Origin: Candidatus Nomurabacteria bacterium RIFCSPHIGHO2_01_FULL_37_25
GTDB taxonomy: Bacteria; Patescibacteriota; Minisyncoccia; Phycocordibacterales; UBA9973
Assembly (NCBI GenBank): GCA_001786765.1
Contig: MFTH01000016.1
Span: 21,666 to 85,665, forward strand
Length of the DNA stretch: 64,000 bases
Direction of reading: 5' to 3'
Shown: one piece after another, positions 1 through 64,000 of the stretch
How the letters are laid out: every line of letters begins with the position of its first letter
Numbering within the stretch: the stretch's first letter is position 1
Made by a program: the position numbers and the translations under genes
Notes under the pieces: model-generated
The model's input: the letters and a program-made list of their open reading frames with translations, nothing else
What the model was told of the DNA's origin: nothing
The model's database searches: none

Positions 1-1519
1 CATGCAGATATACAGTATGAAATGGGGCTTTTTGAGCTAAATAAAGTCCAAATATAACCATGCGAGGCACCCACTTGAATATCAAATCATGTCCAGTCTC
101 CATCACATCTGTAGGATAATATTTTTTAAAATCTTCATGTTTTGGAAAACCTGTTGTCATAAGTGGCCATTGACCAGAAGAAAACCATGTGTCGAAAGTA
201 TCAGGATCTTTTGTCCAACCTTCACCATTTGGCTTTTCTTTACTTACTTTAAACTCTTCGCCTTTAAACCATGCAGGTATAGGTATGCCCCAAACTATTT
301 GCCGTGAGATGTTCCAGTCTATACTGTTTTCCATCCAATATCTGAAAATCTTTTCATAATTATCTGGAATAAATTTAATTTCACCTCTGTTCACTGAATT
401 GAGCGCGAGTTTAGTAAGGGGAGCCATCTTTACAAACCATTGGTCTTTTATCTGGGGTTCAATCACAGTACCACACTTGTAACATTTTTTGATTACGTTT
501 TGGTATTTTTCATCTATTTTAATCAGCAATCCTTTAGCTTTTAGTTTTTCTACAATCTTTGCTCGGGCGTCTTTGATATTCATTCCCGCAAATTCGTTAG
601 CTATTCCTAGCAACTTGCCTCGCCAGTCAATAATTTGTTCGGTGTCTAGGTCGTGCCTCTTTGCAATTTCAAAATCTATTTGCGAGTGCCACGGTGTGAT
701 GGTCATTACTCCAGTGCCGAATTCCATATCTATCGCCTCGTCTTTTATGATAGTTGCTTCTATTGGTCCATTTATCCATTCTAGTTTTATTTTTTGTCCG
801 TGTTTATATTCAGCATATCTTTTGTCATCCGGATGCATCACTACATATTTATCTCCAAATTTTGTTTCAGGCCGGACAGTAGCAATAGAGAAAGGGCCGT
901 ATTTTAAATAAAAAAGAGGTGACAATTCTTCAGAAGATTCAGTTTCTACTTCAGAGAGTGAAGTTTGATGTTTATAACACCAGTTTATGGCGCGTTTGCC
1001 ACGGTAGATTATTTTGTCGTTATACATTTTTACAAAAGTGTCTTGAGTTTTTTCCACCACATCAGGATCGAGAGTAAACTTTTCTCGCGACCAATCGCAA
1101 GATGCTCCGAGCGACCTGACTTGAGTTTCCATATTTTTTTTATTCAGTAAGGTAAAATCCAAGATTTCTTTATATAAATCATTTGGGTCCATGCCAAAAC
1201 GCGAGCGACCTTCTTTTTCTAGTTTTTTTTCATATACTACTTGAGTTTCAAATCCAGCATGATCTGCGCCAGGCAACCAAAGGGTTTTGAAGCCTGCCAT
1301 TCTTTTATACCTGATCATAATGTCTTCAAGTGTGATAAAAAGGGTGTGTCCAGCGTGCAAGTCTCCATTTGCGTTTGGCGGAGGCATGACGATAGTGAAA
1401 GATTTATGCCTTTCATCTGGTAAATTGTCCGGGTTAAAAAAACCGCTATCTTCCCATAGCTTGTAAATTCTTTCTTCTGTTTCTTTTGGGTTATAGGGCT
1501 TGAGTAATTTCTCTTCCAT
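1..1519 (-). CDS. valS: valyl-tRNA synthetase, N-terminal ~506 aa (C-terminus lies beyond window start)
   Basis: Minus-strand translation from ATG (complement of 1517-1519) reads MEEKLLKPYNPKETEERIYKLWEDSGFFNP...FTIVMPPPNANGDLHAGH...KMSKS-less N-terminal half, colinear with ValRS (PPPN.TG.LH.GH HIGH region). The frame stays open to position 1. It is absent from the ORF track only because there is no stop within the window. Confidence 0.85.
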   Translation of the reverse strand, partial: MEEKLLKPYNPKETEERIYKLWEDSGFFNPDNLPDERHKSFTIVMPPPNANGDLHAGHTLFITLEDIMIRYKRMAGFKTLWLPGADHAGFETQVVYEKKLEKEGRSRFGMDPNDLYKEILDFTLLNKKNMETQVRSLGASCDWSREKFTLDPDVVEKTQDTFVKMYNDKIIYRGKRAINWCYKHQTSLSEVETESSEELSPLFYLKYGPFSIATVRPETKFGDKYVVMHPDDKRYAEYKHGQKIKLEWINGPIEATIIKDEAIDMEFGTGVMTITPWHSQIDFEIAKRHDLDTEQIIDWRGKLLGIANEFAGMNIKDARAKIVEKLKAKGLLIKIDEKYQNVIKKCYKCGTVIEPQIKDQWFVKMAPLTKLALNSVNRGEIKFIPDNYEKIFRYWMENSIDWNISRQIVWGIPIPAWFKGEEFKVSKEKPNGEGWTKDPDTFDTWFSSGQWPLMTTGFPKHEDFKKYYPTDVMETGHDLIFKWVPRMVIFGLYLAQKAPFHTVYLH

Positions 1520-1560
1520 AACTCAATAATATCACACCCTCCTTGACTCTGCGAGACAGG

Positions 1561-2826
1561 CTAAAGTCTTAGATTGCCAGTTGCTTTGATGCTCTGTGGG
1601 TTTGGAGGAAACTTTCCCTGCCTGCCGGCAGGCAGGTTTTTGTTTTTTATATAATTCAAATATCCGGCGATGCCGATCATCAGAGAATTATCTCCCGCAA
1701 GTCCTTTCGCGGGGAATAGAATTTTGATTTTTTTGCCTGCAATTTTTTTCATTTCTCTTTGCAGATGTGTATTGCAAGCCACTCCGCCACCGACTATCAG
1801 GGTTTTTACGTTATATTTTTCTATAGCTTTTTTTGTTTTATACACAAGACATTCAATCGCGGCGTTTTCAAACTCCAGAGCTATTTCACTTTTTATTTTG
1901 TCGTCTACTTTTCCATCTGGCGCAATTTTTCTGATTAAATAGAGAACAGCTGTTTTTAATCCAGAAAAAGAAAAATTAAAATCTTTACTGTGAAGCATAG
2001 GGCGGGGGAGAGAAAAACTAGAGCTTTGCGAGAGGGAAGCATTGCGCAGGCCGACGGGCCGAGCATAGTAATCCCGCACCAGTGGGATATACGTGCTGAG
2101 TCCTCGCAAAGTTCTGGTTTTTCTCGTTTTCAAGAGTATGTTTCTTTGAAGTTCTGCTAATTTTGAGATCTCTGGCCCACCGGGGTAGGGAAGGTCAAGC
2201 ATTCTAGCTACTTTATCAAAAGCCTCGCCGACGGCATCGTCTAAACTTTCACCGATTATTTCATATTGCATCCATTTTTTTATTAATATGAGCTGTGTGT
2301 GTCCACCAGAAACCAAAAGCGCTAGTATTGGAAATTTTATTTTTGCTTGCCCGCCAGAGCCTTGGTGACGGAGGGGAATTTTAAATTTTCCCTTATTTTT
2401 TCCAAACACTGAAAGTGTGTGTCCTTCCATATGATTTACTGGGATTAAAGGCACGCCCCATTTTTGGGCTAAATTTTTCGCAAATAAAATACCTTCCCAA
2501 AGACACATTTCTAACCCCGGACCATAGGTAACGGCTATCAAATCCAACGGAGATTTTATGTTAACATTTTCTGCTATCGCTGAGTTTGTTAATATTGGTT
2601 TTATTTTAGCTTGCTTCAATGCTACTTCTAGTAAAATTGGCAGATTCTTAGCATGTTCTCGTTTTGCAAGCACAGGGTAGACTCCGCCATAAGGAATATG
2701 TATTTTTATCTGAGAATTTGAATTATTTGCCAAGACTTCAAAAGAAGCATTTGAAGCGCCTCCATTTGCTTTCATGATGCTTATAGCCGTGTCGTCGCAA
2801 CTTGTTTCAATGCTTAAAATTTTCAT
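1561..2826 (-). CDS. tsaD: tRNA N6-adenosine threonylcarbamoyltransferase TsaD (Kae1/YgjD family) with internal ~50-aa insertion and C-terminal extension
   Basis: MKILSIETSCDDTAISI..., metal-binding NHMEGH, GDNSLMIG near the C-terminus. It is 421 aa versus ~340 typical. The extra segment falls between ISKLAEL and FSLPRPM. Confidence 0.85.
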   Translation of the reverse strand: MKILSIETSCDDTAISIMKANGGASNASFEVLANNSNSQIKIHIPYGGVYPVLAKREHAKNLPILLEVALKQAKIKPILTNSAIAENVNIKSPLDLIAVTYGPGLEMCLWEGILFAKNLAQKWGVPLIPVNHMEGHTLSVFGKNKGKFKIPLRHQGSGGQAKIKFPILALLVSGGHTQLILIKKWMQYEIIGESLDDAVGEAFDKVARMLDLPYPGGPEISKLAELQRNILLKTRKTRTLRGLSTYIPLVRDYYARPVGLRNASLSQSSSFSLPRPMLHSKDFNFSFSGLKTAVLYLIRKIAPDGKVDDKIKSEIALEFENAAIECLVYKTKKAIEKYNVKTLIVGGGVACNTHLQREMKKIAGKKIKILFPAKGLAGDNSLMIGIAGYLNYIKNKNLPAGRQGKFPPNPQSIKATGNLRL

Positions 2827-2836
2827 AGGATTATTC

Positions 2837-2911
2837 TGGTGCGCGGTGAGGGGATTGAACCCCCGGCCTACTCTACGTCAAAGAGTCGCTCTACCACTGA
2901 GCTAACCGCGC
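2837..2911 (-). tRNA. tRNA-Val (anticodon GAC), CCA encoded
   Basis: Reverse complement GCGCGGTTAGCTCAGTGGTAGAGCGACTCTTTGACGTAGAGTAGGCCGGGGGTTCAATCCCCTCACCGCGCACCA. Acceptor 7 bp, D and T arms present, anticodon loop TTGACGT. Confidence 0.8.
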
Positions 2912-3065
2912 AGATTTTCTTTATAACATTTTTACATATTTTTTCCAATAGTTCGAATGGTCTCACTAAAATTCTAGATTCAATGTGTTAATGGTGTTAA
3001 TGCAACAAATTCACTACACTCCCACTATACTTATAACTCTGCTATCGCTTGTTTGTAAGTATTTA

Positions 3066-3074
3066 TGATATAAT
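3066..3074 (+). promoter_or_regulatory. extended -10 promoter element (TGaTATAAT) 7 nt upstream of the ATG at 3081; leaderless transcript likely
   Basis: atgaTATAATctgtgaATG. Same architecture as the promoter at 6873-6881. Confidence 0.4.
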
Positions 3075-3080
3075 CTGTGA

Positions 3081-3566
3081 ATGGGACTTATGTATGAAAT
3101 TCTAAAAGAGCTAAGTAGCCAATCTTTTTATTATAAAGGGGTACAGGTTAATTTATTTGGACTCCCAAAATTTAAAGATTATTCGCGGAATAGTATAAGC
3201 GGTTCTCTCTCTTATATGCATAAAAAAGGTTTTTTAGAATATGATGACGAAAAAATAAAAATTACTCATGAAGGTCGAAAATATATAACAAGAAAATTCG
3301 ATTCATTAAAACAATTTAATTTCAAATTTGGAAAAGATGCGCCCAAAAATCTTATAGTTATGTTTGATATTCCGGAGACTAGAAAAGCCGAAAGAGAATG
3401 GTTACGTTGGCATCTAAAAAAATTTAATTACTTGATGATTCAAAAGAGCGTGTGGGTCGGGCCGTCACCACTACCTAAAGAATTTTTAGATTATGTAAAA
3501 AGTATAGGTATAAAGGATGGATTAAAAACCTTCAAACTAGCCAAAGGCTACGTATTTGAAAAATAA
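3081..3566 (+). CDS. small wHTH + PaaX-C/Cas2-fold domain protein (PaaX-family-like putative regulator)
   Basis: 161 aa. The C-terminal LIVMFDIPETRKAEREWLRWHLKKFNYLMIQKSVWVG resembles the PaaX C-terminal / Cas2-like motif (hhhFDIPE...R..LR..L...GF..LQ.SVW). The N-terminus looks like a winged helix. Confidence 0.45.
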   Translation: MGLMYEILKELSSQSFYYKGVQVNLFGLPKFKDYSRNSISGSLSYMHKKGFLEYDDEKIKITHEGRKYITRKFDSLKQFNFKFGKDAPKNLIVMFDIPETRKAEREWLRWHLKKFNYLMIQKSVWVGPSPLPKEFLDYVKSIGIKDGLKTFKLAKGYVFEK

Positions 3567-3681
3567 CAAATACTTATATTTCTGCTATCGCAGAGTTCTA
3601 AGTATTTGTTAGTGTTTGTTATTTGTTTAGGTTAACTATTTTATCTTAAGATTATATTTTAAGATTATATCTTAAAATTAA

Positions 3682-4932
3682 CTATAATATTTTCTCTTTA
3701 ATTCTCTCAAGGGCGAGGATGAATGCGCCCATGCGCAGAGAAGTTTTTGTTTTTTTTGTTTTTTCTAACATTTTTTTAGAGGCGCCTTTCATAATTTTAT
3801 TTAATTTTTCAAAAACCTTTTCTTCACTCCAATGTTTATTTTTCAAATTTTGGTCCCATTCAAAATACGAAACTACAACTCCTCCGGAATTCGCAAGTAT
3901 ATCTGGCACAACCGGAATATCTTTTTTAAATAAAATTTCATCTGCCTCGGGCGTCGTAGGACCGTTGGCAAGTTCTAAGATAGCTTTAGCTTTTATTTTT
4001 CCAGCATTTTTCTCAGTTATAACATTTTCAAAAGCGGCTGGGATTAGAAGGTCACAGGGGAGTTCGAGTAATTCTGCATTTGTAATATTTTTAGCTCCTG
4101 GAAAATTTTTAAAGCTACCAGTCTTTTTCTTATAATTTTCAACACCTTCTAAATCTAATCCATTTTTGTTAAATATTGCGCTCTTAGAATCAGATACCGC
4201 TATGACTTTATGTTTATTTTCAGTAAAAATACGCGCTACATTTCCACCTACATTTCCAAAACCTTGAACCACTACTTTGCATTCTTCTGGGAGTTTGAGT
4301 TCTTTTCGAAGAGCGTCAAAAGCATAAAAACCACCTAAGCCAGTTGCTGGGCCTCTACCTTCTGAACCGCCTTTGTCTATAGGCTTACCTGTAAATGTCG
4401 CTCTTGTTTCATTGATATTTTTATTTTTAGTTATTTTTTTGTATTCATCTGCCATCCAAGCCATTATCTCTGGCGTGGTATTTACATCCGGCGCAGGCAC
4501 ATCTTTATATGGTCCCAAAATATCAGAAAGTTTTTGCACCCATCCGCGCGAAAGTTTTTCCAGTTCTCCTTTAGACAACTTTTTCGGATCAACTGTTACT
4601 CCGCCTTTACCTCCACCCATCGGAATTCCAGCTACTGCGCATTTGAGCGCCATCCAGAAAGCGAGAGCTTTTACTTCATTTATTTCAGTATCAAGATGGT
4701 ATCTGATTCCACCCTTGTATGGCCCTAGAGCGTTGTTATATTCCACTCTATATCCTTCAAAAACTCGCAAAGAACCGTCGTCCATTTTTATTGGAATCGA
4801 AATTCTTATATCGCGATCGGGTTGGCGCATTCTCTTTATAAACTCAGCGCTAAAACTTTTGTTTATTTTAGCAACTTTGTCTAGCTGTGCCATGGCGTTC
4901 TTAAATGGATTGTGCATGTTTATAGTATACAT
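3682..4932 (-). CDS. gdhA: NAD(P)-specific glutamate dehydrogenase
   Basis: 416 aa. KGGIRYH, GIPMGGGKGG, GFGNVGG dinucleotide motif. Confidence 0.9.
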   Translation of the reverse strand: MYTINMHNPFKNAMAQLDKVAKINKSFSAEFIKRMRQPDRDIRISIPIKMDDGSLRVFEGYRVEYNNALGPYKGGIRYHLDTEINEVKALAFWMALKCAVAGIPMGGGKGGVTVDPKKLSKGELEKLSRGWVQKLSDILGPYKDVPAPDVNTTPEIMAWMADEYKKITKNKNINETRATFTGKPIDKGGSEGRGPATGLGGFYAFDALRKELKLPEECKVVVQGFGNVGGNVARIFTENKHKVIAVSDSKSAIFNKNGLDLEGVENYKKKTGSFKNFPGAKNITNAELLELPCDLLIPAAFENVITEKNAGKIKAKAILELANGPTTPEADEILFKKDIPVVPDILANSGGVVVSYFEWDQNLKNKHWSEEKVFEKLNKIMKGASKKMLEKTKKTKTSLRMGAFILALERIKEKIL

Positions 4933-4938
4933 TAAAAA

Positions 4939-5697
4939 TTAAATTTCTGGTACGAATTTTTTTAAGACTTCAAATTCTTCATTAGAGTTTGCGGCGAGTG
5001 CTTCGGTCGGCTCGATATCGATAGATTCGATTTTTTCTCCTTGGTTCATAGCTATTTGTATCAAATCAGTTTGATAATATTGTTTTTGGTCATTATTTGT
5101 TTGGAGCTTCTTTAAGTTTTTCCAAAGCCAATTTGCATTAAAACAAAAAAATATTGGATTTATTTCGGTAACTTTCTTTTCTTCATCATTTGTATCTCGA
5201 AACTGAACGTCTTTGGTGATCTCATTCTTTTCGTTACGAATTATTCGGGAAAAACTATTATAGAAAACATTTCTCCAGTCTTTAAAATCCGGAAGCTTTA
5301 CTGTAGCCATGGTTATCTTTGCCCCTGATTCTAGATGTTTATTTGCTAGTTTTTGTATCGTTTCAGTAGTTATAAAAGGATGATCGCTCGGCAAAACCAT
5401 TACATTTTTTGACTTATTTTTTAGCAAACTCTCCGCAATCATTATGGCGTGTCCAGTGCCTAGCTGTTCTTCTTGGATTGCGTAATTATATTTGTCGCCA
5501 AGTTCTTGCATTATCTCCTCTCTTCTGTGTCCGACAACCACAACCGGGTTTTCGTCTATTCCAGATTTACTGATTGATTCCAGTACGTATTTTATCATTG
5601 GCTTAGCATTTAATTGCACTAAAACTTTCGGCACCTCGCCTTTCATTCGAGTGCCTTTGCCGCCAGCCAGTATTATGATTCGTATATCCTTTTGCAT
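4939..5697 (-). CDS. sugar-phosphate nucleotidyltransferase, GlmU N-terminal (uridyltransferase) domain only
   Basis: IIILAGGKGTRMKGEVPKVL, QEEQLGTGHA. It matches the GlmU pyrophosphorylase domain. There is no left-handed beta-helix acetyltransferase half (252 aa). Confidence 0.65.
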   Translation of the reverse strand: MQKDIRIIILAGGKGTRMKGEVPKVLVQLNAKPMIKYVLESISKSGIDENPVVVVGHRREEIMQELGDKYNYAIQEEQLGTGHAIMIAESLLKNKSKNVMVLPSDHPFITTETIQKLANKHLESGAKITMATVKLPDFKDWRNVFYNSFSRIIRNEKNEITKDVQFRDTNDEEKKVTEINPIFFCFNANWLWKNLKKLQTNNDQKQYYQTDLIQIAMNQGEKIESIDIEPTEALAANSNEEFEVLKKFVPEI

Positions 5698-5718
5698 GAG
5701 TAATACATAATATATCGT

Positions 5719-5862
5719 AAATTACGAAACTTGTCGAAGGCATGTCTTTTTTAGGGGGTTTCGAGGCTGTCGAGCGCTGAACTTCAAGATTTTTCAAGGC
5801 TAATTTTTATTTGAAAAATCCGTACCCTAGAAAAAGACATGCCCAGAAAGAGTTTTGTAATT
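5719..5862. repeat. family-1 structured repeat, copy A (long form: outer stem + inner stem + core 5754-5827, core forward)
   Basis: Outer inverted repeat AAATTACGAAACT / AGTTTTGTAATT. Inner inverted repeat GGCATGTCTTTTTTAGGG / CCCTAGAAAAAGACATGCC. Core is GGGGGTTTCGAGGCTGTCGAGCGCTGAACTTCAAGATTTTTCAAGG...TTGAAAAATCCGTACCC. Confidence 0.85.
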
Positions 5863-5875
5863 CAAAGTAATATAA

Positions 5876-6475
5876 TTAAACCTTGCGTTTTGCAATTTCT
5901 TTCAGCACTTTCGGAATTTTTTTAAAATCTTCTTTTAAAATTTCGCGCATAGAGCCGTCATATAAAGCCGCGGCGGGATGATAAAGAGGGAAGAAGTAGC
6001 TTGTGGATATGCCTTTGAATTTTTTAATTAAAAGTTTGCCGTGCGCTCCGGAGATTTGTAAATCTGGGAAAAAATTATTCATCGCATGCCTACCTAAAAA
6101 TATTATTAGCTTGGGCGAAATTATTTTTAGTTCCCCTAGTAGCCATTCTCGACAACTGCTTTTTTCTTCTGGCAGGGGATCGCGGTTGTTTGGAGGGCGA
6201 TATTTTACTATATTTGTAATATATATTTCACTTCTCTTTAGATTTATCAATTCCAGCATTTCGTCCAAAAATTTTCCCGCTGCTCCGACAAATGGAATTC
6301 CGAGCTTGTCTTCACTGCGACCTGGCGCTTCTCCGATAAAAATAATATCTGCATCAGGGTTGCCAACTCCCGGCACTGCTTGTGTAGCAGTCTTTTTGAG
6401 TTCGCACTGACATTCTTCCAGCCACTTCTTATTTAGGTTTTCTAACTCTAGGCTTTTATCCATAAGGTATATCAA
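5876..6475 (-). CDS. uracil-DNA glycosylase, family 4
   Basis: FIGEAPGRSED, GIPFVGAAGKFL, HPAAALY motifs. Confidence 0.8.
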   Translation of the reverse strand: MIYLMDKSLELENLNKKWLEECQCELKKTATQAVPGVGNPDADIIFIGEAPGRSEDKLGIPFVGAAGKFLDEMLELINLKRSEIYITNIVKYRPPNNRDPLPEEKSSCREWLLGELKIISPKLIIFLGRHAMNNFFPDLQISGAHGKLLIKKFKGISTSYFFPLYHPAAALYDGSMREILKEDFKKIPKVLKEIAKRKV

Positions 6476-6633
6476 TAGTATAACTTAAAAATTCTTTTGC
6501 AATTATGTATAAAAATGTTATTATATTTTCAACTTGGCTCTATCGTTTAACCAAGTTAAAATGTAGCGGACATCGGGTTTTTAAAAACCTGTAAATTGGT
6601 GAAGCTATAATTATTAAGAAAAATATAAATTAA

Positions 6634-6705
6634 GGCCCCATCGTCTAACGGTTAGGACACCGGGTTTTCAATCCGATAATCAGAGTTCGATTCTCTGTGG
6701 GGTCA
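6634..6705 (+). tRNA. tRNA-Glu (anticodon UUC)
   Basis: GGCCCCATCGTCTAACGGTTAGGACACCGGGTTTTCAATCCGATAATCAGAGTTCGATTCTCTGTGGGGTCA. Anticodon loop TTTTCAA. One C-A mismatch closes the anticodon stem. No encoded CCA. Confidence 0.8.
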
Positions 6706-6718
6706 CAAATTTTTTGAG

Positions 6719-6830
6719 AGAGCAAACTGCTTTGCTCTTGATAAAATTTGTGAAGACAGAAGCATAATTCGTCAGTAGACGAATAGCTGAGTCCGGGTCT
6801 GGAAAATTTGCTTTCGACGGAAAGCAAATT
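6719..6830 (+). promoter_or_regulatory. three consecutive perfect hairpins between tRNA-Glu and the HEPN-like gene
   Basis: AGAGCAAA-ctgc-TTTGCTCT (6719-6738). TTCGTC-agta-GACGAA (6768-6783). AATTTGCTTTC-gacg-GAAAGCAAATT (6805-6830). Confidence 0.6.
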
Positions 6831-6887
6831 ATTGTAGACCACGTGAACTCTGCACGCGAAGCGTACAGAACTTGGTATAATAAGATT

Positions 6888-7448
6888 ATGGAAGAAAAGA
6901 TGGATGAAAATATTGACAAGAGTCTTTCAAGAACCGGGAGATATGTGATTTATAGTATTTGGATACAAAGTCAACTTTCAGATTTAATCATTTTAAATAG
7001 AAATAAAGGTATTATAAATGATTTTAATAGTCAAGAAATAATCCCATCAATTTTAAGAGAGCAGAGATATATTTTTTGGGAAAAGGATTTTAGGGAAGTT
7101 AAAGAAATTTTTGAAACTGAGTTTTCTAGTTTATTAACAACTGAGGTAAAAATGGTATTAAGCTCCATTTATTATTTGAGAAATGCTATAGTTCATTCGC
7201 ATGTTTCGGTTGGTCGCAAATATTTATTATATAAACCTAAAAATGAAAAGATAGTACAAAGCATAAAAGAAACTCTAACCATAAAGAATAAAAGTGATGA
7301 AAACTTGAATGTTCCTGAAATCTTTAAAATTGATTTTTCAAAGGACTCATTATATTTTGAAAACATGCAAGTAATAAAAAATTTTGATGAAGTTTTTCTT
7401 AAAATGATTTGTGAAAAAATTGGTGTTTTTCATCCAAAAATAAGGTAA
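6888..7448 (+). CDS. HEPN-motif protein (Abi/DUF4145-like putative RNase); start uncertain
   Basis: The ORF track gives a GTG start at 6843. In-frame ATGs lie at 6888 (leaderless, 7 nt after extended -10 TGgTATAAT at 6873-6881) and 6900. The motif LSSIYYLRNAIVHSHV matches R-x4-H of HEPN domains. Confidence 0.45.
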   Translation: MEEKMDENIDKSLSRTGRYVIYSIWIQSQLSDLIILNRNKGIINDFNSQEIIPSILREQRYIFWEKDFREVKEIFETEFSSLLTTEVKMVLSSIYYLRNAIVHSHVSVGRKYLLYKPKNEKIVQSIKETLTIKNKSDENLNVPEIFKIDFSKDSLYFENMQVIKNFDEVFLKMICEKIGVFHPKIR

Positions 7449-7590
7449 CAAGCTTAACTTGTAGAATAAAATTCTTTAAAATATCTTTAGTAGATGATTT
7501 TGCTTTAATTAAAAATATACGATACGCTTTAGCGTGAGGGTATATGGGATAGCCCAAGAGGGCAGGAAGACGTATCGACAAACACAGCAA

Positions 7591-7675
7591 GGAGATGTGG
7601 CTGAGTGGTTGAAGGCACCGGTTTCGAAAACCGGCATACCGAAAGGTATCGTGAGTTCAAATCTCACCATCTCCG
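7591..7675 (+). tRNA. tRNA-Ser (anticodon CGA), long variable arm
   Basis: GGAGATGTGGCTGAGTGGTTGAAGGCACCGGTTTCGAAAACCGGCATACCGAAAGGTATCGTGAGTTCAAATCTCACCATCTCCG. Anticodon loop TTCGAAA. Followed by hairpin GGTCGC-cgaa-GCGACC at 7681-7696. Confidence 0.8.
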
Positions 7676-7710
7676 CCTTCGGTCGCCGAAGCGACCTCAT
7701 AAATTACAAA

Positions 7711-7819
7711 ACTCATAAAATATCAATTTTTTCCGGTACGGATTTTTTGAAGGTTAAAAAATCCTGAAGTTTGCTCGCCGTCGCTCGCAAAACCCCTGCA
7801 AAAATTATATTTTATGAGT
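7711..7819. repeat. family-1 structured repeat, copy B (core 7734-7796, reverse orientation, divergent 5' half)
   Basis: Flanking inverted repeat ACTCATAAAATAT / ATATTTTATGAGT. Core is CGGTACGGATTTTTTGAAGGTTAAAAAATCCTGAAGTTTGCTCGCCGTCGCTCGCAAAACCCC. Confidence 0.8.
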
Positions 7820-7822
7820 TTC

Positions 7823-8848
7823 CTATCTTGCGTGTATATAAAGATATATATCCTCGAGAGCGCGGACGGCGTCGCCAGCGGCGATGTTGTTTTGATGATA
7901 TAGGACATTAGTGCAGTCTCCTGCCGCCCAGATACCGGGAATTTCTGTTTTTTGGGACCAAGCGTCAATTTTGATTCTTCCATATTCATCAAGTGGCACA
8001 AGGCTTTTAGCAAAATCAGTGTTTGGGATTTGTCCGATTTCCACAAAAATACCAGAGACTTTTAATTCTTTCTCTCCGCCTGCTTCCGACTCGGGAGGGC
8101 GAGCAGGTTTATAAATTATTCCTTCTACAAATTTATCGCCTTGCACTTCTAAGATTTCAATATTTTTTATTAATTTCATTTTTGGATTTTTCAAAACTTT
8201 TTCCACCGTTATTTCATCTGCGCGAAGAGTGTTGCTACGATTGAGAAGAGTTACAGATTTGCAATATGCCAGAAGTTGCGCGGCTGTTTCAAAGCCGGCA
8301 TTGCCTCCGCCGATTACAGCTACATCCATTTCCGAAAAAAGAGGTCCATCGCAAGAAGCGCAATAGGTGAGACCTTTGTGTTCAAGTTTGTCTGCATTTT
8401 TAGCAACAAGCTTCCTGCGTCCGCTTCCGCTCGTTATTAAAATTGTTTTAGTTAAAAACTCTTCACCTGATTCTATTTTGACAGAAAAATTCCCATCCTT
8501 TTTTTCTTTGGTGGAGGCGTTGCCTCCGCCATTTGACGGAAGCAAGGCTTCCGTAATGCTGATTACTTTTTCCCCTTCTTTTACTAGCAGGGTAGAACCT
8601 AAGTTTTCAGACTCTTTTATATTTTCCGTGCCTATGGCATTCGCCATTACATGTTTTTTTAAATTTTCCGCTAATTCATTACCAGAGATCAAGGTGGTGC
8701 CTATCCAATTGTAAATCTGTTCAGATACGATAGATTGTCCGCCCCATTCGGTGGTGATAAGAATAGTTCGGAGTCTTTTTCTAGAAGCATACACAGCCGC
8801 CGCCGTGCCCGCTGGCCCGCCTCCAATTATTATTAAGTCGTATGTCAT
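7823..8848 (-). CDS. trxB: thioredoxin-disulfide reductase with ~20-aa in-frame insertion
   Basis: MTYDLIIIGGGPAGTAAAVYA, CASC redox motif, AVIGGGNAG. The ORF track starts at GTG 8863. The ATG at 8848 gives the canonical N-terminus. Confidence 0.85.
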   Translation of the reverse strand: MTYDLIIIGGGPAGTAAAVYASRKRLRTILITTEWGGQSIVSEQIYNWIGTTLISGNELAENLKKHVMANAIGTENIKESENLGSTLLVKEGEKVISITEALLPSNGGGNASTKEKKDGNFSVKIESGEEFLTKTILITSGSGRRKLVAKNADKLEHKGLTYCASCDGPLFSEMDVAVIGGGNAGFETAAQLLAYCKSVTLLNRSNTLRADEITVEKVLKNPKMKLIKNIEILEVQGDKFVEGIIYKPARPPESEAGGEKELKVSGIFVEIGQIPNTDFAKSLVPLDEYGRIKIDAWSQKTEIPGIWAAGDCTNVLYHQNNIAAGDAVRALEDIYLYIHAR

Positions 8849-8878
8849 AATTTCATTATACACTATACATGGAATTTT

Positions 8879-8974
8879 AAAAATGTACTTTTGCAGGGGT
8901 TTCGAGGCTGTCGAGCCGAGAACTTCAGGATTTTTTAAGCTTCAAAAAATCCGTACCGGAAAAAGTACATTTTT
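8879..8974. repeat. family-1 structured repeat, copy C (core 8896-8958, forward). It fills the ftsZ-stop / trxB-start spacer.
   Basis: AAAAATGTACTTTT-gc-GGGGTTTCGAGGCTGTCGAGCCGAGAACTTCAGGATTTTTTAAGCTTCAAAAAATCCGTACCG-g-AAAAAGTACATTTTT. Confidence 0.85.
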
Positions 8975-8992
8975 AAAATTCTAGCCTGCTTT

Positions 8993-10183
8993 TTATTTCT
9001 TGCGTCTCAAAAATGCTGGAACAGCGCTCCAGTCATCACCATCATCTTCTATGATGATATCTTTTATAGGTTCTATTTTTTTGTCTGTTTTATTTATGAA
9101 ACTAACATTAACATTCCCATTTTTTATAGTGTTATTTATTTCTTTTTTTGCCAAAACCACATTCTCTTCTTTAAGTAGTATTTGATTAGAAGTTCCTGAT
9201 CCGCTAAAGAGATTTTGACGAGGAGCATCAGCAGGGAAGTTGGTAGCGATAACTGTAACTTTCAATTCACCCTTTTTCAATTTTTCATCACGAATTGTAC
9301 CGAAGATTACCTTCGCGTCTTTGTCGATTGACTCTGTGATTATTTTGGCCGCTTCTTGGATTTCATGAATAGCTAGGTCGTCTCCGCCAGAAATCGCAAA
9401 GAGCACGCCTTTAGCTCCGTGGATTGAAACTTCAAGGAGCGGAGAGTTAATAGCGGCTACAGCGGCTTTTTCAGCTCTTTTTTCACCTGAAGCGGTACCG
9501 ATACCCATAAGCGCGCTGCCAGCATCTTTCATTACAGCTTTAATATCCGCGAAATCAACATTGATGATGCCAGGAGTCGTGATAAGGTCTGAAATACCTT
9601 CCACAGCTTGGCGCAGAACATTGTCGCAATTAGCAAAAGCATCTTTAAAATTGGTATTTTTATCAGACAACTGAAGCAACTTATCATTTGGAATAACAAT
9701 AATCGCGTCCACTTCTTTAGATAATTCTTCGATGCCTTTTTCGGCCATTTTCATTCTGTGAGTTCCTTCAAAGAAAAAAGGTTTGGTGACGACAGCAACA
9801 GTGAGTATGCCTTGTTCTCTAGTCGCGCGAGCCACGATCGGAGCCGCGCCTGTGCCCGTGCCTCCACCCATTCCACAAGCAATAAAAACCATATCTGCCC
9901 CCTTGATAACATCTTGGATTTCAGATTTTGTTTCTTCAGCCGCTTTTTTCCCAACTTCTGGGTCCATGCCAGCGCCTAGACCTTTTGTAAGATTTTTCCC
10001 TATGTGAATTTTTTTCTCAGCCAGAGAATGATGCAGGTCTTGCGTGTCAGTATTCATACAGATAAAAGAGACTCCCTTGACCTTAGAATTTATCATATGG
10101 TTGATAGTGTTTTTACCTGATCCTCCTATTCCGACAACCATAATCCGAGCGAAACTCTCTATTTCTTGATTTATTTTTGGCAT
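8993..10183 (-). CDS. ftsZ: cell division GTPase FtsZ
   Basis: GGGTGTGAAPIVA tubulin signature. 396 aa. Confidence 0.95.
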   Translation of the reverse strand: MPKINQEIESFARIMVVGIGGSGKNTINHMINSKVKGVSFICMNTDTQDLHHSLAEKKIHIGKNLTKGLGAGMDPEVGKKAAEETKSEIQDVIKGADMVFIACGMGGGTGTGAAPIVARATREQGILTVAVVTKPFFFEGTHRMKMAEKGIEELSKEVDAIIVIPNDKLLQLSDKNTNFKDAFANCDNVLRQAVEGISDLITTPGIINVDFADIKAVMKDAGSALMGIGTASGEKRAEKAAVAAINSPLLEVSIHGAKGVLFAISGGDDLAIHEIQEAAKIITESIDKDAKVIFGTIRDEKLKKGELKVTVIATNFPADAPRQNLFSGSGTSNQILLKEENVVLAKKEINNTIKNGNVNVSFINKTDKKIEPIKDIIIEDDGDDWSAVPAFLRRKK

Positions 10184-10200
10184 AATTTTTATTACATTAA

Positions 10201-10237
10201 TCCCGACCGTCTGTCGGGATCCCGACTATGGTCGGGA
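10201..10237. repeat. tandem CCCGAC/GTCGGG hairpin pair (ftsA-ftsZ spacer)
   Basis: TCCCGAC-cgtct-GTCGGGA then TCCCGAC-tatg-GTCGGGA. Confidence 0.8.
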
Positions 10238-10315
10238 CTTATATAAAAACATACTAGCATCAAAAGAAAAAAAAGCAAATTTTTTGTAAAAATCTAAAAA
10301 AAACTTTTGAGAAAG

Positions 10316-11479
10316 TTACGGCATTAGTTGTTTTATGCTTGACTTTATTGTGTTTTTTAGGTCTTTTAATAAACCTTTAAATGAACCTTCAGAATGATTG
10401 TCATTGTCTTTGCCTGACACTATTAAACCAAGAGGAATAAACCAAGCCGAGTCGCGAAGTTTTGTTTTTAGGTTGCCAAAAATTTGAGTTTTTCCAATAC
10501 TTGCTGGAAGTTTGAGTGTAGATTTTGAAAGCTCTTCAATTCCCGGGATATTCGCTCCACCGCCTGTAAATACGATACCTGCAGGCAGGAGTCCAGATCT
10601 TTTTATTTTCTTTAAATGATTTTCTATAAGTTCAAAAATATCAGATAGACGCGCTTCAATAATTTCATCTAGTTTCTTTTTTGAAAAATCTTCTTCAATA
10701 TCTCCTTGTTTAAAACTTTCCGCTTTTTCTAGAGAAATCTTGAATCCTAAAGCGATATCATTTGTGATATCAGAAGAGCCGATAGAAAAGGTATGAATTG
10801 ATATTGGTAATCCATTTTCAAAAACAGAAAGTGATGTTGTCTGGCATCCTATATCCACTAAAGCCACTCCCATTATTTTTTGTTTTTCAGATAATATAAT
10901 TTGGCTAAGAGCAATAGGGGAAGCAATTATATCAATAGTTTCTACTCCTGCTTTTTCTATTACGGTAATTAAGTCTTCTAGATGTTGCATAGAATAAGTA
11001 ACAACCAAAGCTTTTATTTCAAGTTTAGTTCCACGCATACCTTCTAATCTACCTAGAACTTCTTTCCCATCTAAACGATAAGAAATAGGAAAACTCTGAA
11101 TAATTTTTTTATTATTTAGATTTACATTATCTTCACAGTCTTGCAGAGCTTTGTTTATATCTAAATTAGTTACCTCATCATCAGCTTTGGAAATAATCGT
11201 TGAGCCGATACTTGTCTCTCCCCGCAAACTTACACCACCGATTGAAATAAATGCGCGTTTTATTTTTATACCCGAAGATTTTTCAGCTATTAGGACAGCA
11301 TTTTTTACTGAGATTATTGCAAGCTGGGAATCAACAACATATCCGTGTCGCACACCTAAACTTTCAGCTTCGCCACCGCCAATAATTCTAGGATTTTTTT
11401 CTCCTTTTAAAAATTCTCCCACCACGACTCTCGTCATTGAGGAGCCTAGGTCTATTCCCACTAAAATATTTCTCATCAT
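10316..11479 (-). CDS. ftsA: cell division protein FtsA
   Basis: MMRNILVGIDLGSSMTRVVVGE, actin-like ATPase fold. It lies upstream of ftsZ. Confidence 0.9.
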   Translation of the reverse strand: MMRNILVGIDLGSSMTRVVVGEFLKGEKNPRIIGGGEAESLGVRHGYVVDSQLAIISVKNAVLIAEKSSGIKIKRAFISIGGVSLRGETSIGSTIISKADDEVTNLDINKALQDCEDNVNLNNKKIIQSFPISYRLDGKEVLGRLEGMRGTKLEIKALVVTYSMQHLEDLITVIEKAGVETIDIIASPIALSQIILSEKQKIMGVALVDIGCQTTSLSVFENGLPISIHTFSIGSSDITNDIALGFKISLEKAESFKQGDIEEDFSKKKLDEIIEARLSDIFELIENHLKKIKRSGLLPAGIVFTGGGANIPGIEELSKSTLKLPASIGKTQIFGNLKTKLRDSAWFIPLGLIVSGKDNDNHSEGSFKGLLKDLKNTIKSSIKQLMP

Positions 11480-11840
11480 ATTTTCTTTCCGCTTTTTCCA
11501 TTGTACTACTATGTGTCATTCCTTTCAAATGAAGCATTCCGTGGATAACTAAAAACCCCAAGAATTGATCAAAGGTTTTAGAAAAATCTTTTGCTTCTCT
11601 CTTTACAACAGTCGGACACAGAATAAGCTCTCCCTCGTTCTCGCGTAAAGAAAAAGAAAGGATGTTGGTCGCTCTATCTTTCTTTCGATATTTTTTATTT
11701 ATTTCTTTAGATTTATTTTCGGCAACATAAGCTATGGATAGAGAATACTTTTTACCTAAAATATCGTTTTTTATTTTCAAAAACGGCAAAGGGGGGAGCT
11801 TGCTTTTTGTTTTGTTTATTATGGAGAAATTTTCTTCCAT
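11388..11840 (-). CDS. ybeY: rRNA maturation endoribonuclease YbeY
   Basis: HGMLHLKGMTH zinc motif. The 3' end overlaps ftsA by ~90 nt, so the C-terminus is uncertain. Confidence 0.7.
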   Translation of the reverse strand: MEENFSIINKTKSKLPPLPFLKIKNDILGKKYSLSIAYVAENKSKEINKKYRKKDRATNILSFSLRENEGELILCPTVVKREAKDFSKTFDQFLGFLVIHGMLHLKGMTHSSTMEKAERKYDEKYFSGNRPRLLNDESRGGRIFKRRKKS

Positions 11841-11842
11841 AA

Positions 11843-12082
11843 TTATTTAGTTGCCATCTTGCCAAGTTTTTTGAGTTTCTCTATTTCTTTTCTGCGAGCC
11901 ATCCTTTTAAGAGCGCTCTTTTTTACTTTGAGTTTGGATTCTTTTCGGACATTATAACGAGAGCCTTTCACTTTGCGGATTATGCCTGATTCTTGAATTT
12001 TACGCGAAAAACGACGCAAAATGCTTGAATTATTTTCATTTGGATTTTTCTTGACCTGTATTACAGTCTTTGCCATATACAA
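11843..12082 (-). CDS. rpsU: ribosomal protein bS21
   Basis: IQVKKNPNENNSSILRRFSRKIQESGIIRKVK...KKSALKRMARRK. Confidence 0.8.
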   Translation of the reverse strand: MYMAKTVIQVKKNPNENNSSILRRFSRKIQESGIIRKVKGSRYNVRKESKLKVKKSALKRMARRKEIEKLKKLGKMATK

Positions 12083-12135
12083 AAGACTAGCATATAATTG
12101 ACTCTTTTGTCAAAAAAAGATAACATTCATAGATT

Positions 12136-12618
12136 ATGAATCAAGTAGTTAATTATATAACTGAAGAAAAAAGAAAAGAGCTGAAAGTTGAACTAGAAGA
12201 ATTAAAAGGACCTAAAAGAAAAGAAATTTTAGCTGCTTTGAAGTATGCTAAATCATTAGGCGACTTATCAGAGAATGCGGAATATCATCAAACTCGTGAA
12301 GACCAAGGCAAGCTTGAAGAACGTATTGTCAAGATAGAACAAATTTTACAGTCTTCGCAAAATTTTTCTAGACGTGGAGGAGATGTTGTTGAAGTAGGCT
12401 CTAAAGTAATTGTGCAAAAGCTTGGAACGCAAACCAAAAATGTCGGCGAAGATATAATCTATACTATAGTAGGATCTGAAGAGGCAGATATGACAAAGGG
12501 TAAAATCTCTCATAGGTCTCCTTTTGGAGAAGCGCTTTTTGGCAAAAAGAAAGGCGAAAATATTTCATTTAAGACTCCAGGCGGGGTAGTTAATTATAAA
12601 ATAATAAATGTAAGTTAA
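12136..12618 (+). CDS. greA: transcription elongation factor GreA
   Basis: GDLSENAEYHQTREDQ coiled-coil motif plus a C-terminal FKBP-like domain. Confidence 0.85.
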   Translation: MNQVVNYITEEKRKELKVELEELKGPKRKEILAALKYAKSLGDLSENAEYHQTREDQGKLEERIVKIEQILQSSQNFSRRGGDVVEVGSKVIVQKLGTQTKNVGEDIIYTIVGSEEADMTKGKISHRSPFGEALFGKKKGENISFKTPGGVVNYKIINVS

Positions 12619-12655
12619 CCCGCCTTTGTTAGAGCTTTGGCGAGGAAAATAAAAT

Positions 12656-14119
12656 ATGTCTTCAATTGATGAAATTAGAGATATTAGAATAAAAAAACTT
12701 GAGCTCTTAAAGAGTAGAGGTTTGAACCCGTATCCAGCGGAGTCAAACAGAGAGATTTCTTTGAAAGAGGCTATAGAGAATTTTGATAATCTAGAAAAAA
12801 CAAAAGATATGAAATGGATAGCAGGACGAGTTATGTCTATCCGCGGGCAAGGCGCGATTGTTTTTATAACACTAAATGACGGCACCGCTTCTTTTCAGGG
12901 TTTGTTTAAAAAAGATATTCTGGGTGATGATAAATTTAGTTTTTTTAACGAAGTAGTTGATATTGGTGATTTTATAGAAATCAAAGGAAGTTTTTTTGCA
13001 ACCCAAAGAAAAGAGAAAACACTAGAAGTCAAAGATTGGCGTATGCTCTCTAAAAGTTTGCGACCACTGCCAGAAAAGTGGCATGGACTCGTAGATGTGG
13101 AGGAAAGATTTAGAAAAAGGTATCTAGATATTTTAATGAATCCTGAATTAAAAGAACTTTTTGAAAAGAAGGCGAAGTTTTGGGAGGCGACTCGTAATTT
13201 TTTGAAAAAAGAAAATTTCCTAGAAGTTGAAACACCAACGCTTGAAATCACGACCGGTGGAGCAGAAGCCCGACCATTTAAAACTCATCATAATGATTTT
13301 GATATAGATGTTTATATGAGAATATCGGTGGGTGAGCTCTGGCAAAAGAGATTACTCGCGGCTGGTTTTCCTAGAGTTTTTGAAATTGGTAGAGTTTATA
13401 GAAACGAGGGATCAAGTCCGGAACATACCCAAGAATTTACCAGTATGGAATTTTACGCAGGGTATATGGATTACAAACAGGGAATTGAATTTACAGAAAA
13501 AATGATTAAAGAAGTTGTCATGGAAAGTTTTGGCACACTTGTTTTTGAAATACATGGACACAAAATTGATTTATCTAAAAAATGGGAACATATTCTTTAT
13601 GTTGATACAATAAAAGAAAACTCAGGTATTGATGTGCTATCGGTTACAGAAAAAGAAATGATGAAAAAACTAGATGAGCTTGGAGTGAAATATGAAGGCA
13701 CAAATAAAGAGCGTTTGACTGACTCGCTCTGGAAATATTGCCGAAAGCAAATAAAAGGACCGGTGTGGCTTATTGATGTGCCAAAACTTGTTTCTCCACT
13801 TTCAAAAATAAAACCAGAAAACCCACTACTCACTGAACGCGCGCAGCTCATCTTGGCGGGAGCGGAAATGACTAATGGATTTTCAGAATTAAATGATCCG
13901 ATAGATCAGAAGGAACGTTTTGAAGTGCAAAAGAAATTAATTGAAGGGGGAGATAAAGAAGCAATGATGCCAGATGATGAATTTGTGGAAATGTTGGAAC
14001 ACGGCATGCCTCCAGCTTTTGGTTTCGCTTATGGGGAGAGACTCTTTGCTTTTTTGGTAGATAAACCGCTCCGCGAGACGCAATTTTTTCCATTAATGAG
14101 ACCTTTAAATAAAGATTAA
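12656..14119 (+). CDS. lysS: lysyl-tRNA synthetase (class II)
   Basis: 487 aa. N-terminal OB fold. Class II motifs FRNEGSSPEHTQEFT..., GGAEARPF. Confidence 0.9.
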   Translation: MSSIDEIRDIRIKKLELLKSRGLNPYPAESNREISLKEAIENFDNLEKTKDMKWIAGRVMSIRGQGAIVFITLNDGTASFQGLFKKDILGDDKFSFFNEVVDIGDFIEIKGSFFATQRKEKTLEVKDWRMLSKSLRPLPEKWHGLVDVEERFRKRYLDILMNPELKELFEKKAKFWEATRNFLKKENFLEVETPTLEITTGGAEARPFKTHHNDFDIDVYMRISVGELWQKRLLAAGFPRVFEIGRVYRNEGSSPEHTQEFTSMEFYAGYMDYKQGIEFTEKMIKEVVMESFGTLVFEIHGHKIDLSKKWEHILYVDTIKENSGIDVLSVTEKEMMKKLDELGVKYEGTNKERLTDSLWKYCRKQIKGPVWLIDVPKLVSPLSKIKPENPLLTERAQLILAGAEMTNGFSELNDPIDQKERFEVQKKLIEGGDKEAMMPDDEFVEMLEHGMPPAFGFAYGERLFAFLVDKPLRETQFFPLMRPLNKD

Positions 14120-14202
14120 AAATATCTCATAAATAAAAAACTCAGGTAGTCATAGACTTCCTGAGCTGCTTTCGTCATCTTATATTAGATGACGAAATAA
14201 AT

Positions 14203-14279
14203 GGAGGGGGCACCCTACAACCTAGAGAAGGGGAATCTCTAGGTTTTTCCGTGGGAAATACGGTGCAGGGTACCCTCCC
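14203..14279 (+). ncRNA. candidate small structured RNA / structured leader (unknown class)
   Basis: Long-range helix GGAGGGGGCACCCT (14203-14216) / AGGGTACCCTCCC (14267-14279). It encloses hairpins CCTAGAG-aaggggaat-CTCTAGG (14221-14243) and CCGT-gggaaat-ACGG (14249-14263). It is preceded by hairpins at 14141-14165 and 14173-14194. Confidence 0.3.
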
Positions 14280-14306
14280 ACTTTCGATACTACAAAATCC
14301 AAACAA

Positions 14307-14331
14307 AAAGTAAAGAAAGTTGTCCACAGTT
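14307..14331 (+). repeat. 25-nt direct repeat copy 1 containing a DnaA-box-like 9-mer TTGTCCACA (second copy 14678-14702 with perfect TTATCCACA)
   Basis: AAAGTAAAGAAAGTTGTCCACAGTT versus AAAGTAAAGAAAGTTATCCACAGTT. The two copies are bracketed by inverted AATCCAAAC (14296-14304) and GTTTGGATT (14700-14708). Confidence 0.7.
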
Positions 14332-14745
14332 ATATTTTTAAAAATAAAAAATTCCCAAAAGGGAACCCTTCGGGAATTAGTGGTTTTATTTTAAAAAACC
14401 ACCGATTTTTGTTAGAGGCACCCAGAAGCCCGTTTAGGACAATTCCTAAACGGCGTGGTGCCTTGGATGCCTCTAATTTTTTTAATATACATAAAAATTA
14501 AAAAATCTCAAGCGCTTGTGGGCAACTCGAGACTTTCTCGTGACGTCGTAAACGACGCCGATTTTTTGCCGATAATCAAGTTCCTCCGCATCCCCCTTCA
14601 TCCAATCTTTCGATCAAATGAAGGGGGCGACTGAGGTAGTTGTGGTCGGCAAAGGAAGTATAAAACTAATAAATATAAAAGTAAAGAAAGTTATCCACAG
14701 TTTGGATTTGGTATTATTTTGTCTATGGAATACAATATATATCAG

Positions 14746-14767
14746 GTGGGAAAAAGTGGGAAAAGTG
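14746..14767 (+). promoter_or_regulatory. GTGGG direct repeats resembling MraZ-binding repeats in the mraZ promoter
   Basis: GTGGGaaaaaGTGGGaaaaGTG. Three 5-nt-spaced repeats lie ~70 nt upstream of mraZ, as described for MraZ autoregulation in other bacteria. Confidence 0.45.
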
Positions 14768-14779
14768 TTAATAAAGTAA

Positions 14780-14820
14780 TCCCGACGTAAAGTCGGGACC
14801 CCGACCTAAAAGCGTCGGGG
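14780..14820. repeat. tandem CCCGAC/GTCGGG hairpin pair upstream of mraZ
   Basis: TCCCGAC-gtaaa-GTCGGGA then CCCCGAC-ctaaaagc-GTCGGGG. Confidence 0.8.
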
Positions 14821-14834
14821 TTTAGAAAAAAAAT

Positions 14835-15272
14835 ATGCTTATCGGAGAATATATACATACGATTGATGAAAAAAACAGAGTTTCAATACCGGTAAAGTTT
14901 CGCAAAGAGCTCGGTAAGAAAATTATTATCACACCTGGACTTGGTCAATGTTTGTTCATTTTTACAATTAAAGAATGGGAAAAGGTAAGCAAGAAACTTT
15001 CTGATTCGGATTCTGATTTATCTTTTTTGAAAGCTGATCAAAGAAGTTTTAACAGATATATGTTTGGAAGAGCGGTGGAAATAGAGTTTGATTCGATCGG
15101 CCGAATATTAATTCCTGATTTTCTGAAAGATAGAATCGGACTTGCGAATTCCGCGGCAATTGTCGGAGTAAAAGACAGAGTGGAAGTATGGAGTGAGAAA
15201 GCATGGTCGGAGCAAAAAGAAATCGTGGAAAAGCAGGCGGAACAGTTGGCGGAGAAGTTGGGAAGTTCCTAA
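14835..15272 (+). CDS. mraZ: transcriptional regulator MraZ
   Basis: MLIGEYIHTIDEKNRVSIPVKFRKEL... A duplicated SpoVT/AbrB-like fold. First gene of the dcw block. Confidence 0.85.
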   Translation: MLIGEYIHTIDEKNRVSIPVKFRKELGKKIIITPGLGQCLFIFTIKEWEKVSKKLSDSDSDLSFLKADQRSFNRYMFGRAVEIEFDSIGRILIPDFLKDRIGLANSAAIVGVKDRVEVWSEKAWSEQKEIVEKQAEQLAEKLGSS

Positions 15273-15276
15273 AAAC

Positions 15277-15362
15277 ATAACTTTTTTCGGTACGAATTTT
15301 TCGAAGCTTGAAAAATTCTGAAGTTCTCGGCTCGTCAGCCTCGAAACCCCTGCAAAAGTTAT
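15277..15362. repeat. family-1 structured repeat, copy D (core 15288-15350, reverse)
   Basis: ATAACTTTT...CGGTACGAATTTTTCGAAGCTTGAAAAATTCTGAAGTTCTCGGCTCGTCAGCCTCGAAACCCC...AAAAGTTAT. Confidence 0.85.
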
Positions 15363-15384
15363 TTTTTAGAAACTTCAAAAATAT

Positions 15385-16329
15385 ATGCACAGGACAGTTC
15401 TTTTAAATGAAGTTATAGATGGGTTGAATTTAGGCTCCGGTTCCATCGTCGTAGATGCAACATTTGGCGGCGGAGGGCATAGTCTGGAGATTTGTAAAAG
15501 ATATCCGAGTGTGAGGATAATTGCCTTAGATCAAGATCAAAGTGCTCTCGAAAAAGCCAAAAGTAAATTCAAAGATTCAAATTGTGATGTTACTTTTATA
15601 AATGCGAATTTTAGAGACCTAGATAGGGTGAACTTGGGAAATTTAAGCGTCGTGGGTTCCCTGTCCTCTGGTCTCCGAGGGCGAAGGCGCAAAAATTTTC
15701 CAAGTTCACCCGTAGACGGAATCATTTTTGATTTAGGTTTGAGTTCTGACCAGTTGGAGAATTCTGGACGAGGATTTTCTTTTCAAAAAGATGAACCACT
15801 TTTAATGACTATGAAAGAGAATCCAACTTCCGGAGATGTTACAGCGAAAGATGTTGTAAACACTTGGGGAGAAGATAGTTTAGCCGATATTATTTACGGT
15901 TATGGTGAAGAAAAGCAAGCTCGCAGAATCGCTAAAAGAATAGTGGAATTTAGGAAAAAACAGGAAATTAAAACCACCTTTGATTTGGTAAAAGTAATAG
16001 AAGAGGCGATTCCAGCCAAGTTTCGTAAAGGCAAAATCCATTATGCCACTAAAACTTTTCAGGCAATAAGGATAGCGGTAAATGATGAGTTGGGAGCGCT
16101 TGCCGAGGGTTTGGATAAAGGTTTTAAGTTATTGAAGGTAGGAGGGAGGATGTCGGTGATTTCTTTCCATAGTTTAGAGGACAGGATAGTAAAGAGATTT
16201 TTTAAGAAAAAAGCGGAAGAAAATTTAGCAAAGTTAATTAATAAAAAACCCATTATTGCTAAATTAGAAGAAATAAAAAATAATCCGAGGTCAAGAAGCG
16301 CAAAATTAAGAATTTTATCCCGACGCTAA
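15385..16329 (+). CDS. rsmH: 16S rRNA (cytosine1402-N4)-methyltransferase RsmH, carrying an in-frame ~80-nt repeat insertion
   Basis: VVDATFGGGGHS, VDGIIFDLGLSSDQL, SFHSLEDRIVK. Extra segment NLSVVGSLSSGLRGRRRKNFP relative to RsmH homologues. Confidence 0.9.
   Translation: MHRTVLLNEVIDGLNLGSGSIVVDATFGGGGHSLEICKRYPSVRIIALDQDQSALEKAKSKFKDSNCDVTFINANFRDLDRVNLGNLSVVGSLSSGLRGRRRKNFPSSPVDGIIFDLGLSSDQLENSGRGFSFQKDEPLLMTMKENPTSGDVTAKDVVNTWGEDSLADIIYGYGEEKQARRIAKRIVEFRKKQEIKTTFDLVKVIEEAIPAKFRKGKIHYATKTFQAIRIAVNDELGALAEGLDKGFKLLKVGGRMSVISFHSLEDRIVKRFFKKKAEENLAKLINKKPIIAKLEEIKNNPRSRSAKLRILSRR
15626..15711. repeat. family-2 hairpin element inserted in-frame in rsmH
   Basis: GGGTGAACTTGG-gAAATTTAAGCGTCGTGGGTTCCCTGTCCTCTGGTCTCCGAGGGCGAAGGCGCAAAAATTTT-CCAAGTTCACCC. 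The core is shared with 24905-24970. Confidence 0.85.
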
Positions 16330-16365
16330 TTCGGGACCCCGACACAAATTTACTTGGCGTCGGGG
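16318..16365. repeat. tandem CCCGAC/GTCGGG-type hairpin pair overlapping the rsmH stop codon
   Basis: TCCCGA-cgctaat-TCGGGA then CCCCGAC-acaaatttacttggc-GTCGGGG. Confidence 0.75.
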
Positions 16366-16380
16366 GAAAAAGAAAAATAA

Positions 16381-16432
16381 CATGACCCTTCAATAAAAAT
16401 TCAGGGTCATGGTGAGTAAAATCGAACCATGA
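16381..16432 (+). promoter_or_regulatory. two mutually exclusive hairpins; the second sequesters the ftsL start codon
   Basis: CATGACCC-loop-GGGTCATG (16381-16411) overlaps TCATGGT-gagtaaaatcga-ACCATGA (16407-16432; ATG 16429). The same motif recurs at 42970-43048 upstream of rpoD. Confidence 0.6.
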
Positions 16433-16818
16433 AAACAATAAGTTCAAAATTAAATATGTATATAGAAAAAGTGAGTGTAATAAATAATAATATTGAAAAA
16501 CTTATTTTGAATCTTATTTTTTGTTCTTTTGGAGCGTTTGCATTGTTGTATGTTTTATTTTTAGGAAATATGGTTCATAATATTATAGAGCGTAGAAGTC
16601 TTGAAGCGAATGCGCGTGGACTTTCTAATGAAGTTAGAGATTTAGAACTTACTTATTTATCCATGTCTAGCAATGTTGACTTAGCCCTTTCGCATTCTCT
16701 GGGTTTTAAAGAGACAAAAACAATATTCGCAACTCGAAAACCTCTCACCTATGGATATACCGGCTTTAGACAGGGTGAATCTTTTGGCGGTGTAAAAGCA
16801 ATTCAAAATGACCTATAG
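16429..16818 (+). CDS. ftsL: cell division protein FtsL-like (bitopic, coiled coil)
   Basis: 129 aa. Single TM helix LILNLIFCSFGAFALLYVLFL. Position between rsmH and ftsI. Confidence 0.5.
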   Translation: MKTISSKLNMYIEKVSVINNNIEKLILNLIFCSFGAFALLYVLFLGNMVHNIIERRSLEANARGLSNEVRDLELTYLSMSSNVDLALSHSLGFKETKTIFATRKPLTYGYTGFRQGESFGGVKAIQNDL

Positions 16819-18517
16819 TTTTTTTTCGAGATCAAAAATTGTTCTTTTTTGTGTTCTAATTTTTTCTTTGATTTTAATAGCCAAGCTTTTTTTCCTGCAA
16901 GTTGTGCATGGCGATATTTACTCAAAATCTGCTGACCGCCAATATTCTACTCCTCCGGACAATATTTATGAACGCGGGACTATTTTCTTCAAGAGTAAAG
17001 ATGGACAACTCATTTCGGCTGCTACACAAGCTAATGGATTCAAGGTTGCCATAAATTCTAGTAAAATTATTGACAAAGAACTGGTTTATCAAAAACTCGC
17101 TAAAATAATCTCTCTTGATCATGCTGATTTTATAAATAAAGCGTCCAAGTTGAATGACCCTTATGAAGAGGTGGCAAACCGTCTTTCTAAAAAGCAAGCT
17201 GATGCAATATCTCTTCTCAAAATACCCGGGGTAAGTATTTTTAAAGAGAAATGGCGTCTTTATCCGGGAGGAACACTTGCTTCCCATGCGCTCGGTCTTG
17301 TCGGATACAAGGATGCAGAGCTAGGCGGGCGTTATGGTCTCGAGAGAGAGTATAATGCCGAACTTACTAGGGACAACAACCCTAATATTAATTTTTTTGC
17401 TGAAATTTTTTCCAATATAAATAAAACTTTTTTTAAAAATGAAATAATGCAAGGAGACTTGGTAACCACCATTGAGCCAACTGTGCAGAATTTTTTAGAG
17501 AAAAAATTAATGGAGTTAAAAGAAAAATATCAAATTGATTCTATTGGTGGAATAGTTATGAATCCGCAAGACGGAGCTATCTATGCTATGAGCGTTAAAG
17601 CAGATTTTAATCCAAATGATTTTTCTAAAACTAAAACATCTACTTTTTCTAATCCAATAGTGGAAAATGTTTTAGAATTTGGCTCTGTGGTAAAACCCTT
17701 GATTATGGCAGGAGCGATTGATGCGGGGGTGGTCTCGGCAGATACGACATACACCGATAATGGTTTTGTGAAGATTGAAAATAAAGAAATATCGAATTTT
17801 GATAAAAAGGGCAGAGGTCCAGGCACGAGTATGCAAGAAGTTTTAAATCAATCTCTCAACACCGGCATGGTTTTTGTAGCCCAAAAATTAGGCAAAGAAA
17901 GGTTGCGAGATTATTTATTTTCATACGGAATCAAAGATAAAACCGGCATTGATTTACCTAATGAAACTTCGGGACTTGCGGGAGGCATATCAAAAAGTCC
18001 TAGAGAAATCGAATATGTTAATGCCGCCTTTGGTCAAGGTATTGCTCTTACCCCGATTGGATTCATTCGAGCATTCGCCTCACTTTCAAATGGTGGCAAT
18101 CTGGTTGTGCCTCATATTGTGGAAGAAATAAAATATGATGATGGTAGTTCTAAAGTTATGAACTATGATACGGTAGCTACCAAAATAACAAAACAAACTT
18201 CAGAAGAGATAACTAGAATGTTAGTGACAGTAATGGATAAAGCGATCAAAGGAGGCGCAGGGAAGTTAGAACATTTTAGCGTGGCGGTGAAAACTGGCAC
18301 AGCGCAGGTTGCGGATAATACTACTGGAGGATATTATACGGACAGGAATACGCATTCTTTTGTCGGTTATTTTCCAGCTTATGATCCGAAGTTTATAGTC
18401 TTTCTTTATGCTATAAATCCAAAAGGTACGCCATACGCAGCGACAACTTGGTCGGATCCATTTTTAGAGATTACTAAATTTTTATTAAATTATTACGAGA
18501 TTCCGCCAGATCGGTAG
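16808..18517 (+). CDS. ftsI: peptidoglycan D,D-transpeptidase FtsI / PBP2-type
   Basis: SVVK (SxxK), SLN, KTGTA motifs. N-terminal TM segment. Confidence 0.85.
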   Translation: MTYSFFSRSKIVLFCVLIFSLILIAKLFFLQVVHGDIYSKSADRQYSTPPDNIYERGTIFFKSKDGQLISAATQANGFKVAINSSKIIDKELVYQKLAKIISLDHADFINKASKLNDPYEEVANRLSKKQADAISLLKIPGVSIFKEKWRLYPGGTLASHALGLVGYKDAELGGRYGLEREYNAELTRDNNPNINFFAEIFSNINKTFFKNEIMQGDLVTTIEPTVQNFLEKKLMELKEKYQIDSIGGIVMNPQDGAIYAMSVKADFNPNDFSKTKTSTFSNPIVENVLEFGSVVKPLIMAGAIDAGVVSADTTYTDNGFVKIENKEISNFDKKGRGPGTSMQEVLNQSLNTGMVFVAQKLGKERLRDYLFSYGIKDKTGIDLPNETSGLAGGISKSPREIEYVNAAFGQGIALTPIGFIRAFASLSNGGNLVVPHIVEEIKYDDGSSKVMNYDTVATKITKQTSEEITRMLVTVMDKAIKGGAGKLEHFSVAVKTGTAQVADNTTGGYYTDRNTHSFVGYFPAYDPKFIVFLYAINPKGTPYAATTWSDPFLEITKFLLNYYEIPPDR

Positions 18518-18524
18518 TAATGAA

Positions 18525-18644
18525 TCCCGTTAGAGATATGATGGTTTTTCAGAAAAAATGAAAGAGAATATAACAATATGATTAAAGTTTTAATTAAAAG
18601 TAATGTAATTACGGAAATCTAAAGATTTCCTATCTCTAACGGGA
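18525..18644. mobile_element. TIR-bounded element, copy 1 (TIR TCCCGTTAGAGATA / TATCTCTAACGGGA); the right TIR abuts the murF ATG
   Basis: Perfect 14-bp terminal inverted repeats enclose 92 nt of AT-rich sequence. The same TIR is at 41105-41183. Confidence 0.7.
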
Positions 18645-19993
18645 TGAAGACAATTCTTAAAAAAATAATAGCTTACATACTACAGATAGAATCACGCCTG
18701 GTAATTTTTAGATATAAACCGAAGATTGTCGCTATTACCGGCTCGGTCGGCAAGACTTCCACTAAGGATGCAGTTTATGCAGTTCTCTCCGGAATGTCGC
18801 ATGTTCGCAAAAGTGAGAAAAGCTATAATAGCGAAATAGGATTGCCACTGACTATTTTAGGTATTCCAAATGGATGGAATAATCCTCTGGTGTGGGTTCA
18901 AAATATTTGGAAAGGTCTTTGGCTTTTTCTTAGTCCTTTTGGGCCTCACAAATATCCCAAATGGCTTGTCCTCGAAGTCGGTGTAGGCAAGCCGGGTGAT
19001 ATGCGTCGCACAGCTTCTTGGTTTAAAACTGATGCGGTTATCATCACTGCCATCAGCGAGACTCCGGCTCATATTGAATTTTTTAATTCCCGAAAAGACC
19101 TTATAAAAGAAAAAAGCGAGCTCATAAAAACTTTAAAACCAGATGGCATTTTAATATTAAATGCTGATGACGAGGACGTGCTCTCTATGAGAAACCAAAG
19201 TAAGACTAAAGATAAGCATCGCGCTATAACTTATGGATTTACAGAAGGCGCTGATGTTTTGGCATCTCAAGATAGTATTTTTTATGGTGATTTAGGTGAA
19301 CCTCGAGGAATAACTTTTAGAATAGATGAGAGGGGGAATAGTCTACCTGTAATTACAGAAGGTGTATTTGGCAGAAATCATGTCTATGCTTCTCTCGGAG
19401 CTTTAGCTTTTTCTTCAATTTTGAAATTTAATATGCTGGATGCGGTGAATTCGCTAAAAAATTATGATGTTGCGCCAGGGCGTATGCGATTGCTAAATGG
19501 TATTAACGGAACTTTGATTATTGATGATACTTATAACTCTTCTCCTTTTGCTTGTGAATCCGCGCTTAAAACTTTAGGAGAAGTAAAATGTTTGGGGAGG
19601 AAAATTGCTATTTTGGGCGATATGCTTGAATTAGGTAAATACACAGAAGAAGCTCATAAAAATATCGGCAAGATAGCTAAAGAAAATTGTGATGTTTTGG
19701 TAGTGGTGGGTCATAGAGCGCAAGCTATAAAGTCTGGTGCTCTGGAAGCAGGGATGAATAATGCGAATATTTTTGAATTTTTAGATTCATATCAAGCTCA
19801 CGAATTTGTAAAAACTTTTGTGCGGGCAGGCCCGCCTGCTCCTGACGAAGGAGGGCGGGCAGGGGACTTGGTGCTCGTAAAAGGTTCTCAAGGTATGCGT
19901 ATGGAGCGTGTGGTAGAGGCGATACTTTTTGATAAAGAAAATAAAGAAAAACTACTGGTTCGTCAAGACAAAGAATGGTTGAAGAAAAAATAA
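18644..19993 (+). CDS. murF: UDP-N-acetylmuramoyl-tripeptide--D-alanyl-D-alanine ligase with a GC-rich hairpin insertion near the C-terminus
   Basis: ITGSVGKTSTK P-loop, Mur ligase domains. Extra RAGPPAPDEGGRAG before LVLVKGSQG. Confidence 0.85.
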   Translation: MKTILKKIIAYILQIESRLVIFRYKPKIVAITGSVGKTSTKDAVYAVLSGMSHVRKSEKSYNSEIGLPLTILGIPNGWNNPLVWVQNIWKGLWLFLSPFGPHKYPKWLVLEVGVGKPGDMRRTASWFKTDAVIITAISETPAHIEFFNSRKDLIKEKSELIKTLKPDGILILNADDEDVLSMRNQSKTKDKHRAITYGFTEGADVLASQDSIFYGDLGEPRGITFRIDERGNSLPVITEGVFGRNHVYASLGALAFSSILKFNMLDAVNSLKNYDVAPGRMRLLNGINGTLIIDDTYNSSPFACESALKTLGEVKCLGRKIAILGDMLELGKYTEEAHKNIGKIAKENCDVLVVVGHRAQAIKSGALEAGMNNANIFEFLDSYQAHEFVKTFVRAGPPAPDEGGRAGDLVLVKGSQGMRMERVVEAILFDKENKEKLLVRQDKEWLKKK

Positions 19994-20084
19994 TTGATTA
20001 AAATCGTAGTAGCTTTTAGGTCAAAAAGAAAGGGCCTGCGAAATCTCAAATATATGATAATCACGCAGGCCCAGATGTGGTTGA

Positions 20085-20153
20085 CTACCGCTTACACAAG
20101 CGCTGCCCAATGGCAGCGAACATCACCGCCAAGATGACGGGGGCCGCCGACAT
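20085..20153 (-). CDS. hypothetical 22-aa hydrophobic peptide (type I toxin-like composition)
   Basis: MSAAPVILAVMFAAIGQRLCKR. AAGGAGGA sits 23 nt upstream, which is non-optimal spacing. Confidence 0.15.
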   Translation of the reverse strand: MSAAPVILAVMFAAIGQRLCKR

Positions 20154-20182
20154 TTGGGCGGTCTGTGCCTCTGTGTCCTCCT

Positions 20183-20323
20183 TTAAATTGACTCCATTAA
20201 TTTTTTTTCACCGTGTGGTGATACACACGGTGGTGGATCGTGCGTTGCCCAAAAACGCAACGCTATTGATCCCAACAACATCCCCCCCACACAACAAAAC
20301 AAAACAACTAGAAATCTTTGCAT
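20183..20323 (-). CDS. hypothetical 46-aa hydrophobic peptide with canonical SD (GGAGGA, 8 nt spacer) in a GC-rich islet
   Basis: MQRFLVVLFCCVGGMLLGSIALRFWATHDPPPCVSPHGEKKLMESI. The local GC is far above the genome background. It overlaps the + ORF 20077..20325 from the track. Confidence 0.25.
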   Translation of the reverse strand: MQRFLVVLFCCVGGMLLGSIALRFWATHDPPPCVSPHGEKKLMESI

Positions 20324-20530
20324 AATAACTCTCCTCCCTATCTCAACCTCTCACTTTCGGTGCTGAGGCCATCCTTTTACGGATTTTATAGAGTGATTCC
20401 AAAAAAAGATATATCATGTTAAAATGTTATTGTCAAGGGTTCAAGTAATAGTTTTGTTACCTTTGTGACCTATTGTATGACGAATTAGAACTTGCCTTGA
20501 CCAGGTCAAGGCGCTATCAGGGCGTTATAA

Positions 20531-21301
20531 CTACAGGTTAGTCTTAATCCAACTATCAAAAATAGTTTTTATTTCTGCTAGATTTTTTGGGTCTCTAAAA
20601 GTATGAGGCGCATCTTTGATTATGTGTATTTCTTTTTTGCCGGGCAATTTATCAAAAAGTATTTTTTGATGTTCTGGTGGTGTACTGTCGTCTTTGTCTC
20701 CAACTATTAATAATACTGGCATAGTTAATTTATTTGCTTCTGGCAATAAATCATATTTCATCCTGTCTTCCATTTCTGCCCATTTTAATTTCTTGACAAG
20801 TCCAGGCTTTGATTCACTTTCTTGGATTAGCCAACCTGTCTTTTTCCATTCATCTATTTTTCCACGAGATTTCTTTGTTTCAAGACTAAGTCCTCCGGAC
20901 ACAACTGTCGAAATCGGCGCAAGGGCTTTAACTTCATTTGGGTATCTTTCTGCATATAGGGCAGTTGATATTCCACCTAGGCTATGTCCAACAAGCCAAA
21001 ATGGTTCTTTGTACCAAGTTTGAATTTTTGCCCAATTAATAACGTCTTCTAAATCTTCGTAATAGTTTGTTGTAGTCGCATCTTCGTATAAACCCTCGCT
21101 TTCACCATATGTGTGAGTTGTATCAAATAGAACAGTAGTAAAATCATTTTCTCTGAAAGCCTCAGCAAAGGTTTGAATATGTTTTTGTTCTTTGAATCCT
21201 CCAAGTCCATGCATAACAAAAACTAAACCCTTTGATTTTTGGTTTTTGTCAACAACTACAGCAATTTTTTTATCGTTACGATTTTTTATAAATATTTTCA
21301 T
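20531..21301 (-). CDS. alpha/beta hydrolase (esterase/lipase-like)
   Basis: VFVMHGLGG, nucleophile elbow GHSLGG, C-terminal DAPHTF. The ORF-track start at 21340 overlaps a tRNA. The ATG at 21301 (MKIFIKNRNDKK) is preferred. Confidence 0.7.
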   Translation of the reverse strand: MKIFIKNRNDKKIAVVVDKNQKSKGLVFVMHGLGGFKEQKHIQTFAEAFRENDFTTVLFDTTHTYGESEGLYEDATTTNYYEDLEDVINWAKIQTWYKEPFWLVGHSLGGISTALYAERYPNEVKALAPISTVVSGGLSLETKKSRGKIDEWKKTGWLIQESESKPGLVKKLKWAEMEDRMKYDLLPEANKLTMPVLLIVGDKDDSTPPEHQKILFDKLPGKKEIHIIKDAPHTFRDPKNLAEIKTIFDSWIKTNL

Positions 21302-21319
21302 TTGTTTTTTTGTGCCTTG

Positions 21320-21391
21320 TGACCTTACTGGGAATCGCACCCAGATTTAAAGCTTGAGAAGCTCTTGTCCTAACTATTAGACGATAAGGCC
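21320..21391 (-). tRNA. tRNA-Glu (anticodon CUC), paralogue of the tRNA-Glu(UUC) at 6634
   Basis: Reverse complement GGCCTTATCGTCTAATAGTTAGGACAAGAGCTTCTCAAGCTTTAAATCTGGGTGCGATTCCCAGTAAGGTCA. The 5' half is nearly identical to the other tRNA-Glu. Confidence 0.75.
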
Positions 21392-21494
21392 TTGTGTAAA
21401 AAATACAACATTTAAAACAAAAAATCAAAGATTTTTTAGCACCTACATAAGATTTCTGCATATGCGGGAATTTTAGATAACATAATTTTATTCT

Positions 21495-22532
21495 CTAATT
21501 TTCCACTTTCGGTTTTTCCACCTCAAGTAGTGAAAGTTCTGGTGAAGAACCGGCGATGCGGAGGACATCTTTGTCTATTTTTTTTAATTCTTTATTTGAA
21601 GCATTGTAATGATTCACGACAGTGCCGAGCGCGTTGCCGAGCTTGTTGTGATATTCATCATAAGATTTTAAATGCTTCCCCAAGTCTTCCACCTTTTTTA
21701 TTATTTCTTTTGCAGATTCTTCTATTTTTAACGCTTTTAGGCCTTGCAGGACCGTTTGTAAATATGCCAGAAAAGAAGTGGGACTCGTAATAATGACTTT
21801 ATATTTTCCTGCCGCTCGTTGAATCAAGTTTTCTTCTCCAGCGCCGACCTTGCCTGTGAGCAAGTCATAGTAAATAGCTTCATGCGGAATAAACATAAAG
21901 GCAAAATCAGTCGTGCCTTCTCTTGGTTGGATATATTTTGCAGTTTCTAATATTCTATTTTTCAAATCATCTTCAAAAACTTTTCCTAGTTTTTTTCTTT
22001 CTGTTTCATCTCTTTCTTCCGCCATTCTATTGTAATTCTCCAGCGAGAATTTTGAATCTATCGGAATAATTTTATCTTTTATAAATACTACAGCATCCAC
22101 AATAGTTTTATCAGGAAATTCGTATTGCATTTGGTAGCTTCCGGGCGGAAGGACGTTTTTTAGAACTGTTTCTAGATAATATTCGCCCAATATTCCGCGT
22201 TGTTTAGGGTTCTTTAAAATATTTTCCAAGCTTTGCAACTGGTCAGCAAAAGAGATGACTTGTTTATTTGTCTCGTCTAGTCTGGTGAGTCTTTCGGTCA
22301 CATCTCTGATGATTTTATTTGATTCACTGGAATGAAATTTTAGACTCTCGTTGACTTGTTTGTGTGATTCTCCTATTTTATTATCCACTGTTCGTGAGAG
22401 CTCATTTATTTGCGTTAAGATAAGATTTAGTCCAGTGTCATCTTTATTTTCTTCTTTTTTTCTACTTAAAAAATAATAGACAATTATGCCTCCAGCTATT
22501 ATTCCTAGTATTATAGAGAAAGAATTTTGCAT
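21495..22532 (-). CDS. rmuC: DNA recombination protein RmuC
   Basis: N-terminal TM, long coiled coil, GEYYLETVL, FAFMFIPHE. Confidence 0.85.
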   Translation of the reverse strand: MQNSFSIILGIIAGGIIVYYFLSRKKEENKDDTGLNLILTQINELSRTVDNKIGESHKQVNESLKFHSSESNKIIRDVTERLTRLDETNKQVISFADQLQSLENILKNPKQRGILGEYYLETVLKNVLPPGSYQMQYEFPDKTIVDAVVFIKDKIIPIDSKFSLENYNRMAEERDETERKKLGKVFEDDLKNRILETAKYIQPREGTTDFAFMFIPHEAIYYDLLTGKVGAGEENLIQRAAGKYKVIITSPTSFLAYLQTVLQGLKALKIEESAKEIIKKVEDLGKHLKSYDEYHNKLGNALGTVVNHYNASNKELKKIDKDVLRIAGSSPELSLLEVEKPKVEN

Positions 22533-22558
22533 ATATTTATATTATTATTATTTTAAAA

Positions 22559-23308
22559 TTATTTTTGCAAATGATGCTTTAACGTATAAATCCAGTCTTC
22601 GTGTTCAATAACATCGCTTTTTTCTTTTTCACGCAGAAGCCATTCCAGCCAACCACGGTCTATTTGCAGAACCTCTTCTACTTTCTTTCCTTTATATTTC
22701 CCAAAATTTAATGTTCTTATAAGAAGTGGTTTTGAAGAAATCTCAATCATTCTTTCTATCGCTTTATCTTCGTTTATTTTTTCCTGCTCTATTAATTTCT
22801 TTTTTAACCTTTCAAAAAGTTTTTCCAAAATTAAAACATCTCCAAATGCATCGTGCGCTTGGGCTTCTACATCCAGATCTAGCAAATAGCGTAAATACTG
22901 CAAGTTGTATCTGCCTATTTTTTCTTCTGGGTCTAAATATCTGGCCAGTTTTAATGTGCAAATAAAGTTATTAGGATTTATGTTTTCTTTTTTGATTATG
23001 GTCAAATCAAAAGGCGCATTGTGAGCCACCACAACAGAATCTTTATCTTCAAAAAGTTTTTTGATTTTAGGCTGGTCTTCACTTTTTGAAAAAGGTTTTT
23101 TATTTTCAACCATTTTGTTCGTTATGTGGTGTATGGCCGAAGCTTCCGGAGGTATTTTGATCTCAGGTTTATAAAGACCAACAAATACAGCATCTTCTTT
23201 TTTATCCAAAGAAGAGTAAATCTTGTAAGCAATCTGGACTAAAAAATCCTTTTGTTCATTTCCTGTAGTTTCCGTATCAAAAAATATTAATTTAGACGCT
23301 GTGTTCAT
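22559..23308 (-). CDS. DEDDh 3'-5' exonuclease (DnaQ-like) fused to a C-terminal DUF3820-like domain
   Basis: FFDTETTG (Exo I), VAHNAPFDL (Exo II), HDAFGD (Exo III). C-terminal FGKYKGKKVEEVLQIDRGWLEWLL. Confidence 0.75.
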   Translation of the reverse strand: MNTASKLIFFDTETTGNEQKDFLVQIAYKIYSSLDKKEDAVFVGLYKPEIKIPPEASAIHHITNKMVENKKPFSKSEDQPKIKKLFEDKDSVVVAHNAPFDLTIIKKENINPNNFICTLKLARYLDPEEKIGRYNLQYLRYLLDLDVEAQAHDAFGDVLILEKLFERLKKKLIEQEKINEDKAIERMIEISSKPLLIRTLNFGKYKGKKVEEVLQIDRGWLEWLLREKEKSDVIEHEDWIYTLKHHLQK

Positions 23309-23435
23309 ACTTGGCTATTTTAGCATAATTTTGTTATACTAGACAGGAAAATGTTGTTTTAGAAAGCCTTGCGCAGGAGCTTAGAAAATAAAAGCGGTAC
23401 TCCGATTATTATTTTCTTGAGCGACGAGCAGTTCG

Positions 23436-23453
23436 CTGGCAAAGCTTTGCCAG
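23436..23453. promoter_or_regulatory. 18-bp perfect palindrome CTGGCAAAGCTTTGCCAG in the divergent exonuclease/yqeY promoter region
   Basis: A perfect dyad ~38 nt upstream of the yqeY ATG. Candidate operator. Confidence 0.4.
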
Positions 23454-23490
23454 ACAGATTGCTTTATAAAATAATATTTTCCTGTGTTTT

Positions 23491-23940
23491 ATGCTACACG
23501 AACAAATTAAAAATGGAATAAAAGAAGCGATGATGGCAAAGGATGCTTTGCGTTTGAAAGCTTTTAGAGCAATGTCGGCCGCATTTACAAATGAACTCGT
23601 CGCTAAAGGCAGGAAACCGCAAGATATGCTTACTGACGAGGAGGCGATAGCTGTGATTGCGAAACTTGCAAAGCAACGTAACGATTCTATTGTTCAGTTT
23701 AGAAAGGGTGGCAGAGAGGATTTGGTAAAAGAAGAATCAGCAGAGCTTTCGATTCTAAAAACGTATTTACCAGAAATGATGAATAAAAGTGAGGTTGAAA
23801 AAATAGCTCGCGCTAAAAAAAGCGAATTGGGTATTACAGATGCTACTAAAAAAGGAATGCTTATGTCGGCAGTTATGAAGGATTTAAAAGGCAAAGCGGA
23901 TGGTAATTTAGTGAAAGAAGTCATAGATTCACTCTTTTGA
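23491..23940 (+). CDS. yqeY: GatB/YqeY domain protein
   Basis: 149 aa, colinear with the YqeY family (MLHEQIKNGIKEAMMAKDALRL...). Confidence 0.8.
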   Translation: MLHEQIKNGIKEAMMAKDALRLKAFRAMSAAFTNELVAKGRKPQDMLTDEEAIAVIAKLAKQRNDSIVQFRKGGREDLVKEESAELSILKTYLPEMMNKSEVEKIARAKKSELGITDATKKGMLMSAVMKDLKGKADGNLVKEVIDSLF

Positions 23941-23993
23941 ATTTTTTAAGACGTATATCGTAAATATTTTAAAGTATCTAGTAAAAAATAATT

Positions 23994-24893
23994 ATGAAAA
24001 AATTAAGCAAAAAATTAGTAACGCACGATGGATCTTTTCAATCAGATGATATTTTCGCGGCCGCGACGCTTGCTATTTTTCTTGAAAAAGCTGGAGAGAC
24101 TTTTGAAATAATAAGAACTCGAAATCCTGAAATCATTAATACTGGCGATTATGTTTTTGACGTAGGTGGAATATATGATGAAGCTATAAACAGATTTGAT
24201 CATCATCAAATAGGCGGGGCGGGCAAAGGTTTGGACAATATAGACTATGCCGCTTTTGGTTTAGTTTGGAAAAAATTTGGAAAAATAGTTGCTGGGAGTG
24301 AAAAGGTGGCAGGACTTATAAATAAACGTTTAGTTACCCCAATTGATGCTTGGGATAACGGTTTTGATTTGGTTCTTAATAAATATAATGTAACGCCGTA
24401 TTATGTGCAGCACTTTTTTTTGTCGATGGTGCCGACTTGGAGAGAAGAGAATATAACCAACGATGAAATGTTTCTAAAAAGCGTAGAGATTGCAAAAGAG
24501 ATTTTGTTACGGGAAATAATTCATGCGCAGGACTTGCTTTTAGCAGATGAAAAAGTTCTTTCTATATATAACAATACTAAAGACAAACGAATAATTATTT
24601 TAGATAAAAATTATCCTTATGAATATACTCTAACTAATTTCTCTGAACCCCTTTTTGTAATCTATCCCAGAATTAATGACAATTTGTGGGGAGTGAAAGC
24701 CGTTAGGAAAAATCCAAAATCTTTTAGTAATAGAAAAGACTTCCCAAAATCGTGGGCCGGATTGCGAGACGATGAATTGCAAAAAACCAGCGGAGTGTCG
24801 GATGCTGTATTTTGTCACCGAGGATTATTTATGGCTGTAGCCAAATCAAAAGAAGGAGCTATGAAATTAGCTCAAATTGCTGTAAAATCATAG
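23994..24893 (+). CDS. MYG1/UPF0160 family metal-dependent hydrolase
   Basis: THDGSFQSDDIFAAA and FDHH motifs characteristic of MYG1. Confidence 0.75.
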   Translation: MKKLSKKLVTHDGSFQSDDIFAAATLAIFLEKAGETFEIIRTRNPEIINTGDYVFDVGGIYDEAINRFDHHQIGGAGKGLDNIDYAAFGLVWKKFGKIVAGSEKVAGLINKRLVTPIDAWDNGFDLVLNKYNVTPYYVQHFFLSMVPTWREENITNDEMFLKSVEIAKEILLREIIHAQDLLLADEKVLSIYNNTKDKRIIILDKNYPYEYTLTNFSEPLFVIYPRINDNLWGVKAVRKNPKSFSNRKDFPKSWAGLRDDELQKTSGVSDAVFCHRGLFMAVAKSKEGAMKLAQIAVKS

Positions 24894-24981
24894 ACTATGA
24901 GAATGAAAAATTTAAGCGTCGTGGGTTCCCTGTCCTTATGACCTCGAGGGCGAAGGCGCAAGAATTTTTTATTCTCATAGT
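24894..24981. repeat. family-2 hairpin element, intergenic copy (between the MYG1 gene and obg)
   Basis: ACTATGAGAAT-gaaAAATTTAAGCGTCGTGGGTTCCCTGTCCTTATGACCTCGAGGGCGAAGGCGCAAGAATTTTtt-ATTCTCATAGT. The 11-bp flanking inverted repeat differs from the rsmH copy. Confidence 0.85.
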
Positions 24982-24995
24982 CTGTACTATATATC

Positions 24996-25988
24996 ATGGC
25001 ATTCATCGATGAAATAAAAATATATGCGGAAGCCGGCCGAGGCGGGAACGGTGTCGTGCGTTGGCATAGACAGAAGTTTGAACCGAAGGGTGGTCCTGCG
25101 GGTGGAAATGCTGGCCGAGGCGGGGATTTTTATATAAAAGCTGTCCGTGATGCGCACATACTTTCCAAATATAAAGCAAAAAAAATTTTCATTGCCGATA
25201 AGGGGGAAGATGGCGGAAGCAAAAGTTTGCATGGTAAAAACGGAGAAGATTTTATTTTGGAATTGCCGATAGGTTCTGTAATTACGAATATTGAAACTGA
25301 TGAAAAATGGCAATTGATGAAAGAAGGGGAGAAGATTTTACTTTTAAAAGGGGGATATGGCGGTTTTGGAAATGAACATTTCAAAAGCTCATTAAATACG
25401 ACACCCAAAGAGTCCAGAGAGGGAGGGGTCGGGGAAAATGGAAATTTCAAAATAGAGTTAGAACTTTTTGCCGATATTGGATTTATTGGACTTCCAAATG
25501 CGGGAAAATCTTCTTTGCTTAATGCGCTTACAAACGCAGAAGCGAAAGTCGGAAATTATGCTTTCACGACACTCGATCCAAATTTGGGAGACTTTTTTGG
25601 TTTTATCATTGCTGATATTCCGGGAATCATTGAAGGAGCATCTTCCGGCAAAGGTCTCGGTATAAAATTCTTGCGTCATATCAAACGAACCAAAATGCTT
25701 GCGCATTTAGTATCTTTTGAAAATCCTAATATGTTGAAAAGTTATAAAGAGGTTCGTAAAGAATTGGCAAAATATGATACAAATTTAGATTTGGGCGGGG
25801 ATGGTCTGTCTCTAAAAGAAGAAATAATTATTTTAACAAAAACTGACATAGTAGATGATCCGAAAATTATCGCAAAAAAAGTTTCCGACTTTAAAAAGAT
25901 TAGTAAAAATGTTTTTGCCTTGTCTTTATTTGATGACAAAACGGTAAAGAAGTTTCAAGATTCATTGGTCAAGATTTTAAAAAAGTAG
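24996..25988 (+). CDS. obg: GTPase Obg/CgtA
   Basis: MAFIDEIKIYAEAGRGGNGVVRWHRQKF (Obg fold). G-domain GLPNAGKSSLL, DIPG. Confidence 0.9.
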   Translation: MAFIDEIKIYAEAGRGGNGVVRWHRQKFEPKGGPAGGNAGRGGDFYIKAVRDAHILSKYKAKKIFIADKGEDGGSKSLHGKNGEDFILELPIGSVITNIETDEKWQLMKEGEKILLLKGGYGGFGNEHFKSSLNTTPKESREGGVGENGNFKIELELFADIGFIGLPNAGKSSLLNALTNAEAKVGNYAFTTLDPNLGDFFGFIIADIPGIIEGASSGKGLGIKFLRHIKRTKMLAHLVSFENPNMLKSYKEVRKELAKYDTNLDLGGDGLSLKEEIIILTKTDIVDDPKIIAKKVSDFKKISKNVFALSLFDDKTVKKFQDSLVKILKK

Positions 25989-26095
25989 CTAGGAATTGTT
26001 TATATTAGAATACGGGCGTGACACCTTGACATTTTGAAAGAAATGTTTTAAAAGGATATGAGAGTTCAAAGTTTAGGCACTTAAGGAGGTGCAAT

Positions 26096-26425
26096 GTGGA
26101 TCTTTTAAAACCAGCGTGGAGGTGGATAATCCGCAGGAAGCACGGTAGGGGGGTTACTTTTCTCAACCGTGAAAAGCCTTTATGGCCTAACAGCATCGAT
26201 CCAATTATATTAGACATGAATGATCGGGATCATTGTGTCTTAGCCCAAGTGTATGGAGAGGGGTATAGTGAGGCTTGCCGAAGCCTCAATATAAGCGGGT
26301 CCAATTATGGTTTCGATCTCCCCCAGATGCCAATAAGGCACCGAGGTGCCTACTTTGCGTATTTAAAAAGTCTCTGGCTCGAGGAGCGCGAGAGGCAGCT
26401 CGCAGAAATGAGTGAAGACGTATAG
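26096..26425 (+). CDS. hypothetical protein in a GC-rich islet; GTG start with canonical SD
   Basis: AAGGAGGTG, then 4 nt, then the GTG at 26096. Candidate promoter TTGACA(26026)-17-TAAAAG. Followed by a rho-independent terminator. No recognisable domain. Confidence 0.45.
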   Translation: MDLLKPAWRWIIRRKHGRGVTFLNREKPLWPNSIDPIILDMNDRDHCVLAQVYGEGYSEACRSLNISGSNYGFDLPQMPIRHRGAYFAYLKSLWLEERERQLAEMSEDV

Positions 26426-26450
26426 CCTCACTTCACTCAACAAAGACAAG

Positions 26451-26485
26451 GCCTCGCATCGGTAACGGTGCGAGGCTAAATTTTT
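26451..26485 (+). terminator. rho-independent terminator
   Basis: GCCTCGCA-tcggtaacgg-TGCGAGGC followed by TAAATTTTT. Confidence 0.7.
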
Positions 26486-26555
26486 GGCTAGTTTTTTGTA
26501 ATTGCATATGACGAATAATTTATTAATTTTCTAAAACGTGTTATTATTTTAGTTT

Positions 26556-27986
26556 ATGGAGAACAAGTATTATCCGACGATTGGTCTTGAAATACACGCA
26601 GAACTAAAGACGAACACGAAAATGTTTTGTGGGTGTAAGAATGACCCTGATGAGGAATTGCCTAATATAAATATCTGTCCAGTGTGTATGGCGCATCCGG
26701 GCGCATTGCCTGTTTTGAACAAAAAAGCGATTGAGAGTGTGATAAAAGTCGGACTCGCGGTTGGAGGAAAGATAGCCGACTTTACAGAATTTGACCGAAA
26801 AAATTATTTTTATCCGGATATTCCGAAAGGTTATCAGATTTCACAATATAAATTTCCTATAGTTTCTGGCGGGCATCTCGCAGATATGGACATTACTCGT
26901 GTGCATTTAGAAGAAGATACTGCAAACAACAAACATGACCGTGGAGATTTTTCTTTGATAGATTTTAATCGCGCAGGTGTGCCACTCATGGAGCTTGTTA
27001 CTGAACCGCACACTTTTACAAATGCGGAAGAGACAGCGAAAAAAGCGTCTAAATTTGCAAAGGAGCTTCAATTAATACTTTGGTATTTGGGAGTGTCCGA
27101 AGCGAATATGGAGAAAGGCGAAATGCGAGTAGAAGCGAATATCTCTATTTCCACAGACCAGAAGATTTTAGGCACGAAAGTTGAAGTGAAAAACCTCAAC
27201 TCTTTTAGAAGTGTGGAACGAGCTATAAAATATGAGGTTGATAGGATGACAGAGTTATTAGAGAGTGGCAAAGGAAGTGAAATAATACAAGAAACTCGTG
27301 GTTGGGATGAAAGCAAGCAAAGAACTTTCTCTCAGAGAATAAAAGAAGGGAGCGCTGATTACAGATATTTTCCGGATCCCGATTTACCAAAATTAAAATT
27401 ACATAAAGCATTTGATCTAGAAAAGATGAAAAAAGATTTGCCCGAACTGCCGGAAATGAAGCGCGCAAGATATAGAAAAGATTTTGGGATAAAAGATGAG
27501 GATATAGAAGTATATATCAATGACCCAGAGCTTGGCGCTAGGTTTTCTGCTATCGCTGAAATTCTAACAAATAAAGAAAAAATAAAAATAGCTTCAAATT
27601 ATATTACTTCAGATTTTATTGGTCTTCGTAAGGCTAATATGAATGTCCGATGTCCGAGCGCAGAGAATTTTTCAGAATTAATAAATTTATTTGCTGATGG
27701 AAAAATTTCTTCTCGTGTTGCCAAAGATATCCTTGCTATGATTGTGATGAATAATGAGTCACCACTTGGGATTGCGACGGAGAAAAATTTGCTTCAAATA
27801 AGTGACATAAAAATTTTAAAACCAATAGCTCAAAAAATATTAGATAGCAATCTAAAAATTGTTGTTGATTATAAAGCAGGTCATCAAAGCTCTATTTTGT
27901 CTTTAGTTGGAGAGGTGATGAAAGAAACAAAAGGTAGCGCTAATCCAGAAATTACAAAACAAATTTTAGAGGACATGCTAAAATAG
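26556..27986 (+). CDS. gatB: Asp/Glu-tRNA(Asn/Gln) amidotransferase subunit B
   Basis: MENKYYPTIGLEIHAELKTNTKMFCGC... 476 aa. C-terminal YqeY-like domain. Confidence 0.9.
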   Translation: MENKYYPTIGLEIHAELKTNTKMFCGCKNDPDEELPNINICPVCMAHPGALPVLNKKAIESVIKVGLAVGGKIADFTEFDRKNYFYPDIPKGYQISQYKFPIVSGGHLADMDITRVHLEEDTANNKHDRGDFSLIDFNRAGVPLMELVTEPHTFTNAEETAKKASKFAKELQLILWYLGVSEANMEKGEMRVEANISISTDQKILGTKVEVKNLNSFRSVERAIKYEVDRMTELLESGKGSEIIQETRGWDESKQRTFSQRIKEGSADYRYFPDPDLPKLKLHKAFDLEKMKKDLPELPEMKRARYRKDFGIKDEDIEVYINDPELGARFSAIAEILTNKEKIKIASNYITSDFIGLRKANMNVRCPSAENFSELINLFADGKISSRVAKDILAMIVMNNESPLGIATEKNLLQISDIKILKPIAQKILDSNLKIVVDYKAGHQSSILSLVGEVMKETKGSANPEITKQILEDMLK

Positions 27987-27990
27987 GAGA

Positions 27991-28857
27991 ATGAAAACTT
28001 TAAGAGAATACATAAAAGAAGCAGAAAAAAAGAGTGTAGCGATTGGGCATTTTAATATTTCAAATCTAGAAGGGCTCCATGCTATTTATAATGCCGCTAG
28101 AAAATTAAATTTACCTGTAATTATCGGAGTTTCGGAAGGCGAAGAAAATTTTATTGGCAGAGAAGAAGTAGTAGCTCTAATCAGAACAATTCGAGAGCGA
28201 GATAACTATCCAATTTTTTTAAATGCCGACCATCATAAAAGTTTTGAAACAGTTGTGGCATGTATTGATGCGGGGTTTGACTCAGTCATAATAGACGGAA
28301 CAAAATTAAATTTTGAAGAAAATGTAAAAGTTACCAAACAGTGTGTGGATTATGCTCGCAATGTTACTAAAGAAACTGGGCGAGATATTTTAGTTGAAGC
28401 AGAACTCGGCTATATAGGTGAAGGTTCTAATATTAAAGATAAAGTGCCAGAGGGCGCAGGAATTTTAACAAAACCAGAAGAAGCAGAAAAATTTATAAAA
28501 ATGACAGGTATAGATTTACTTGCTCCATCTGTCGGAAGCATTCACGGCTTAATAAAAAGTGGCAAGCCACATATTAATGCAGAATTAGTAACTCAAATTA
28601 GAAAAATTACTGGAGTGCCGTTAGTTCTCCACGGCGGTTCAGGATTACGTGACATAGATTTCACGAATGCTATCAAAGCTGGGATTTCAATTGTTCATAT
28701 CAATACTGAAATTCGTGTAGCTTATACGGAAGGTCTTAATAAATCTTTAGTTGATTCTCCAGATGAAGTCGTCCCTTATAAAGTCTCTAAACCAGCGCAA
28801 GATATGATAGAGGCGGTAGTATTTGAACGATTAAAACTTTTCAATGGAATAAAATAA
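27991..28857 (+). CDS. fba: class II fructose/tagatose-bisphosphate aldolase
   Basis: FNISNLEG, NADHHKSFE, VLHGGSG zinc/phosphate-binding motifs. Confidence 0.85.
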   Translation: MKTLREYIKEAEKKSVAIGHFNISNLEGLHAIYNAARKLNLPVIIGVSEGEENFIGREEVVALIRTIRERDNYPIFLNADHHKSFETVVACIDAGFDSVIIDGTKLNFEENVKVTKQCVDYARNVTKETGRDILVEAELGYIGEGSNIKDKVPEGAGILTKPEEAEKFIKMTGIDLLAPSVGSIHGLIKSGKPHINAELVTQIRKITGVPLVLHGGSGLRDIDFTNAIKAGISIVHINTEIRVAYTEGLNKSLVDSPDEVVPYKVSKPAQDMIEAVVFERLKLFNGIK

Positions 28858-28871
28858 GTAATATTTAATAA

Positions 28872-30581
28872 ATGTTAGGAAAAATGAAAGATGAAATTAA
28901 AAAATTTTTTAAAGGAGATGTGGAAGATGGAGAAGAAACACTTTCAAAATATTCACGGGATGCGAGTATTTTTAAAGTGAAACCCAAGCTCGTTCTTTTC
29001 CCAAAAGATTCGGAAGATGTAAAAAAATTAGTGAAATGGGTTTCTGAAAATAAAGATAAGTACGCAGATATTGAAAGAAATAAAGACTGGAAAAATCTTT
29101 CCATTACTTCTAGATGCGCGGGGACAGATATGTCTGGAGGCGCCATAGGAGAATCTTTAATTTTAGATTTTACAAAATATATGAATAAGTTAATAAGATG
29201 GAGTCAGGATGTGAAGAATTCTTCACATCCTGACTCCATTACTGTGCAGCCTGGTATGTTTTATAGAGATTTTGAAAAATTAACTTTAGAAAAAGGACTT
29301 ATTTTACCTTGTTACACAGCCTCCAAAAGTATAAATGCGATGGGGGGAATGTTTGGTAACAATTCTGCCGGCGAGAGAACGCTGAAATATGGTAAAACTG
29401 AAGATTATATTTTAGAAACTAAAATAGTTTTTTCTGATGGGATTGAAAGAATTGTAAAACCTATTTCTTTGAACGACATTTCTAAGCAAGGAGAAATTTA
29501 TAAAAATATTTATAATTTAATTAAAAATAATAAAGAGGAGATAGAATTCGCGAAACCCAAAGTGCACAAAAACTCGGCTGGTTATTATATATGGAATGTT
29601 ATTCAAAAGAATGTTTTTGATATGAATAAATTGCTTGTTGGTTCGCAGGGAACTTTAGGTATTGCCACAGAGATAACTTTTAAACTGGTACCGGAAAATA
29701 AACATTCAAAACTAGTTGCTATTTTTATGAAAAATCTAGAACCGCTTGGTCGTTTAGTAGATGAAATTTTAACGCTTAACCCTGAAACACTTGAAGCCTA
29801 TGATGACAAAACGATGAAATTAGCCGTCAGATTTTTCCCGGATTTTTTAAAAAATAAAGGATTTTTTGGGATGATTAAATTTATATGGAGTTTTTTACCA
29901 GAATTTTTCTTGATGGCCACAGGAGGTTTTCCTAAATTAATTCTTCTGGCTGAATTTGCAGGCGGAGATGAAGTGGAGATAAATAAACAATGTATAAAAC
30001 TTAGAGAGAAAATCAAAAATTTTAAATTAAAAATTCACATTACTAAATCTGAAATGGAAGCAAATAAATATTGGGATATTAGAAGAGAGAGTTTTGCATT
30101 ACTTCGAAAGCACATAAAAGGCAAGAGCACTGCTCCATTTATAGATGATATTATTGTCCGTCCAGAATTTCTGCCAAAATTTCTTCCAGAACTTAATGTT
30201 ATTTTAAATAAATATGATCTAACTTACACAATCGCTGGACATGCGGGAGAAGGGAATTTTCATGTTATTCCATTGATGGATTTTAAACGTTCTGATACGG
30301 CAAAAATAATAATGGAACTTTCGGAGAAAGTATATAACTTAGTGATAAAATATCATGGTTCGATTACGGCTGAACACAATGATGGCATAATTCGCACTCC
30401 ATATTTAGAAAAGATGTACGGGCAAAAGATGATTAAAATCTTCAGTGAGATTAAGGAAATTTTTGATTCTAAAAATATTTTTAATCCTGGGAAAAAAGTC
30501 GCAATAGCTTCTGTGGGTGGTACTAAGGAATATATGGTGACCCATATTGCAGTAGAACATGATGTAAATCATAAAGTTTAA
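28872..30581 (+). CDS. FAD-linked oxidase (GlcD/D-lactate dehydrogenase-like)
   Basis: FAD-binding PCMH domain (RCAGTDMSGGAIG). C-terminal FAD-oxidase domain. 569 aa. Confidence 0.7.
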   Translation: MLGKMKDEIKKFFKGDVEDGEETLSKYSRDASIFKVKPKLVLFPKDSEDVKKLVKWVSENKDKYADIERNKDWKNLSITSRCAGTDMSGGAIGESLILDFTKYMNKLIRWSQDVKNSSHPDSITVQPGMFYRDFEKLTLEKGLILPCYTASKSINAMGGMFGNNSAGERTLKYGKTEDYILETKIVFSDGIERIVKPISLNDISKQGEIYKNIYNLIKNNKEEIEFAKPKVHKNSAGYYIWNVIQKNVFDMNKLLVGSQGTLGIATEITFKLVPENKHSKLVAIFMKNLEPLGRLVDEILTLNPETLEAYDDKTMKLAVRFFPDFLKNKGFFGMIKFIWSFLPEFFLMATGGFPKLILLAEFAGGDEVEINKQCIKLREKIKNFKLKIHITKSEMEANKYWDIRRESFALLRKHIKGKSTAPFIDDIIVRPEFLPKFLPELNVILNKYDLTYTIAGHAGEGNFHVIPLMDFKRSDTAKIIMELSEKVYNLVIKYHGSITAEHNDGIIRTPYLEKMYGQKMIKIFSEIKEIFDSKNIFNPGKKVAIASVGGTKEYMVTHIAVEHDVNHKV

Positions 30582-30641
30582 ATTTATTAATTAATCTCGC
30601 GCGTATATTGCATTTTATATAATTTATGTTAAACTTTTGCT

Positions 30642-30962
30642 ATGTTAAAAATAAGACTGCAGAGAATAGGTAGAAAGAATGATCCGGCGTTTCGAGTAGT
30701 TTTGACTGATTCAAAGAATAGCGCAAAAAGTGGAAGATTTTTAGAATTGCTCGGTACTTATAACCCAAAGGTATTAGACAAAAAACAAAGAACAAGTTTT
30801 GCTAGTGATAGGATAAAATATTGGATTTCAAAAGGAGCGAAACTATCGGATACGATGCATAATTTCCTAGTGCGCGACAAAGTTATTGAAGGCAAAAAGG
30901 TGAATGTTTTGCCGAAAAAGAAATCAACAATAAAAAGAAAAGAATTGAAGGCAAATAAATAA
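30642..30962 (+). CDS. rpsP: ribosomal protein bS16
   Basis: MLKIRLQRIGRKNDPAFRVVLTDS. Confidence 0.9.
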   Translation: MLKIRLQRIGRKNDPAFRVVLTDSKNSAKSGRFLELLGTYNPKVLDKKQRTSFASDRIKYWISKGAKLSDTMHNFLVRDKVIEGKKVNVLPKKKSTIKRKELKANK

Positions 30963-31055
30963 CTTGCCTCGCTATGGCGGGATGAAGTATAATGTCGTGA
31001 TAAGCAGTTGTGTCGGAATACTGCATGATTATAAGATAATAGTTATTAAAATAAT

Positions 31056-31403
31056 ATGGAAGATGCTGATAAGGTGTTTCTAGAATATGTAGTGAAAGCT
31101 CTTGTTGATAATCCGAACGATGTGAAGATTGATAGGACTGTTGACGAGATGGGTGTGCTTATTTCTCTTACTGTAAATCATGCCGATATGGGTAAGATTA
31201 TCGGAAGAATGGGAAATACCGCAAAAGCTATTCGTACTCTTCTGCGAATCATTGGTATGAAGAATAATGCTCGTGTGAATTTAAAAATCAACGAACCAGA
31301 AGGAAGTGTAAGACCAGAGCGACCTATGGGCGCAAGTAGCGCTAGCGCTCCGAGCTCGTATAAGACAGTAGATCAGGTAATAGAAGATTTAAAGGGAATA
31401 TAA
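31056..31403 (+). CDS. KH-domain RNA-binding protein (KhpA/YlqC-like)
   Basis: VKALVDNPNDVKI...GKIIGRMGNTAKAIRTLL (GxxG KH loop). Confidence 0.75.
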   Translation: MEDADKVFLEYVVKALVDNPNDVKIDRTVDEMGVLISLTVNHADMGKIIGRMGNTAKAIRTLLRIIGMKNNARVNLKINEPEGSVRPERPMGASSASAPSSYKTVDQVIEDLKGI

Positions 31404-31414
31404 AATACAATTTA

Positions 31415-31440
31415 AGTCCCCCGAAAGGGGGACTTTTTGT
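31415..31440 (+). terminator. rho-independent terminator
   Basis: AGTCCCCC-gaaa-GGGGGACT followed by TTTTTGTTTG. Confidence 0.8.
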
Positions 31441-31463
31441 TTGTTGTATGTTATATATAACAT

Positions 31464-32105
31464 ATGCGTTTTCATATAATTACAATTTTCCCAGAGACTT
31501 TTAATTCTTATTTGCGAGAGTCTATTTTAGGACGGGCGATAAAGAATAAAATTATTTCAATAAAATTTTACAATCCCATGAATTTTTGTAAGCCTAAAAA
31601 GAGGGTTGATGACAGGCCGTATGGCGGAGGACCAGGGATGGTTTTACGTCCAGAATTATTTTTAAAGGCATTTTCAAAAATAAAAATAAAAAATAAAAAG
31701 AAAACAAAATTAATTTTTTTCTCTACTAGTGGCAAAAAATTCACAACAGAATATGCTAAACAATCTGCGAAAAAATATACCGATATTGTTATGATTTCTG
31801 GCCGATATGAAGGCATAGACGCAAGGGTGCAAAAAATTCTGAAAGCGGAAGAGATTTCAATAGGGGATTATGTATTGACTGGCGGAGAGCTTTCAGCGAT
31901 GGTTTTAATAGATTCTATTTCTCGGCAGATTCCCGGTGTTTTAGGCAAATACGAATCATTGGAAGAAGAAAGAGTCTCTACAAGTGTTGTTTATACTCGT
32001 CCAGAGATTTTGGAACACAAAGGCAAGAAATATAAAGTCCCAAAAGTTCTGCTTTCTGGGAATCACAAACTTATAGAAAATTGGAAAAATAAAATGAAAA
32101 AGTAA
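31464..32105 (+). CDS. trmD: tRNA (guanine37-N1)-methyltransferase
   Basis: MRFHIITIFPETF, SPOUT knot motifs ISIGDYVLTGGELSAMVLIDSISR. Confidence 0.9.
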   Translation: MRFHIITIFPETFNSYLRESILGRAIKNKIISIKFYNPMNFCKPKKRVDDRPYGGGPGMVLRPELFLKAFSKIKIKNKKKTKLIFFSTSGKKFTTEYAKQSAKKYTDIVMISGRYEGIDARVQKILKAEEISIGDYVLTGGELSAMVLIDSISRQIPGVLGKYESLEEERVSTSVVYTRPEILEHKGKKYKVPKVLLSGNHKLIENWKNKMKK

Positions 32106-32106
32106 T

Positions 32107-32934
32107 TTATCTAGGAATTTTTCTTACAGTTCTTGGATCAAGTAAAGGTAATTCACTAGGAGCTCTAGGTAACTTACGTAATCTAAAAGCACTACAAGCA
32201 CCATGAATAGCAGCATCACTATTACCTTTTTGATATTCTATTTCAATTACACTCTCCAATTCTTTTTTAATCTTAGCAACCCATGTTTCCAAAAGATTAT
32301 TAAATACAACAGGTACCTGTACAAACATAACTCCTTCTTCACGAAGTAAATCATACCAAGTTTGTAAAATTCTACTTACTGTATATGGTTCAATAGGAAC
32401 AAATTCTAAGCCTTTCCCCATCCGTTCTATTATTAAATCGACTTTTTTATTTTCTAATTTTTTATTTAAAGAGTTATAAGTTTCAGTATCAAAAATATTA
32501 CCCTCTAATACTTCATGATTTATTTTCTTATCTCTTTCTGTTAATCTAGCTAATTGGTCTGTCCGTCCTCTATGGTCTAATAAACTAACTCCAACAGATT
32601 TAGCAAAAAATCCAGGTGTAAATTCACTAAACAGTCTTGACCCAATTCCACCAAATTCTACACCAACAGCTTTGCTTTTTCTTCTTGCAAGAGTCGTTTC
32701 AATATAATTTCTAAGAGATGCCTCTCCTTCTGGTAAAAGATATCCAAACGACTTTCCGAAAGATTTTCCATCTATTATATTAGGACCATCAAGAGGAGAA
32801 TCTATCCAAGTATAATGTTTAGAGTCGAATATTTCTCTGTTTCCCCTAGTTTGAAAACTAGTAGCATTTTTATAAGTCTCTCTAATTTCTTCCTTACGTT
32901 CCTTGCCTATAGGAAAAGCGTTAAATTTATTCAT
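32107..32934 (-). CDS. hypothetical protein (possible Rossmann/methyltransferase-like motif GVEFGGIGS; unassigned)
   Basis: 275 aa. Codon usage typical of the genome. No confident family match. Confidence 0.35.
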   Translation of the reverse strand: MNKFNAFPIGKERKEEIRETYKNATSFQTRGNREIFDSKHYTWIDSPLDGPNIIDGKSFGKSFGYLLPEGEASLRNYIETTLARRKSKAVGVEFGGIGSRLFSEFTPGFFAKSVGVSLLDHRGRTDQLARLTERDKKINHEVLEGNIFDTETYNSLNKKLENKKVDLIIERMGKGLEFVPIEPYTVSRILQTWYDLLREEGVMFVQVPVVFNNLLETWVAKIKKELESVIEIEYQKGNSDAAIHGACSAFRLRKLPRAPSELPLLDPRTVRKIPR

Positions 32935-33182
32935 AAAAAGATTATATCACAATACAATCTATCCAATAGTATAATCCCCAACCCACATTTGACAAAAAAC
33001 TTTAAATAGAGTAGGCTCTCTTTAGATTCATTGATTGAGTATCGGATGGAATCCTGTGTATGTTTTGGTTACATTACTAGGGTTTTAACTTAATCATATC
33101 TAAATAAATTTTAAGAAGCTAAAGAAAAGCATTTTTCCCTTGTTTTTCTTTATTTTCTTTTTTTGTTTAGGCTAAATAAAAT

Positions 33183-36100
33183 ATGCCAAAAGAAATGAGT
33201 GATGCAACACGTCCGAAAAAATATTTTAGTAGATATAAAAAACCTCTCGTTCCTTTTCCAAATTTAATTGAAGCTCAACTCAAGAGTTTCAAATGGCTAG
33301 TGGAACAGGGAATTAGCGAAGTCTTCAAAGAATTTTCTCCAATCAGTGATTACTCTACAAAAAAGTTTCAACTTGAATTCACTTCTTTTTCACTTAGTGA
33401 ATGTAAATACGACGAGAATCACGCTAAAATAAATAAACTTTCATATCAAGGACTTCTAAAGACGCGGGTAAAATTAACAAATAAAATTTTAGGTACTGTA
33501 AAGGAACAGGAGATTTTTATGTCTGAACTTCCTTTGATGACTTCTCACGGAACTTTTATTATAAATGGTGTAGAGCGTGTTATCGTTCCGCAGCTTGCTC
33601 GAAGTTTTGGAGTTTTCTTTACCGAGTCCGAGATCAAGGGTAATAAATATTTTGGCGCTAAAATTATTCCAGCTCGTGGAGTTTGGATTGAGATAGAGTC
33701 CGAGGCAGATGGAGCGATTTACATAAGGATAGATAAAAAAAGAAAATTTCCCGCAACAGCATTATTGCGAATTATGGGTTATGAGAATAACGACAACATA
33801 CTGAAGGCTTTTTCTGGAAATCCTATTTTCACAAAAACGATAAAAACTTGTTTAGAAAAAGATGGAGTGAAGAGTCTAAATGATTCATACATTGAGATTT
33901 ATAAACGCTTGAGAGATGGTGATATGGCAACAGCTGATAATGCCAAAGAGTTTATTAATTCTTTATTTACCGCTGAGCGATATGATCTTTCTCCGGTTGG
34001 TCGTTTCAGATTTAACAAACGTTTTGATAAACCTATGGACGATACGGCGCTAGCTCGCAGGACTATTTCCAAAGAGGATTTGGTAACGGTGATTATGAAT
34101 ATTATTCTTTTAAACAATACTCCTTTTGCTAAGAGTGATGACATAGATCATTTAGGTCAGAGACGTGTGCGATTTGTCGGTGAAACACTCCAACAGAAAG
34201 TACGCACCGGGATGATGCAAATCAAAAGAAATATTCAAGACAGAATGTCTATCATAGATGTTGATACCGCAATGCCTATAGCTATTATCAATCAACGCCC
34301 ACTCCAAGCTCGCATCAAAGAATTTTTCACAACCAATCAACTTTCGCAATTCATGGCGCAAGAGAATGTGCTTTATGAAATAGAACATTTACGCACACTT
34401 TCAGCGCTTGGGCCCGGAGGATTGACACGCGAGCGCGCAGGCTTGGAAGTTCGTGATGTGCATCCATCGCATTATGGGAGAGTTTGTCCTATTCATACTC
34501 CTGAAGGTCCAAACATCGGACTTATTTTACACCTTTCTACATATGCAAAGATAAATGAATTTGGGATCATTGAAACTCCATATATCAAAGTTAAAAATGG
34601 CAAGTTAACTGATGAAGTAATTTATCTAAACGCGCTTGAAGAAGAAAAATATAATATTGCGCATGCGGGAACGCCTTATGACTTGAAAGGTAACATAACT
34701 GAAGAAAAAGTAGAAGCTAGGATTAAGACAGAACCAGGCACGATTTCTCGCGATGAGGTTGATTTTATTGATGTTGCTCCAAACCAGGCTTTTTCTGTTG
34801 CAACTTCCATGGTTCCGTTCTTGGAACACAACAATGCTAATCGCGCTTTAATGGGAAGTAATATGCAGAAACAAGCTGTGCCTTGCGTATTGCCAGAAGC
34901 GCCATTAGTCGCTACAGGTATTGAAGAATTAGCAGCGCAAGATTCAGGGAGGTTAATTATAGCGGAGGAAGACGGAGTCATTTCCTATTTGGATGCAAAA
35001 AAGATAGTAATAGAGGGGAAATCTCCTGCCCGCAATGCTTCGCATAGCGATGCAGGCGGAGGAAAGCTTTCTAATAAAACTTACAACCTTGTAAATTTTA
35101 TGAGAAATAATAATTTTGCAGTATTTCATCAGCGTCCACTGGTTAACATTGGCGATAAAATAAAGAAAGGCGATATATTAGCAGATACTAGCAGTACCGT
35201 GGGTGGACAAATTTCGCTGGGACAGAATGTTTTCGTGGCTTTTTTGTCTTGGTCTGGAGCAACTTACGAAGACGCTATAATTGTTTCTGAACGTCTTGTA
35301 AAGAAAAGTAAATTTACATCAGTTTATGTTGAAGAGTTTACTTGCGTAGTTCGTGATACTAAGCTTGGACCTGAAATTACCACTCGTGACATACCAAATG
35401 TTGGAGAGCTCAAGCTCAAAGATTTAGACGAAGATGGTATTGTCCGTATCGGAGCGGAAGTTAGAGAAAATGATATTTTAGTTGGTAAAATTACGCCAAA
35501 AGGCGAGACGGAACTTACTCCAGAGGAGCGGTTGCTACGTTCAATCTTTGCTGAAAAAGCGCGTGATGTTAAAGATACGTCACTACGAGTGGAACATGGT
35601 AAGCGTGGACGCATCATTGGTGTAAAGATTTTTTCTCGCGATTTAGGACATACCCTTGAAGCGGGAATTATTAAAAAAATTATAATTGAAATCGCGCAAA
35701 TCAGAAATATTTCAGTTGGGGACAAACTTTCTGGACGACATGGAAACAAAGGAGTCATTTCAGTAATTCTGCCAGAAGAAGACATGCCCTATATGGCAGA
35801 TGGTACACCAATCGATATTATTCTTTCGCCACTTGGTGTTCCTTCTCGTATGAACTTGGGACAAATTTTTGAAATGCATCTAGGCATGGCGGCTAACAGT
35901 CTTGGTTATCAGGCGATTGTACCCCCATTTTTAAGCGCTAAATATGATGAAATTAAAGAGGAATTAGTAAAAGCCGGACTACCAGAGTCTGGTAAATTAA
36001 AACTTTTTGATGGACGTACCGGAGAAGCTTTTGAGCAAGATGTTGCAGTCGGTTATATGTATATGTTGAAGCTTCATCATATGGTGGAAGACAAAATTCA

Positions 36101-36410
36101 TATGCGTTCAATTGGACCTTATTCTCTTATTACTCAACAGCCTCTCGGTGGAAAAGCTCAAGGCGGAGGACAGAGATTTGGAGAAATGGAAGTTTGGGCA
36201 TTGGAAGGTTATGGCGCAGCTTATACATTGCGTGAAATGCTTACTATTAAATCTGATGACATACTCGGCAGGTCGGCGACATTTGATTCTATTATTAAAA
36301 ATGAGACAATCAGACCGCCAAATTCCCCGGCATCATTTAATGTTTTGCTTAATTATTTGCGAGGTCTAGCCTTGGATGTAAATTTAAAAAAAGGGGGAAG
36401 TAAGGAATAA
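33183..36410 (+). CDS. rpoB: DNA-directed RNA polymerase beta subunit (short, 1075 aa)
   Basis: Conserved blocks across the full length, ending ...NYLRGLALDVNLKKGGSKE. Confidence 0.95.
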   Translation: MPKEMSDATRPKKYFSRYKKPLVPFPNLIEAQLKSFKWLVEQGISEVFKEFSPISDYSTKKFQLEFTSFSLSECKYDENHAKINKLSYQGLLKTRVKLTNKILGTVKEQEIFMSELPLMTSHGTFIINGVERVIVPQLARSFGVFFTESEIKGNKYFGAKIIPARGVWIEIESEADGAIYIRIDKKRKFPATALLRIMGYENNDNILKAFSGNPIFTKTIKTCLEKDGVKSLNDSYIEIYKRLRDGDMATADNAKEFINSLFTAERYDLSPVGRFRFNKRFDKPMDDTALARRTISKEDLVTVIMNIILLNNTPFAKSDDIDHLGQRRVRFVGETLQQKVRTGMMQIKRNIQDRMSIIDVDTAMPIAIINQRPLQARIKEFFTTNQLSQFMAQENVLYEIEHLRTLSALGPGGLTRERAGLEVRDVHPSHYGRVCPIHTPEGPNIGLILHLSTYAKINEFGIIETPYIKVKNGKLTDEVIYLNALEEEKYNIAHAGTPYDLKGNITEEKVEARIKTEPGTISRDEVDFIDVAPNQAFSVATSMVPFLEHNNANRALMGSNMQKQAVPCVLPEAPLVATGIEELAAQDSGRLIIAEEDGVISYLDAKKIVIEGKSPARNASHSDAGGGKLSNKTYNLVNFMRNNNFAVFHQRPLVNIGDKIKKGDILADTSSTVGGQISLGQNVFVAFLSWSGATYEDAIIVSERLVKKSKFTSVYVEEFTCVVRDTKLGPEITTRDIPNVGELKLKDLDEDGIVRIGAEVRENDILVGKITPKGETELTPEERLLRSIFAEKARDVKDTSLRVEHGKRGRIIGVKIFSRDLGHTLEAGIIKKIIIEIAQIRNISVGDKLSGRHGNKGVISVILPEEDMPYMADGTPIDIILSPLGVPSRMNLGQIFEMHLGMAANSLGYQAIVPPFLSAKYDEIKEELVKAGLPESGKLKLFDGRTGEAFEQDVAVGYMYMLKLHHMVEDKIHMRSIGPYSLITQQPLGGKAQGGGQRFGEMEVWALEGYGAAYTLREMLTIKSDDILGRSATFDSIIKNETIRPPNSPASFNVLLNYLRGLALDVNLKKGGSKE

Positions 36411-36415
36411 AATTT

Positions 36416-36799
36416 ATGAAAGATTTTCTTAACTGGCATACCAAAAAATCAAAACTGGATATAATTGAACAAAGACCGTATTTCCACGAAGGGGAAGTCT
36501 GGTATACGAGTTTGGGTTTGAATATAGGCTATGAACAAGATGGAAAAGGGCTGGACTACTTAAGACCAGTGCTGATTGTTAGAAAATTTAATAATGATGT
36601 TTGTTGGATTGTACCACTCACTCACACCCCCAAAGACAATATTTTCTACGTTCATATCACAGTAATAGGAAAATCAAGCACAGCTATACTTTCTCAACTA
36701 AAGCTTCTTGACGCGAGGCGTTTTAGCCATATGATTGATAAAATTTCTGATGAGGATTTTAAGTTAGTAACAAAAAAACTCAAAGGACTAATTCCTTGA
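36416..36799 (+). CDS. PemK/MazF/Kid-family endoribonuclease toxin-like protein (orphan; no adjacent antitoxin ORF)
   Basis: EGEVWYTSLGLNIGYEQDGKGLDYLRPVLIV...WIVPLTHTP aligns with Kid/PemK RGEIWLVSLDPTAGHEQQGTRPVLIV...VVVPVTS. The start codon lies 6 nt after the rpoB stop. Confidence 0.6.
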   Translation: MKDFLNWHTKKSKLDIIEQRPYFHEGEVWYTSLGLNIGYEQDGKGLDYLRPVLIVRKFNNDVCWIVPLTHTPKDNIFYVHITVIGKSSTAILSQLKLLDARRFSHMIDKISDEDFKLVTKKLKGLIP

Positions 36800-36880
36800 G
36801 TTTCTTGTGTTTTTACCTCGTGCCGAAGCACGAGTCGGGCCGAAGCCATTTAGATTCAGATTATAGCAAAATCAAAATAT

Positions 36881-37354
36881 ATGTCAAGTGAAAAACCATT
36901 CTTATTTTATAAGCTAATTATTAACAATTTAACTAAAAACAATATGAAAAATAATCAAAAAGGTTTTGTAAATATTATCTTGATTGGAGTTATTGTTGTA
37001 CTCTTGAGTCTAGTGGGATATTTTAGTATCGAAAAAAAATCTCAGCAATTCAATAAACAACAAACTTCGATAATTCCAAATACGGAAACGCAGATCAGAA
37101 TTGCAATAGAAACAGTGTTAACGGAAGGCAAGTTGTCTAATCCAAATGAGCAAATACCAAAGGGTATCAAATTGCTTTCACTCAAACTTGCGGAAAATAA
37201 TGTAACTCTAAATTTTAGCAAAGAGTATTTGTCTGGAGGACAGGGAGTAGCTGAGGATGTTTTTTCTCTGGTTTCAAATACGATTACTAAAATATACCCA
37301 GAGGTGAACAAATTTACGATTTTAATTGAAGGGGAAAACATACAAGACTATTAA
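36881..37354 (+). CDS. membrane-anchored GerMN-like domain protein (start probably at the internal Met MKNNQKGF)
   Basis: TM helix IILIGVIVVLLSLVGYF. C-terminal LNFSKEYLSGGQG...TILIEGE resembles the GerMN fold. Confidence 0.35.
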   Translation: MSSEKPFLFYKLIINNLTKNNMKNNQKGFVNIILIGVIVVLLSLVGYFSIEKKSQQFNKQQTSIIPNTETQIRIAIETVLTEGKLSNPNEQIPKGIKLLSLKLAENNVTLNFSKEYLSGGQGVAEDVFSLVSNTITKIYPEVNKFTILIEGENIQDY

Positions 37355-37398
37355 AACAAAATAATAGATTTTTATTAAAAGAAAGTAATTAAAAAACT

Positions 37399-40300
37399 AT
37401 GAAAACCTTAAACACAACTGAATTTGATTCCATAGCTCTACGACTGGCTTCACCGGAGCAGGTAAAAGAGTGGTCTTTTGGAGAAGTTACTAAACCAGAA
37501 ACAATAAATTACCGCACTGGCAGGTCTGAACGCGGTGGTCTTTTTGATGAGAAAATATTTGGACCAGAAAAAGATTACGAATGCTATTGTGGAAAGTATC
37601 GTAGGATTCGTTATAAAGATATTATTTGTGAGAAATGCGGAGTTGAAGTTACTCGTTCTATAGTCAGACGTGAGCGAATGGGGCATATAGAGCTAGGAAC
37701 TCCAGTCTCGCATATTTGGTTTTTGCGCGGAGTGCCTTCTCGAATGAGTATCTTGCTCAATATTTCTGTTTCTGATCTAGAGAAGGTTATATATTTTGCT
37801 GGTTACATAATTACCAAAGTTCATGAAGAAGAAAAAGAGTCTGTTATCACGGGTCTAGAAAAAGAATATAAAGTTAAATTAAAAAATGCAGTTGATGACG
37901 ACACTCGAGAGAAATTGAAGAATCTGCTTTCTGTTATAAAAAAAGAGATTGGAGAAATTTATGAAGGAAAAGTTTTAAATGAAATTTCTTTTCATCACTA
38001 TTCTTTAAAATACGGAACTTGTTTTGAAGCAAACATAGGCGCTGAAGCGATCTATTCTATTTTTAAAAATCTAGATTTGAATAAATTAAAAGTTTATACG
38101 GAGAAAATGATAGAGGGAGTTAGTATGATTGAAAAAGAGAAATTGCAAAAAAGGCTTTCTCTTATTCGCGCTATGACTTATGCGGGGATTCGACCTGAAT
38201 GGATGTTTCTAACTGTTATCCCAGTCATCCCGCCCGTTTTGCGTCCAATGGTTGCTCTTGATGGAGGCAGGCATGCGACTTCTGATTTAAACGATCTTTA
38301 TCGTCGAGTTATAAACAGAAACAATCGTTTGAAAAAGTTAAAAGAAATTAATGCTCCAGATGTAATCCTGCGAAATGAAAAAAGAATTATTCAGGAAGCA
38401 GTCGATGCGTTGATTGATAATTCAATTGCCAAACAAAATGATTCGGCTGCGATGAGTCAATCCCAAAAGCGTCCCTTAAAATCCTTGTCAGATAATCTAA
38501 AGTCTAAACAAGGTCTTTTCCGACAGAACTTACTTGGAAAAAGAGTGGACTATTCAGGACGCTCGGTTATTGTTGTCGGTCCCAATCTAAAATTAAACCA
38601 ATGTGGATTGCCGAAGCATATGGCGCTGGAACTTTTTAGACCATTTGTAATTTCTAAAATTTTACAAGCAGAATTGGCATTTAATATTCGTGGAGCTAAT
38701 AAGCTCATAGAAGAACGCACTCCCGAGGTCTGGGCGATGTTGGAAGAAGTTATTGCGGGCAAATATGTTCTTTTAAACCGCGCGCCGACTCTGCATCGTC
38801 TAGGTATTCAAGCTTTTAATCCGATTTTAATTGAAGGAAATGCAATTCAGATTCATCCTCTTGTTTGTCAGGCTTTTAATGCTGACTTTGATGGAGACCA
38901 AATGGCAGTTTATGTTCCGTTACTGGAAGAAGCTCAATCCGAAGCCAAAGAATTAATGGCTTCAAATAAAAATTTACTTAAACCGCAAAACGGAGATGCT
39001 ATAGTGCACCCTCGTATGGACATGGTGCTTGGAAGCTATTGGATGACAAAATCAATGGATGGGGAAAAAGGTGAAGACAAGTATTTTTCACGTCCAAATG
39101 TTGCTATTAGCGCCTATGAATACGGGATCATTTCTCTACGCGCTAAAATAAAAGTTCTAGCAAGAGATGATTTCAAATACAAAAAATTTGCTCCGGGAAT
39201 ATTTGAAACTTCTGTCGGAAAACTTCTTTTCAATAGCATCTTGCCGGACGATTTTTCTTATGTTAATGATGAAATGACTCAAGACAGGCTTTCAGCCCTC
39301 TTGGACGAACTTATCATACATTCAGGTGTGGAAAATATTCCAGCTATTCTAGACAAAATTAAAGCATTTGGTTTTAAATACGCGACGGTTTCTGGAACTA
39401 CTTGGGGATTGGACAATGTTTCTATGTCACCCGAAAAACCAAAGATTATAGCTCAAGGTAAAAAATTGGAAGAAGAAACAATATCACAGTGGCGTGAAGG
39501 TCTTTTGTCTGAAGAAGAAAAATATCAGAAAATTATTGAAATTTGGACGCATACAAAAAAAGAATTGGAAAAAGTTTTACCAAAAACTCTCGACAAAAAA
39601 AGTTCCACTTATGATTTATTCACTTCTAAAGCTAGAGGCACTATGTCGTCCCTTATGCAAATGACCGGGATGATTGGACTTATTCAAAATAATCAAGGCA
39701 AGACTTTGGAATTTCCTATTATTCCTTCTTATCAAGAGGGACTTTCTCCAATTGAATATTTCGTTATTACTCACGGCGCTCGCAAAGGCGCTTCAGACAC
39801 TGCTCTCAACACTGCTAAAGCTGGGTATTTGACACGAAGATTGGTTGATGTGGCTCAAGATGTGGTTATTACTGAAAAAGACTGTGGAACAAAAGAAGGG
39901 AAAATAATTACCAGAGAGAATATTTCTGGAATTGAAATTCCACTTTCAAAAAATATTCATGGACGCATATTAGGAACTGATTTGAAAGATAAAAATGGCA
40001 AAGTGCTTTACAAGAAAGGATTTTTAGTCACTAAAGAAGAAGCTCACAACATCGAAGGGGCGGGCTTTACCGAAGTGTTTGTTCGTTCTCCACTGACTTG
40101 TCGTACTGTTCACGGTCTTTGTCAAATGTGCTACGGTCTTGATTTAGGGCGTAATCGTTTAGTAGATTTAGGTGAGGCGGTGGGTATTATAGCAGCTCAA
40201 GCTATCGGCGAACCGGGCACTCAATTAACATTGCGTACATTTCACGCAGGAGGTGTAGCAGGCACTGACATAACGACTGGGTTACCGCGCGTTGAGGAAA

Positions 40301-41049
40301 TATTTGAAAGAAGAATTCCTAAAAATCCTGCAGTTATTTCAGAGACGGACGGGGAAGTAATTTCTATTTCAACTAAAGAGGACAAATCTGCTAATTCTCA
40401 AGACCATTCGCTCTCCGGCGGGGAAAAAATTATTAAAGTTTTATCGGATGTCAAACTTGATGGCAAAAATGACAACAAGAAAAACGAGATTGAGTATGTA
40501 GTGGCATTTCGCAGAATACCGACAGTTAAGGTGGGTGATAAAATCAAAAAAGGAGATCTTTTAACTGATGGATCGGCTGATGTCGCTGAGATTTTTAAAT
40601 TTGGCGGTAAAGAATTAGTCGAAGAGTATTTAATTCGAGAAATAAATAAAGTTTATGAACTGCAGAGCGCTTCAATTTCAAGAAAACACACAGAAATAAT
40701 TATTCGTCAAATGTTTTCACGCAGGAAAATAAAAGATGCAGGGGAGACTAATTTCTCCATTGGCAATATTGTTGAAAATGCCGAATTTATAGAAGAAAAT
40801 GCCAGGGTTCCCGAGGGTAAACAAGCAAAAGCAGAAATAGTCGTGCTTGGTATTACAGAAGTTTCGCTTCGCACTAAGAGTTGGCTTTCAGCCGCATCGT
40901 TTCAGAACACAAACCGTGTGCTGATTGAAAATGCGATCAAAGGCGGAGTGGATTCTCTCCGAGGGTTAAAAGAAAATGTTATAATTGGTAGATTAATACC
41001 AGCTGGAACTGGATTCAAGAATAAAACAAAGACTATGGCTGAAAAATAG
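37399..41049 (+). CDS. rpoC: DNA-directed RNA polymerase beta' subunit (short, 1216 aa)
   Basis: Zinc-binding [27 protein letters not shown] catalytic motif. Confidence 0.95.
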
Positions 41050-41104
41050 TTTTTGTGTTTTTTAGAGTGATGATTAAAAACACTATGTCTTCATTATTTG
41101 TTGA

Positions 41105-41183
41105 CCCCGTTAGAGATAACACCATGCATGTTTCATTATATTAATTAATCTTGTGAATTTATTTATGAAAATCTCTAACGGGG
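41105..41183. mobile_element. TIR-bounded element, copy 2 (CCCCGTTAGAGATA / ATCTCTAACGGGG); the right TIR overlaps codons 3-7 of dnaG
   Basis: Same 13-14-bp TIR as 18525-18644 with an unrelated AT-rich interior. Confidence 0.7.
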
Positions 41184-42958
41184 TTGATCAAATAAAATCA
41201 AAAATAGATATACTCTCACTAGTTTCATCTTATATAAAACTAGATAAAGCTGGAGCAAGTTGGAAGGGTAAGTGTCCGTTTCATAATGAAAAAACACCGT
41301 CGTTTTTTGTATCGCCGGCGAGGGAAAGTTATTATTGTTTTGGTTGCGGAGCGTCTGGAGACATATTTACTTTTGTGGAAGAATTTGAAGGGCTTGATTT
41401 TAAGGGCGCGCTGAAACTTTTAGCCGATAAAGCTGGAGTGACGCTTGAAGTTTACAGCAAAGAGATGCAAGAAGCCAAAGAGAATAAGAGTGAAAAAGAA
41501 AAATTATATACAGCGATAGAAGAAGCTACAAAGTTTTTTGAAAATAATTTAAAAGAAAACAAGAATGCGCAAGAATATTTAAAATCACGTGGATTAACAG
41601 AAAAAAGTATCAAGGATTTTAGAATTGGTTTTGCTCTTCTTGATTGGCATAGACTTTATGATTATCTAAAATCTAAGAATTTTTCTGATAATGAAATAGA
41701 GAGAGCAGGATTAGCCAAAAAATCAGACAATGATGCAGAAAAGTTGAATAAAAGAATGTATGATAGATTTCGTGGAAGAATTATGTTCCCAATCTCTGAT
41801 TCAAGTGGTCGCGTTATCGCTTTTTCTGGCAGAATCCTGGTTGACGATGGCCCGCTTCGCCATGGCTCCAGCGAGGCGAGTAAGTCCGCCAAGTATTTAA
41901 ATAGTCCGGAGACTTTAATATTCAACAAATCTTCTGTGCTTTTTGGCATAGATAAAGCAAAAGATGCAATTCGTAAAAACAACTTTTCTATTTTGGTTGA
42001 GGGGCAAATGGATTTAATTTTATCACACCAGGCAGGATATAAAAATACAGTTGCGACATCTGGCACAGCTTTATCGGATTCGACAATTTCTAAAGAGAAT
42101 GTTATTTCAAATTTAGGTCTTATTCGCCGTCTTTCTTCAAACATTGTGCTTGCTTTTGATGCTGATAGCGCTGGAGCCAATGCTACCATTAAAGCGGGCA
42201 AAATAGCTCTTTCACTGGGGATGGATGTAAAAGTGGTGGATATGCCGGATGGAATCGATCCTGCGGATTTGATTACGCAAAATAATTCTATTGCGGGATC
42301 GGATGCATGGCGTCTTGCGATAAAAAATTCCAAACATATCATTGAATTTCTTTTAGATAAAGTTTTGAAAAATTTCAAAAATGATACTCGTAAGATAGGT
42401 ATGGAAATAAAAGAAAAAATATTGCCATTTGTCAATGTATTAGAAAGTTCAATAGAAAAAATGTATTTTATTAAAAAAATAAGCGACGCCTCATCTATTC
42501 CTCAAAATGCTCTGCAAGATGATTTAAAGAAAATTGAGCAAGAATTAAAATATGAAACAGAAGAAACAAAAACTGCAAAAGAAAATGTAGAAAAAAAGTT
42601 GAGAAAAGATCCGATTGAAAGGAGACTCTTTGGGATAGCTTTTTGGCAAGAGAGTTTAAAAAGTAGAACCATAGAACCAGAGTTGATTTTTACAAAATTA
42701 CATAAGGCAAAAGAGGCTTTTCTAGATATGAAAGAAGATTTGATTTATGAAGCTGAAATATTTTATTTAAATAGTGAGAATTTGCAAAAAGATGTAAATG
42801 AAATGTTGCTTTCCATTGAAGAAGAGTATCTAAATGAAGAGCTTGTCAAAACAATGATAGATTTCAGAAACCTTAAAGATAAAAAATTGGAGGTGGAAAT
42901 TTTAAAAAAGATCGATAAAATAAATAAAAGAAAAGAAGAAATTAAAAATAGTCGTTAA
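41165..42958 (+). CDS. dnaG: DNA primase
   Basis: Zinc ribbon CPFHNEKTPSFFVSPARESYYCFGCGASGD. TOPRIM domain. The ORF-track start GTG is at 41153; the ATG at 41165 (MKISNGVDQIK) is preferred. Confidence 0.85.
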   Translation: MKISNGVDQIKSKIDILSLVSSYIKLDKAGASWKGKCPFHNEKTPSFFVSPARESYYCFGCGASGDIFTFVEEFEGLDFKGALKLLADKAGVTLEVYSKEMQEAKENKSEKEKLYTAIEEATKFFENNLKENKNAQEYLKSRGLTEKSIKDFRIGFALLDWHRLYDYLKSKNFSDNEIERAGLAKKSDNDAEKLNKRMYDRFRGRIMFPISDSSGRVIAFSGRILVDDGPLRHGSSEASKSAKYLNSPETLIFNKSSVLFGIDKAKDAIRKNNFSILVEGQMDLILSHQAGYKNTVATSGTALSDSTISKENVISNLGLIRRLSSNIVLAFDADSAGANATIKAGKIALSLGMDVKVVDMPDGIDPADLITQNNSIAGSDAWRLAIKNSKHIIEFLLDKVLKNFKNDTRKIGMEIKEKILPFVNVLESSIEKMYFIKKISDASSIPQNALQDDLKKIEQELKYETEETKTAKENVEKKLRKDPIERRLFGIAFWQESLKSRTIEPELIFTKLHKAKEAFLDMKEDLIYEAEIFYLNSENLQKDVNEMLLSIEEEYLNEELVKTMIDFRNLKDKKLEVEILKKIDKINKRKEEIKNSR

Positions 42959-42969
42959 TTAAAAAAATT

Positions 42970-43048
42970 ATGACCCGTTCGACAAACTCAGGCCTTCGGC
43001 TCTGAGGCTCAGGCTCGAAGAGGTCATGGTGATAAGATAGAACCATGA
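42970..43048 (+). promoter_or_regulatory. two mutually exclusive hairpins; the second sequesters the rpoD start codon
   Basis: ATGACC-structured loop-GGTCAT (42970-43027) overlaps TCATGGTGA-taagatag-AACCATGA (43024-43048; ATG 43045). It shares the GTCATGGTGA...GAACCATGAAAA motif with 16404-16436. Confidence 0.6.
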
Positions 43049-44274
43049 AAAAACAAAAAACAAAAAACAAAAAAATTGTGAAGAAAATAAAAAACAAGAA
43101 GTTTAAAACAAAAAAAGTAAAGAAAAATAAAATAAAAAAAGTTTTAAAGTCTCGCTCATCGAGCCATAGTCGGAGGAAAAAAATCGCAAAATTATCTTTT
43201 TTAGAAAAAAAAGCGGCAAACTTGACTCGCATTTCAAATGAGCTTATAGAAAAAGGACGCAAAAGGGGATTTATTACTTATGATGAAATATTAAAAACTT
43301 TCCCGGATATTGAAAATAATATTTTGTTCTTAGATGAACTTTATGAAAAGTTTGGAGTTGCTGGGATTGATGTGCTAGAGGGTGGAAATTTATTAAATCT
43401 TGATAATGATTTATCCGACAAAGATTTGAATAAATCCACGATGCATGACTCTATTCAAATGTATTTAAAGGAAATAGGTCAATATCCGCTTATTCATGCA
43501 AGTGATGAAAAAGATCTTGCTAAGCGTATTGAACGTGGAGATTTAGAAGCAAAAAATTTACTTGCTCGGGCAAATTTACGTCTCGTCGTATCAATTGCTA
43601 AAAAATATGTTGGGAGGTCTGCTAATCTGACTTTACTGGATTTAATCCAAGAAGGCAATCTAGGTTTATTTAAGGCAGTTGAGAAGTTTGATTGGAATAA
43701 AGGATATAAATTTTCCACTTATGCGACTTGGTGGATTCGTCAATCTATAACTCGCGCATTAGCTGACCAGAGTAGGACTATTCGTATTCCAGTGCACATG
43801 GTAGAAACAATTTCAAAATATAAACAAATACATCGCCGACTCTCTCAAGATCTAGGCCGAGAACCATTAGCTGAAGAAATTGCTACTGAAATGAATATTC
43901 CAGTTGAAAAAATACATGTAATTGAAAATATTTCACAAGAAACTATGTCACTTGAACAACCAGTAGGAGATGATGATGATAAATCAACATTAGAAAATTT
44001 TATTCCAGATGATAAAATACTGCGCCCGGATCAAGAATCTTCTCGCAGAATTCTCTCGGATCAAATTCGTGAAGTCTTGAATGAGCTTAATTCTAAAGAG
44101 CGTAAAATTTTAGAAATGCGTTATGGTCTTTTGGACGGCATTCAACATACATTAGAAAGGGTAGGAGAAGAATTCAATGTCACACGCGAACGTATTCGCC
44201 AAATCGAAGCCAAAGTTCACGAAAAACTTCGTCAGCACGAAAAAATTTCTAGATTAAAAAATTATTTTGATTAA
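43045..44274 (+). CDS. rpoD: primary sigma-70 factor with a lysine-rich N-terminal extension
   Basis: Regions 1.2-4 are present ([41 protein letters not shown]). The N-terminal ~60 aa are K-rich. Confidence 0.9.
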
Positions 44275-44286
44275 GTAGAAATAATA

Positions 44287-45039
44287 TTAAAGTTTTGTTT
44301 CGTCAAATTTGTTGTTAGACGGAGTGATTTTAAAAAGTTGGTCAGTATATTTCCAGAAACCATCATTTCCCTTTTGTTCGAAGGCGCATTCTGTGGCTTC
44401 AGCTTCACGAAAAGCCTTTGGGTGAAGCTGAGCAATTGGATAATGACGATACACCCAAGCTACATCTCCATTACTTTTTTCTACTACTTGATGCATAGTC
44501 TCGTGGAATACTTTACAAAACGGACATTCTAAATCTGAATATTCCACTATAATTATTTTTGCATTTATATTTCCTAAAATATGGTCATCTAACGAAACTG
44601 CCCTCATTTCTGTAGTTATCGATTTTGTGTCATTTGTTAATGCATCTGTAATTTTTTGCATTACCCCTTCAAAAGGTTGAGCTCCTTCAATAGTATCAAC
44701 CACAATATTATTTTTTAATATAAAAGAAGATGGTGTTCCATTTACACCAGCTTTAACTCCATCATCAATATCAGCTTGAATCTTATCTTTAAATTTTCCG
44801 CTTAGAAGACAAGCATTAAAAGATTTTACGTTTAAACCAATAGTTTTAGAGATTGACACATCTGTTGATATGGTTGGCGAGGTATTTCCTTTTATTAAGA
44901 TTGCCCCAGCGATAAGAATTCCCGCTATAATTATCGCTCCAGCTATTTGCGCTTGATTTTTATTTGCGCTGGTGTTTATTATCGCGCTATCGTTTGTAAG
45001 TTTATTTTTCTCTTTGTCTTCAATATTATATTCTTCCAT
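44287..45039 (-). CDS. membrane-anchored DsbA-like thiol:disulfide oxidoreductase
   Basis: TM anchor. Thioredoxin fold with an ECPFC active site. Confidence 0.6.
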   Translation of the reverse strand: MEEYNIEDKEKNKLTNDSAIINTSANKNQAQIAGAIIIAGILIAGAILIKGNTSPTISTDVSISKTIGLNVKSFNACLLSGKFKDKIQADIDDGVKAGVNGTPSSFILKNNIVVDTIEGAQPFEGVMQKITDALTNDTKSITTEMRAVSLDDHILGNINAKIIIVEYSDLECPFCKVFHETMHQVVEKSNGDVAWVYRHYPIAQLHPKAFREAEATECAFEQKGNDGFWKYTDQLFKITPSNNKFDETKL

Positions 45040-45112
45040 TTATTTATTTTTTAATTGTTAATATCTTTATTATAGCATCTTTTTGTATTATGCTATAATA
45101 GCTATAGCAACT

Positions 45113-45251
45113 TTGAATTACGAAACTCTTTCTAGGCATGTCTTTTTCTAGGGTACGGATTTTTTTAAGTTTAAAAAATCCTGAAGTTCTCGGCTCGACA
45201 GCCTCGAAACCCCCTAAAAAAGACATGCCTTCGACGAGTTTCGTAATTCAA
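45113..45251. repeat. family-1 structured repeat, copy E (long form, core 45151-45224 reverse)
   Basis: Outer inverted repeat TTGAATTACGAAACTC / GAGTTTCGTAATTCAA. Inner inverted repeat CTAGGCATGTCTTTTTCTAGG / CCTAAAAAAGACATGCC. Both stems are shared with copy A. Confidence 0.85.
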
Positions 45252-45329
45252 AGTTATAAAATTTAATTTGCTTGTTTGGTCGTTCAAGCAAAGTATTGTA
45301 TTTATTAAATATTTTTAAAGTATAAACAT

Positions 45330-45626
45330 ATGTGTCATTCAAATTGTAATCACAAGTGGGGTGGGTGTGCTGTGTCTATGATTGCCCAGGTTTTATTAGT
45401 TGCAGGAGGATTAAATTGGGGATTGGTAGGTGTAGGGATGCTTTTGAACGCAGAGTCTTGGAATGTTGTTAACATAGCTCTAGGTTCTATGCCAACTTTA
45501 GAAGCTGTTGTCTACTTGTTAGTAGGTGTTGCCGCTGTTATGAGTATTTTTGGTTGTAAGTGCAATAAGTGCATGGCAGAATGCGCTAATTGTGTTGCTG
45601 GTGGTAAAACTGGGAGTAATATGTAA
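45330..45626 (+). CDS. DUF378 small membrane protein with Cys-rich N- and C-terminal tails
   Basis: AGGLNWGLVGVGML...AVVYLLVGVAAV is the DUF378 core. Tails are MCHSNCNHKWGGC and CKCNKCMAECANC. Confidence 0.55.
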   Translation: MCHSNCNHKWGGCAVSMIAQVLLVAGGLNWGLVGVGMLLNAESWNVVNIALGSMPTLEAVVYLLVGVAAVMSIFGCKCNKCMAECANCVAGGKTGSNM

Positions 45627-45646
45627 TATTTCGCGATAGAAGCTAT

Positions 45647-46891
45647 ATGGTTTTAATTCCAAACATAATATTTTATGTGTTAATCTTTTTGTCTGTCTAC
45701 GCGCAGGTCTTTTTTCTTGTTACATTTTTTGAAAATAGAAAAAAAATAGTTATTAGAAATGGAAAAACTAAGCTTAATAAATATGAAACAGTAACCATTG
45801 TTGTGCCGTGCTGGAATGAAGAGAGTACTGTTTATAAAACAATACGCTCGCTTCTCGCCTTAAATTATCCGCAAGATAAATTAAAAATTTTACTCATTGA
45901 TGATGGTTCTACTGATGGCACTTGGAATATAATTCGTAAGTTTAAAAAATATCCAAATATAAAAATCTTTCAAAAAGAAAATGGTGGCAAATATACAGCT
46001 CTAAATTTAGGATTAAAACATTCAGAGACAAGTTTTTTTGGGGCCTTAGACGCAGATACCTTGGCCGATCCGGAGTCCCTGATTCGCATTATGAGTTATT
46101 TTGAAAAAGACAAGAGTATTATGGCTGTTGTTCCTTCAGTTGTTGTCTATAATCCAAAGAATTTAATTCAAAATGCTCAAAAAGCCGAATACCATATGGG
46201 CGTTTATACGAAGAAAATGCTTAGTTTCTTGGGGGCTATTAATGTGACTCCAGGACCTCTCACGATCTTTCGGAGAAAAGTTTTTGACGATTTGGGACCT
46301 TATCGACACGGACACAATACAGAGGATATGGAAATTGCTTACAGAATGCAAAAAAATAATTGTAAAATAGAACACTGTAATGACGCTTTCGTTTATACTA
46401 ATACACCGAACACAATTATCAAATTATACAAGCAAAGACTGCGTTGGATTTACGGTTTTATAAATAATACAATTGATTATCGTGATGTTTTGTTGAAAAA
46501 AAAATATGGGAACTTTTCTCTATTTATTCTACCAACAGGTGTTGTCTCTATTCTTGCCATAAGTTACCTTTTTGGCAGGCTAGTTTATAGTTCAATTAAT
46601 TTTATTTATCTGAAGTTTATTACTTTCAATACCATAGGATGGAATTTGTCTTTTAAAAGTTACAACTTTGATCTTTTTTTTATAGATACTAGTTCATATG
46701 TATTTTTAGTTTTTTTGATTTATCTTTTGGTTATTTTTGGAATAGTTTTTGGAAGAAGAATGTCAGAAGGGAAATGGGTTTTGTCTTTTAATATGATTTA
46801 TTTTTTAATAGTTTTTCGTTTTCTTGCTCCATTTTGGTTTTTAAAGGCAATTTATAGTACTATTTTAAAGAGGAAGCCTGCCTGGAGATGA
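45647..46891 (+). CDS. family 2 glycosyltransferase, processive-type membrane enzyme
   Basis: LIDDGSTDGT, DADT, QRLRW (QxxRW) motif. Multiple TM helices. Confidence 0.75.
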   Translation: MVLIPNIIFYVLIFLSVYAQVFFLVTFFENRKKIVIRNGKTKLNKYETVTIVVPCWNEESTVYKTIRSLLALNYPQDKLKILLIDDGSTDGTWNIIRKFKKYPNIKIFQKENGGKYTALNLGLKHSETSFFGALDADTLADPESLIRIMSYFEKDKSIMAVVPSVVVYNPKNLIQNAQKAEYHMGVYTKKMLSFLGAINVTPGPLTIFRRKVFDDLGPYRHGHNTEDMEIAYRMQKNNCKIEHCNDAFVYTNTPNTIIKLYKQRLRWIYGFINNTIDYRDVLLKKKYGNFSLFILPTGVVSILAISYLFGRLVYSSINFIYLKFITFNTIGWNLSFKSYNFDLFFIDTSSYVFLVFLIYLLVIFGIVFGRRMSEGKWVLSFNMIYFLIVFRFLAPFWFLKAIYSTILKRKPAWR

Positions 46892-46913
46892 TTACTAAAA
46901 TAACACTTAATTC

Positions 46914-47582
46914 ATGATTGATTGGAAGAAATATTTAATTGTATTTTTTATTACTGCCGGTCTTTTTTTAACGGCAGGTTATTTTAGTAATTATCTCGGC
47001 AATAAAAAAATTGATCAAATAAAATCAATACAAGATCAAATTGCCATAAATATTCTTTCTTCAGAAACACAGTTTTCATTACTTCAAGAACTCTCCTGTA
47101 ATAATGTATCAGCATCTATACTTTCTGATGAACTTGATGATATTGGCAATAAGCTCGAATGGGGACAGAAAAATTTGGGTTCGATAGATGAGGTTTCTTA
47201 TTTAAAAAAATACTATTCATTGCTTCAGATTAAAGATTACTTATTAATGAAAAAAATATCTGCGAGCTGTAAAATAAAGTCTGCCTTTATTCTTTATTTT
47301 TATACTACAGCTGAAAACTGCAGTGAATGTGAACGAGAGAGTATAGTCCTTTCAGAACTTCGTGAAAAATATCCAGAACTTCGTGTCTATTCTTTTGATT
47401 ATAGTACGGATCTTTCTGTGGTCAAAGCCTTGCTTAAAATTTATAAAATAAAGGATACAGAACTTCCGGCTCTTGTCTTAGGAGACGAACTCTTGACGGG
47501 CTTCCATAGTATTGATGAACTTGACGCAAAAGTCCAAAAGTCTTTCAAGCTTCAGGAAACAAAATCAAATGGAAATACATAA
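46914..47582 (+). CDS. hypothetical membrane-anchored protein
   Basis: N-terminal TM helix, CSEC motif. No family assigned. Confidence 0.3.
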   Translation: MIDWKKYLIVFFITAGLFLTAGYFSNYLGNKKIDQIKSIQDQIAINILSSETQFSLLQELSCNNVSASILSDELDDIGNKLEWGQKNLGSIDEVSYLKKYYSLLQIKDYLLMKKISASCKIKSAFILYFYTTAENCSECERESIVLSELREKYPELRVYSFDYSTDLSVVKALLKIYKIKDTELPALVLGDELLTGFHSIDELDAKVQKSFKLQETKSNGNT

Positions 47583-48282
47583 AGAAATAAATAAAGATTA
47601 TATACATCATCAAAAATTTCTTTTTACAGATGTCCTGAAAGAAGTGGTTTTTGGCATAGAAGATGGTATGGTTTCAACCTTAGGTTCAATTACTGGCATA
47701 GCCATAGGTAGCAACAACCAGGCTATAGTTATTCTCGCAGGGGTGGTTATTATTTCCGTAGAATCTATTTCTATGGGTATAGGGTCTTATCTGTCAAATC
47801 GCTCTCAAGAAGAAATGGAAGAAAGAAAAATAAAAGAAGAAAAAGAAGAATTAGAACAATTTCCAGAAGAAGAAAAAGAAGAACTCCACCAAATGTATTT
47901 GAAGGATGGTTGGTCAAAAAATTTAGCAACCCAAATGTCCGAGGAAGTATCTAAAAATAAAGAACTTATGTTGAAAGAAATGATTATGCGTGAATTGAAA
48001 ATCTCGGGTGATCAAGAGTCTGTATCTACTAAAGGTGGATTCTATATGTTTTTCGCTTATGTTTTGGGTGGGGTAATTCCATTATTTGCTTATTTTATTT
48101 TACCTATCAAAAATGCCATTCCTCTTTCAATAACAATAACTTTGATTGGGCTTTTTGCTCTCGGAATGAGTACTACGAAGTTTACTAAACAGCCTTTAAT
48201 AAAATCAGGTTTGAGAGTTCTAGCGCTGGGGGGCGTAGCTCTAATAGCCGGACTTGTCGCTGGAATATTTCTAGGACAATAA
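47569..48282 (+). CDS. VIT1/CCC1-family iron/manganese transporter
   Basis: VFGIEDGMVSTLGSITGIA...EEMEER...C-terminal TM bundle. The ATG at 47569 (MEIHKEINKDY) is preferred over the track start at 47512. Confidence 0.65.
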   Translation: MEIHKEINKDYIHHQKFLFTDVLKEVVFGIEDGMVSTLGSITGIAIGSNNQAIVILAGVVIISVESISMGIGSYLSNRSQEEMEERKIKEEKEELEQFPEEEKEELHQMYLKDGWSKNLATQMSEEVSKNKELMLKEMIMRELKISGDQESVSTKGGFYMFFAYVLGGVIPLFAYFILPIKNAIPLSITITLIGLFALGMSTTKFTKQPLIKSGLRVLALGGVALIAGLVAGIFLGQ

Positions 48283-48285
48283 TTC

Positions 48286-48361
48286 TGGAGCCGGCAGGGG
48301 GATTCGAACCCGCGACCTTCGCTTTACAAAAGCGTTGCTCTACCAACTGAGCTATGCCGGC
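48286..48361 (-). tRNA. tRNA-Thr (anticodon UGU), CCA encoded
   Basis: Reverse complement GCCGGCATAGCTCAGTTGGTAGAGCAACGCTTTTGTAAAGCGAAGGTCGCGGGTTCGAATCCCCCTGCCGGCTCCA. Confidence 0.75.
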
Positions 48362-48396
48362 AATTACTAACTCAGATACAATATCATATTACTTCG

Positions 48397-48523
48397 AATT
48401 ATGAAACTCAAAAATATAACTTTATGCAGGGGTTTCGAGGCTGACGAGCCGAGAACTTCAAGATTTTTTAAGCTTCAAAAAATCTGTACCGGAAGAAAGT
48501 TGATATTTTTGAGTTTCATAATT
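48397..48523. repeat. family-1 structured repeat, copy F (core 48429-48492 forward) inside a 21-bp perfect outer stem
   Basis: AATTATGAAACTCAAAAATAT...GGGGTTTCGAGGCTGACGAGCCGAGAACTTCAAGATTTTTTAAGCTTCAAAAAATCTGTACCGG...ATATTTTTGAGTTTCATAATT. Confidence 0.85.
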
Positions 48524-48535
48524 CATAAATATTAT

Positions 48536-48937
48536 TTACAAATTCTCTTCTTTTTTGATTTTGTGTTTAATTTCTCTGATTTTGTTTTTGTAGTCTCCTA
48601 TGATTCTTAAGAATTTAGAAATTTCTTTCTCTTCGCCATTTGGATTATTTTTTTTACCCAAAGTCTTTATTTTAATTTTTATTTCCTGATATTTATTTTT
48701 TAAAAAATTAGAGAATCGGATATACGACCGAAGTATTTCCACTAATAATATATGTCCGTATTTTTTTATATTTTTAATAGTAAAAAGTTTAATTTTTTCT
48801 AAGTGTGAAATTCTAAAAAGAACTTCTATATTGCTAGTTATTATTTGTCCGTTTTGTAATAAAAATAATTTTTTCCCTATCATAAAAATGATAGAAAAAA
48901 GCGATGTAAAGAATAAAATTAGAAGAAAATATATCAT
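48536..48937 (-). CDS. hypothetical small membrane protein downstream of tsf
   Basis: Hydrophobic N-terminus, K-rich tail. Co-oriented with rpsB-tsf. Confidence 0.3.
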   Translation of the reverse strand: MIYFLLILFFTSLFSIIFMIGKKLFLLQNGQIITSNIEVLFRISHLEKIKLFTIKNIKKYGHILLVEILRSYIRFSNFLKNKYQEIKIKIKTLGKKNNPNGEEKEISKFLRIIGDYKNKIREIKHKIKKEENL

Positions 48938-48943
48938 ATTATT

Positions 48944-49723
48944 TTATATTGAATAAACTTTTACTTCCTTTATTTTTGCTTTTGATTTTTCTAAAAGCTC
49001 ATTGATTGATTCCTCTCCATTTTTAATAAACGGTTGTTCCAACAAAGTTTTTTCTTTAAAATAAGTATTGATTTTGCCGTCTAGCATTTTTTTCTTTATT
49101 TCTTCAGGTTTGTCTATACTTGCTAATTCTTTTTGGAAAATTTCTAACATCATTTTTCTTGTATCAGAAGTTATTTCATCTGACGTTATGTATTCTGGTT
49201 TCATTGCGGTAATGTGCATCGCTATGTCTTTTGCAAGTTCTGTATTTCCACCAATTAAGCTAACGATTACTCCAGATTTATTGTTGTGCACATAACCTCC
49301 TAGAACATCGCCTGATACTTCATAGACATCGCCTAATTGTATGTTTTCCCCAGTTTTTTGAATTACAGTATTTATCATTTCTTTCGCTTCTTCTTTCATT
49401 TTTTCTATTCCATTTTCAAGGACAATGTTCCCCAGATTTTTTAGCAATATTGTAAAGTCTTCATTTCTAGATACAAAATCAGTTTCGCAATGGAGAGATA
49501 CTAAAACAGCTTTTTGATTTTTTATTCCAATCATTACCGCGCCGTCTTTGACCTCGCGGTTGATTTTTTTTAGCGCAATATCCGAGCTCGTCTTTTTTAA
49601 AATAGCCAAAGCTTTTTTCATATCGCCAAGAGCTTCTTCTAAGGCGCGTTTACACTGCATCACGGAAACACCAGTGGCATCACGAAGCTCCTTCACTTGC
49701 TCTGTTGTGATTTGAATAGGCAT
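48944..49723 (-). CDS. tsf: elongation factor Ts
   Basis: MPIQITTEQVKELRDATGVSVMQCKRALEE (UBA-like N-terminus). Confidence 0.9.
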   Translation of the reverse strand: MPIQITTEQVKELRDATGVSVMQCKRALEEALGDMKKALAILKKTSSDIALKKINREVKDGAVMIGIKNQKAVLVSLHCETDFVSRNEDFTILLKNLGNIVLENGIEKMKEEAKEMINTVIQKTGENIQLGDVYEVSGDVLGGYVHNNKSGVIVSLIGGNTELAKDIAMHITAMKPEYITSDEITSDTRKMMLEIFQKELASIDKPEEIKKKMLDGKINTYFKEKTLLEQPFIKNGEESINELLEKSKAKIKEVKVYSI

Positions 49724-49728
49724 ATCTT

Positions 49729-50487
49729 TTAGAATATTTTTTCGGGAACAGAAGTTGTTCCATTCTTATAAGCATTCGTAATAGCTTGACTGAAAAATTT
49801 TATAGAAGGGATGCTGGAGTCATTACCGACGATAGGGTATTCAATGTCTTTAATATTTGAATCAGAATTCATTAGAGAAATTATGGGCACATTGGATTTC
49901 TTGGCTTCTGTTGTGGCGATATGTTCTTTTTTTGCGTCTATTATAAACAATGCATCTGGAGTTTTTTTCAAGCCAACAAGTCCAGCATAATATCTTTCAA
50001 GCTTTTCTGTTTTTTTTGCCATAACCCCCCGTTCTTTTTTAGTATATTTATCAAGTCCGCCTTCTGCGCTGTCTTTGCGATAATTTTCAAGTTCTACAAT
50101 TCTTTTTCTTATTTCTGTGAAGTTACTCAAAGTGCCTCCAATCCAACGTTCATTAACATAGGGCATATTCAAAGACATAGCCATGTTTTTCGTTGTATCT
50201 TTAGCTTCAGGCTTTGTTCCGACAAAAAGGACAATTTTATTCTGCGCTCCCAAACTTTTTACAAATTCTGTAGCCTTCTCTAGCATAATACTTGTTTTTT
50301 CAAGATTAATTATGTCTATTTTATTTTTTGTAGCGTATATATATTTTGAGAGATTTGGGTGTCTTCTTGTTTTTGAATAGCCGTAATGCGCCCCAACTTT
50401 GAACATTTGTTCTATCAATGACGACCCGACATAGTTTTCTTGGACATCAGTATTCTCTTCCTTTCTATTTACTTTTTGCATTTGCAT
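49729..50487 (-). CDS. rpsB: ribosomal protein uS2
   Basis: KVGAHYGYSKTRRHPNLSKYIY, flavodoxin-like core. Confidence 0.9.
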   Translation of the reverse strand: MQMQKVNRKEENTDVQENYVGSSLIEQMFKVGAHYGYSKTRRHPNLSKYIYATKNKIDIINLEKTSIMLEKATEFVKSLGAQNKIVLFVGTKPEAKDTTKNMAMSLNMPYVNERWIGGTLSNFTEIRKRIVELENYRKDSAEGGLDKYTKKERGVMAKKTEKLERYYAGLVGLKKTPDALFIIDAKKEHIATTEAKKSNVPIISLMNSDSNIKDIEYPIVGNDSSIPSIKFFSQAITNAYKNGTTSVPEKIF

Positions 50488-50641
50488 AATATAACAGAAA
50501 GTCGCATATTTTGCAAACTCTGTTTTTATGTTTAGAAGTATTTTAAACTTTGACCAAAAGACTTTTTTTGGGTTAAACCTAAAAGAACTTAGGTCGCCCG
50601 AACTTTTTGCAAAGTAAAAAGTTTTAGGGTAAGATAGTCCA

Positions 50642-51925
50642 ATGAGGCAATCTAAACTTTTTACTAAAACAAGAAGAGAAATACCAGCGGACGAGGTGTC
50701 AAAAAACGCGCAGTTGCTTATTCGTGGGGGTTTTATAAATAAAGAAATGGCTGGAGTTTATGATTATCTGCCACTTGGATTATTGGTGCTAAAAAAAATA
50801 GAAAATATTATTCGTGAAGAAATGAATGCTATCGGAGGACAGGAAGTATTGATGAGTACTTTACAAAGGCCTGAACTTTGGGAAAGGACCGATAGATGGG
50901 ATGATAATAAATTACCTTGGTTCAAAACTAATTTGAGAGTTGACGCAGATCATGACAAAGGACGTTCTAAAGAACTTGGTCTTGCCACAACTCACGAGGA
51001 ACCAGTTTCAAATATGCTCGAACAATTTATTTCTTCATATAAAAATTTGCCTTTTTCTTTATATCAATTTCAGACAAAATTTAGAAATGAAGTTAGGGCT
51101 AGGTCTGGTATTATCCGCACTCGTGAATTTATTATGAAAGACCTCTATTCTTTTTCTAAAGATGAAAAAGAGCACGAGAAATTTTATGAACAGGTAAAAG
51201 AAGCCTATAAAAATATTTTTAAGCGTACGGGTATTGGGCATTTAACATATCTTACTTTTGCTTCGGGAGGAGCGTTTTCAAAATTTTCTCACGAGTTTCA
51301 AACTATTACAAGCGCGGGAGAAGACACCATATACGTTGACGAAAATAAAGGAATGGCTGTGAATAAAGAAGTATATAATGATGAAGTTATTAAAAATTTA
51401 GGACTTTCAAAAGATACTTTGGTGGAAAATAAAGCAGTAGAAGTAGGAAATATTTTTACACTTGGCACAAAATTTTCAGATCCTCATTTGGTTTTTACTA
51501 ATGAAAAAGGGAAAAACAATCTAGTATTTATGGGCAGTTATGGTATTGGTCCAGGCAGACTTATGGGCACGGTTGTGGAGGTGCTTTCAGATGATAAAGG
51601 AATAATTTGGCCTGAATCTATAGCGCCATTTCAGATTCATTTACTTGCTCTAGGAGAAGACGAAGTTATTTTAAAAGAATCTAATAAAATCTATGAGACT
51701 TTGGTAAGAAATAATGTTGAAGTTTTGTTTGATGACCGTCTAAACATATCTAGTGGAGAAAAATTTTCTGACGCAGATTTGATGGGCATTCCTCTTAGAG
51801 CAGTTGTTTCCGCTCGAAGTTTAAAGGAGGGAGGAATAGAAATTAAAAAACGCGTTGAAGAAAAGGGGAAAATTATTTCTGAAGATGAATTATTGAAACT
51901 ATGTTTGAAAAACTCTATAAATTAA
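50642..51925 (+). CDS. proS: prolyl-tRNA synthetase lacking the INS editing domain
   Basis: Class II motifs. 427 aa versus ~570 for bacterial-type ProS. Confidence 0.85.
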   Translation: MRQSKLFTKTRREIPADEVSKNAQLLIRGGFINKEMAGVYDYLPLGLLVLKKIENIIREEMNAIGGQEVLMSTLQRPELWERTDRWDDNKLPWFKTNLRVDADHDKGRSKELGLATTHEEPVSNMLEQFISSYKNLPFSLYQFQTKFRNEVRARSGIIRTREFIMKDLYSFSKDEKEHEKFYEQVKEAYKNIFKRTGIGHLTYLTFASGGAFSKFSHEFQTITSAGEDTIYVDENKGMAVNKEVYNDEVIKNLGLSKDTLVENKAVEVGNIFTLGTKFSDPHLVFTNEKGKNNLVFMGSYGIGPGRLMGTVVEVLSDDKGIIWPESIAPFQIHLLALGEDEVILKESNKIYETLVRNNVEVLFDDRLNISSGEKFSDADLMGIPLRAVVSARSLKEGGIEIKKRVEEKGKIISEDELLKLCLKNSIN

Positions 51926-52947
51926 TTTCTAACGATATAGGTATAGATTTAGGCACATCAAATACCTTAGTCTATTTAAAAGGTCATGGGATAGTGATTA
52001 ACGAACCTTCTGTTGTGGCTGTTAATATCAAGACAAATCAGATTTTAGCAGTTGGCGCAAAAGCTAAAGAAATGTTGGGTCGCACACCCGGACATATCAA
52101 AGCTATTCGTCCGTTGGTGGATGGTGTTATATCGGACTTTGAGGTTACCGAAGAGATGCTTTCCTATTTAATAAATAAAGCAGACAAGATATCTAAAAAA
52201 TTAGCGCGACCGAGAGTTTTGATCGGTGTGCCGACTAACACAACCAATGTTGAAACACGCGCTGTATATGATGCGGCTCGTTCTGCTGGAGCGCGAGAAG
52301 TTTTTTTAGTGGAAGAACCAATGGCTTCGGCTATTGGAGTTAAACTTCCTATCAAGGATCCTGTCGGCTCTATGATTATAGACATCGGTGGAGGAACGAC
52401 TGATATTGCGCTGATTTCTTTGGGTGGAATTGTAAAATCGAAAAATTTAAAAATAGCTGGCGACAGGTTGAATAATGACATAATCACCCATATGCGTGAT
52501 GAATTTAAAATACTTATTGGCGAGAGAACGGCTGAAATGGTAAAAATCGCTATTGGTTCTGTATTGCCTTCCGAATACATGGAAACAGAAATTCATGGAC
52601 GCGATATTTTAACTGGATTGCCTCGCGTTGTGGTAGTGACTGATTCTGATATTCGTGAAGCGCTCAAAGCCTCAATTAAAGAATTAGTGGAAGGTGTAAA
52701 AGATATGCTTGAAACAACGCCACCTGAAATTTTATCCGACATAATGCACAGAGGCATAACTTTATCTGGTGGAGGAGCCTTGATACCCGGACTTGATCGA
52801 CTGTTGGGGCATGTTCTCAAAATCCCAGTCTATGTGGTGGAAGACCCGCTTTCATCTGTTGCGAGAGGCACAGGAATAATTCTAGACAACATGTCATTTT
52901 ATAAAGAAGTTTTGATTGGGAATCAAGATGAGTTACCTCCTAGATAA
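51901..52947 (+). CDS. mreB: rod shape-determining protein MreB
   Basis: IGIDLGTSNTLVY, actin-fold phosphate loops. Confidence 0.9.
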   Translation: MFEKLYKLISNDIGIDLGTSNTLVYLKGHGIVINEPSVVAVNIKTNQILAVGAKAKEMLGRTPGHIKAIRPLVDGVISDFEVTEEMLSYLINKADKISKKLARPRVLIGVPTNTTNVETRAVYDAARSAGAREVFLVEEPMASAIGVKLPIKDPVGSMIIDIGGGTTDIALISLGGIVKSKNLKIAGDRLNNDIITHMRDEFKILIGERTAEMVKIAIGSVLPSEYMETEIHGRDILTGLPRVVVVTDSDIREALKASIKELVEGVKDMLETTPPEILSDIMHRGITLSGGGALIPGLDRLLGHVLKIPVYVVEDPLSSVARGTGIILDNMSFYKEVLIGNQDELPPR

Positions 52948-53767
52948 AAAAACAAAAAGAAAGAAATTTTTTAGTGTTATATTTATTCTTATTTTTTTAT
53001 TTATTTTTATTTATTTTAGGTCGGGTATTTTTTATGGGTTGTCTTACGCGAGTCATATCATTTTTCGTCCAGTTTTAGTTTTAGGAAATAATATTGGTGA
53101 TAAATTTGTTAATATTAAATCGTATTTTATTTCTAAAAATTCTCTCTATCTGCAAAATCAAAATTTACAATCTGAAATAACTGAAAATAAAATCAAAATT
53201 TCAAATTACAATTCTATTTTAGCTGAAAATATTAATCTCAAGGAGATTTTAGGGCGCCTGCCTGCGCAGACAGGGGAAAATGGAAAAACAGTTACGACTT
53301 TAGCTGTTATTTTATCTAAACCAAACCAAAGTTTTTATAATACGCTTGTTATTGATGCAGGTATAAATGAGGATATAAAAGTAGGAAATATAGTTTTTGC
53401 CCTAGGTCATAGCCAGACGGGCGAGGTATTAAGCAATGTGCCCATTGGACGCATAGTTGAAACTTATTTAAATTCTTCTAAGGTCATTTTGTTTTCAAGT
53501 CCGGGCGAGAAAACACAGGTGATAATATCAGGCAAAGATGTTTTTTCGGAGATTATCGGGCGAGGAGGAGGAGGTAATTTTGAAATGATAATGCCTCAAG
53601 ATTTCACATTAGCAAAAGGAGATCAAGTGGTTTTACCCGGTATTGTTCCTTATGTTTTAGGTATTGTAGAAACGATAATTTCCGACCCGCGTGATTCTTC
53701 TGTCAAAGCGTTACTTGTAAGTCCAGTAAATATTCAGGAGTTGAAGTTTGTAGGGGTAAAGTCATAA
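52916..53767 (+). CDS. mreC: rod shape-determining protein MreC
   Basis: TM anchor, coiled coil, beta-barrel domain with GDQVVLPG. Confidence 0.7.
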   Translation: MGIKMSYLLDKKTKRKKFFSVIFILIFLFIFIYFRSGIFYGLSYASHIIFRPVLVLGNNIGDKFVNIKSYFISKNSLYLQNQNLQSEITENKIKISNYNSILAENINLKEILGRLPAQTGENGKTVTTLAVILSKPNQSFYNTLVIDAGINEDIKVGNIVFALGHSQTGEVLSNVPIGRIVETYLNSSKVILFSSPGEKTQVIISGKDVFSEIIGRGGGGNFEMIMPQDFTLAKGDQVVLPGIVPYVLGIVETIISDPRDSSVKALLVSPVNIQELKFVGVKS

Positions 53768-53813
53768 AAATAATTGCATTTTTTTTGATACTTGTTATAA
53801 TAATTTCACTTTA

Positions 53814-55223
53814 ATGCCAGAGAAAAAAACTAAAAAAATAAAAAAACAGGGAAAGAATTGGAGAAAATTTTGGAAACTGGGAGTTCCTGAATTTAATACT
53901 CAATATTTTGACGTGACCAAAGATGGAGAGCTAGTGGTGCAGGAAGGAAATTATATTTATAATTTGAATGAAATTATAAAAAAATACGGCACGCCCACTG
54001 AAATAGTTTTCCCTTTTATTTTAGAAGAACGTCTGGAAGATTTACAAGATTACTTTCGCGCCTATATGAAAATAGGAGGATATCGTGGTAAATTTTATTA
54101 TCATTACCCGATGAAAGTGAACCAGAATAAAGAGTTTATCATGCCACTCATTTCTGAAGGAGCGCATATGGAGGTTGGTTCAGTCAATGAGCTATGGCTG
54201 ATAAAAAAGCTCTGGGAAGCGGAGAAATTTCATTCTAAAATTCGAGTATTTTGTAATGGACCGAAAACTGAAACATACATAGAACTTATAGAAGAATTAC
54301 GGTCTAAAAATCTTTCCATTGTGCCTATCATAGAAGACGAGCATGAACTTGACAGATTGTCTAAATATAAAGGAGATGTGGGTATTCGGGTTAATTTAGA
54401 TACTAAAGCAGACACTCACTGGGATAAAAAAGTTGACCGTTTTGGTTTCTCAAGCAAGGAACTTTTGGATTTACCGAAAATGAAAAATTTAAAAGTTCTT
54501 CATTATCATATAGGTTCACAGATTAATACTGCCGGAAGCGTGCTCAAGCCTATCGAAGAAGCAATGAATCTATATATAAAATTACTAAAAAATCAACCGA
54601 ATTTGGAAACACTAGATGTCGGTGGTGGCTTTGGTGTTCCGTATGAAAAAAAATCTTTTTATGGAGCAAAAAAAGTTTCAGAACAGATAGTTAAACTTCT
54701 AAAGAAAATGAGTGATAACGCTGGCATTAAACATCCAAATCTGGCAGTAGAGTGGGGGCGTTATATTGTAGCTCCAGCGCAGGTTACCATTTATAGTATT
54801 ATCGCAGAAAAACCAATTCCAAAAGCAAATGCCAAATCCTGGTATGTAATTGATGGAAGTTTTATGAATGATCTTCTGGACACTTGGGCTATCCACCAAA
54901 AATGGCACATAGCGCCGGTCAATCATGCTAATACAACAGCCCTAAAGAGCGTATGGCTAGCGGGAAGTTCTTGTGATTCAGATGACAAATATACCTCCGG
55001 GGGTAGTTATGTATTGATGCCTAAGTTAAAAGAAGGGGAAACACAATATTTGGCAATTTTTGATACTGGCGCTTATCAAGACGCGCTCGCTTCTCATCAC
55101 TGTCTTCTTTCTTCTCCCACCAAATTGATTGCTCAAGATGGGACAATAAAGATTGCTCGCAAAAGAGAAACAGCTGATTCTATCGCTAAACTTTTTGGCT
55201 GGAATAATGGAGACCATAAATAG
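53814..55223 (+). CDS. PLP-dependent decarboxylase, fold type III (Orn/DAP/Arg decarboxylase family)
   Basis: DRFGFS (KFG-like), HYHIGSQ, GGGFGVPY signatures. Confidence 0.65.
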   Translation: MPEKKTKKIKKQGKNWRKFWKLGVPEFNTQYFDVTKDGELVVQEGNYIYNLNEIIKKYGTPTEIVFPFILEERLEDLQDYFRAYMKIGGYRGKFYYHYPMKVNQNKEFIMPLISEGAHMEVGSVNELWLIKKLWEAEKFHSKIRVFCNGPKTETYIELIEELRSKNLSIVPIIEDEHELDRLSKYKGDVGIRVNLDTKADTHWDKKVDRFGFSSKELLDLPKMKNLKVLHYHIGSQINTAGSVLKPIEEAMNLYIKLLKNQPNLETLDVGGGFGVPYEKKSFYGAKKVSEQIVKLLKKMSDNAGIKHPNLAVEWGRYIVAPAQVTIYSIIAEKPIPKANAKSWYVIDGSFMNDLLDTWAIHQKWHIAPVNHANTTALKSVWLAGSSCDSDDKYTSGGSYVLMPKLKEGETQYLAIFDTGAYQDALASHHCLLSSPTKLIAQDGTIKIARKRETADSIAKLFGWNNGDHK

Positions 55224-55237
55224 TTTGTAAAATAAAA

Positions 55238-55690
55238 ATGCAAAAAAGATTTTCTATTTTTATAATTATTTTTTTCTTTTTAGCGGGATTTTTTTTAATT
55301 AATCAGCCTTCTAAAAATTTAAAGGCTGAAAATATTAAAGAAGTGGAAATAGCTGGAGTTAATATTAAAGTTGAACTCGCTTTAATTCCAGAAACCCAAA
55401 TACAAGGACTCTCGGACCGACAATATCTGAATAATAACGAAGGTATGCTATTTGTTTTTGATTATCCAGACAAATATCCTTTTTGGATGAAAAGTATGAA
55501 TTTCGCAATAGATATTATTTGGATCGGGAAAGATATGAATGTAGTTTATATAAAAAAATATGCTCGACCGGAAGAATATCCTAATACTTATATTCCTGAT
55601 AAAGATGCCAAGTATATCTTAGAAGTTGTAGCAGGTTTTTCCGATAAAAATAATCTACAAGTTGGAGATAAAATTAAGTTTACATATTGA
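55238..55690 (+). CDS. DUF192 (COG1430) domain protein
   Basis: EGMLFVFDYPDKYPFWMKSMNFAIDIIWI. Confidence 0.65.
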   Translation: MQKRFSIFIIIFFFLAGFFLINQPSKNLKAENIKEVEIAGVNIKVELALIPETQIQGLSDRQYLNNNEGMLFVFDYPDKYPFWMKSMNFAIDIIWIGKDMNVVYIKKYARPEEYPNTYIPDKDAKYILEVVAGFSDKNNLQVGDKIKFTY

Positions 55691-55712
55691 TAATTTATGG
55701 TATGATTGTATC

Positions 55713-56194
55713 TGGTCCTGCATTGGATAGCTACTATTACCCGCCTTCGCTTAGGCTATGGCGTGGTGATAGAGGAAAGTCCGAACACAGACCAGTTCTT
55801 TTTTAAAAGAGTTGGTAGCATGGTAGTGGGTAACGCCCACATATAGCAATATATAGGTGCGAGCAGAGACGTCTTAATTCGAAAGAATTAAGATATCCAG
55901 TAATGGATAAATCTTTATATAAACTCAGGGCTTGCCCTGAGCGAAGTCGAAGGGTGAAACGGCTAAATCCTTACCTCTGTGCAAGATCGTGCCCCGCCCT
56001 CTTGAGTGCTGAACTTTATGTTTGCAATATATTTAGTCAGATATTTTGTAACGTTGAATTGAAAAAGTTTATATTGAGCACTCAAGAGGGCGGGGAGAAT
56101 CGCTTGAGCCCGAGAGTAATCGAGGGCCTAGATAAATTGCTATCTATTTTGTTTTAACAAAATACACAAAATTCGGCTTATAGATGCAAGACCA
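55713..56194 (+). ncRNA. rnpB: RNase P RNA (bacterial type A-like) with an unusually long 19-bp helix insertion
   Basis: P4 5' strand GAGGAAAGTCCGAAC (55772) pairs with the 3' strand TTCGGCTTA (56172), keeping the conserved bulged U. GGGTAACGCC and AGGGTGAAACGG motifs. The P18 region GCTTGAGCC...GGCCTAGATAAAT closely parallels E. coli GCUUGAGCC...GGCCUAGAUGAAU. P1 is TGGTCCTGCAT / ATGCAAGACCA. GNRA hairpin CTTAATTC-gaaa-GAATTAAG. Confidence 0.65.
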
Positions 56195-56303
56195 AAAAAA
56201 TGAAAAATCCTCTCGCAAGAGAGGATTTTTCTGTGTTATTATGTCAAAATTTATTTGACGACTAAAACTGTTTTGTTGTATTATATAAACATAGTAAATT
56301 ACT

Positions 56304-57530
56304 ATGCTCACAGAGAATTTTAAAAATTTTAATAACTTACTAGAAACTCGTAAAGTCGAGCAGAGAAGACATGAAGAGATACTTTTAGAAAAATTAGAAA
56401 TTGGTGGTAATTGTGATTTGTTTGATGGCTCAACTTTAGAACTTCTTGGTAAAATTTTACAGGATACTGAGGAAAAAGGTTTAATGAGATTAAAGGTTTT
56501 TAATAACGTTATTAATTGGATTGTTCCTAAAATGGCAGGTGTTGGTACTGGAGCGGTTGCTATGGACGAAGGAAGTAAATATGCAGCTGAAATAGCTAAG
56601 GGGTATCTTAGAGAAAAAATGTTATTAGAGGTTGGAAGCAAAAATGTTCCTATGCCAAGTAAAGCTGTTGAAACAATTACTCAGCAGGTTACTCAAACAG
56701 ACTTTTTTGGTACCTTAAGAGATACGGTTAACTCAATAGCTAATACTGCGCAGGCTGCGCTTGTTCATGCAACAGAAAAAGTTCAAGAAGGCGGAGCGAT
56801 GGCCGTAAATTATGCTTCAGAAACATTTATAAACAATATTGCTGGTCCCACAACCGAGATGCTTTCAAAACCACCCCTTGCTGTCGGAGCTTTTCTTTTA
56901 GGCGCTGGTATTGTAGGTGGTGGGCTAAGCATGATTCATACTATGCGTGAGCGGTCGGGGTTTGGATTGATAGACAACCTGATACAAAAATCATATGAGT
57001 TTATTGAAAATGGTAAAATATCAGAAGATAGCCATGACCCTAGGCTTGACCTAATTGCATATTTCAAAAATGTGTCCGAAGACCCTAAACATCTTGGACA
57101 TAAACTTTCACAAGAAGAATGGTTGATATTCGCTGGGTCAGTACGTGCTGCTCGCGCAAGTGTTCTTCATGATATGACACAGGCTCCACGTATTGTTGTA
57201 GGGGAGGAAGTAAAAGAAGGAATAAATAGACAGGAAAAAATTGTTGAAGATATAGTTAGCAACCAACAAGCTCTTGCTGAATCTGATATTGCATTAGCGA
57301 CAGAGATACTTTCACAGTTCGGTGAACATCTTGGAAAAGATATAGACCCAATTAAGCAAAAGTTAAAATATGACAACAATCTTTTACCAAAGATTAGTTT
57401 ATATAGTAAGGTTTTTATACGAGGTGGTTTTGATGCTACTGGTATTCCAATGGCATGGCGAATAGCGACCTTTGGATTTAAAAGTGCGCACAAAGCCGCA
57501 CGTGTTGCTACTTTCGGTGCGATACCTTAA
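56304..57530 (+). CDS. hypothetical protein, 408 aa, compositionally GC-shifted
   Basis: No recognisable motif. One predicted TM segment PPLAVGAFLLGAGIVGGGLSMI. Confidence 0.4.
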   Translation: MLTENFKNFNNLLETRKVEQRRHEEILLEKLEIGGNCDLFDGSTLELLGKILQDTEEKGLMRLKVFNNVINWIVPKMAGVGTGAVAMDEGSKYAAEIAKGYLREKMLLEVGSKNVPMPSKAVETITQQVTQTDFFGTLRDTVNSIANTAQAALVHATEKVQEGGAMAVNYASETFINNIAGPTTEMLSKPPLAVGAFLLGAGIVGGGLSMIHTMRERSGFGLIDNLIQKSYEFIENGKISEDSHDPRLDLIAYFKNVSEDPKHLGHKLSQEEWLIFAGSVRAARASVLHDMTQAPRIVVGEEVKEGINRQEKIVEDIVSNQQALAESDIALATEILSQFGEHLGKDIDPIKQKLKYDNNLLPKISLYSKVFIRGGFDATGIPMAWRIATFGFKSAHKAARVATFGAIP

Positions 57531-57548
57531 AAATTAATAAAAAAATAT

Positions 57549-57890
57549 ATGAATGAAAATAAAATAAATGATTTTATAAATTCTTTTTCTAACGAGATTC
57601 TTCAAGAGTCCGGAGTTAGCACGGAAGGAACCGAAACGTCCAAGCGCTTATTGGAAGAAGTAGAAAACAGGGTAGTAGCACGACTTTTTCTTGAAATGGT
57701 GGCGTTACTTACTCCTGAACAGGCGAGTCGCGTTACAAAGGACATTAGTGAAGATGATACAGATCCCGCAAAGCTTATGGAGAGTATGGGGCATGAGATT
57801 CCTGAATTTCATATTCGTATGGCGAAAGCTCTGCAGTCATTGAGAGGAGAACTTATAGAGGATTTTAAAAAACTTACAGAACAAAAGTAG
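57549..57890 (+). CDS. hypothetical acidic protein, 113 aa
   Basis: ORF only. Confidence 0.3.
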   Translation: MNENKINDFINSFSNEILQESGVSTEGTETSKRLLEEVENRVVARLFLEMVALLTPEQASRVTKDISEDDTDPAKLMESMGHEIPEFHIRMAKALQSLRGELIEDFKKLTEQK

Positions 57891-58113
57891 TAAATAATTA
57901 AATCTATAAATGATTCCAAGCTATTGGGATGTTACGGAAGAATTGACAAATTCTTATAATATGTTATAGTGTGTGAAATGTGAAAGTTCTTTGATATTCC
58001 GTGACAACAAAGAGGACATTAAAAAAATAATAAAAAAGTGTCTTCTTTGTTGCCACGGAAAATACGATTGCAACTGTTTTCTCAATCCTGAGAAACAAAA
58101 AGAAGGAGGAGTT

Positions 58114-58899
58114 ATGAAGTCTTGGTCTAAAATAATGACGTGGTTCCTTATTTCCTTTATACCGCTTTATACGATCTGGTACTGCTATGAGTTTTCTGAG
58201 GACGATTTTTCTAAAGGAAAAAATCGCGTTGGTCTTTTTGAATACACAATAGCGGGGGGAAATGAAGGGGGAGGAGAGTCCATCGTTTTACAAAAAACGA
58301 TGTGGCCTGCTGAAACAGTGATAATGGACCTTTTTGGAGTCTGGGAGGTCAGAACTTGGCAGGGCAACGAACAGGTTCAACTGGCACCTCATCTGCGTGA
58401 TCAGATGGTGGATTTGTTGGTTGAAGCGTCGCGTAAAGATCATATACGTTTTCCTTTTCAGAATAGGTGCGTGTATGTTCTAACAGAGAGAGGACTTCAG
58501 AGGATTGGGAAAGAAGAGACCTGCTATATAAACAATATAGCAGTGGGGATGGAGTTATACATTCCCGGAAGGAAGTACGAGGTTCACGTTTTCCTTTCGA
58601 AAGAAGGGAGGGTGATCAAAACTCTTGCGCAATATAACGAGGCGGAAGAACGAGGTACTATAGCCGCTCTCAACATATTGCATGCAGAGAATCGTCTTAT
58701 CCCCCTTCTTGACCAGGCCCACCTTTCTGATCTTATCTTAAACATTGAGTGGGGAGAGAGGTTGGGAGTGGATGTGGGGGGAAGAGTTTCGTCAACTCTT
58801 CAAACATGTGATAGTTGCGACTTGGTCCTTATGAGGATAAGGGCCAAGACCCCGGTTGACTTAGCTGACAATTTATGGGGGAGACTAACAAGCAAGTGA
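58114..58899 (+). CDS. hypothetical membrane-anchored protein; ATG preceded by strong SD AAGGAGGAG
   Basis: MKSWSKIMTWFLISFIPLYTIWY signal-anchor. GC-shifted. The ORF track extends it to 57973 with a Cys-rich leader. A hairpin ACGTCCCG...CGGGACGT follows the stop. Confidence 0.4.
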   Translation: MKSWSKIMTWFLISFIPLYTIWYCYEFSEDDFSKGKNRVGLFEYTIAGGNEGGGESIVLQKTMWPAETVIMDLFGVWEVRTWQGNEQVQLAPHLRDQMVDLLVEASRKDHIRFPFQNRCVYVLTERGLQRIGKEETCYINNIAVGMELYIPGRKYEVHVFLSKEGRVIKTLAQYNEAEERGTIAALNILHAENRLIPLLDQAHLSDLILNIEWGERLGVDVGGRVSSTLQTCDSCDLVLMRIRAKTPVDLADNLWGRLTSK

Positions 58900-59102
58900 G
58901 AAGAACGTCCCGCCATCGGCAATGCCATGTCGGGACGTCCCTATTTATGAACTATTCAACAGAAATGTGGAATGTTGCACCAAGAGATTGAATCAAGAAT
59001 GGGAATAAATTTACACTTTCAAAGATTTATGTTATTATAAAATTAATTTTCAAAAGCCCTAGGGCTTTTTTGTTTAATTAGTAAAAAGAAAAATTTTTAA
59101 AA

Positions 59103-60935
59103 ATGGAAATTAGAAATATAGCGATAATAGCTCACGTGGACCATGGCAAGACTACCTTGACTGATGCTCTAATGAAGCAAAATGGCGGATTTCAGGACGA
59201 GGGAATATCCATGGATTCTAACGCTCTAGAGAAAGAGCGCGGTATTACTATTTACTCAAAAAACACATCTATTTATTATAAGGGTACTAAAATAAATATT
59301 GTAGATACTCCCGGCCACGCAGATTTTGGTTCGGAGGTAGAACGTGTTCTGCGCGCTGTCGATTCAGTTTTACTATTAGTAGATAGTGTTGAGGGACCAA
59401 TGCCTCAAACTAGATTTGTCTTAAAAAAATCTTTAGAGTTAGGGCTCAAGCCGATAGTGGTTATAAATAAAATAGATAAAAAAGCTTCCGAGCCAGAGAG
59501 AGTGCATAATGAAATTTTGGAATTATTTTTTGAATTGGGCGCAAGTGAGGAGCAAGCAAATTTTGAGACAATTTATGCTATTGGTCGTGAAGGCAAGGCA
59601 TTTAGGAATTTAGGAGAGAAATCCACTGATCTTTCTCCTCTTTTAGATATAATTTTAGAAAAAGTATCACCAGCCATAACTAAAGAAGATGAAAAAATGT
59701 CTGCCCAAGTTTTTAATTTAGGATATGATAATTTCTTAGGTAGGCTCGCAGTAGCGCGAATTTATTCTGGAACAATTTTTACGGGAAACGCTATTTTTAT
59801 CAAAGGAGAAAATGCAACACGCAAAGGCAAGATAACAAAGCTCTTTTCTTTTGAAGGCATAACTAGAAAAGAAGTTGCTTCTGCCACCTCTGGCGATATT
59901 GTTCTTTTGGCTGGCATCCCGGATATCTATATAGGTGAGACATTGTGTGATGATGAAAATATGAAACCACTGCCTCATATTGCTATTGATGAACCAACAC
60001 TCTCTTTAAATTTTTTGGTAAATAATTCTCCATTTGCGGGTCGCGAAGGGAAATTCGTCACTTCAAGACAGATCAAAGAGAGATTAGAAAAAGAACTTGA
60101 AATAAATGTCGGATTGAAAGTTGATTTTTCTCCATCTATGCCGGCAGATTCAAATCAAAATAATCAGCAAAAGTCAGGACCAAATTTCTTCAAAGTCTAT
60201 GGACGAGGAGAGCTCCATATAGCAATCCTCTTAGAATATATGCGCCGAGAAGGATTTGAAATGCAAGTTTCTCAACCGGAAGTTATTATAAAAAATAATA
60301 ATGGAGTTAAAACGGAACCTTATGAAGAATTAGTTATTGATGTTCCGATGGAGTCAAGTGGCAATGTGATAGAAAAAATCAGCAAGCGACGTGGCATTAT
60401 GAAAGATATGGCAGAAAAAGAAAATATAGCCAGAATTATTTTTGATATACCGACACGCGGACTTTTAGGCTATCGTGGAGAATTTATTATAGATACTAAA
60501 GGAGAAGGAATAATGAGTTCGAGGGTTACAGGATTTAAAGAATATGCGGGAGAAATAAAAAAACACAAATTTGGTTCTATGATTTCTATGGTTTTTGGCA
60601 AAGCTGTGGCTTTCTCTCTTGCAAATTTACAGGAACGCGGTATTCTTTATGTAGAACACGGAACAGAGGTTTATGAAGGTATGGTCATCGGGAATGTTTT
60701 GAAAGGAGAAGATATGTCAGTCAATCCGACAAAAGGAAAACAACTTACAAATATGCGGGCTTCTGGCACAGATGAAGCGGTAGTGTTGAATCCTGTTTTT
60801 ACTTTAAGCATAGAACGAGGATTAGAAATTATGAATGAAGATGAATATCTAGAAATAACCCCAAAATCTGTGCGACTTCGCAAAAAATATTTAACCGAGT
60901 TGGATAGAGCCAAGACTAACAGGATTGCTTTATAA
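59103..60935 (+). CDS. typA: translational GTPase TypA/BipA
   Basis: [32 protein letters not shown]-like domains. Confidence 0.9.
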
Positions 60936-60969
60936 CTTTTAAAAATTAACAATTTTCAATTAAGTCATT

Positions 60970-61998
60970 ATGTCAATAATATCTTTTAAGCCTAAAAAAG
61001 TTACTAAAAAAATAACCTCACGGTTAACTCCTCGGGCATTTGATGTTATTATGAATCGCTTTGGTTTAACTTCTGATGGAGAGAAGAAAACTCTTGAAGA
61101 GATTGGCAAAAAATACAAAATTACAAGAGAACGTGTGCGTCAACTTGAGGACGCGGCCTTAAGTTTTGTTAAAAAGTCTGATGTTTATAAAGGAGAACAA
61201 GCTGTTTTTGATGAACTTAAGGCTTTGATGTATAAGTTAGGGTCAATTGTTGCCGAACATGAGTTATTGCCTTATATTTCAAAAGACAAGGAAACTCAAA
61301 ACCATATTAATTTTTTTTTAGTATTGTCTGATATCTTCAAAAAACACCGTAAAGACGACCATTTTCATACTCGTTGGAGCATAGACAATGAAATGACTGA
61401 AAAAGTGCACGAAGCTCTGCGAAAACTTTATGCAAGTTTGAATGACGAAGACCTTATGTCTGAAACAGAAATGATCAAGAAATTCTTTGATCACCTGGGA
61501 GGGTTGTCGGAACAATATAGAGATGAAGAAATTGCTCGAAGGTGGCTTTCAATATCTAAAGTTGTAGTCAAAAATCCTCTTGGCGAATGGGGTAAAGCAT
61601 CTTCTCCGAACATTCGTATTCGGGGGGTAAGAGATTATGCTTTTTTAGTTATGAAAAGGCACGGGACACCTTTGCATTTTAAAGAAGTTGCGGATTCTAT
61701 TTTTAGAGTTTTTAATAAGAAGATTCATTATGCCACATGTCACAACGAACTTATCAAAGATTCAAGATTTGTTTTAGTCGGTAGGGGAATGTACGCTCTC
61801 TCTGAATGGGGTTATAAAAAAGGCATTGCTCGTGAAGTTATTGCGAACATTTTAAAGCGAGAGGGACCATTAAATAAAGAAGAAATAATTAAAAGAGTAA
61901 ATAAAGAAAGATATTTCAAGAAAAATACTATTTTAGTGAATCTTGTAAATCAAAAATACTTTAAGAGGAATAAGGATGGACTTTACACTATAGTTTAG
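60970..61998 (+). CDS. protein with an N-terminal sigma-70 region-4-type HTH and a ~260-aa unknown C-terminal part
   Basis: FDVIMNRFGLTSDGEKKTLEEIGKKYKITRERVRQLEDAALSFVKK matches the sigma70 r4 consensus. No regions 2 or 3. Confidence 0.5.
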   Translation: MSIISFKPKKVTKKITSRLTPRAFDVIMNRFGLTSDGEKKTLEEIGKKYKITRERVRQLEDAALSFVKKSDVYKGEQAVFDELKALMYKLGSIVAEHELLPYISKDKETQNHINFFLVLSDIFKKHRKDDHFHTRWSIDNEMTEKVHEALRKLYASLNDEDLMSETEMIKKFFDHLGGLSEQYRDEEIARRWLSISKVVVKNPLGEWGKASSPNIRIRGVRDYAFLVMKRHGTPLHFKEVADSIFRVFNKKIHYATCHNELIKDSRFVLVGRGMYALSEWGYKKGIAREVIANILKREGPLNKEEIIKRVNKERYFKKNTILVNLVNQKYFKRNKDGLYTIV

Positions 61999-62053
61999 AT
62001 ATCTGAAGCCTTTTTTGCTTTATTTTTTTTATTTTTTGTATTAAAATACAGGT

Positions 62054-63448
62054 ATGAGTGATTTCTTTGAAGCTGTGGAGAATATGCTAATAGAACATTG
62101 GCTAAAGATTGTGGTTTTAATCCTCATTTATTTTGCGTGGAAGCTTAATTTAGAAAAAGAAATATTAGCCTTTCTGGGAGTAGTATTGTTGGGTAAGTTG
62201 GCTTGGATTTGGTGGCTTCATTACATACAACAGGATTTTATTTCCGGTATTGATTTCGTTTTGCTTGAAATTATTCCTCCGCGTGAAGTTTTACGAAGCC
62301 CTAAAGCAATGGAGTTCTTTATTACCAACGCTCTTTTTCATCATAGTTTTAAAGGCGGGAAAGAAGAATTTTGGCAGGGAGCGGTTTGGTTTTGGTTTTC
62401 ACTAGAGATTGCTTCTATTGATGGACAAGTGCATTTTTATATTCGCACGCCGACTCGTATTCGTGGTTTGATTGAAACACAAATGTATGCGCAATATCCC
62501 CAATCACAAATCAAAGAAGTGGAGGATTATACTTTAGGAGTTCCAGAAATAACTCCGGAAGGTGAATGGAATGGTTGGGGATGTGAATTTGCATTATTAA
62601 AACCAGATGCATTCCCAATTAAAACTTATGTTGATTTTGGATTAGATGAAGACCCAAAAGAAGAATATAAAATTGACCCTATCTCTCCTTTGATAGAACT
62701 TTTTGGGGCATTGGAAAAAGGGGAGCAAGCTTGGATGCAGATTGTCGTTACGCCTGCCGACAAGACTAAAATATGGCGAACTAAAGGCACTTGGTTTGGA
62801 AAACACGGATGGGTTGAAGAATCTGTATTGAGAATATTAAAAATACAAGCTCCTTATGCTGCCCGCAGGGATGTGAAAGAAGATGGTTCAGGAGGCAGAA
62901 TAGAAATTCGTACGCCAGATCATTTAAAAAATGCAGTAAAAAAAATTAATGAAAAAACTAATAAGCTTGGTTTTGAAACTGGTATAAGAGTAATGTATGT
63001 CGCAAAAAAAGATATATATCCAGTTGGCACTAGAACCAATACCTCTAGAAATATTCGTTTAATATTTCGGCAATATACAAATCCAGATTTAAATGGTTTG
63101 AATCGTATAAATTCAACTCAAGCAGATATTTATGGCAGTATATTTATGGCTTCTAAAAAGACAGTGATGATCTTAGCCAATAGAATGCTTCATGAATATA
63201 GAGAACGAGCCTTTTTTCATCTTCCTTTGAGGCATCATATTTTTGCTAAACCTTATTGGAATTGGCCTATTCCAAACATTCTTACACTAGATGGCGTAAT
63301 TGTGGCATACGCTCATCCTCATACTTTTGTTTTAAATACAGAAGAATTAGCGTCACTGTGGCATTTTCCAGGTCAAATATTGAAAGTCCCTACTTTGGAA
63401 CGTATTGAATCTAAAGAAGCTTCTCCACCAACAAATTTGCCTATATAA
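62054..63448 (+). CDS. hypothetical membrane protein, 464 aa
   Basis: Two N-terminal TM helices. No family assigned. Confidence 0.4.
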   Translation: MSDFFEAVENMLIEHWLKIVVLILIYFAWKLNLEKEILAFLGVVLLGKLAWIWWLHYIQQDFISGIDFVLLEIIPPREVLRSPKAMEFFITNALFHHSFKGGKEEFWQGAVWFWFSLEIASIDGQVHFYIRTPTRIRGLIETQMYAQYPQSQIKEVEDYTLGVPEITPEGEWNGWGCEFALLKPDAFPIKTYVDFGLDEDPKEEYKIDPISPLIELFGALEKGEQAWMQIVVTPADKTKIWRTKGTWFGKHGWVEESVLRILKIQAPYAARRDVKEDGSGGRIEIRTPDHLKNAVKKINEKTNKLGFETGIRVMYVAKKDIYPVGTRTNTSRNIRLIFRQYTNPDLNGLNRINSTQADIYGSIFMASKKTVMILANRMLHEYRERAFFHLPLRHHIFAKPYWNWPIPNILTLDGVIVAYAHPHTFVLNTEELASLWHFPGQILKVPTLERIESKEASPPTNLPI

Positions 63449-63459
63449 TATTATATATA

Positions 63460-64000
63460 ATGGATGACCCATTTTTACCTAAAGAACCGATTAATTTTAA
63501 GAAAAATTTACAGAAATTTATTTTTTTGTCGTCTAAAAATAGTTATTATTTTTTGAGTTTGGTTTTATTTTTTTTATTATTTTTTTACTTTTTTTTTAGC
63601 GCGCCGGCAAATTTTGTATCCGGCGCGAAAGTTAGAATAGAACAAAAATCAACTTTAAGAGATGTGTCATTTGAGTTAAAAAAAGAAAAAATAATTCGTT
63701 CCAGAATTGTTTTTGAATTTTTTGTCATACTTTTTGGCGGTGAGAAAAATATAAAATATTCTTATTATTTATTTGAAAAAAAAATACCTGTTTACGAAGT
63801 TGCGAGGCGTATCGCGAATGGCGAAAACAATATGCCAATCGTTATGGTGACTATACCCGAGGGTTTTAATTTGGTTAAAATCGCCGACGTTTTTTCTGAA
63901 AAATTAACAGAGTTTGATAAGGATAAATTTCTAATAAATACAAAAGGCAGAGAAGGCTTTCTTTTTCCAGATACTTATGTTTTCTCAAACATAGATAATG
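63460..64000 (+). CDS. mltG: endolytic murein transglycosylase MltG/YceG, N-terminal part (runs off window end)
   Basis: TM anchor, then VMVTIPEGFNLVKIADVF and the EGFLFPDTY hallmark. Not in the ORF track because it has no stop in the window. Confidence 0.6.
   Translation, partial: MDDPFLPKEPINFKKNLQKFIFLSSKNSYYFLSLVLFFLLFFYFFFSAPANFVSGAKVRIEQKSTLRDVSFELKKEKIIRSRIVFEFFVILFGGEKNIKYSYYLFEKKIPVYEVARRIANGENNMPIVMVTIPEGFNLVKIADVFSEKLTEFDKDKFLINTKGREGFLFPDTYVFSNIDN

Follow-up and report, generated by a model that had tools for sequence, protein, structure and literature searches.

A previously undescribed family of miniature inverted-repeat elements placed at bacterial gene starts

Correia elements (CREE/NEMIS) of Neisseria are non-coding repeats of ~100-150 bp that carry terminal inverted repeats (TIRs), are flanked by a short target duplication and often lie immediately upstream of genes. 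They are co-transcribed with these genes, the RNA stem formed by their repeats is cleaved by RNase III, and they can alter downstream expression. Rickettsia palindromic elements (RPE) are small palindromic mobile elements that are tolerated in essential genes of reduced genomes, where they are read through in frame as an internal peptide. REPINs are hairpin-forming doublets of ~100 nt with conserved ends, a less conserved middle and correlated changes in their two arms; they are species-specific, are associated with a single-copy Y1 transposase, have no target duplication and are found mostly at gene 3' ends.

We analyzed a stretch of 64,000 nucleotides from Candidatus Nomurabacteria bacterium RIFCSPHIGHO2_01_FULL_37_25 (contig MFTH01000016.1, positions 21,666 to 85,665 of the forward strand; hereafter the window), in which two short TIR-bounded segments lie at the starts of murF and dnaG. 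The family to which they belong resembles the Correia elements in its size, its lack of coding sequence, its TIRs, its short target duplication and its position immediately upstream of genes, yet the repeat sequence is unrelated and the duplication is 4 bp of the form TNNA, in contrast to the TA of Correia elements. In addition, Correia elements are confined to one genus, whereas the present family occurs in at least eight phyla, has a covarying sub-terminal hairpin, abuts the ATG and has an end base that rebuilds the start codon. As with RPE, insertion is tolerated in essential genes of a reduced genome and part of the element is translated; unlike an RPE, however, the copy at dnaG truncates the 5' end of the gene and supplies a start, and only its right repeat is translated. 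Other repeats in the window, namely the insertions in rsmH and tsaD, look RPE-like. In comparison with REPINs, which share the hairpin-forming two-armed architecture at a similar length, the family has 4-bp duplications, is present in several phyla and prefers gene starts. It is also distinct from known non-autonomous DNA transposons (MITEs) in its spread across phyla with an invariant end, its covarying sub-terminal hairpin, its start-rebuilding geometry and its possession of a subtype that donates a start codon. In our literature search, neither this sequence nor a link between MITEs and these phyla came up in any paper. This is a previously undescribed family of miniature elements, with Correia elements, RPE and REPINs as its closest analogues.

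Two copies at the starts of murF and dnaG

A preliminary description of the window, made from its letters, had placed TIR-bounded elements at 18525-18644 and 41105-41183, and both were located there with perfect arms (Table 1). These arms are 15 nt long in copy 1 (18524-18538 and 18631-18645, with a spacer of 92 nt) and 14 nt long in copy 2 (41104-41117 and 41171-41184, with a spacer of 53 nt), and the elements themselves measure 120 and 79 nt, respectively. Within the window there are exactly four occurrences of the 12-mer CCCGTTAGAGAT, two per strand (18526 and 41106; 18632 and 41171 on the minus strand), with no extra copy at up to two mismatches, and the two-arm pattern had no matches in 100 shuffles of the window. 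Covariance model R1 scores copy 1 as a canonical full-length member (92.6 bits over 18524-18645) and copy 2 as a short hairpin-less subtype (52.7-55.1 bits over 41104-41184). With filters off, the covariance-model search of the window returned only these two known copies and no third member; an 18-bit match at 58979-59073 was rejected as not belonging to the family. The earlier gene calls for ftsI, murF, rpoC, dnaG and rpoD are correct according to Pfam. Six independent assemblies of the species carry an identical copy 1 in the same orientation, so it is not an assembly artefact.

Table 1. Coordinates of the two elements, their target duplications and the surrounding genes (positions in the window)
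Feature	Position	Strand	Remarks
ftsI	16808-18517		Pfam
Vestigial murF start	18520-18561	+	Original ATG at 18520-18522 opens a 13-codon ORF (MNPVRDMMVFQKK, then stop) running into the element
Target duplication, left, copy 1 (TGAA)	18521-18524	.	Identical to 18645-18648
Left TIR, copy 1, T-type (TCCCGTTAGAGAT)	18525-18537	+	Arm search; covariance model R1
Variable AT-rich interior, copy 1	18538-18609	+	No conserved positions in 57 members aligned on the hairpin; no sigma-70 consensus site
Sub-terminal hairpin (TAC-GGAAATC-TAAA-GATTTCC-T)	18610-18631	+	Stem 18613-18619 / 18624-18630; stem pairs covary
Right TIR, copy 1 (ATCTCTAACGGGA)	18632-18644	+	Ends with the A of the murF ATG
Rebuilt murF start codon	18644-18648	+	Repeat-end A plus TG of the duplication; right duplication copy TGAA at 18645-18648
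murF	18644-19993		Pfam
rpoC	37399-41049		Pfam
Native dnaG start, cut off	41085-41144	+	ATG at 41085 plus five more intact codons (MSSLFV); insertion after base 2 of codon 7
Target duplication, left, copy 2 (TTGA)	41101-41104	.	Identical to 41184-41187
Left TIR, copy 2, C-type (CCCCGTTAGAGAT)	41105-41117	+	Arm search; covariance model R1
Interior, copy 2, short hairpin-less subtype	41118-41170	+	Contains the new dnaG start ATG-AAA at 41165-41170
Right TIR, copy 2 (ATCTCTAACGGGG)	41171-41183	+	Translated as DnaG codons 3-7 (ISNG plus first base of V)
Target duplication, right, copy 2 (TTGA)	41184-41187	.	Within codons 7-8 of the present dnaG ORF
rpoD	43045-44274		Pfam

Long-range inverted repeats are abundant across the window as a whole, with 12 perfect inverted repeats of at least 13 nt and spacers of 20-160 nt against 0.47 in shuffles. 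One other repeat family of the window was considered as a hammerhead ribozyme for its core (CUGAAGU...CGAAAC), which fails at A9 and has no Rfam match. A tRNA origin of the present elements was also rejected, since the 8-mer TCTAACGG, which lies in the D-arm of tRNA-Glu (6644), is no more frequent than chance predicts for 64 kb.

At murF, the right TIR was said to lie exactly at the gene start, and its last base is indeed the A of the ATG. The interiors are AT-rich, as had also been claimed; that of copy 1, however, is not featureless and bears the conserved hairpin of the family (18613-18630). We compared both loci with orthologous sites in other genomes and found close relatives to be empty at the ftsI-murF junction as well as at dnaG. 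Four loci (L129, L132, L135 and L143) have empty ftsI-murF junctions in which the ftsI stop and ATGAA are -4 to +5 nt apart, and the MurF protein of the window is 71-75% identical to those of the first three. Removal of 18525-18648 in silico gives ...CGGTAGTA-ATGAAGACA..., which aligns with the empty sites of these relatives, and the MurF N-terminus encoded from the present start (MKTILKK) agrees with theirs. The element lies between the ftsI stop and the murF ATG, with a vestigial ATG-led ORF of 13 codons left upstream and a rebuilt murF start. Unrelated palindromic elements are present at the ftsI-murF junction of some other relatives.

At dnaG, the reading of the right TIR as codons 3-7 holds for the ORF that begins with the ATG at 41165, but the native start of the gene lies upstream, at 41085, where the ATG now heads a dead-end ORF of 19 codons with its stop inside the element. 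Removal of 41105-41187 in silico restores MSSLFVDQIKSKIDIL (ATG TCT TCA TTA TTT GTT GAT CAA, or MSSLFVDQIK). Empty sites in two relatives (L151 and L154, with DnaG proteins 81% and 88% identical to that of the window) read ATGTCCTCATCTGTTGA(T/G)CAAAT, i.e. ATGTCCTCATCTG-TTGA-(T/G)CAAAT, and about 110 of 120 DnaG homologues have an uninterrupted N-terminus of the form MSSSVDQIKS(R/K)IDIL or MNSPV.... The short hairpin-less subtype entered the TTGA at codons 6-7 and severed the native start. Because that start is cut off, the present DnaG must begin at the ATG-AAA of the element (41165; MKISNG-VDQIK); read in frame through the right repeat, this start would have replaced MSSLF-VDQIK... with MKISNG-VDQIK....

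The 5' end of dnaG has been affected in other genomes as well. The DnaG homologues annotated as beginning with MKISNG... or MKVSNG... are P0027, P0037, P0069 and P0114, and the element end ...TTTATGAAA-ATCTCTAACGGG is also present in L044, L148 and L150, with the interior of copy 2 being 87% identical to that of the independent dnaG insertion in L148. In L147, the left half of the element is gone and the ...TTTATGAAA-ATCTCTAACGGG remnant persists as the dnaG start. The same TTGA is filled in three lineages (the window, P0027 and P0037), while in P0069 and P0114 the ATG is the occupied site. Each of the TTGA-filled lineages has a closer empty relative (88-89%, 84% and 93% identity, versus 75-80% between the filled lineages). 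Judged from these sequence comparisons, the pattern is best read as at least five insertion events, independent of one another, within the first 20 nt of dnaG, with repeated precise loss or allele transfer as a possible alternative.

Translational bypass, known from the gap of T4 gene 60 and the 'byps' of Magnusiomyces mitochondria, also involves a non-coding insert with terminal complementarity and matching codons on either side, and potential take-off and landing codons are present here as GUU...GUU in dnaG and AUG...AUG in murF. In contrast to these systems, the short subtype has its own in-frame ATG, and the gap would be 79-120 nt. We consider bypass unlikely at these copies, since the in-frame ATG carried by the element, which is kept in L147 even though the left half is lost, makes it unnecessary.

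Distribution, terminal repeats and target duplication of the family

A search for further copies with the exact pattern CCGTTAGAGAT-N41-101-ATCTCTAACGG, using one genome per species, found at least 120 loci in other genomes that match in both arms. The preliminary description would have been contradicted by a family of only two copies whose sequences recur in relatives as conserved leaders without inverted symmetry; instead, there are many copies, and the sites of relatives are empty. As the census demanded exact 11-mers in both arms and a gap of 41-101 nt, the constancy of the repeats and the length mode (~113-121 nt) are partly produced by construction of an exact-match and length-limited sample. 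The hosts include many classes of Patescibacteria (Saccharibacteria, Nomura-, Wolfe-, Kaiser-, Yanofsky- and Zambryskibacteria, among others) together with Omnitrophota, Planctomycetota, Elusimicrobia, Ignavibacteria, WOR-3, Ratteibacteria and one Clostridia MAG, giving a spread over at least eight phyla. Several MAGs contain three to five copies, in addition to the two in the 64-kb window, and one contig has two copies that are 97% identical (L009 and L122).

The 13-nt terminal repeat YCCCGTTAGAGAT (Y-CCCGTTAGAGAT) is found at both ends of both window copies and, among the matches listed, of 123 elements elsewhere. One subtype has T at the second position and the other has C, in perfect covariation with the partner in the opposite arm (31 U-A and 22 C-G pairs). 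Relaxed searches show the outer 9 nt to be invariant and the inner 3 nt to vary, often in both arms together (GAGAC/GTCTC, GAAGT/ACTTC, GAAAT/ATTTC and GAGGC/GCCTC), with such variants compensated at 17 positions and uncompensated at 13. Members measure 64-124 nt between their 11-mer ends among the matches listed, and their interiors are AT-rich, most of them being less than 75% alike between copies. Repeats that are invariant across at least eight phyla while most interiors differ to this extent are unusual for a MITE, although the invariance is partly an ascertainment effect.

Among the matches listed, a perfect 4-bp target duplication flanks 69 of 111 elements and is absent in 42, compared with 2 of 111 for the next 4 nt, which served as the control position. 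The majority of the perfect duplications (55 of 69) are TNNA, and TGAA and its complement TTCA make up 29. The suggestion of a MITE-like family with conserved TIRs and variable interiors is supported by the 120 or more copies, the 4-bp duplications, the empty sites and the 97% identical pair. The elements have the hallmarks by which MITEs are recognized, being small and without coding capacity, sharing TIRs, having duplications of fixed length and empty orthologous sites, and occurring in several copies per genome. We hold it very probable that both segments in the window are copies of a non-autonomous DNA transposon that moves by the mechanism proposed here, in which a transposase acting in trans would recognize the 13-bp repeats YCCCGTTAGAGAT and insert the element by a staggered cut across 4 bp, mostly TNNA, so that these bases would end up duplicated on both sides. 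The transposase is proposed to be of the DDE type.

We looked in the window, in IMG/VR and in 0.9 Mb of fetched loci for a transposase or an autonomous element bearing these repeats, with scans that bridge repeat pairs up to 600 nt apart, and found none. When solo arms and long-range arm pairs were followed in all loci, the enclosed ORFs were membrane proteins, an NAD(P)H-dehydrogenase-like ORF and Fmt, with no transposase among them, and a Pfam scan of 20 window ORFs detected no transposase, no Y1 transposase domain and no integrase. The assignment to MITEs is incomplete to the extent that the parent insertion sequence or transposase was not found. A scan of 2.9 million viral contigs in IMG/VR with the same two-arm pattern gave 0 matches, and a phage vector is unsupported on this account. 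Integron attC sites were considered and rejected because the order of the core is reversed (5'-GTTAGAG ... CTCTAAC-3' here versus 5'-RYYYAAC ... GTTRRRY-3'), each copy stands alone at the start of a housekeeping gene, and the ORFs scanned include no integrase.

Gene-start geometry, hairpin and predicted RNA structure

In 42 of 111 elements among the matches listed, an ORF of at least 90 aa begins exactly at the last repeat base, as it does at murF, with the abutting start codon made of the A or G of the repeat and the TG of the duplication. The hairpin end is directed toward the gene start by 46:6 among the matches listed, and by 30:3 in the exactly abutting cases, while elements among them that adjoin only a gene 3' end have no orientation bias (6 versus 9); these orientations come from a simple hairpin finder that left 35 of 111 elements unoriented. 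Position at gene starts is a trait of the whole family and not a coincidence of the two window copies. In Omnitrophota and Planctomycetota, the element more often lies just upstream of an intact AGGAG-ATG, with TAAA as the duplication. Shine-Dalgarno-like sites precede just 2 of 55 genes in the genome of the window, so that loss of the native upstream context may cost little.

The geometry of the ends determines what becomes of a start codon. The outermost repeat base on the right-hand strand is a purine (A for T-type elements, G for C-type ones), and insertion into a target A|TGNA gives a downstream copy that reads ATG (T-type) or GTG (C-type) flush with the element. The upstream copy retains the original ATG together with any overlapping or adjacent stop (ATGA). 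With the start rebuilt and the upstream stop kept, insertions exactly at gene boundaries could survive in compact genomes that lack Shine-Dalgarno sequences.

Directly inside one repeat, the elements have a hairpin of the form AC-GGNNNNN-loop-NNNNNCC-T, for which at least 50 different stem sequences were observed. Across 54 members, all seven stem pairs covary by double-sided changes, and the paired cells amount to 97.9%, as compared with only 35-46% in slid controls; the covarying double-sided cells number 145 versus 47 in shuffles. On the gene-sense strand, G.U mismatches in the hairpin outnumber A.C by 6:1. Neither the covariation of this sub-terminal hairpin nor the compensation between the arms is accounted for by a DDE transposase that binds double strands. 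Taken together, arm compensation, hairpin covariation, the 6:1 excess of G.U and the gene-directed orientation suggest that a folded gene-sense single strand, most simply an mRNA leader, is under selection.

The preliminary description had alternatively proposed that each pair of repeats forms a long stem enclosing the 5' region and start of the gene. Our RNA fold check predicted stems of -39.3 and -35.1 kcal/mol (z = -6.4 and -6.3), and on the basis of this modeling the long stem around the start region is likely a consequence of insertion. In a read-through transcript, the repeats would pair into a stem of 14-15 bp, with the A and U of the murF AUG among its bases, and the hairpin, being 1 nt away from the 3' strand of this stem, could stack with it into a helix of ~22-24 bp. 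Stem and stacked hairpin would thereby bring the upstream stop or vestigial start beside the real AUG. Such a structure, whether as a target of RNase III, as a device for coupling or as a stabilizer of the 5' end, may be the reason why stem pairing, hairpin and orientation are conserved. In 9 of 45 elements versus 3.9 in shuffles, a weak enrichment, no stop interrupts the vestigial ORF within the interior, and eight of these nine ORFs end at the UAA of the repeat, 4 nt before the real AUG, which is a weak hint at reinitiation. Element length modulo 3 is not significantly skewed (20:15:10, n = 45). A leader peptide or coupling was rejected as an explanation, given the weakness of the open-frame enrichment and no clear length periodicity.

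Rfam gave no match to 18525-18644 or 41105-41183, either at the gathering threshold or at E <= 10. Scans for sigma-70 promoters and terminators detected no site inside either window element, and the position-specific profile of 57 hairpin-aligned interiors has no conserved -10 or -35 box; the reading of these elements as mobile promoters is therefore unsupported.

Alternative explanations and significance of the family

The signs of selection on a folded strand raise the tentative possibility that the elements have been co-opted, or have always been more than selfish, as mobile 5'-leader cassettes, with the RNA stem and hairpin keeping the downstream gene expressed and start codons perhaps being actively targeted. 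Possible routes are reinitiation at the real AUG from an upstream stop or vestigial AUG brought up to it, processing by RNase III to a near-leaderless mRNA, and a stabilizing hairpin at the 5' end. Such co-option would fit the gene-directed hairpin (46:6 among the matches listed, and unbiased at 3' ends), the hairpin covariation with compensated arm changes and the 6:1 wobble bias of the sense strand, as well as a genome without Shine-Dalgarno sequences. It is also favored by the five or more independent strikes at the 5' end of dnaG, by L147, where the right repeat is still part of the coding sequence although the left half has been lost, and by the finding that, where no gene end lies within 60 nt upstream, most start-adjacent elements are exactly on the ATG despite other TNNA sites nearby. 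The vestigial ORFs that stay open through the interior, eight of them ending at the UAA of the repeat, point the same way, although this enrichment is weak and the modulo-3 skew is not significant. On the other hand, the bias in orientation could arise if the opposite end bears something harmful that is avoided, and the start-codon bias could result from a target preference for TNNA or ATGAA followed by purifying selection in compact genomes. It is rather doubtful that the family is, in full, a mobile structure-defined 5'-leader cassette that homes to start codons, perhaps to leaderless genes where their promoter is melted or their transcription starts, and carries with it the start-rebuilding purine end (or its own ATG-AAA) and the RNA stem and hairpin.

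The structured ends could alternatively reflect mobility as single-stranded DNA by an HUH/Y1 enzyme, with the elements being REPIN/RAYT- or IS200/IS605-derived palindromes in which stem and hairpin are the recognition structures. A hairpin next to one end that is conserved in structure and variable in sequence would be expected in that case, and the arm compensation, the strand-specific tolerance of mismatches and the occurrence of the TAC-GG...CC-T hairpin frame in a second repeat family of the window agree with it. HUH transposition, however, makes no target duplication and uses a fixed tetra- or pentanucleotide target, unlike the 4-bp duplication of variable TNNA seen here; REPIN families are lineage-specific and do not cross phyla, and no Y1 transposase is among the ORFs checked, which makes this route improbable. 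The shared-repeat invertible promoters of Bacteroides likewise have identical short inverted repeats around unrelated interiors directly upstream of genes, and an interior that flips could switch murF and dnaG on and off. We give very little credence to such a switch at the present loci: 4-bp direct duplications and empty sites in relatives speak against it, interiors of 53-92 bp are very short for synapsis, all six assemblies have one orientation, which is also strongly fixed family-wide, and there is no promoter consensus inside. Moreover, both genes are essential, and a flip at dnaG would remove the only start codon. The stable predicted structures overlapping the start codons would suit riboswitch- or attenuator-like leaders that are conserved in the lineage and regulate murF and dnaG in cis. 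This explanation, which implies no mobility, is refuted by the empty orthologous sites of close relatives at both loci and is hardly tenable with the same repeats occurring before unrelated genes in at least eight phyla, with unconserved interiors and with no Rfam match at E <= 10.

As a family of mobile elements, our preferred reading, these repeats add to a part of microbial diversity whose repeats are hardly catalogued, namely the CPR/Patescibacteria and other uncultured bacteria with small genomes. They matter for annotation, since gene callers extend ORFs into the right repeat and thereby create N-termini that are either spurious or truly new, as in the MKISNG of DnaG, with vestigial ATG-led mini-ORFs left upstream. 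They also present a case in evolution of a transposon that can lie directly against the start codon of an essential gene (murF, dnaG, fmt and others) and yet leave the host viable. Ordinary cut-and-paste transposition does not explain the invariant 13-nt end, the covarying hairpin and the gene-directed orientation, and these three features point to an unusual transposase or to a role at the RNA level in translation start without a Shine-Dalgarno sequence. If the elements do serve as 5'-leader cassettes, this would explain how they are tolerated by essential genes across at least eight phyla of small-genome bacteria.

Gene junctions as insertion sites

Elements of several repeat families have repeatedly landed at the ftsI-murF boundary. 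At this junction, where the window carries a copy of the MITE-like family found at the murF and dnaG starts (the murF/dnaG family), five loci of relatives (L127, L130, L133, L134 and L138) have other palindromic elements that are unrelated to that family. One of these is a perfect hairpin of 40-50 nt, CAGATAG(A/C)GCCT...AGGC(T/G)CTATCTG, and another extends over ~180 nt with 30-nt arms (AAATTAATGAACGAAGTGAATATAATTTTCCC...).

The spacers of the rpoB-rpoC-dnaG core operon are insertion hot spots. In a relative with an 89% identical DnaG (locus L153), a PemK-like toxin gene lies in the rpoB-rpoC gap, and a HicAB pair occupies the one between rpoC and dnaG. In the window, the spacer that separates rpoB from rpoC has two small ORFs of 127 and 157 aa (36416-37354).

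Members of the murF/dnaG family can themselves be nested or expanded. In L007 (3775-4158), a locus from another genome, ~240 nt of DNA, among them a second and diverged element, interrupt one element's hairpin stem, and in L035 (860-1047), also from another genome, the hairpin loop has an insert of ~60 nt.

Other repeats in the window

A second repeat family is present in the window in five copies, all of them intergenic. They have a conserved core of ~60 nt, GGTACGGATTTTTTGAAGCTTAAAAAATCCTGAAGTTCTCGGCTCGACAGCCTCGAAACCCC, which contains two hairpins and is closed by long arms (GAATTAYGAAACTC...). The second hairpin shows a compensatory change in the copy at 7709, and the first has a TAC-GG...CC-T frame in common with the hairpin of the murF/dnaG family. 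An Rfam search with the second family gave no match at E <= 10. A hammerhead reading was considered and rejected, as the likeness (CUGAAGU...CGAAAC) is superficial and A9 fails.

Three further long inverted repeats were noted. The one at 23336-23492, with 32-nt arms and a GC-rich interior of 93 nt, lies directly upstream of the gene at 23491; the 20-nt arms of another (46885-46997) overlap two genes, one (45647-46891) at its end and the following one at its start; and a perfect 42-nt palindrome (29198-29239) lies within the ORF at 28872-30581.

Repeat features and RNase P RNA in the window, and operon gaps in L153
Feature	Positions	Strand	Sequence
Second repeat family, copy	5720-5862	-	window
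Second repeat family, copy	7709-7821	+	window
Second repeat family, copy	8872-8981	-	window
Second repeat family, copy	45109-45255	+	window
Second repeat family, copy	48396-48524	-	window
Repeat core copy in rsmH ORF (15385-16329)	15626-15711		window
Repeat core copy, intergenic	24892-24983		window
Repeat-bounded segment in tsaD (1561-2826, -)	2010-2125		window
RNase P RNA, bacterial class A (Rfam, 86 bits)	55715-56196	+	window
rpoB-rpoC and rpoC-dnaG gaps	3247-5474 and 9263-9980		L153

Insertions within rsmH and RNase P RNA, and a probable one in tsaD

The rsmH segment is an in-frame palindromic insertion. A core of ~60 nt, AAATTTAAGCGTCGTGGGTTCCCTGTCC...CGAGGGCGAAGGCGCAA, is common to this segment and one intergenic site, and each of the two copies has an inverted repeat of its own around it. 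In rsmH it contributes 29 odd residues in frame (RVNLGNLSVVGSLSSGLRGRRRKNFPSSP) directly before the conserved DGIIFDLG motif, and it resembles the Rickettsia RPE in being palindromic and in frame. The tsaD segment is probably a further in-frame repeat insertion. Its 116 GC-rich nt are bounded by 23-nt inverted repeats and contribute ~40 extra residues (TRKTRTLRGL...SSSFSL), and the Pfam TsaD match splits in two exactly there, directly before the conserved PRPM...FSFSGLKTA region.

The RNase P RNA scores below the Rfam gathering score of 100. A 22-bp stem (55992-56095) closes an AT-rich insert of ~60 nt in this RNA, and a further insertion lies near 55745.

Translation starts

Only 2 of the 55 gene starts across the whole window are preceded by a Shine-Dalgarno-like motif, and in many of these genes a -10-like box (e.g. 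TGATATAAT) ends 6-8 nt upstream of the ATG. Taken together, these two sequence features suggest that leaderless or very short-leader mRNAs are widespread in this organism.

Follow-up and report, generated by a model that had tools for sequence, protein, structure and literature searches.

A 33-nt GC-rich hairpin insert in murF of a Candidatus Nomurabacteria bacterium, a probable copy of a dispersed family of ultra-short repeat elements

The murF gene of the Candidatus Nomurabacteria genome analysed here harbors a GC-rich hairpin element of 33 nt (type A, positions 19831–19863, plus strand), which probably belongs to a family of ultra-short, non-coding GC-rich hairpin elements that are mobile and tolerated in coding DNA. 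Its boundaries are given by the codon-level comparison of filled and empty alleles, by a model of its terminal inverted repeats (TIRs) and by near-identical copies in other genes. All positions refer to the window, i.e. the whole stretch of 64,000 nt that was analysed, which has a GC content of 35.7% in a host genome of 36% GC.

The host gene (18644–19993, plus strand) encodes a UDP-MurNAc-pentapeptide synthetase of 449 amino acids, as assigned by the Pfam domains Mur_ligase_M (PF08245) and Mur_ligase_C (PF02875) and by matches to the solved structures 1gg4, 3zl8 and 4qdi (E-values of 1e-24 to 2e-26). As described in the initial annotation, the 9-mer GCGGGCAGG is read on the plus strand at 19822–19830 and again at 19855–19863, bracketing a hairpin (19830–19860) with a perfect 7-bp stem GCCCGCC/GGCGGGC and an inner stem CTCC/GGAG. 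The element itself is laid out as CCCGCCTGC-TCCTGACGAAGGAGG-GCGGGCAGG with imperfect terminal inverted repeats of 9 nt, and the 9-mer at 19822–19830 is an extra copy of its right terminus, abutting its left end. The 33-nt element agrees with the TIR model without a single mismatch, as compared with no match in 100 shuffles. The 9-mer occurs three times in the window versus 0.08 expected, a number reached in none of 100 shuffles; the third copy (35025–35033, minus strand) forms one end of a related rpoB element. By direct count, the 42-nt stretch of repeat and hairpin contains 79% G+C and a 61-nt stretch 70%, in line with the initial description of a GC-rich patch in an AT-rich gene. The extreme compositional contrast is limited to about 45 nt. 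The minimum free energy of the murF hairpin is -24.6 kcal/mol with a z-score of only -1.1 versus dinucleotide shuffles, and thus its stability is not beyond that given by GC content alone. A search of the whole window against Rfam at gathering thresholds returns five tRNAs and nothing else, and positions 19700–20600 give no match at E≤1, so that the murF element corresponds to no known RNA family. Downstream of murF lies a further GC-rich region (20032–20325), which has neither an Rfam match nor relatives in the loci compared.

Across the repeat and hairpin the open reading frame continues in frame as VRAGPPAPDEGGRAGD, whereby the stretch itself contributes RAGPPAPDEGGRAG to MurF and the 33-nt insert is translated as (G)PPAPDEGGRAG, free of stop codons. 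In the AF2 model (mean pLDDT 86.9) the insert is placed between the last helix (residues 382–392) and strand 409–413 of the C-terminal domain, with residues 397–405 as the sole segment below a pLDDT of 50, and it is predicted to be a disordered surface loop preceding the last β-strand.

Alignment of MurF homologues reveals empty sites in close relatives and bears out the earlier view that the in-frame hairpin is an insertion into conserved MurF sequence. The insert is absent in about 110 of 120 close homologues (70–83% identity), which read KTFV-QKG-DLVLVKG with the DNA GTG CAA AAA GGA GAT or GG(A/G) variants thereof; the ancestral empty site is GTGCAAAAAGGGGAC. The codon-level comparison of filled and empty alleles yields an insert of exactly 33 nt and shows that the copy was inserted exactly between ...CAAAAAGG and (G/A)GAT and that no target duplication was made. 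At filled/empty junctions the insertion length equals the TIR-to-TIR length, and the junction ambiguity amounts to 0–3 nt overall: AGG at murF, 1 nt at a second murF site in locus L004, and 0 nt in lysS of L004, where gaaaaa-(18 nt)-aagaaa faces an empty gaaaaa/aagaaa with 0 nt duplicated. The initial annotation had considered that the direct repeat might be a Gly/Pro-rich codon coincidence if relatives offered no empty site and the residues were conserved; as empty sites exist, this explanation is rejected.

Further copies of the element belong to a dispersed family that is found both in the window and on metagenome contigs. Its members have imperfect 9-nt terminal inverted repeats, CCYGCCYGC...GCRGGCRGG, variable interiors of 0–21 nt and total lengths of 18–39 nt (classes 18, 27, 33, 36 and 39). 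The family termini, left CCCGCCTGC and right GCGGGCAGG, have the consensus CCYGCCYGC, and CCCGCCTGC matches the reverse complement of GCGGGCAGG, CCTGCCCGC, at 7 of 9 positions. Scanning the window with the TIR model gives five distinct matches (ten on both strands) representing four elements, versus none in 100 shuffles, and 25 GC-rich perfect hairpins are observed versus 3.9 ± 1.9 expected. All five window copies reside inside long ORFs, namely murF, tsaD, trxB, rpoB and mreC. The second type A copy, TCCGCCTGCTTCCGACTCGGGAGGGCGAGCAGG (8075–8107, plus strand), lies inside a minus-strand trxB/ahpF-like gene (7823–8863) and is read in reverse orientation as PARPPESEAGG in a loop that is longer than that of AhpF in the PDB alignment and where about 105 of 120 relatives have YK-DKTSGEET-ELK. 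This copy is not a simple insertion, six host residues being lost. A 36-nt type B member, TCCGCCTGC-ATCGCTATGCGAAGCATT-GCGGGCAGG (35025–35060, minus strand), is found inside rpoB (33183–36410), where it is read as PARNASHSDAGG at a position at which the closest RpoB relatives have GKK--EKTY; again this is no simple insertion, as extra residues are present. Peptides of the type B kind also occur in MurF P0104 and in TrxB P0125, P0167 and P0216. The minimal member of 18 nt (53257–53274) consists of the termini only, CCTGCCTGC plus GCAGACAGG, and is read as RLPAQTG inside mreC (52916–53767). In a metagenome locus (L050) the corresponding position of mreC is occupied by a complete type A copy, and the Pfam assignment to MreC holds for both proteins. 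Finally, a perfect palindrome of 21 nt, C-CCTGCCTGC-CG-GCAGGCAGG (1616–1636), is read as LPAGRQG inside tsaD (1561–2826, minus strand; TsaD by Pfam), and the same element type occupies the murF hot spot in P0023. At murF, trxB, rpoB and mreC one site is occupied by different family members, showing that the same permissive loops are hit repeatedly. Copies also decay by G/C to A/T substitution, as is seen in the murF copy of P0002 and between the copies of L004 and L005 (YPATGG/YPSSGG), and nesting of copies is seen in P0097 and L069.

Outside the window, 57 exact matches to a near-exact type A pattern are found on 55 metagenome contigs, their sequence constancy being partly a matter of construction since the pattern fixed most positions of type A. 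Near-identical copies occur in more than 20 unrelated genes, and the hosts confirmed by Pfam in the metagenomes comprise GyrA, YidC, EF-P, MiaA, a DnaX-like protein, MreC, a class II aminoacyl-tRNA synthetase (glyS-like) and an rve transposase. Many unrelated housekeeping genes of Nomurabacteria/Paceibacterota-like genomes harbor members of the family, and one copy or more is found in a non-CPR genome. Long ORFs contain most of the metagenome copies, non-coding copies also occur, and nearly all copies are multiples of 3 nt and stop-free. About 30 metagenome copies with identical flanks, considered as a master copy or RNA gene, turned out to belong to an IS3-like transposase ORF (rve), which carries the element in frame and internally, not at the IS ends. 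The type A pattern has no match in the viral contigs scanned, and evidence for a phage vehicle is thus absent.

It is rather improbable that such hairpins arise without any mobile element, by biased local mutation acting repeatedly at fragile A-tracts. The routes would be template switching or snap-back synthesis, filler DNA at repaired breaks, or GC-biased untemplated addition, with recurrence resulting from the bias of the process. Diverse short hairpins of the CCGCC-N3-GGCGG type (18–21 nt) at many sites, the use of the same A-rich tract sites again and again, and the fact that neither a target-site duplication nor an enzyme was found are all compatible with this reading. It is contradicted by identical stretches of 30+ nt with non-palindromic interiors (type A, and type B with ATCGCTATGCGAAGCATT) in unrelated genes and genomes, and by the conservation of asymmetric mismatches in the termini. 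Furthermore, quasi-palindrome template switching, worked out by hand for the change from CAAAAAGG to CGGGCAGG, predicts ...GTCCCCT/GCCCGCC, a wrong left-repeat sequence which differs from the one observed, and is therefore rejected for the left repeat.

Among copies in ORFs of at least 200 amino acids, 20 are in reverse and 4 in forward orientation with respect to the host gene, and 14 of 24 use one reading frame; this bias is confounded with selection acting on the peptide, with a preference for A-rich tracts in the sense strand and with the co-orientation of genes with replication. That the inserts are adaptive protein features, i.e. Pro/Gly-rich loops selected in MurF and other enzymes with the palindrome being incidental, is very unlikely. 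Their location in surface loops and the recurrence of similar peptides (PPAPDxGGRAG, PARPPxSGAGG) are what such selection would produce, yet copies of the same DNA are translated in either orientation and in several frames into unrelated peptides (LPALLRREQA, CPPSFVGSRRG), and the DNA is conserved more than the peptide. Copies moreover decay, are also present in non-coding DNA and can lie within one another, and the distribution is sporadic and non-monophyletic among close relatives, filled murF alleles being scattered among empty ones in an NJ tree.

The left 9-mer is unique to the window allele and absent from all other copies in the approximately 660 kb examined. Other filled murF alleles (P0007 and P0002) retain the ancestral left flank CAAAAAGG at the same site. 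In the window allele the host codons CAA AAA are overwritten (QK to RA) at unchanged length by four substitutions, every one of them toward the right-end sequence, to which the ancestral G-CAAAAAGG was already identical at 5 of 9 positions. A general resemblance of target sites to the right end was considered and rejected, as no such likeness is present at other left flanks. The left GCGGGCAGG probably originated in a secondary event replacing G-CAAAAAGG by a copy of the right terminus, which could have been a length-preserving conversion or a duplication with subsequent out-of-register slippage deletion of 33 nt. The murF allele of the window is also present in strain-level variants (OGI60059, OGI87573 and others), on 16 contigs that stem from independent assemblies, and the protein collection searched contains no strain-level intermediates.

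In a further reading, which we regard as highly unlikely, the insert would be a translational bypass cassette with take-off at CGG-GCA-GG and landing 33 nt downstream, restoring a MurF of wild-type length (…FVRAGDLVLVK…) with the junction peptide ...TFVRAGDLVLVK. Identical codons are indeed found on either side of a stable hairpin, GC-rich codons (CCG, CGG, GGG) follow the take-off site in a 36% GC genome, all four left-flank substitutions increase identity with the landing site, and bypassed GC clusters in coding regions have precedent (PMC8811140). Among all copies only that of murF, with CGG GCA GG occurring twice 33 nt apart, resembles the bypass elements of T4 gene 60 and byp, from which it differs in being in frame and stop-free. 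With an in-frame insert free of stop codons bypass is not needed; no stop codon follows the putative take-off site, no other copy has matched flanks, and family members in coding DNA have lengths divisible by three, which indicates read-through translation.

The initial annotation had interpreted the 9-bp repeat as the target-site duplication of a small inserted element; the small element stands, the duplication does not. A classical small transposon or MITE duplicating GCGGGCAGG requires an ancestral ...GTG CGG GCA GGG GAC... (VRAGD) and is exceedingly unlikely: although a perfect 9-bp direct repeat flanks the palindrome and the element does possess TIRs, all empty alleles read QKG, QKN or KKG with CAAAAAGG-type DNA (GTG CAA AAA GG(A/G) GAT), RAG occurs in none, and the predicted empty sequence GTGCGGGCAGGGGAC is likewise found in none. 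The filled alleles P0007 and P0002 with CAAAAAGG at the left point in the same direction, as do the right repeat, which is the element's own conserved terminus in every family member, and the other junctions with 0–1 nt of duplication. The murF finding thus corrects the duplication reading of the 9-bp repeat. An assembly or sequencing artefact (a chimeric GC-rich read or adaptor-like hairpin), as might be suspected from the narrowly confined compositional contrast, can be dismissed given the same allele in 16 contigs and in several NCBI, JGI and ENA assemblies, related alleles that independent projects recovered at this very codon, the in-frame insert and the presence of the family on 55 metagenome contigs.

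Copies of the putatively mobile hairpin family would persist in coding DNA because they are a multiple of three in length and, being rich in GC, have almost no frame with a stop codon. They would land in, or be tolerated only in, surface loops, and would be translated into flexible Pro/Ala/Gly/Arg loops. In what is the least certain part of the explanation, movement may depend on an enzyme acting in trans, specific for the hairpin or the ends, with cleavage and joining precisely at the termini. The likeliest mechanism might be a single-strand 'peel-and-paste' transposition of the HUH/Y1 (IS200/RAYT) type, which would account for the lack of a duplicated target, the conservation of asymmetric mismatches in the stem, the strong orientation bias, the nested insertion in loops of other copies and their apparently scarless loss. 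A Y1_Tnp gene (PF01797, E-value of 3.6e-27) is located 118 nt from a non-coding copy in locus L037; as this gene is flanked by its own, different AACTCC-GTAG REPs on a nuo-encoding non-CPR contig, it was rejected as proof of a cognate enzyme. Searches with Y1/HUH transposase sequences and then with the L037 protein gave no other Y1/HUH genes in the window or the rest of the approximately 660 kb, and a weak RAYT-like match in L001 (5217–5909) lacks Pfam support.

In the open-access literature on CPR, Patescibacteria and Parcubacteria no relevant description of such palindromic elements was found. Yeast mitochondrial GC clusters have terminal sequences common to different clusters and fast-evolving loops, they merge and nest, and their mobilising mechanism is unresolved (PMC8811140). 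Like the present elements they are short (approximately 30–50 nt) GC-rich palindromes dispersed over a genome that is otherwise very AT-rich, and include polymorphic in-frame insertions in coding genes (var1; the byp elements of Magnusiomyces). The present elements differ by their bacterial (CPR/Patescibacteria) instead of organellar host, by termini of 9-nt inverted repeats CCYGCCYGC and by the lack of a consistent AG/TAG terminal repeat or target-site duplication, AGG being shared at murF only; furthermore, yeast clusters are mostly intergenic, whereas the copies described here are mostly inside essential protein genes and apparently translated. We know of no sequence similarity between the two. 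Rickettsia palindromic elements (RPEs) are palindromic repeats inserted in frame in unrelated housekeeping genes and encode a peptide compatible with protein function (PMC10969869). The present elements are also found in frame in unrelated housekeeping ORFs; compared by description, however, RPEs are approximately 100–150 bp long with a conserved peptide of 30–50 amino acids, as opposed to 18–39 nt (6–13 amino acids), and the present elements are GC-rich in an AT-rich genome, are read in either orientation and in more than one frame, and belong to another phylum.

With the REP/REPIN-RAYT and IS200/IS605 systems the elements share a multi-copy, GC-rich imperfect palindrome of 20–40 nt, the absence of a target-site duplication, a strand or orientation bias and conserved stem mismatches; one copy is located near a Y1_Tnp gene. 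REPs are extragenic, in contrast to five of five window copies and most metagenome copies, which reside inside long ORFs; the GTAG/CTAC head of REPs is absent from the termini of all type A, B and C copies, and neither the window nor the CPR loci contain a RAYT, the Y1 gene of L037 having different REPs of its own. MITEs usually measure from some 50 bp to a few hundred bp and are normally IS-derived with the same TIRs and generate a target-site duplication. Bacterial MITEs (Correia, ERIC, Nezha) are likewise non-autonomous, TIR-bounded, multi-copy and occasionally in frame in ORFs (PMC10969869), while the present elements are only 18–39 nt long and lack a target-site duplication (0–3 nt of junction ambiguity); no autonomous parent IS with matching TIRs was seen in the window.

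It is conceivable, if doubtful, that the family even represents a novel class of DNA transposon of minimal size, with a unit of down to 18 nt (two 9-nt termini) and scarless insertion and excision at exact ends, that has colonised the essential proteome of CPR bacteria. A hairpin-specific enzyme would then drive the spread in rpoB, gyrA, murF, dnaX, efp and others with a preference for one strand orientation and for A-rich tracts or the loops of other copies, and protein surface loops would be continually remodelled. In the murF copy, the 9-nt repeat gained at the flank might in addition permit scarless deletion or ribosome hopping. If the favored explanation as mobile hairpin elements is true, CPR/Patescibacteria hold the smallest TIR-bounded repeat elements that we are aware of, and streamlined, AT-rich, largely uncultured bacteria would host them mainly inside essential genes. 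They would be a counterpart, in bacteria, of the GC clusters of yeast mitochondria and of the RPEs of Rickettsia. To our knowledge, the mobilisation mechanism of both of the latter is still unresolved, and the thousands of metagenomic genomes would permit comparative tests of mobilisation. The elements would also serve as natural presence/absence markers for strain tracking. Much of the puzzling length variation seen among CPR proteins, and of their low-complexity patches of Pro, Ala, Gly and Arg, would be accounted for, and such patches would be non-homologous insertions that annotators and phylogenomic pipelines should mask.

The nonamer GCGGGCAGG is found at positions 19822-19830 and again at 19855-19863 of the window (G+C 35.7%), where its three copies compare with 0.08 expected. 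By protein identity the window derives from Candidatus Nomurabacteria bacterium RIFCSPHIGHO2_01_FULL_37_2x, whose genome belongs to the CPR/Patescibacteria and stems from metagenomes of the Rifle aquifer. Between the two repeats and overlapping both lies a hairpin whose outer stem, GCCCGCC/GGCGGGC, pairs perfectly over 7 bp and whose inner stem is CTCC/GGAG; its minimum free energy of -24.6 kcal/mol (z = -1.1) is ordinary for such a composition. The stretch is translated in frame as VRAGPPAPDEGGRAGD within a 449-residue open reading frame (ORF, 18644-19993) with the domains Mur_ligase_M and Mur_ligase_C and matches to PDB structures of MurF. Sequence, ORF, Pfam and PDB matches thus confirm the direct repeats and the in-frame GC-rich hairpin in murF reported in the initial annotation, where they were read as an inserted element with a target-site duplication (TSD).

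The insertion itself is borne out when MurF is aligned with its 120 best homologues, which are 70-83% identical: some 110 of them are empty at the site and read KTFV-QKG-DLVLVKGSQG, against KTFV-RAGPPAPDEGGRAG-DLVLVKGSQG in the window. At the DNA level the empty allele P0004, from the closest long contig, reads GTG CAA AAA GGA GAT, and the filled alleles read GTG CAA AAA GG[C CCG CCT GCT CCC GAC GCA GGA GGG CGG GCA GG]G GAT (P0007), GTG CAA AAA GG[C TCG CCT GCT TCC TAC AAA GGA GGG CGG GCA AG]G GAT (P0002) and GTG CGG GCA GG[C CCG CCT GCT CCT GAC GAA GGA GGG CGG GCA GG]G GAC (window). This comparison defines an inserted unit of 33 nt (type A, 19831-19863, plus strand) and an ancestral left flank CAAAAAGG, which is changed to CGGGCAGG in the window allele only. 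In an AlphaFold2 model of MurF (69 sequences, mean pLDDT 86.9) the insert is placed in the coil that joins helix 382-392 to strand 409-413, and pLDDT drops below 50 solely at residues 397-405, for which reasons the insert is predicted to be a disordered surface loop.

Besides murF, four related in-frame patches are present in the window, namely in a trxB/ahpF-like gene (8075-8107, 33 nt, opposite orientation, peptide PARPPESEAGG), in rpoB (35025-35060, 36 nt, peptide PARNASHSDAGG, denoted type B), in mreC (53257-53274, 18 nt, peptide RLPAQTG) and in tsaD (1616-1636, 21 nt, peptide LPAGRQG). Common to the elements are two 9-nt termini, CCCGCCTGC on the left and GCGGGCAGG on the right, which form imperfect terminal inverted repeats (TIRs; 7/9 identical, consensus CCYGCCYGC) around a variable interior of 0 to 21 nt. 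A TIR model allowing at most one mismatch finds five distinct matches in the window (ten counting both strands), covering four of the five elements, and none in 100 shuffles; GC-rich perfect hairpins are enriched six-fold (25 versus 3.9 ± 1.9 expected). Since the patch site reads YK-DKTSGEET-ELK in about 105 of 120 TrxB relatives and GKK--EKTY in the closest RpoB relatives, the trxB and rpoB patches are, as judged from these alignments, confirmed as lineage-specific insertions as well. Six host residues are lost alongside the trxB copy.

A scan of metagenome contigs with the pattern CCGCCTGCTNCNGACNNNGGAGGGCGRGCAGG, which covers the murF, P0007 and trxB copies, gave 57 matches, spread over 55 contigs with a GC content mostly of 31-48%. 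About 30 of the matches belong to one multi-copy IS3-like insertion sequence whose rve transposase contains the element, in frame, in its C-terminal tail, and the remainder are independent insertions in long ORFs. Pfam-confirmed hosts of type A are GyrA, YidC, EF-P, MiaA (hit at two different positions in two genomes), a DnaX-like clamp-loader subunit, a GlyRS-like class II aminoacyl-tRNA synthetase and MreC, where the position is identical to that of the window mreC patch; aminopeptidase N, cysteine desulfurase, PurA and an S41 peptidase were assigned by eye. The IS3-like sequence (HTH orfA and rve integrase core) occurs on about 30 contigs, e.g. L017, L022, L035 (3664-4299) and L053, with two copies each in L017 and L053, and may serve the element as a vehicle for hitch-hiking from one genome to another. 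When syntenic genes of related GTDB genomes, retrieved via murF, were compared codon by codon, further clean insertions with empty sites came to light in lysS (gaaaaa[CCTGCCCGCGCAGGCGGG]aagaaa, two termini without interior), at a second murF site (aaaaac[CCGCCAGATGGTCGGGCAGGC]attttt) and in ftsA ([CCGCCAAAGACGGATCAGTCTCGGGCTGAA]). Across relatives, MurF by itself has about ten insertion positions.

The flanking repeat of the murF copy proved not to be a TSD. The right repeat is the element's own right terminus, the left one is a second copy of this terminus in place of G-CAAAAAGG, and at the filled and empty sites compared the TIR-to-TIR length equals the length of the insert with a junction ambiguity of 0-3 nt. 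As the flank G-CAAAAAGG already matches the right terminus at five of nine positions, its replacement amounts to four substitutions without change in length. Among all copies examined the left repeat is the sole instance, and every strain-level variant of the window genome has it. Being a replaced flank unique to the window allele, it is taken to be a secondary event, plausibly either conversion over a short tract derived from a junction of elements arranged head-to-tail, or duplication of the 33-nt unit in tandem and subsequent loss of 33 nt by out-of-register slippage. In form the repeat is similar to the paired take-off and landing codons known from translational bypass elements, but this reading is given little weight, since the insert keeps the frame and contains no stop and no other copy possesses such flanks. 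A quasi-palindrome template switch predicts a sequence that differs from the observed one. Now that it flanks a hairpin, the repeat can serve in slippage deletion, the product of which would read VRAGD.

Element lengths in coding DNA are multiples of three (18, 27, 33, 36 and 39), with two exceptions in a doubtful ORF of contig L054. The 33-mer is free of stops in essentially all six frames and is found translated in four of them (PPAPDxGGRAG, PARPPxSGAGG, LPALLRREQA and CPPSxVGSRRG). Orientation relative to the host gene is biased 20:4, 14 of 24 copies share one frame, and the flanks are A/T-rich, often with A-tracts on the sense strand. A single murF codon position harbors type A in forward orientation, a 21-nt palindrome (P0023), a reverse-orientation element (P0018) and a nested double element (P0097); the trxB site hosts type A, type B and a minimal element across lineages, and in rpoB and mreC different family members likewise occupy one codon position. 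In a neighbour-joining tree of MurF that omits the variable columns, the filled alleles lie dispersed between empty ones (P0002 is sister to the empty P0005, the window allele to a mostly empty clade), and therefore several gains or scarless losses are required. The P0002 copy has decayed exclusively by G/C to A/T changes, and stem conservation is lost between the orthologous copies of L004 and L005; this decay of orthologous copies speaks against any function of the hairpin in the host. Elements also nest in the loops of other copies, two in P0097 and three in L069, a 1-kb non-coding contig (1-1000) packed with GC-rich hairpins in which the three are of type A and the repeated unit is GGTTCATCTCCAATTTAGTGGA.

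Several other repeats and loci were observed. In rsmH (15385-16329) a different repeat of about 50 nt, GTCGTGGGTTCCCTGTCC...GAGGGCGAAGGCGCAAAAATTTT, lies in frame in a hypervariable region (15631-15702); it reads as the reverse complement of what L009 (7000-7077) and L001 (7039-7143) have inserted at this site, and a second copy is located in the spacer upstream of obg (about 24918-24970). GC-rich CCCGAC...GTCGGG hairpins, often doubled, occupy spacers of ftsA-ftsZ and of the mraZ-rsmH-ftsL region (10202-10236, 14781-14821 and 16321-16365), and the motif recurs in the greA coding sequence of L004 and L009. Directly after the murF stop (20032-20325) a hairpin with a 9-bp GC stem, GGGCCTGCG...CGCAGGCCC, and an AT-rich loop precedes about 250 nt of GC-rich DNA with only an implausible ORF; for this segment neither Rfam nor the related loci gave a match. 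The murF-rmuC interval contains an alpha/beta hydrolase gene and tRNA-Glu(CTC) in the window (20000-21400) and about 8 kb of mobile DNA in the closest relative L001 (11471-19655; HNH endonuclease, D12 methyltransferase and two serine recombinases), and owing to this difference it looks like an integration hot spot. The minimum of cumulative GC skew (about 11500-12200) coincides with the switch from minus-strand (1.5-12 kb) to plus-strand genes (12-64 kb) and possibly marks a strand switch of the kind seen at replication origins; the vicinity contains no dnaA. A PemK/MazF-family toxin gene (36416-36799, Pfam E = 2.4e-10) lies between rpoB and rpoC, which is an uncommon location for a toxin-antitoxin module. 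A 161-residue protein with a PaaX_M/Cas2-like domain (3081-3566, Pfam E = 6.8e-13) has no CRISPR array noticed nearby, and an 84-residue ORF starting MDKSLYKLRACPERSRRVKRLNPY (55903-56157), without Pfam match, looks like a translated GC-rich repeat rather than a gene.

The sequence comparisons show that a hairpin bounded by TIRs has been inserted precisely and without duplication, and they also show dispersal, hot spots, orientation bias, nesting and decay. A putative end- or hairpin-specific enzyme may mobilise the elements in trans. Owing to the combination of absent TSD, an imperfect hairpin in whose 9-bp terminal stem the asymmetric mismatches C·A and T·G are conserved, orientation bias and apparently scarless loss, single-strand HUH/Y1 chemistry as in IS200/IS605 or REP-RAYT would fit best. 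Evidence for such an enzyme is thin. On L037, a non-CPR contig encoding NADH dehydrogenase (nuo) genes, a Y1_Tnp gene (PF01797, E = 3.6e-27) is situated 118 nt from a non-coding type A copy; no other Y1 gene was found across 660 kb of sequence searched. This RAYT-like gene (8370-8831, within 8288-8925) has REP hairpins of the AACTCC-GTAG-GTGTT type on both sides, and the type A element lies just past the downstream ones.

The closest analogue of these hairpin elements is provided by the GC clusters of yeast mitochondria, short GC-rich palindromes in an AT-rich genome with polymorphic in-frame insertions in var1, common termini, rapidly evolving loops, merging and nesting (PMC8811140); in Magnusiomyces such clusters are skipped by translational bypass (PMC8811140). 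In contrast to these, the present family is bacterial and lacks AG/TAG repeats. Rickettsia palindromic elements (RPEs) are repeats of about 150 bp, in frame in many housekeeping genes (PMC10969869), and the present elements are 3-8 times shorter. REP/RAYT and MITEs each share some features with them, but the elements lack the TSD of MITEs and are too short, and unlike REPs they are intragenic and without a GTAG head. The family thus lacks a defining feature of MITE, REP, RPE and GC cluster alike. No description of such elements in CPR bacteria was found in the open-access literature searched, and the family is, as far as could be determined, new. The murF feature is a member of this family of ultra-short GC-rich TIR hairpin elements, which are inserted in frame inside essential CPR genes and are regarded here as a variation on a known type of selfish element.

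Follow-up and report, generated by a model that had tools for sequence, protein, structure and literature searches.

Between rpoB and rpoC of a Candidatus Nomurabacteria bacterium lies what we regard as a compact mobile module of two genes, in which a MazF-fold toxin is paired with a convergently encoded structured small RNA (sRNA) that would act as its antitoxin. We put the probability of this explanation at about 0.7, a joint figure that also covers the assignment of the protein as an endoribonuclease of the MazF/PemK fold, with an N-terminal extension and an intact set of catalytic residues, and the recent arrival of the module, together with or next to a GerMN-like gene, in a normally tiny spacer. 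The toxin gene and the sRNA gene exist and are strictly linked. All positions given here refer to the window, that is, the whole stretch of 64,000 nucleotides that was analysed.

MazF and PemK proteins are textbook type II toxins, assumed to need a protein antitoxin, and genes of this kind that lack one are annotated as orphans. The data presented below instead describe a whole PemK subfamily that is strictly coupled to a conserved sRNA, which annotation pipelines and Rfam have missed.

A MazF-fold protein encoded behind rpoB

The preliminary description of this region had listed rpoB, a 127-aa ORF, a hairpin, a 157-aa ORF and rpoC, and all of them are present where it had put them. According to the ORF list, rpoB (33183-36410, plus strand, 1075 aa; its Pfam domains were found on the identical gene in locus L094) is the upstream host gene of the 127-aa ORF (36416-36799, plus strand), which starts after a gap of 5 nt, and rpoC (37399-41049, plus strand, 1216 aa) follows further downstream. 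The proposed PemK/MazF identity of the 127-aa product was borne out by a match to PemK_toxin (PF02452) of 41.0 bits over residues 25-123, the curated cut-off being 23.1, and by an AlphaFold (AF2) model with a pLDDT of 86.8. In Foldseek, this model matched solved MazF structures with a probability of 1.0 and TM scores of 0.62-0.80, as expected of the SH3-like beta-barrel of the MazF/Kid fold, with MazF of S. aureus, B. subtilis, M. tuberculosis and E. coli as the top matches.

The catalytic residues of MazF are R25 and T48 in B. subtilis, equivalent to R29 and T52 in E. coli. A profile alignment to the B. subtilis protein places R50 and T69 of the 127-aa protein at these positions, and in the family alignment R50 is invariant and the T69 position is Thr or Ser, so that the catalytic residues, for which a check had been suggested, are conserved. 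Specific to the family are an N-terminal helix (residues 4-16) with an invariant Trp7 and a 5-residue insertion, GKGxxF, in the loop between β1 and β2. Judging from sequence and model, we thus take the protein to be an N-terminally extended endoribonuclease of the MazF/PemK fold, and presumably a toxin. Its relatives in PHROGs are annotated as growth inhibitors, and a search with the PADLOC-DB 2.0 profiles returned only a chance-level match (E=0.017) to a restriction enzyme model. No promoter is conserved in front of the toxin ORF itself, and the pemK loci become homologous only from the pemK ATG onward.

A convergent sRNA gene at the toxin stop codon

A search for an unannotated antisense RNA had been suggested, and a convergent sRNA gene is indeed predicted past the toxin stop, at 36769-36855 on the minus strand, where a covariance model and covariation delimit a transcript of about 85 nt that would run from a transcription start site (TSS) near 36853 to about 36770. 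The putative promoter (36860-36887, minus strand) matches the sigma-70 consensus at 12 of 12 positions, with a -35 box TTGACA at 36887-36882, a 16-nt spacer and a -10 box TATAAT at 36865-36860, and carries the TG of an extended -10 element in addition. From 5' to 3', the RNA is predicted to consist of the single-stranded AUCUAAAU, hairpin 2 (GGC-UUCG-GCC; 36838-36847, minus strand, called from alignment and covariation), CGA, hairpin 1 (CUCGUGC-UUCG-GCACGAG; 36817-36834, minus strand, called from covariation and a tetraloop census), an A-rich linker, a terminator hairpin and a U-run. Hairpin 1 is the CTCGTGC-cgaa-GCACGAG element that had been noted earlier behind the toxin gene; its reading as a stand-alone terminator or attenuator is not upheld, as it forms part of the predicted antisense sRNA and is conserved along with a promoter that fires the other way.

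The terminator (36772-36800) appears to be bidirectional, given the sequence of its hairpin, CTCAAAGGA-ctaat-TCCTTGAG (36779-36800), which covers the pemK stop codon (36797-36799) and gives way to a U-run at 36778-36772 when read on the minus strand and to a T-rich tract at 36801-36815 when read on the plus strand. Throughout the Patescibacteria clade, the sRNA terminator overlaps about the 10 last codons and the stop of the toxin ORF, and its helix covaries despite being partly coding. A simple terminator scan of the window did not pick up this element, the call resting on alignment, covariation and U-run counts. We infer that a bidirectional terminator combined with a convergent promoter must affect read-through into rpoC.

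The covariance model finds the sRNA with 90.2 bits (E=2e-24) as its sole strong match in the 64-kb window, and among the related loci a match abuts 87 of 88 pemK ORFs, with just 4 weak matches elsewhere in 547 kb. With an RNA partner conserved in 87 of the 88 family members searched, the toxin gene can hardly be called an orphan that lost its antitoxin, as had been considered. The three hairpins were recovered independently by RNAalifold, 94.3% of the alignment cells are paired, compared with 28-52% in slid controls, and compensatory changes occur in 11 of the 18 pairs, a result that none of 500 shuffles equalled. G.U pairs (40) are more frequent than A.C combinations (12), and UNCG or GNRA loops account for 165 of 245 loops read on the minus strand, but only for 3 of 238 on the plus strand. 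Since both the G.U pairs and the tetraloop classes are strand-specific, these features are a property of an RNA and speak against an element that acts at the DNA level. In addition, the 8 positions past the terminator stem contain 5 U or more in 39 of the 40 sRNAs aligned, and a promoter score of at least 10/12 at the same position was found for the minus strand in 58 of 85 loci and for the plus strand in 3 of 85. Judged by these comparisons, the structure, strand and promoter of the sRNA are conserved.

The individual parts of the sRNA differ in how they vary. The stem of hairpin 1 covaries freely, and its loop is UNCG or GNRA solely in the minus-strand reading. Hardly any variation is seen in the 5' strand and hairpin 2 over a range of about 45-100% protein identity; in the Patescibacteria clade, the rare variants of hairpin 2 are compensated swaps (GCC..GGC in L060, UCC..GGA in L182), and these go in step with divergent protein subfamilies. 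Hairpin units are usually single, tandem duplications being seen only in L028, L050 and L179.

The Rfam covariance models gave no relevant match at E up to 10 in the region 36350-37000 of the window and no match at E up to 1 in six diverse loci. Viral contigs had no match to our covariance model, though a promoter and hairpins of an analogous kind are visible there by eye. A dispersed repeat of the REP or MITE type was considered and rejected, the motif being present as a single copy in the window and the enriched GCCGAAGC copies being unrelated hairpin loops. Pairing in trans between the toxin start region and the 5' portion of the sRNA, as for SprA1AS, was likewise rejected, as it was no better than in shuffled or non-cognate controls. 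Motifs of the ACA/ACAAA type were not depleted in the toxin ORFs relative to synonymous shuffles; the conserved 5' motif is not avoided in these ORFs, and a model of the RNA as a pseudo-substrate gains no support from self-avoidance.

No shared protein antitoxin

The earlier observation that no antitoxin-sized protein ORF flanks the toxin gene was confirmed, with no MazE/PemI-type antitoxin gene upstream or nearby, and no conserved ORF for a protein antitoxin adjoins the gene in 93 related loci either. An all-against-all comparison of 880 small ORFs around the 93 loci revealed no shared protein partner, and no small-ORF family common to them other than frames lying over the conserved RNA or pemK itself. 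A minus-strand ORF of 51 aa (36849-36694) was rejected as a candidate antitoxin, as its frame is not conserved and its ATG, located in a conserved CCATTT, is often missing: about one third of the loci read CCGTTT at this place and therefore have no ATG for it.

A recent insertion of a mobile module

The rpoB-rpoC spacer measures 988 nt here, compared with a median of about 44 nt in 74 related loci, so that the position of the toxin gene is as unusual as had been supposed. In the closest relatives, rpoB and rpoC are only 9-21 nt apart, and the insertion of the module between them is therefore recent. A survey of the spacer in relatives, which had been recommended, showed that the insert is not conserved, the site being empty in the two nearest relatives by rpoB C-terminus (98% and 93% identity); in L098, whose rpoB is 92% identical, this site behind rpoB is occupied by another member of the family (44% identity). 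Relative to the empty sites, the toxin gene and the GerMN gene together make up an insertion of about 970 nt, and its junctions showed no sign of an integrase, a cassette array or a target duplication.

The GerMN gene (36944-37354, plus strand) encodes a protein that is anchored in the membrane at its N-terminus and carries a GerMN (Germane) domain. The domain assignment made earlier is supported by a match to PF10646 of 42.1 bits (curated cut-off 23), preceded by one hydrophobic anchor segment, whereas the start needs to be revised. The ORF as listed spans 157 aa from 36881 to 37354, and position 36881 falls within the -35 box of the sRNA promoter; most likely, the gene starts at the ATG at 36944, because the sole non-identical homologue (P0122) aligns from NQKG onward. 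Homologues were found only in the same strain (L094) and as one protein of 50% identity in another context, and we therefore rejected the idea of a conserved resident of the rpoB-rpoC spacer. The GerMN gene lies outside the conserved toxin/sRNA module.

Close orthologues of the toxin gene (73-87% identity) are found downstream of rnc, of pyrG or of unknown genes, and other contexts include the inside of type I restriction-modification (R-M) operons and the interval between phage terminase and portal genes. Taken together with the empty sites of the nearest relatives and with L098, this variety points to the recurrent and recent docking of a mobile module rather than to a conserved operon component. 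Some of the more distant members are located beside Abi_C within type I R-M operons, others are carried by small plasmids or prophages, and tandem modules are present in L021 and L082; we count this range of contexts as support for mobility and a defence-like lifestyle. The family is large, with at least 500 species representatives in Paceibacteria and 481-1986 protein clusters (481 at E<=1e-30), and in Patescibacteria there is usually one copy per locus. A protein of about 570 aa with a Zn-ribbon, which neighbours the gene in L001, L004 and L014 and might be an ancestral neighbour, is absent from the window. Relatives of the family are also found on plasmids and prophages of C. jejuni, Helicobacter and Nitratiruptor, among them a copy in the CJIE4 prophage of strain RM1221 and one on a 5.8-kb plasmid of H. 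suis.

A homologous locus with a mapped sRNA on C. jejuni pVir

CJJ81176_pVir0047 of C. jejuni is a member of the family (hhalign 99.4%; 31% protein identity) and has both its N-terminal Trp helix and its GKG loop insertion. On the opposite strand, dRNA-seq and Northern blot have identified a 77-nt sRNA, CJpv3, at 31119-31043 (Dugar et al. 2013, PMC3656092, Tables S5 and S12), and its TSS is exactly where we had predicted it beforehand from the -10 box. The TSS signal on pVir is 16164 for CJpv3 and 28 for the toxin gene (PMC3656092). The homologous locus thus makes such an sRNA in vivo.

As in the window, the pVir sRNA lies on the strand opposite the toxin gene, is transcribed from a strong promoter with its start some 80 nt beyond the stop codon and consists of consecutive hairpins, the last of which abuts the stop, and in C. 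jejuni it is far more abundant than the toxin transcript. The two loci differ in that the CJpv3 sequence is unrelated to the Patescibacteria sRNA at the level of the covariance model, that CJpv3 stops 5 nt short of the ORF while the terminator of the Patescibacteria sRNA reaches over the 10 or so final codons, and that the plasmid-borne toxin gene has its own TSS and is not docked behind a host gene. A toxin/RNA-antitoxin system named cjpT/cjrA was reportedly described by Shen et al. in 2016. PMC7826846 cites cjrA on pVir as an experimentally validated RNA antitoxin and catalogues it as type I. By inference, pVir0047 and CJpv3 are probably this cjpT/cjrA system, and if cjrA is CJpv3, its cataloguing as type I counts against the preference for protein binding set out below. 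A second pVir sRNA, CJpv2, is an alternative candidate for cjrA.

Proposed mechanism and alternative explanations

We propose that the toxin gene, being promoterless, would be read from the upstream host gene, here rpoB, and that the sRNA, produced in large excess from its consensus sigma-70 promoter, would keep the RNase harmless. Once sRNA synthesis stops, be it through loss of the module, transcription shut-off or phage infection, the toxin would be freed. As only about 40% of the family members lie within 30 nt of an upstream gene, reading from a host gene is not universal. For the presumed neutralisation, our preferred mode is a direct, type III-like binding of the toxin protein to the conserved 5' strand and hairpin 2, to which the 3' antisense overlap might add control at the mRNA level. 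Protein binding is favoured because near-invariance of these parts across proteins of only 45% identity would not be required by cis-antisense pairing, and we count the hairpin 2 swaps that match protein subfamilies and the tandem hairpin units as further support; these are indirect hints, drawn from conservation and from co-variation with the protein. More tentatively, and at odds somewhat below even, we speculate that the loci represent a large unrecognised class, in which a MazF-fold RNase is neutralised through direct binding of a convergent structured sRNA and which docks promoterless as an abortive-infection or addiction device. Its members would be found in Patescibacteria and Campylobacterota as well as in the phages of both, having spread by docking within R-M operons or downstream of essential genes with strong expression (rpoB, pyrG, rnc, phage terminase, plasmid relaxase).

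Several other explanations have to be weighed against this proposal. It is possible, though in our view rather unlikely, that the system works purely as a type I pair, the sRNA acting on the 3' end of the toxin mRNA or on rpoB-pemK-rpoC read-through by RNase III cleavage or a translation block and the hairpins having no task beyond RNA stability and termination. A convergent layout with a 3' overlap is what type I systems of Gram-positive bacteria normally show (PMC8167048), the Patescibacteria sRNAs do place their terminator over the end of the toxin ORF, and both the type I label of cjrA in PMC7826846 and the vast excess of the C. jejuni sRNA TSS signal over that of the toxin would fit. However, cis-antisense action, which needs no fixed sequence, would not account for the near-invariance of hairpin 2 and the 5' strand; UNCG and GNRA tetraloops make poor kissing loops; a toxin mRNA that ends at the shared terminator would reduce the overlap to a stable hairpin; the mapped pVir sRNA stops short of the ORF; pairing with the cognate translation start region does not exceed that of shuffled RNA; and the toxin is a soluble RNase of 127 aa rather than a small hydrophobic peptide. 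We give little credence to the view that there is no toxin-antitoxin pair at all, and that the MazF-fold protein is a non-toxic RNA-processing or RNA-binding partner, or the sRNA an independent regulator in trans, with a housekeeping or regulatory role. This rival is kept because the family is so widespread (at least 500 species representatives in Paceibacteria, 481-1986 clusters) and usually single-copy per locus; it may also draw on the lack of a PADLOC match and on docking positions that we read as frequent co-transcription with housekeeping genes. A housekeeping role sits poorly with positions that vary even among close relatives, with the rpoBC locus of the nearest relatives being free of the module, with members in R-M/Abi islands, plasmids and prophages, with tandem duplicates, with intact catalytic residues, with the growth-inhibitor annotation in PHROGs and with the validation of an RNA antitoxin on pVir as cited in PMC7826846.

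The reading first put forward for this locus, an orphan MazF or a domesticated regulator of rpoBC with an ordinary terminator or attenuator hairpin, could appeal to the location of the gene inside the operon, 5 nt behind rpoB, to the missing protein antitoxin and to the expected influence of terminator and convergent promoter on rpoC. It has become very improbable: comparative sequence data largely refute it, as the toxin has a conserved RNA partner, the relatives with 98% and 93% identical rpoB C-termini have no insert, orthologues of 73-87% identity occupy unrelated contexts, and the hairpin is conserved jointly with an oppositely firing promoter. Scarcely any more weight can be given to a DNA-level element, either an attC-like recombination or attachment site of a cassette or a mere bidirectional terminator with incidental promoter boxes. 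A promoterless ORF next to a conserved inverted-repeat region does resemble an integron cassette, and the insertion sites are variable and precise, but the promoter hexamers keep a fixed distance on one strand only, the G.U pairs and tetraloop classes are strand-specific, an RNA is made in vivo at the homologous locus, and the junctions show neither integrase nor cassette array nor target duplication.

Implications

To our knowledge, RNA regulation in the Candidate Phyla Radiation is almost unexplored, and the sRNA described here would be one of few well-supported sRNA families in this group; its conserved features suggest that these organisms make use of sigma-70 consensus promoters and of sRNAs capped by tetraloops. 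Given the relatives on plasmids and prophages of C. jejuni, Helicobacter and Nitratiruptor, the proposed class is directly testable in culturable hosts. The recurrent insertion between normally inseparable genes, such as rpoB and rpoC or terminase and portal, suggests that essential operons can lend their transcription to selfish or defence modules. Wherever annotation labels a PemK gene of this kind an orphan, a check for a convergent sRNA is advisable.

Comparison with known systems

The Rfam pemK RNA motif, found in Firmicutes in front of pemK genes, is regarded as a cis-regulatory element. Although it too is a structured RNA associated with pemK genes, it had no match at permissive thresholds in this region of the window or in six diverse loci, and the RNA described here is located downstream, convergent and, as predicted, separately transcribed. 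With the type II systems MazEF and PemIK (Kis-Kid), the module shares the toxin fold, the catalytic Arg and Thr and the Pfam family, whereas the adjacent protein antitoxin gene that marks type II is replaced by an RNA partner, and the toxin has an extra N-terminal helix and an insertion in the β1-β2 loop.

The fold of ToxN is related to that of Kid and MazF. Like the type III systems (ToxIN, CptIN, TenpIN, AbiQ/antiQ), the module would counter an endoribonuclease toxin with a structured RNA, is associated with defence and mobile, and has hairpin units that are occasionally in tandem. The toxin matches PF02452 and not the ToxN family, and the upstream repeat array is replaced by a single convergent downstream sRNA with its own promoter, whereas in type III the antitoxin consists of tandem repeats that precede the toxin gene on its own strand and are set off from it by a terminator (PMC8167048). 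With type I systems that overlap at their 3' ends (txpA/RatA, bsrG/SR4, sprA1/SprA1AS), the module has in common the convergent toxin and sRNA genes, a strong constitutive sRNA promoter and a shared bidirectional terminator region (architecture: PMC8167048), the predicted sRNA being a cis-encoded antisense RNA that overlaps the toxin transcript. It differs in encoding a soluble MazF-fold protein of 127 aa where type I toxins are small hydrophobic membrane peptides, and in the deeply conserved, non-overlapping 5' module of its sRNA. If the tentative class outlined above proves to be real, it would thus be a hybrid that combines the gene architecture of type I, the toxin of type II and the logic of type III.

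Genes between rpoB and rpoC

Between rpoB (33183-36410) and rpoC (37399-41049), the ORFs and the hairpin of the preliminary description were all found where it had placed them, namely a pemK/mazF-like ORF of 127 aa (pemK, 36416-36799, plus strand) starting 5 nt past the rpoB stop, the hairpin CTCGTGC-cgaa-GCACGAG (36817-36834) and an ORF of 157 aa as called (36881-37354). The 157-aa protein is GerMN-like, as had been proposed, with a Pfam match to Germane/GerMN (PF10646, 42 bits). No orthologue of its gene was detectable in the rpoB-rpoC position, and the sole non-identical homologue (50%) sits elsewhere, after a tRNA-like sequence identified by eye; because the alignment to this homologue indicates so, the gene start is placed at ATG 36944, not 36881.

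The window is part of a Candidatus Nomurabacteria genome (Patescibacteria/CPR), and the 127-aa protein matches A2641_02795 (RIFCSPHIGHO2_01_FULL_37 bin) at 100% identity. The proposed PemK/MazF identity of the protein held in profile and structure comparisons alike. It matches PemK_toxin in Pfam (PF02452, 41 bits against a cut-off of 23.1), and the best structural matches of its AlphaFold model (pLDDT 86.8; 36 homologues as input) are all MazF toxins at probability 1.0, from S. aureus, B. subtilis (YdcE/EndoA), M. tuberculosis (MazF-mt1) and E. coli. The catalytic residues are intact, in that the profile alignment pairs the invariant Arg50 with the catalytic Arg25, and Thr69 with Thr48, of B. 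subtilis MazF. Specific to the family are an N-terminal helix (residues 4-16, with Trp7 invariant) and five inserted residues that lengthen the beta1-beta2 loop. The toxin ORFs of 87 loci contain fewer copies of GTCAA/AGTCA, which reverse-complements the -35 core TTGAC, and of the palindromes ACGT, GATC and TCGA than their synonymous-codon shuffles do, possibly because spurious antisense promoters and restriction sites are avoided.

A convergent small RNA gene

DNA homology across contexts runs from the pemK ATG to about 100 nt past its stop, and this non-coding stretch of about 100 nt is more conserved than the ORF itself. On the minus strand it carries a promoter (36887-36860) with a 12/12 consensus match (TTGACA, 16-nt spacer, TATAAT, extended -10 TG), followed by a short unpaired 5' stretch with the consensus ACAAAYGG, hairpin 2 (GGC-UUCG-GCC), hairpin 1 (CUCGUGC-UUCG-GCACGAG), which is the hairpin already described, an A-rich linker and a terminator hairpin, CUCAAGGA-AUUAG-UCCUUUGAG, with UUUUUUU behind it. 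The terminator hairpin takes in the stop codon of pemK together with its final ~8 codons, and since a T-rich tract also follows on the plus strand, it is taken to be bidirectional. In this lineage, a polymerase leaving rpoB would have to traverse the toxin ORF, this terminator, a head-on consensus promoter and the GerMN-like gene, and only then reach rpoC. Within the 3' part of the toxin ORF lies a plus-strand promoter-like site (TTGACG-16-TATGAT, 10/12, 36708-36735), a weak site that might be a source of transcription through the terminator toward the GerMN-like gene and rpoC.

At least 500 relatives emerged when species-representative genomes were scanned, nearly all of them labelled as Patescibacteria lineages (Nomura-, Yanofsky-, Staskawicz-, Kaiser-, Giovannoni-, Taylor-, Zambryski-, Komeili-, Falkowbacteria and others) or as unclassified 'bacterium' bins; 80 loci were kept. 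A promoter with a score of 10/12 or more at a constant position (-35 start 75-92 nt past the stop) was present on the minus strand in 58 of 85 non-redundant loci, versus 3 of 85 on the plus strand. RNAalifold recovered the three hairpins from 40 diverse sequences. Of the cells, 94.3% form a standard pair versus 28-52% when partners are slid by 1-3 columns; compensatory changes occur in 11 of 18 pairs, and none of 500 shuffles equalled the observed values. The strand is indicated by the wobble pairs (G.U 40 versus A.C 12 when read as minus-strand pairs), by UNCG or GNRA tetraloops in 165 of 245 minus-strand hairpin loops versus 3 of 238 on the plus strand, and by a minus-strand fold stabler than the plus-strand fold in 74 of 82. 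At least five U within 8 positions past the terminator stem were found in 39/40, including where the encoded amino acids differ.

The covariance model of the sRNA, R1, has one strong match in the window (36855-36769, minus strand, 90 bits, E=2e-24), and across 547 kb of loci it adjoins 87 of 88 pemK ORFs, with four weak matches elsewhere. The gene is thus not the orphan it had been taken for; the missing partner, sought as an antisense RNA or a tiny antitoxin ORF, was found as the sRNA gene, and no conserved protein-coding partner of pemK was seen among the compared loci. No Rfam family, the Rfam pemK motif included, matched the sRNA region. The loci L021 (3013-4552) and L082 (2270-3435) each hold a pair of complete pemK-sRNA modules some 1 kb or less apart, and hairpin units are duplicated within one sRNA region in loci L028, L050 and the viral L179. 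Separately, the 8-mer GCCGAAGC occurs 7 times in the window versus ~1 expected, its sites including 7676-7700, 26268-26290, 23136, 38610 and 52324; the copy at 7685 is the loop of a GGTCGC-CGAA-GCGACC hairpin immediately behind a tRNA gene, and the one at 26277 belongs to another hairpin. From sequence, such hairpins may be a preferred terminator or stabiliser type in this genome.

Genomic contexts of the module

Close orthologues, all of 127 aa and 73-87% identical, sit in unrelated surroundings: RNase III ends 4 nt before the gene in L001, a pair of paralogous zinc-ribbon proteins of ~570 aa flanks it in L004, and in L007 it follows a 305-aa gene of no known function. For a homologue of 52% identity, the gene ending 4 nt upstream is CTP synthase. 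In L001, a related Nomurabacteria contig, a diversity-generating-retroelement-like pair (bAvd accessory protein and RVT_1 reverse transcriptase, L001:2531-3929) precedes pemK by about 2 kb. Around 40% of family members lie at most 30 nt from an upstream same-strand gene.

The rpoB-rpoC spacer, measured in 74 loci with metagenome contigs probed by the rpoB C-terminus, has a median of ~44 nt versus 988 nt in the window, so that the insert is indeed unusual. It is absent from the nearest relatives, with spacers of 21 nt in L108 (rpoB C-terminus 98% identical) and 9 nt in L096 and L097 (93%), and alignment of filled and empty sites reveals a clean insertion of ~970 nt, from the rpoB stop to ~12 nt before the rpoC ATG. 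A further relative, L098 (92% rpoB), carries a PemK gene too, 7 nt past rpoB; its protein is only 44% identical to that of the window, and it has its own version of the sRNA and a different downstream gene, which points to two independent dockings at one place. That downstream ORF (L098:1045-1348, 3' of the module) is P-loop NTPase-like (…LILTGSVGVGKSS…) and stands in place of the GerMN-like gene; the contig ends before rpoC. Enlarged spacers in two other loci, one of 904 nt with a 238-aa IS200/REP-type Y1 transposase-like ORF (L141:2998-3903) and one of 1531 nt with an unknown 194-aa ORF (L160:2471-4003), indicate that the junction occasionally accepts other insertions in Patescibacteria.

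The family beyond Patescibacteria and the pVir member

Divergent members (38-40% identity; Campylobacterota and other bacteria) lie within type I restriction-modification operons, in the order hsdM - pemK - hsdS (L180:934-4567 and L182:1-4760, the latter with an Abi_C gene adjoining), and share the minus-strand promoter, behind which stands ACAAUUG-UCC-UUCG-GGA-UG-CCCUCUGA-UCUC-UCAGAGGG, in which hairpin 2 is fully compensated. Viral contigs encode proteins 33-43% identical, and by eye an analogous promoter with two hairpins was seen in 3 of 4 loci inspected, with two tandem units in one. Annotated records added members on a 5.8-kb Helicobacter suis plasmid (L183, NZ_AP019776.1 4164-4559), overlapping the end of the relaxase gene; on Nitratiruptor plasmids; on C. 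jejuni and C. coli megaplasmids; in the C. jejuni CJIE4-3 prophage (L185, KF751795.1 31945-32379), between the terminase large subunit and portal genes, a site shared by CJIE4 prophages; and on plasmid pVir of C. jejuni 81-176 (pVir0047). In none of these records does an annotated antitoxin stand beside the family member. The relaxase-end and terminase/portal dockings mirror that between rpoB and rpoC, and the pemK-sRNA pair is mobile, residing in defence islands, plasmids and prophages. An exhaustive profile search yielded 481 clusters (50% identity) at E<=1e-30 and 1986 at E<=1e-10.

pVir0047 (NC_008770.1 30634-31038) aligns end to end with the family profile (99.4%). From the sequence 3' of it, a minus-strand TSS was predicted at 31119, 7 nt after a TGATATAAT box, and this is the listed start of the sRNA CJpv3 (minus strand, 31119 to 31043, 77 nt; Table S12, dRNA-seq, Dugar et al. 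2013, PMC3656092), which lies between pVir0047 and pVir0048 and is given as 'Detected on Northern blot' (PMC3656092). In this member the sRNA vastly exceeds the toxin transcript, with TSS heights of 16164 for CJpv3 versus 28 for pVir0047 (Table S5, PMC3656092). A passage of PMC7826846, after Shen et al. 2016, names the pVir cjrA-RNA as an experimentally validated type I antitoxin. Likely, cjrA is CJpv3 and cjpT is pVir0047; an alternative candidate for cjrA is CJpv2, the second Northern-positive pVir sRNA (NC_008770.1 25268, plus strand, locus L187; Dugar et al. 2013, PMC3656092), which sits in a 476-nt gap with two hypothetical genes around it.

Discussion

A MazF-fold gene with intact catalytic residues is strictly linked to a convergent, strongly promoted and structured sRNA gene, and we infer that the sRNA is the antitoxin. 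Our preferred reading is that it would act on the toxin at the protein level, in a type III-like manner, given that the 5' strand and hairpin 2 show almost no variation among proteins only ~45% identical. Pairing alone leaves this conservation unexplained, since the layout of a cis-antisense RNA makes it complementary to its target in any case. The toxin is the sole partner that always travels with the sRNA, and where hairpin 2 differs, in distant subfamilies, the protein differs with it. The 3' overlap would also allow type I-like control of the mRNA, notably on read-through transcripts, whose presence here follows if it is the rpoB promoter that drives rpoC. Two computational probes into the mechanism gave negative results: pairing of the sRNA with the toxin start region was no better than that of shuffled RNA, and the toxin ORFs show no avoidance of the conserved 5' motif. 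Protein-level and mRNA-level action are compatible, not exclusive.

The suggestion of a domesticated regulator of rpoBC, drawn from the position inside the operon, does not fit orthologues in unrelated contexts or the 9-21 nt spacers without insert in the nearest relatives. Nothing suggests that the module evolved for rpoBC regulation, and it more likely exploits a strongly transcribed site. The reading as an orphan toxin or rpoBC regulator should be replaced by that of a mobile MazF-sRNA module.

In the literature and databases searched, we found no description of the conserved three-hairpin sRNA family of Patescibacteria, of the breadth of the MazF-plus-sRNA class, of its embedding in restriction-modification and phage morphogenesis operons, or of its docking between rpoB and rpoC. 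RNA-antitoxin systems as such are already known (types I and III), and the C. jejuni pVir system is probably the studied founder of the MazF-sRNA pairing.
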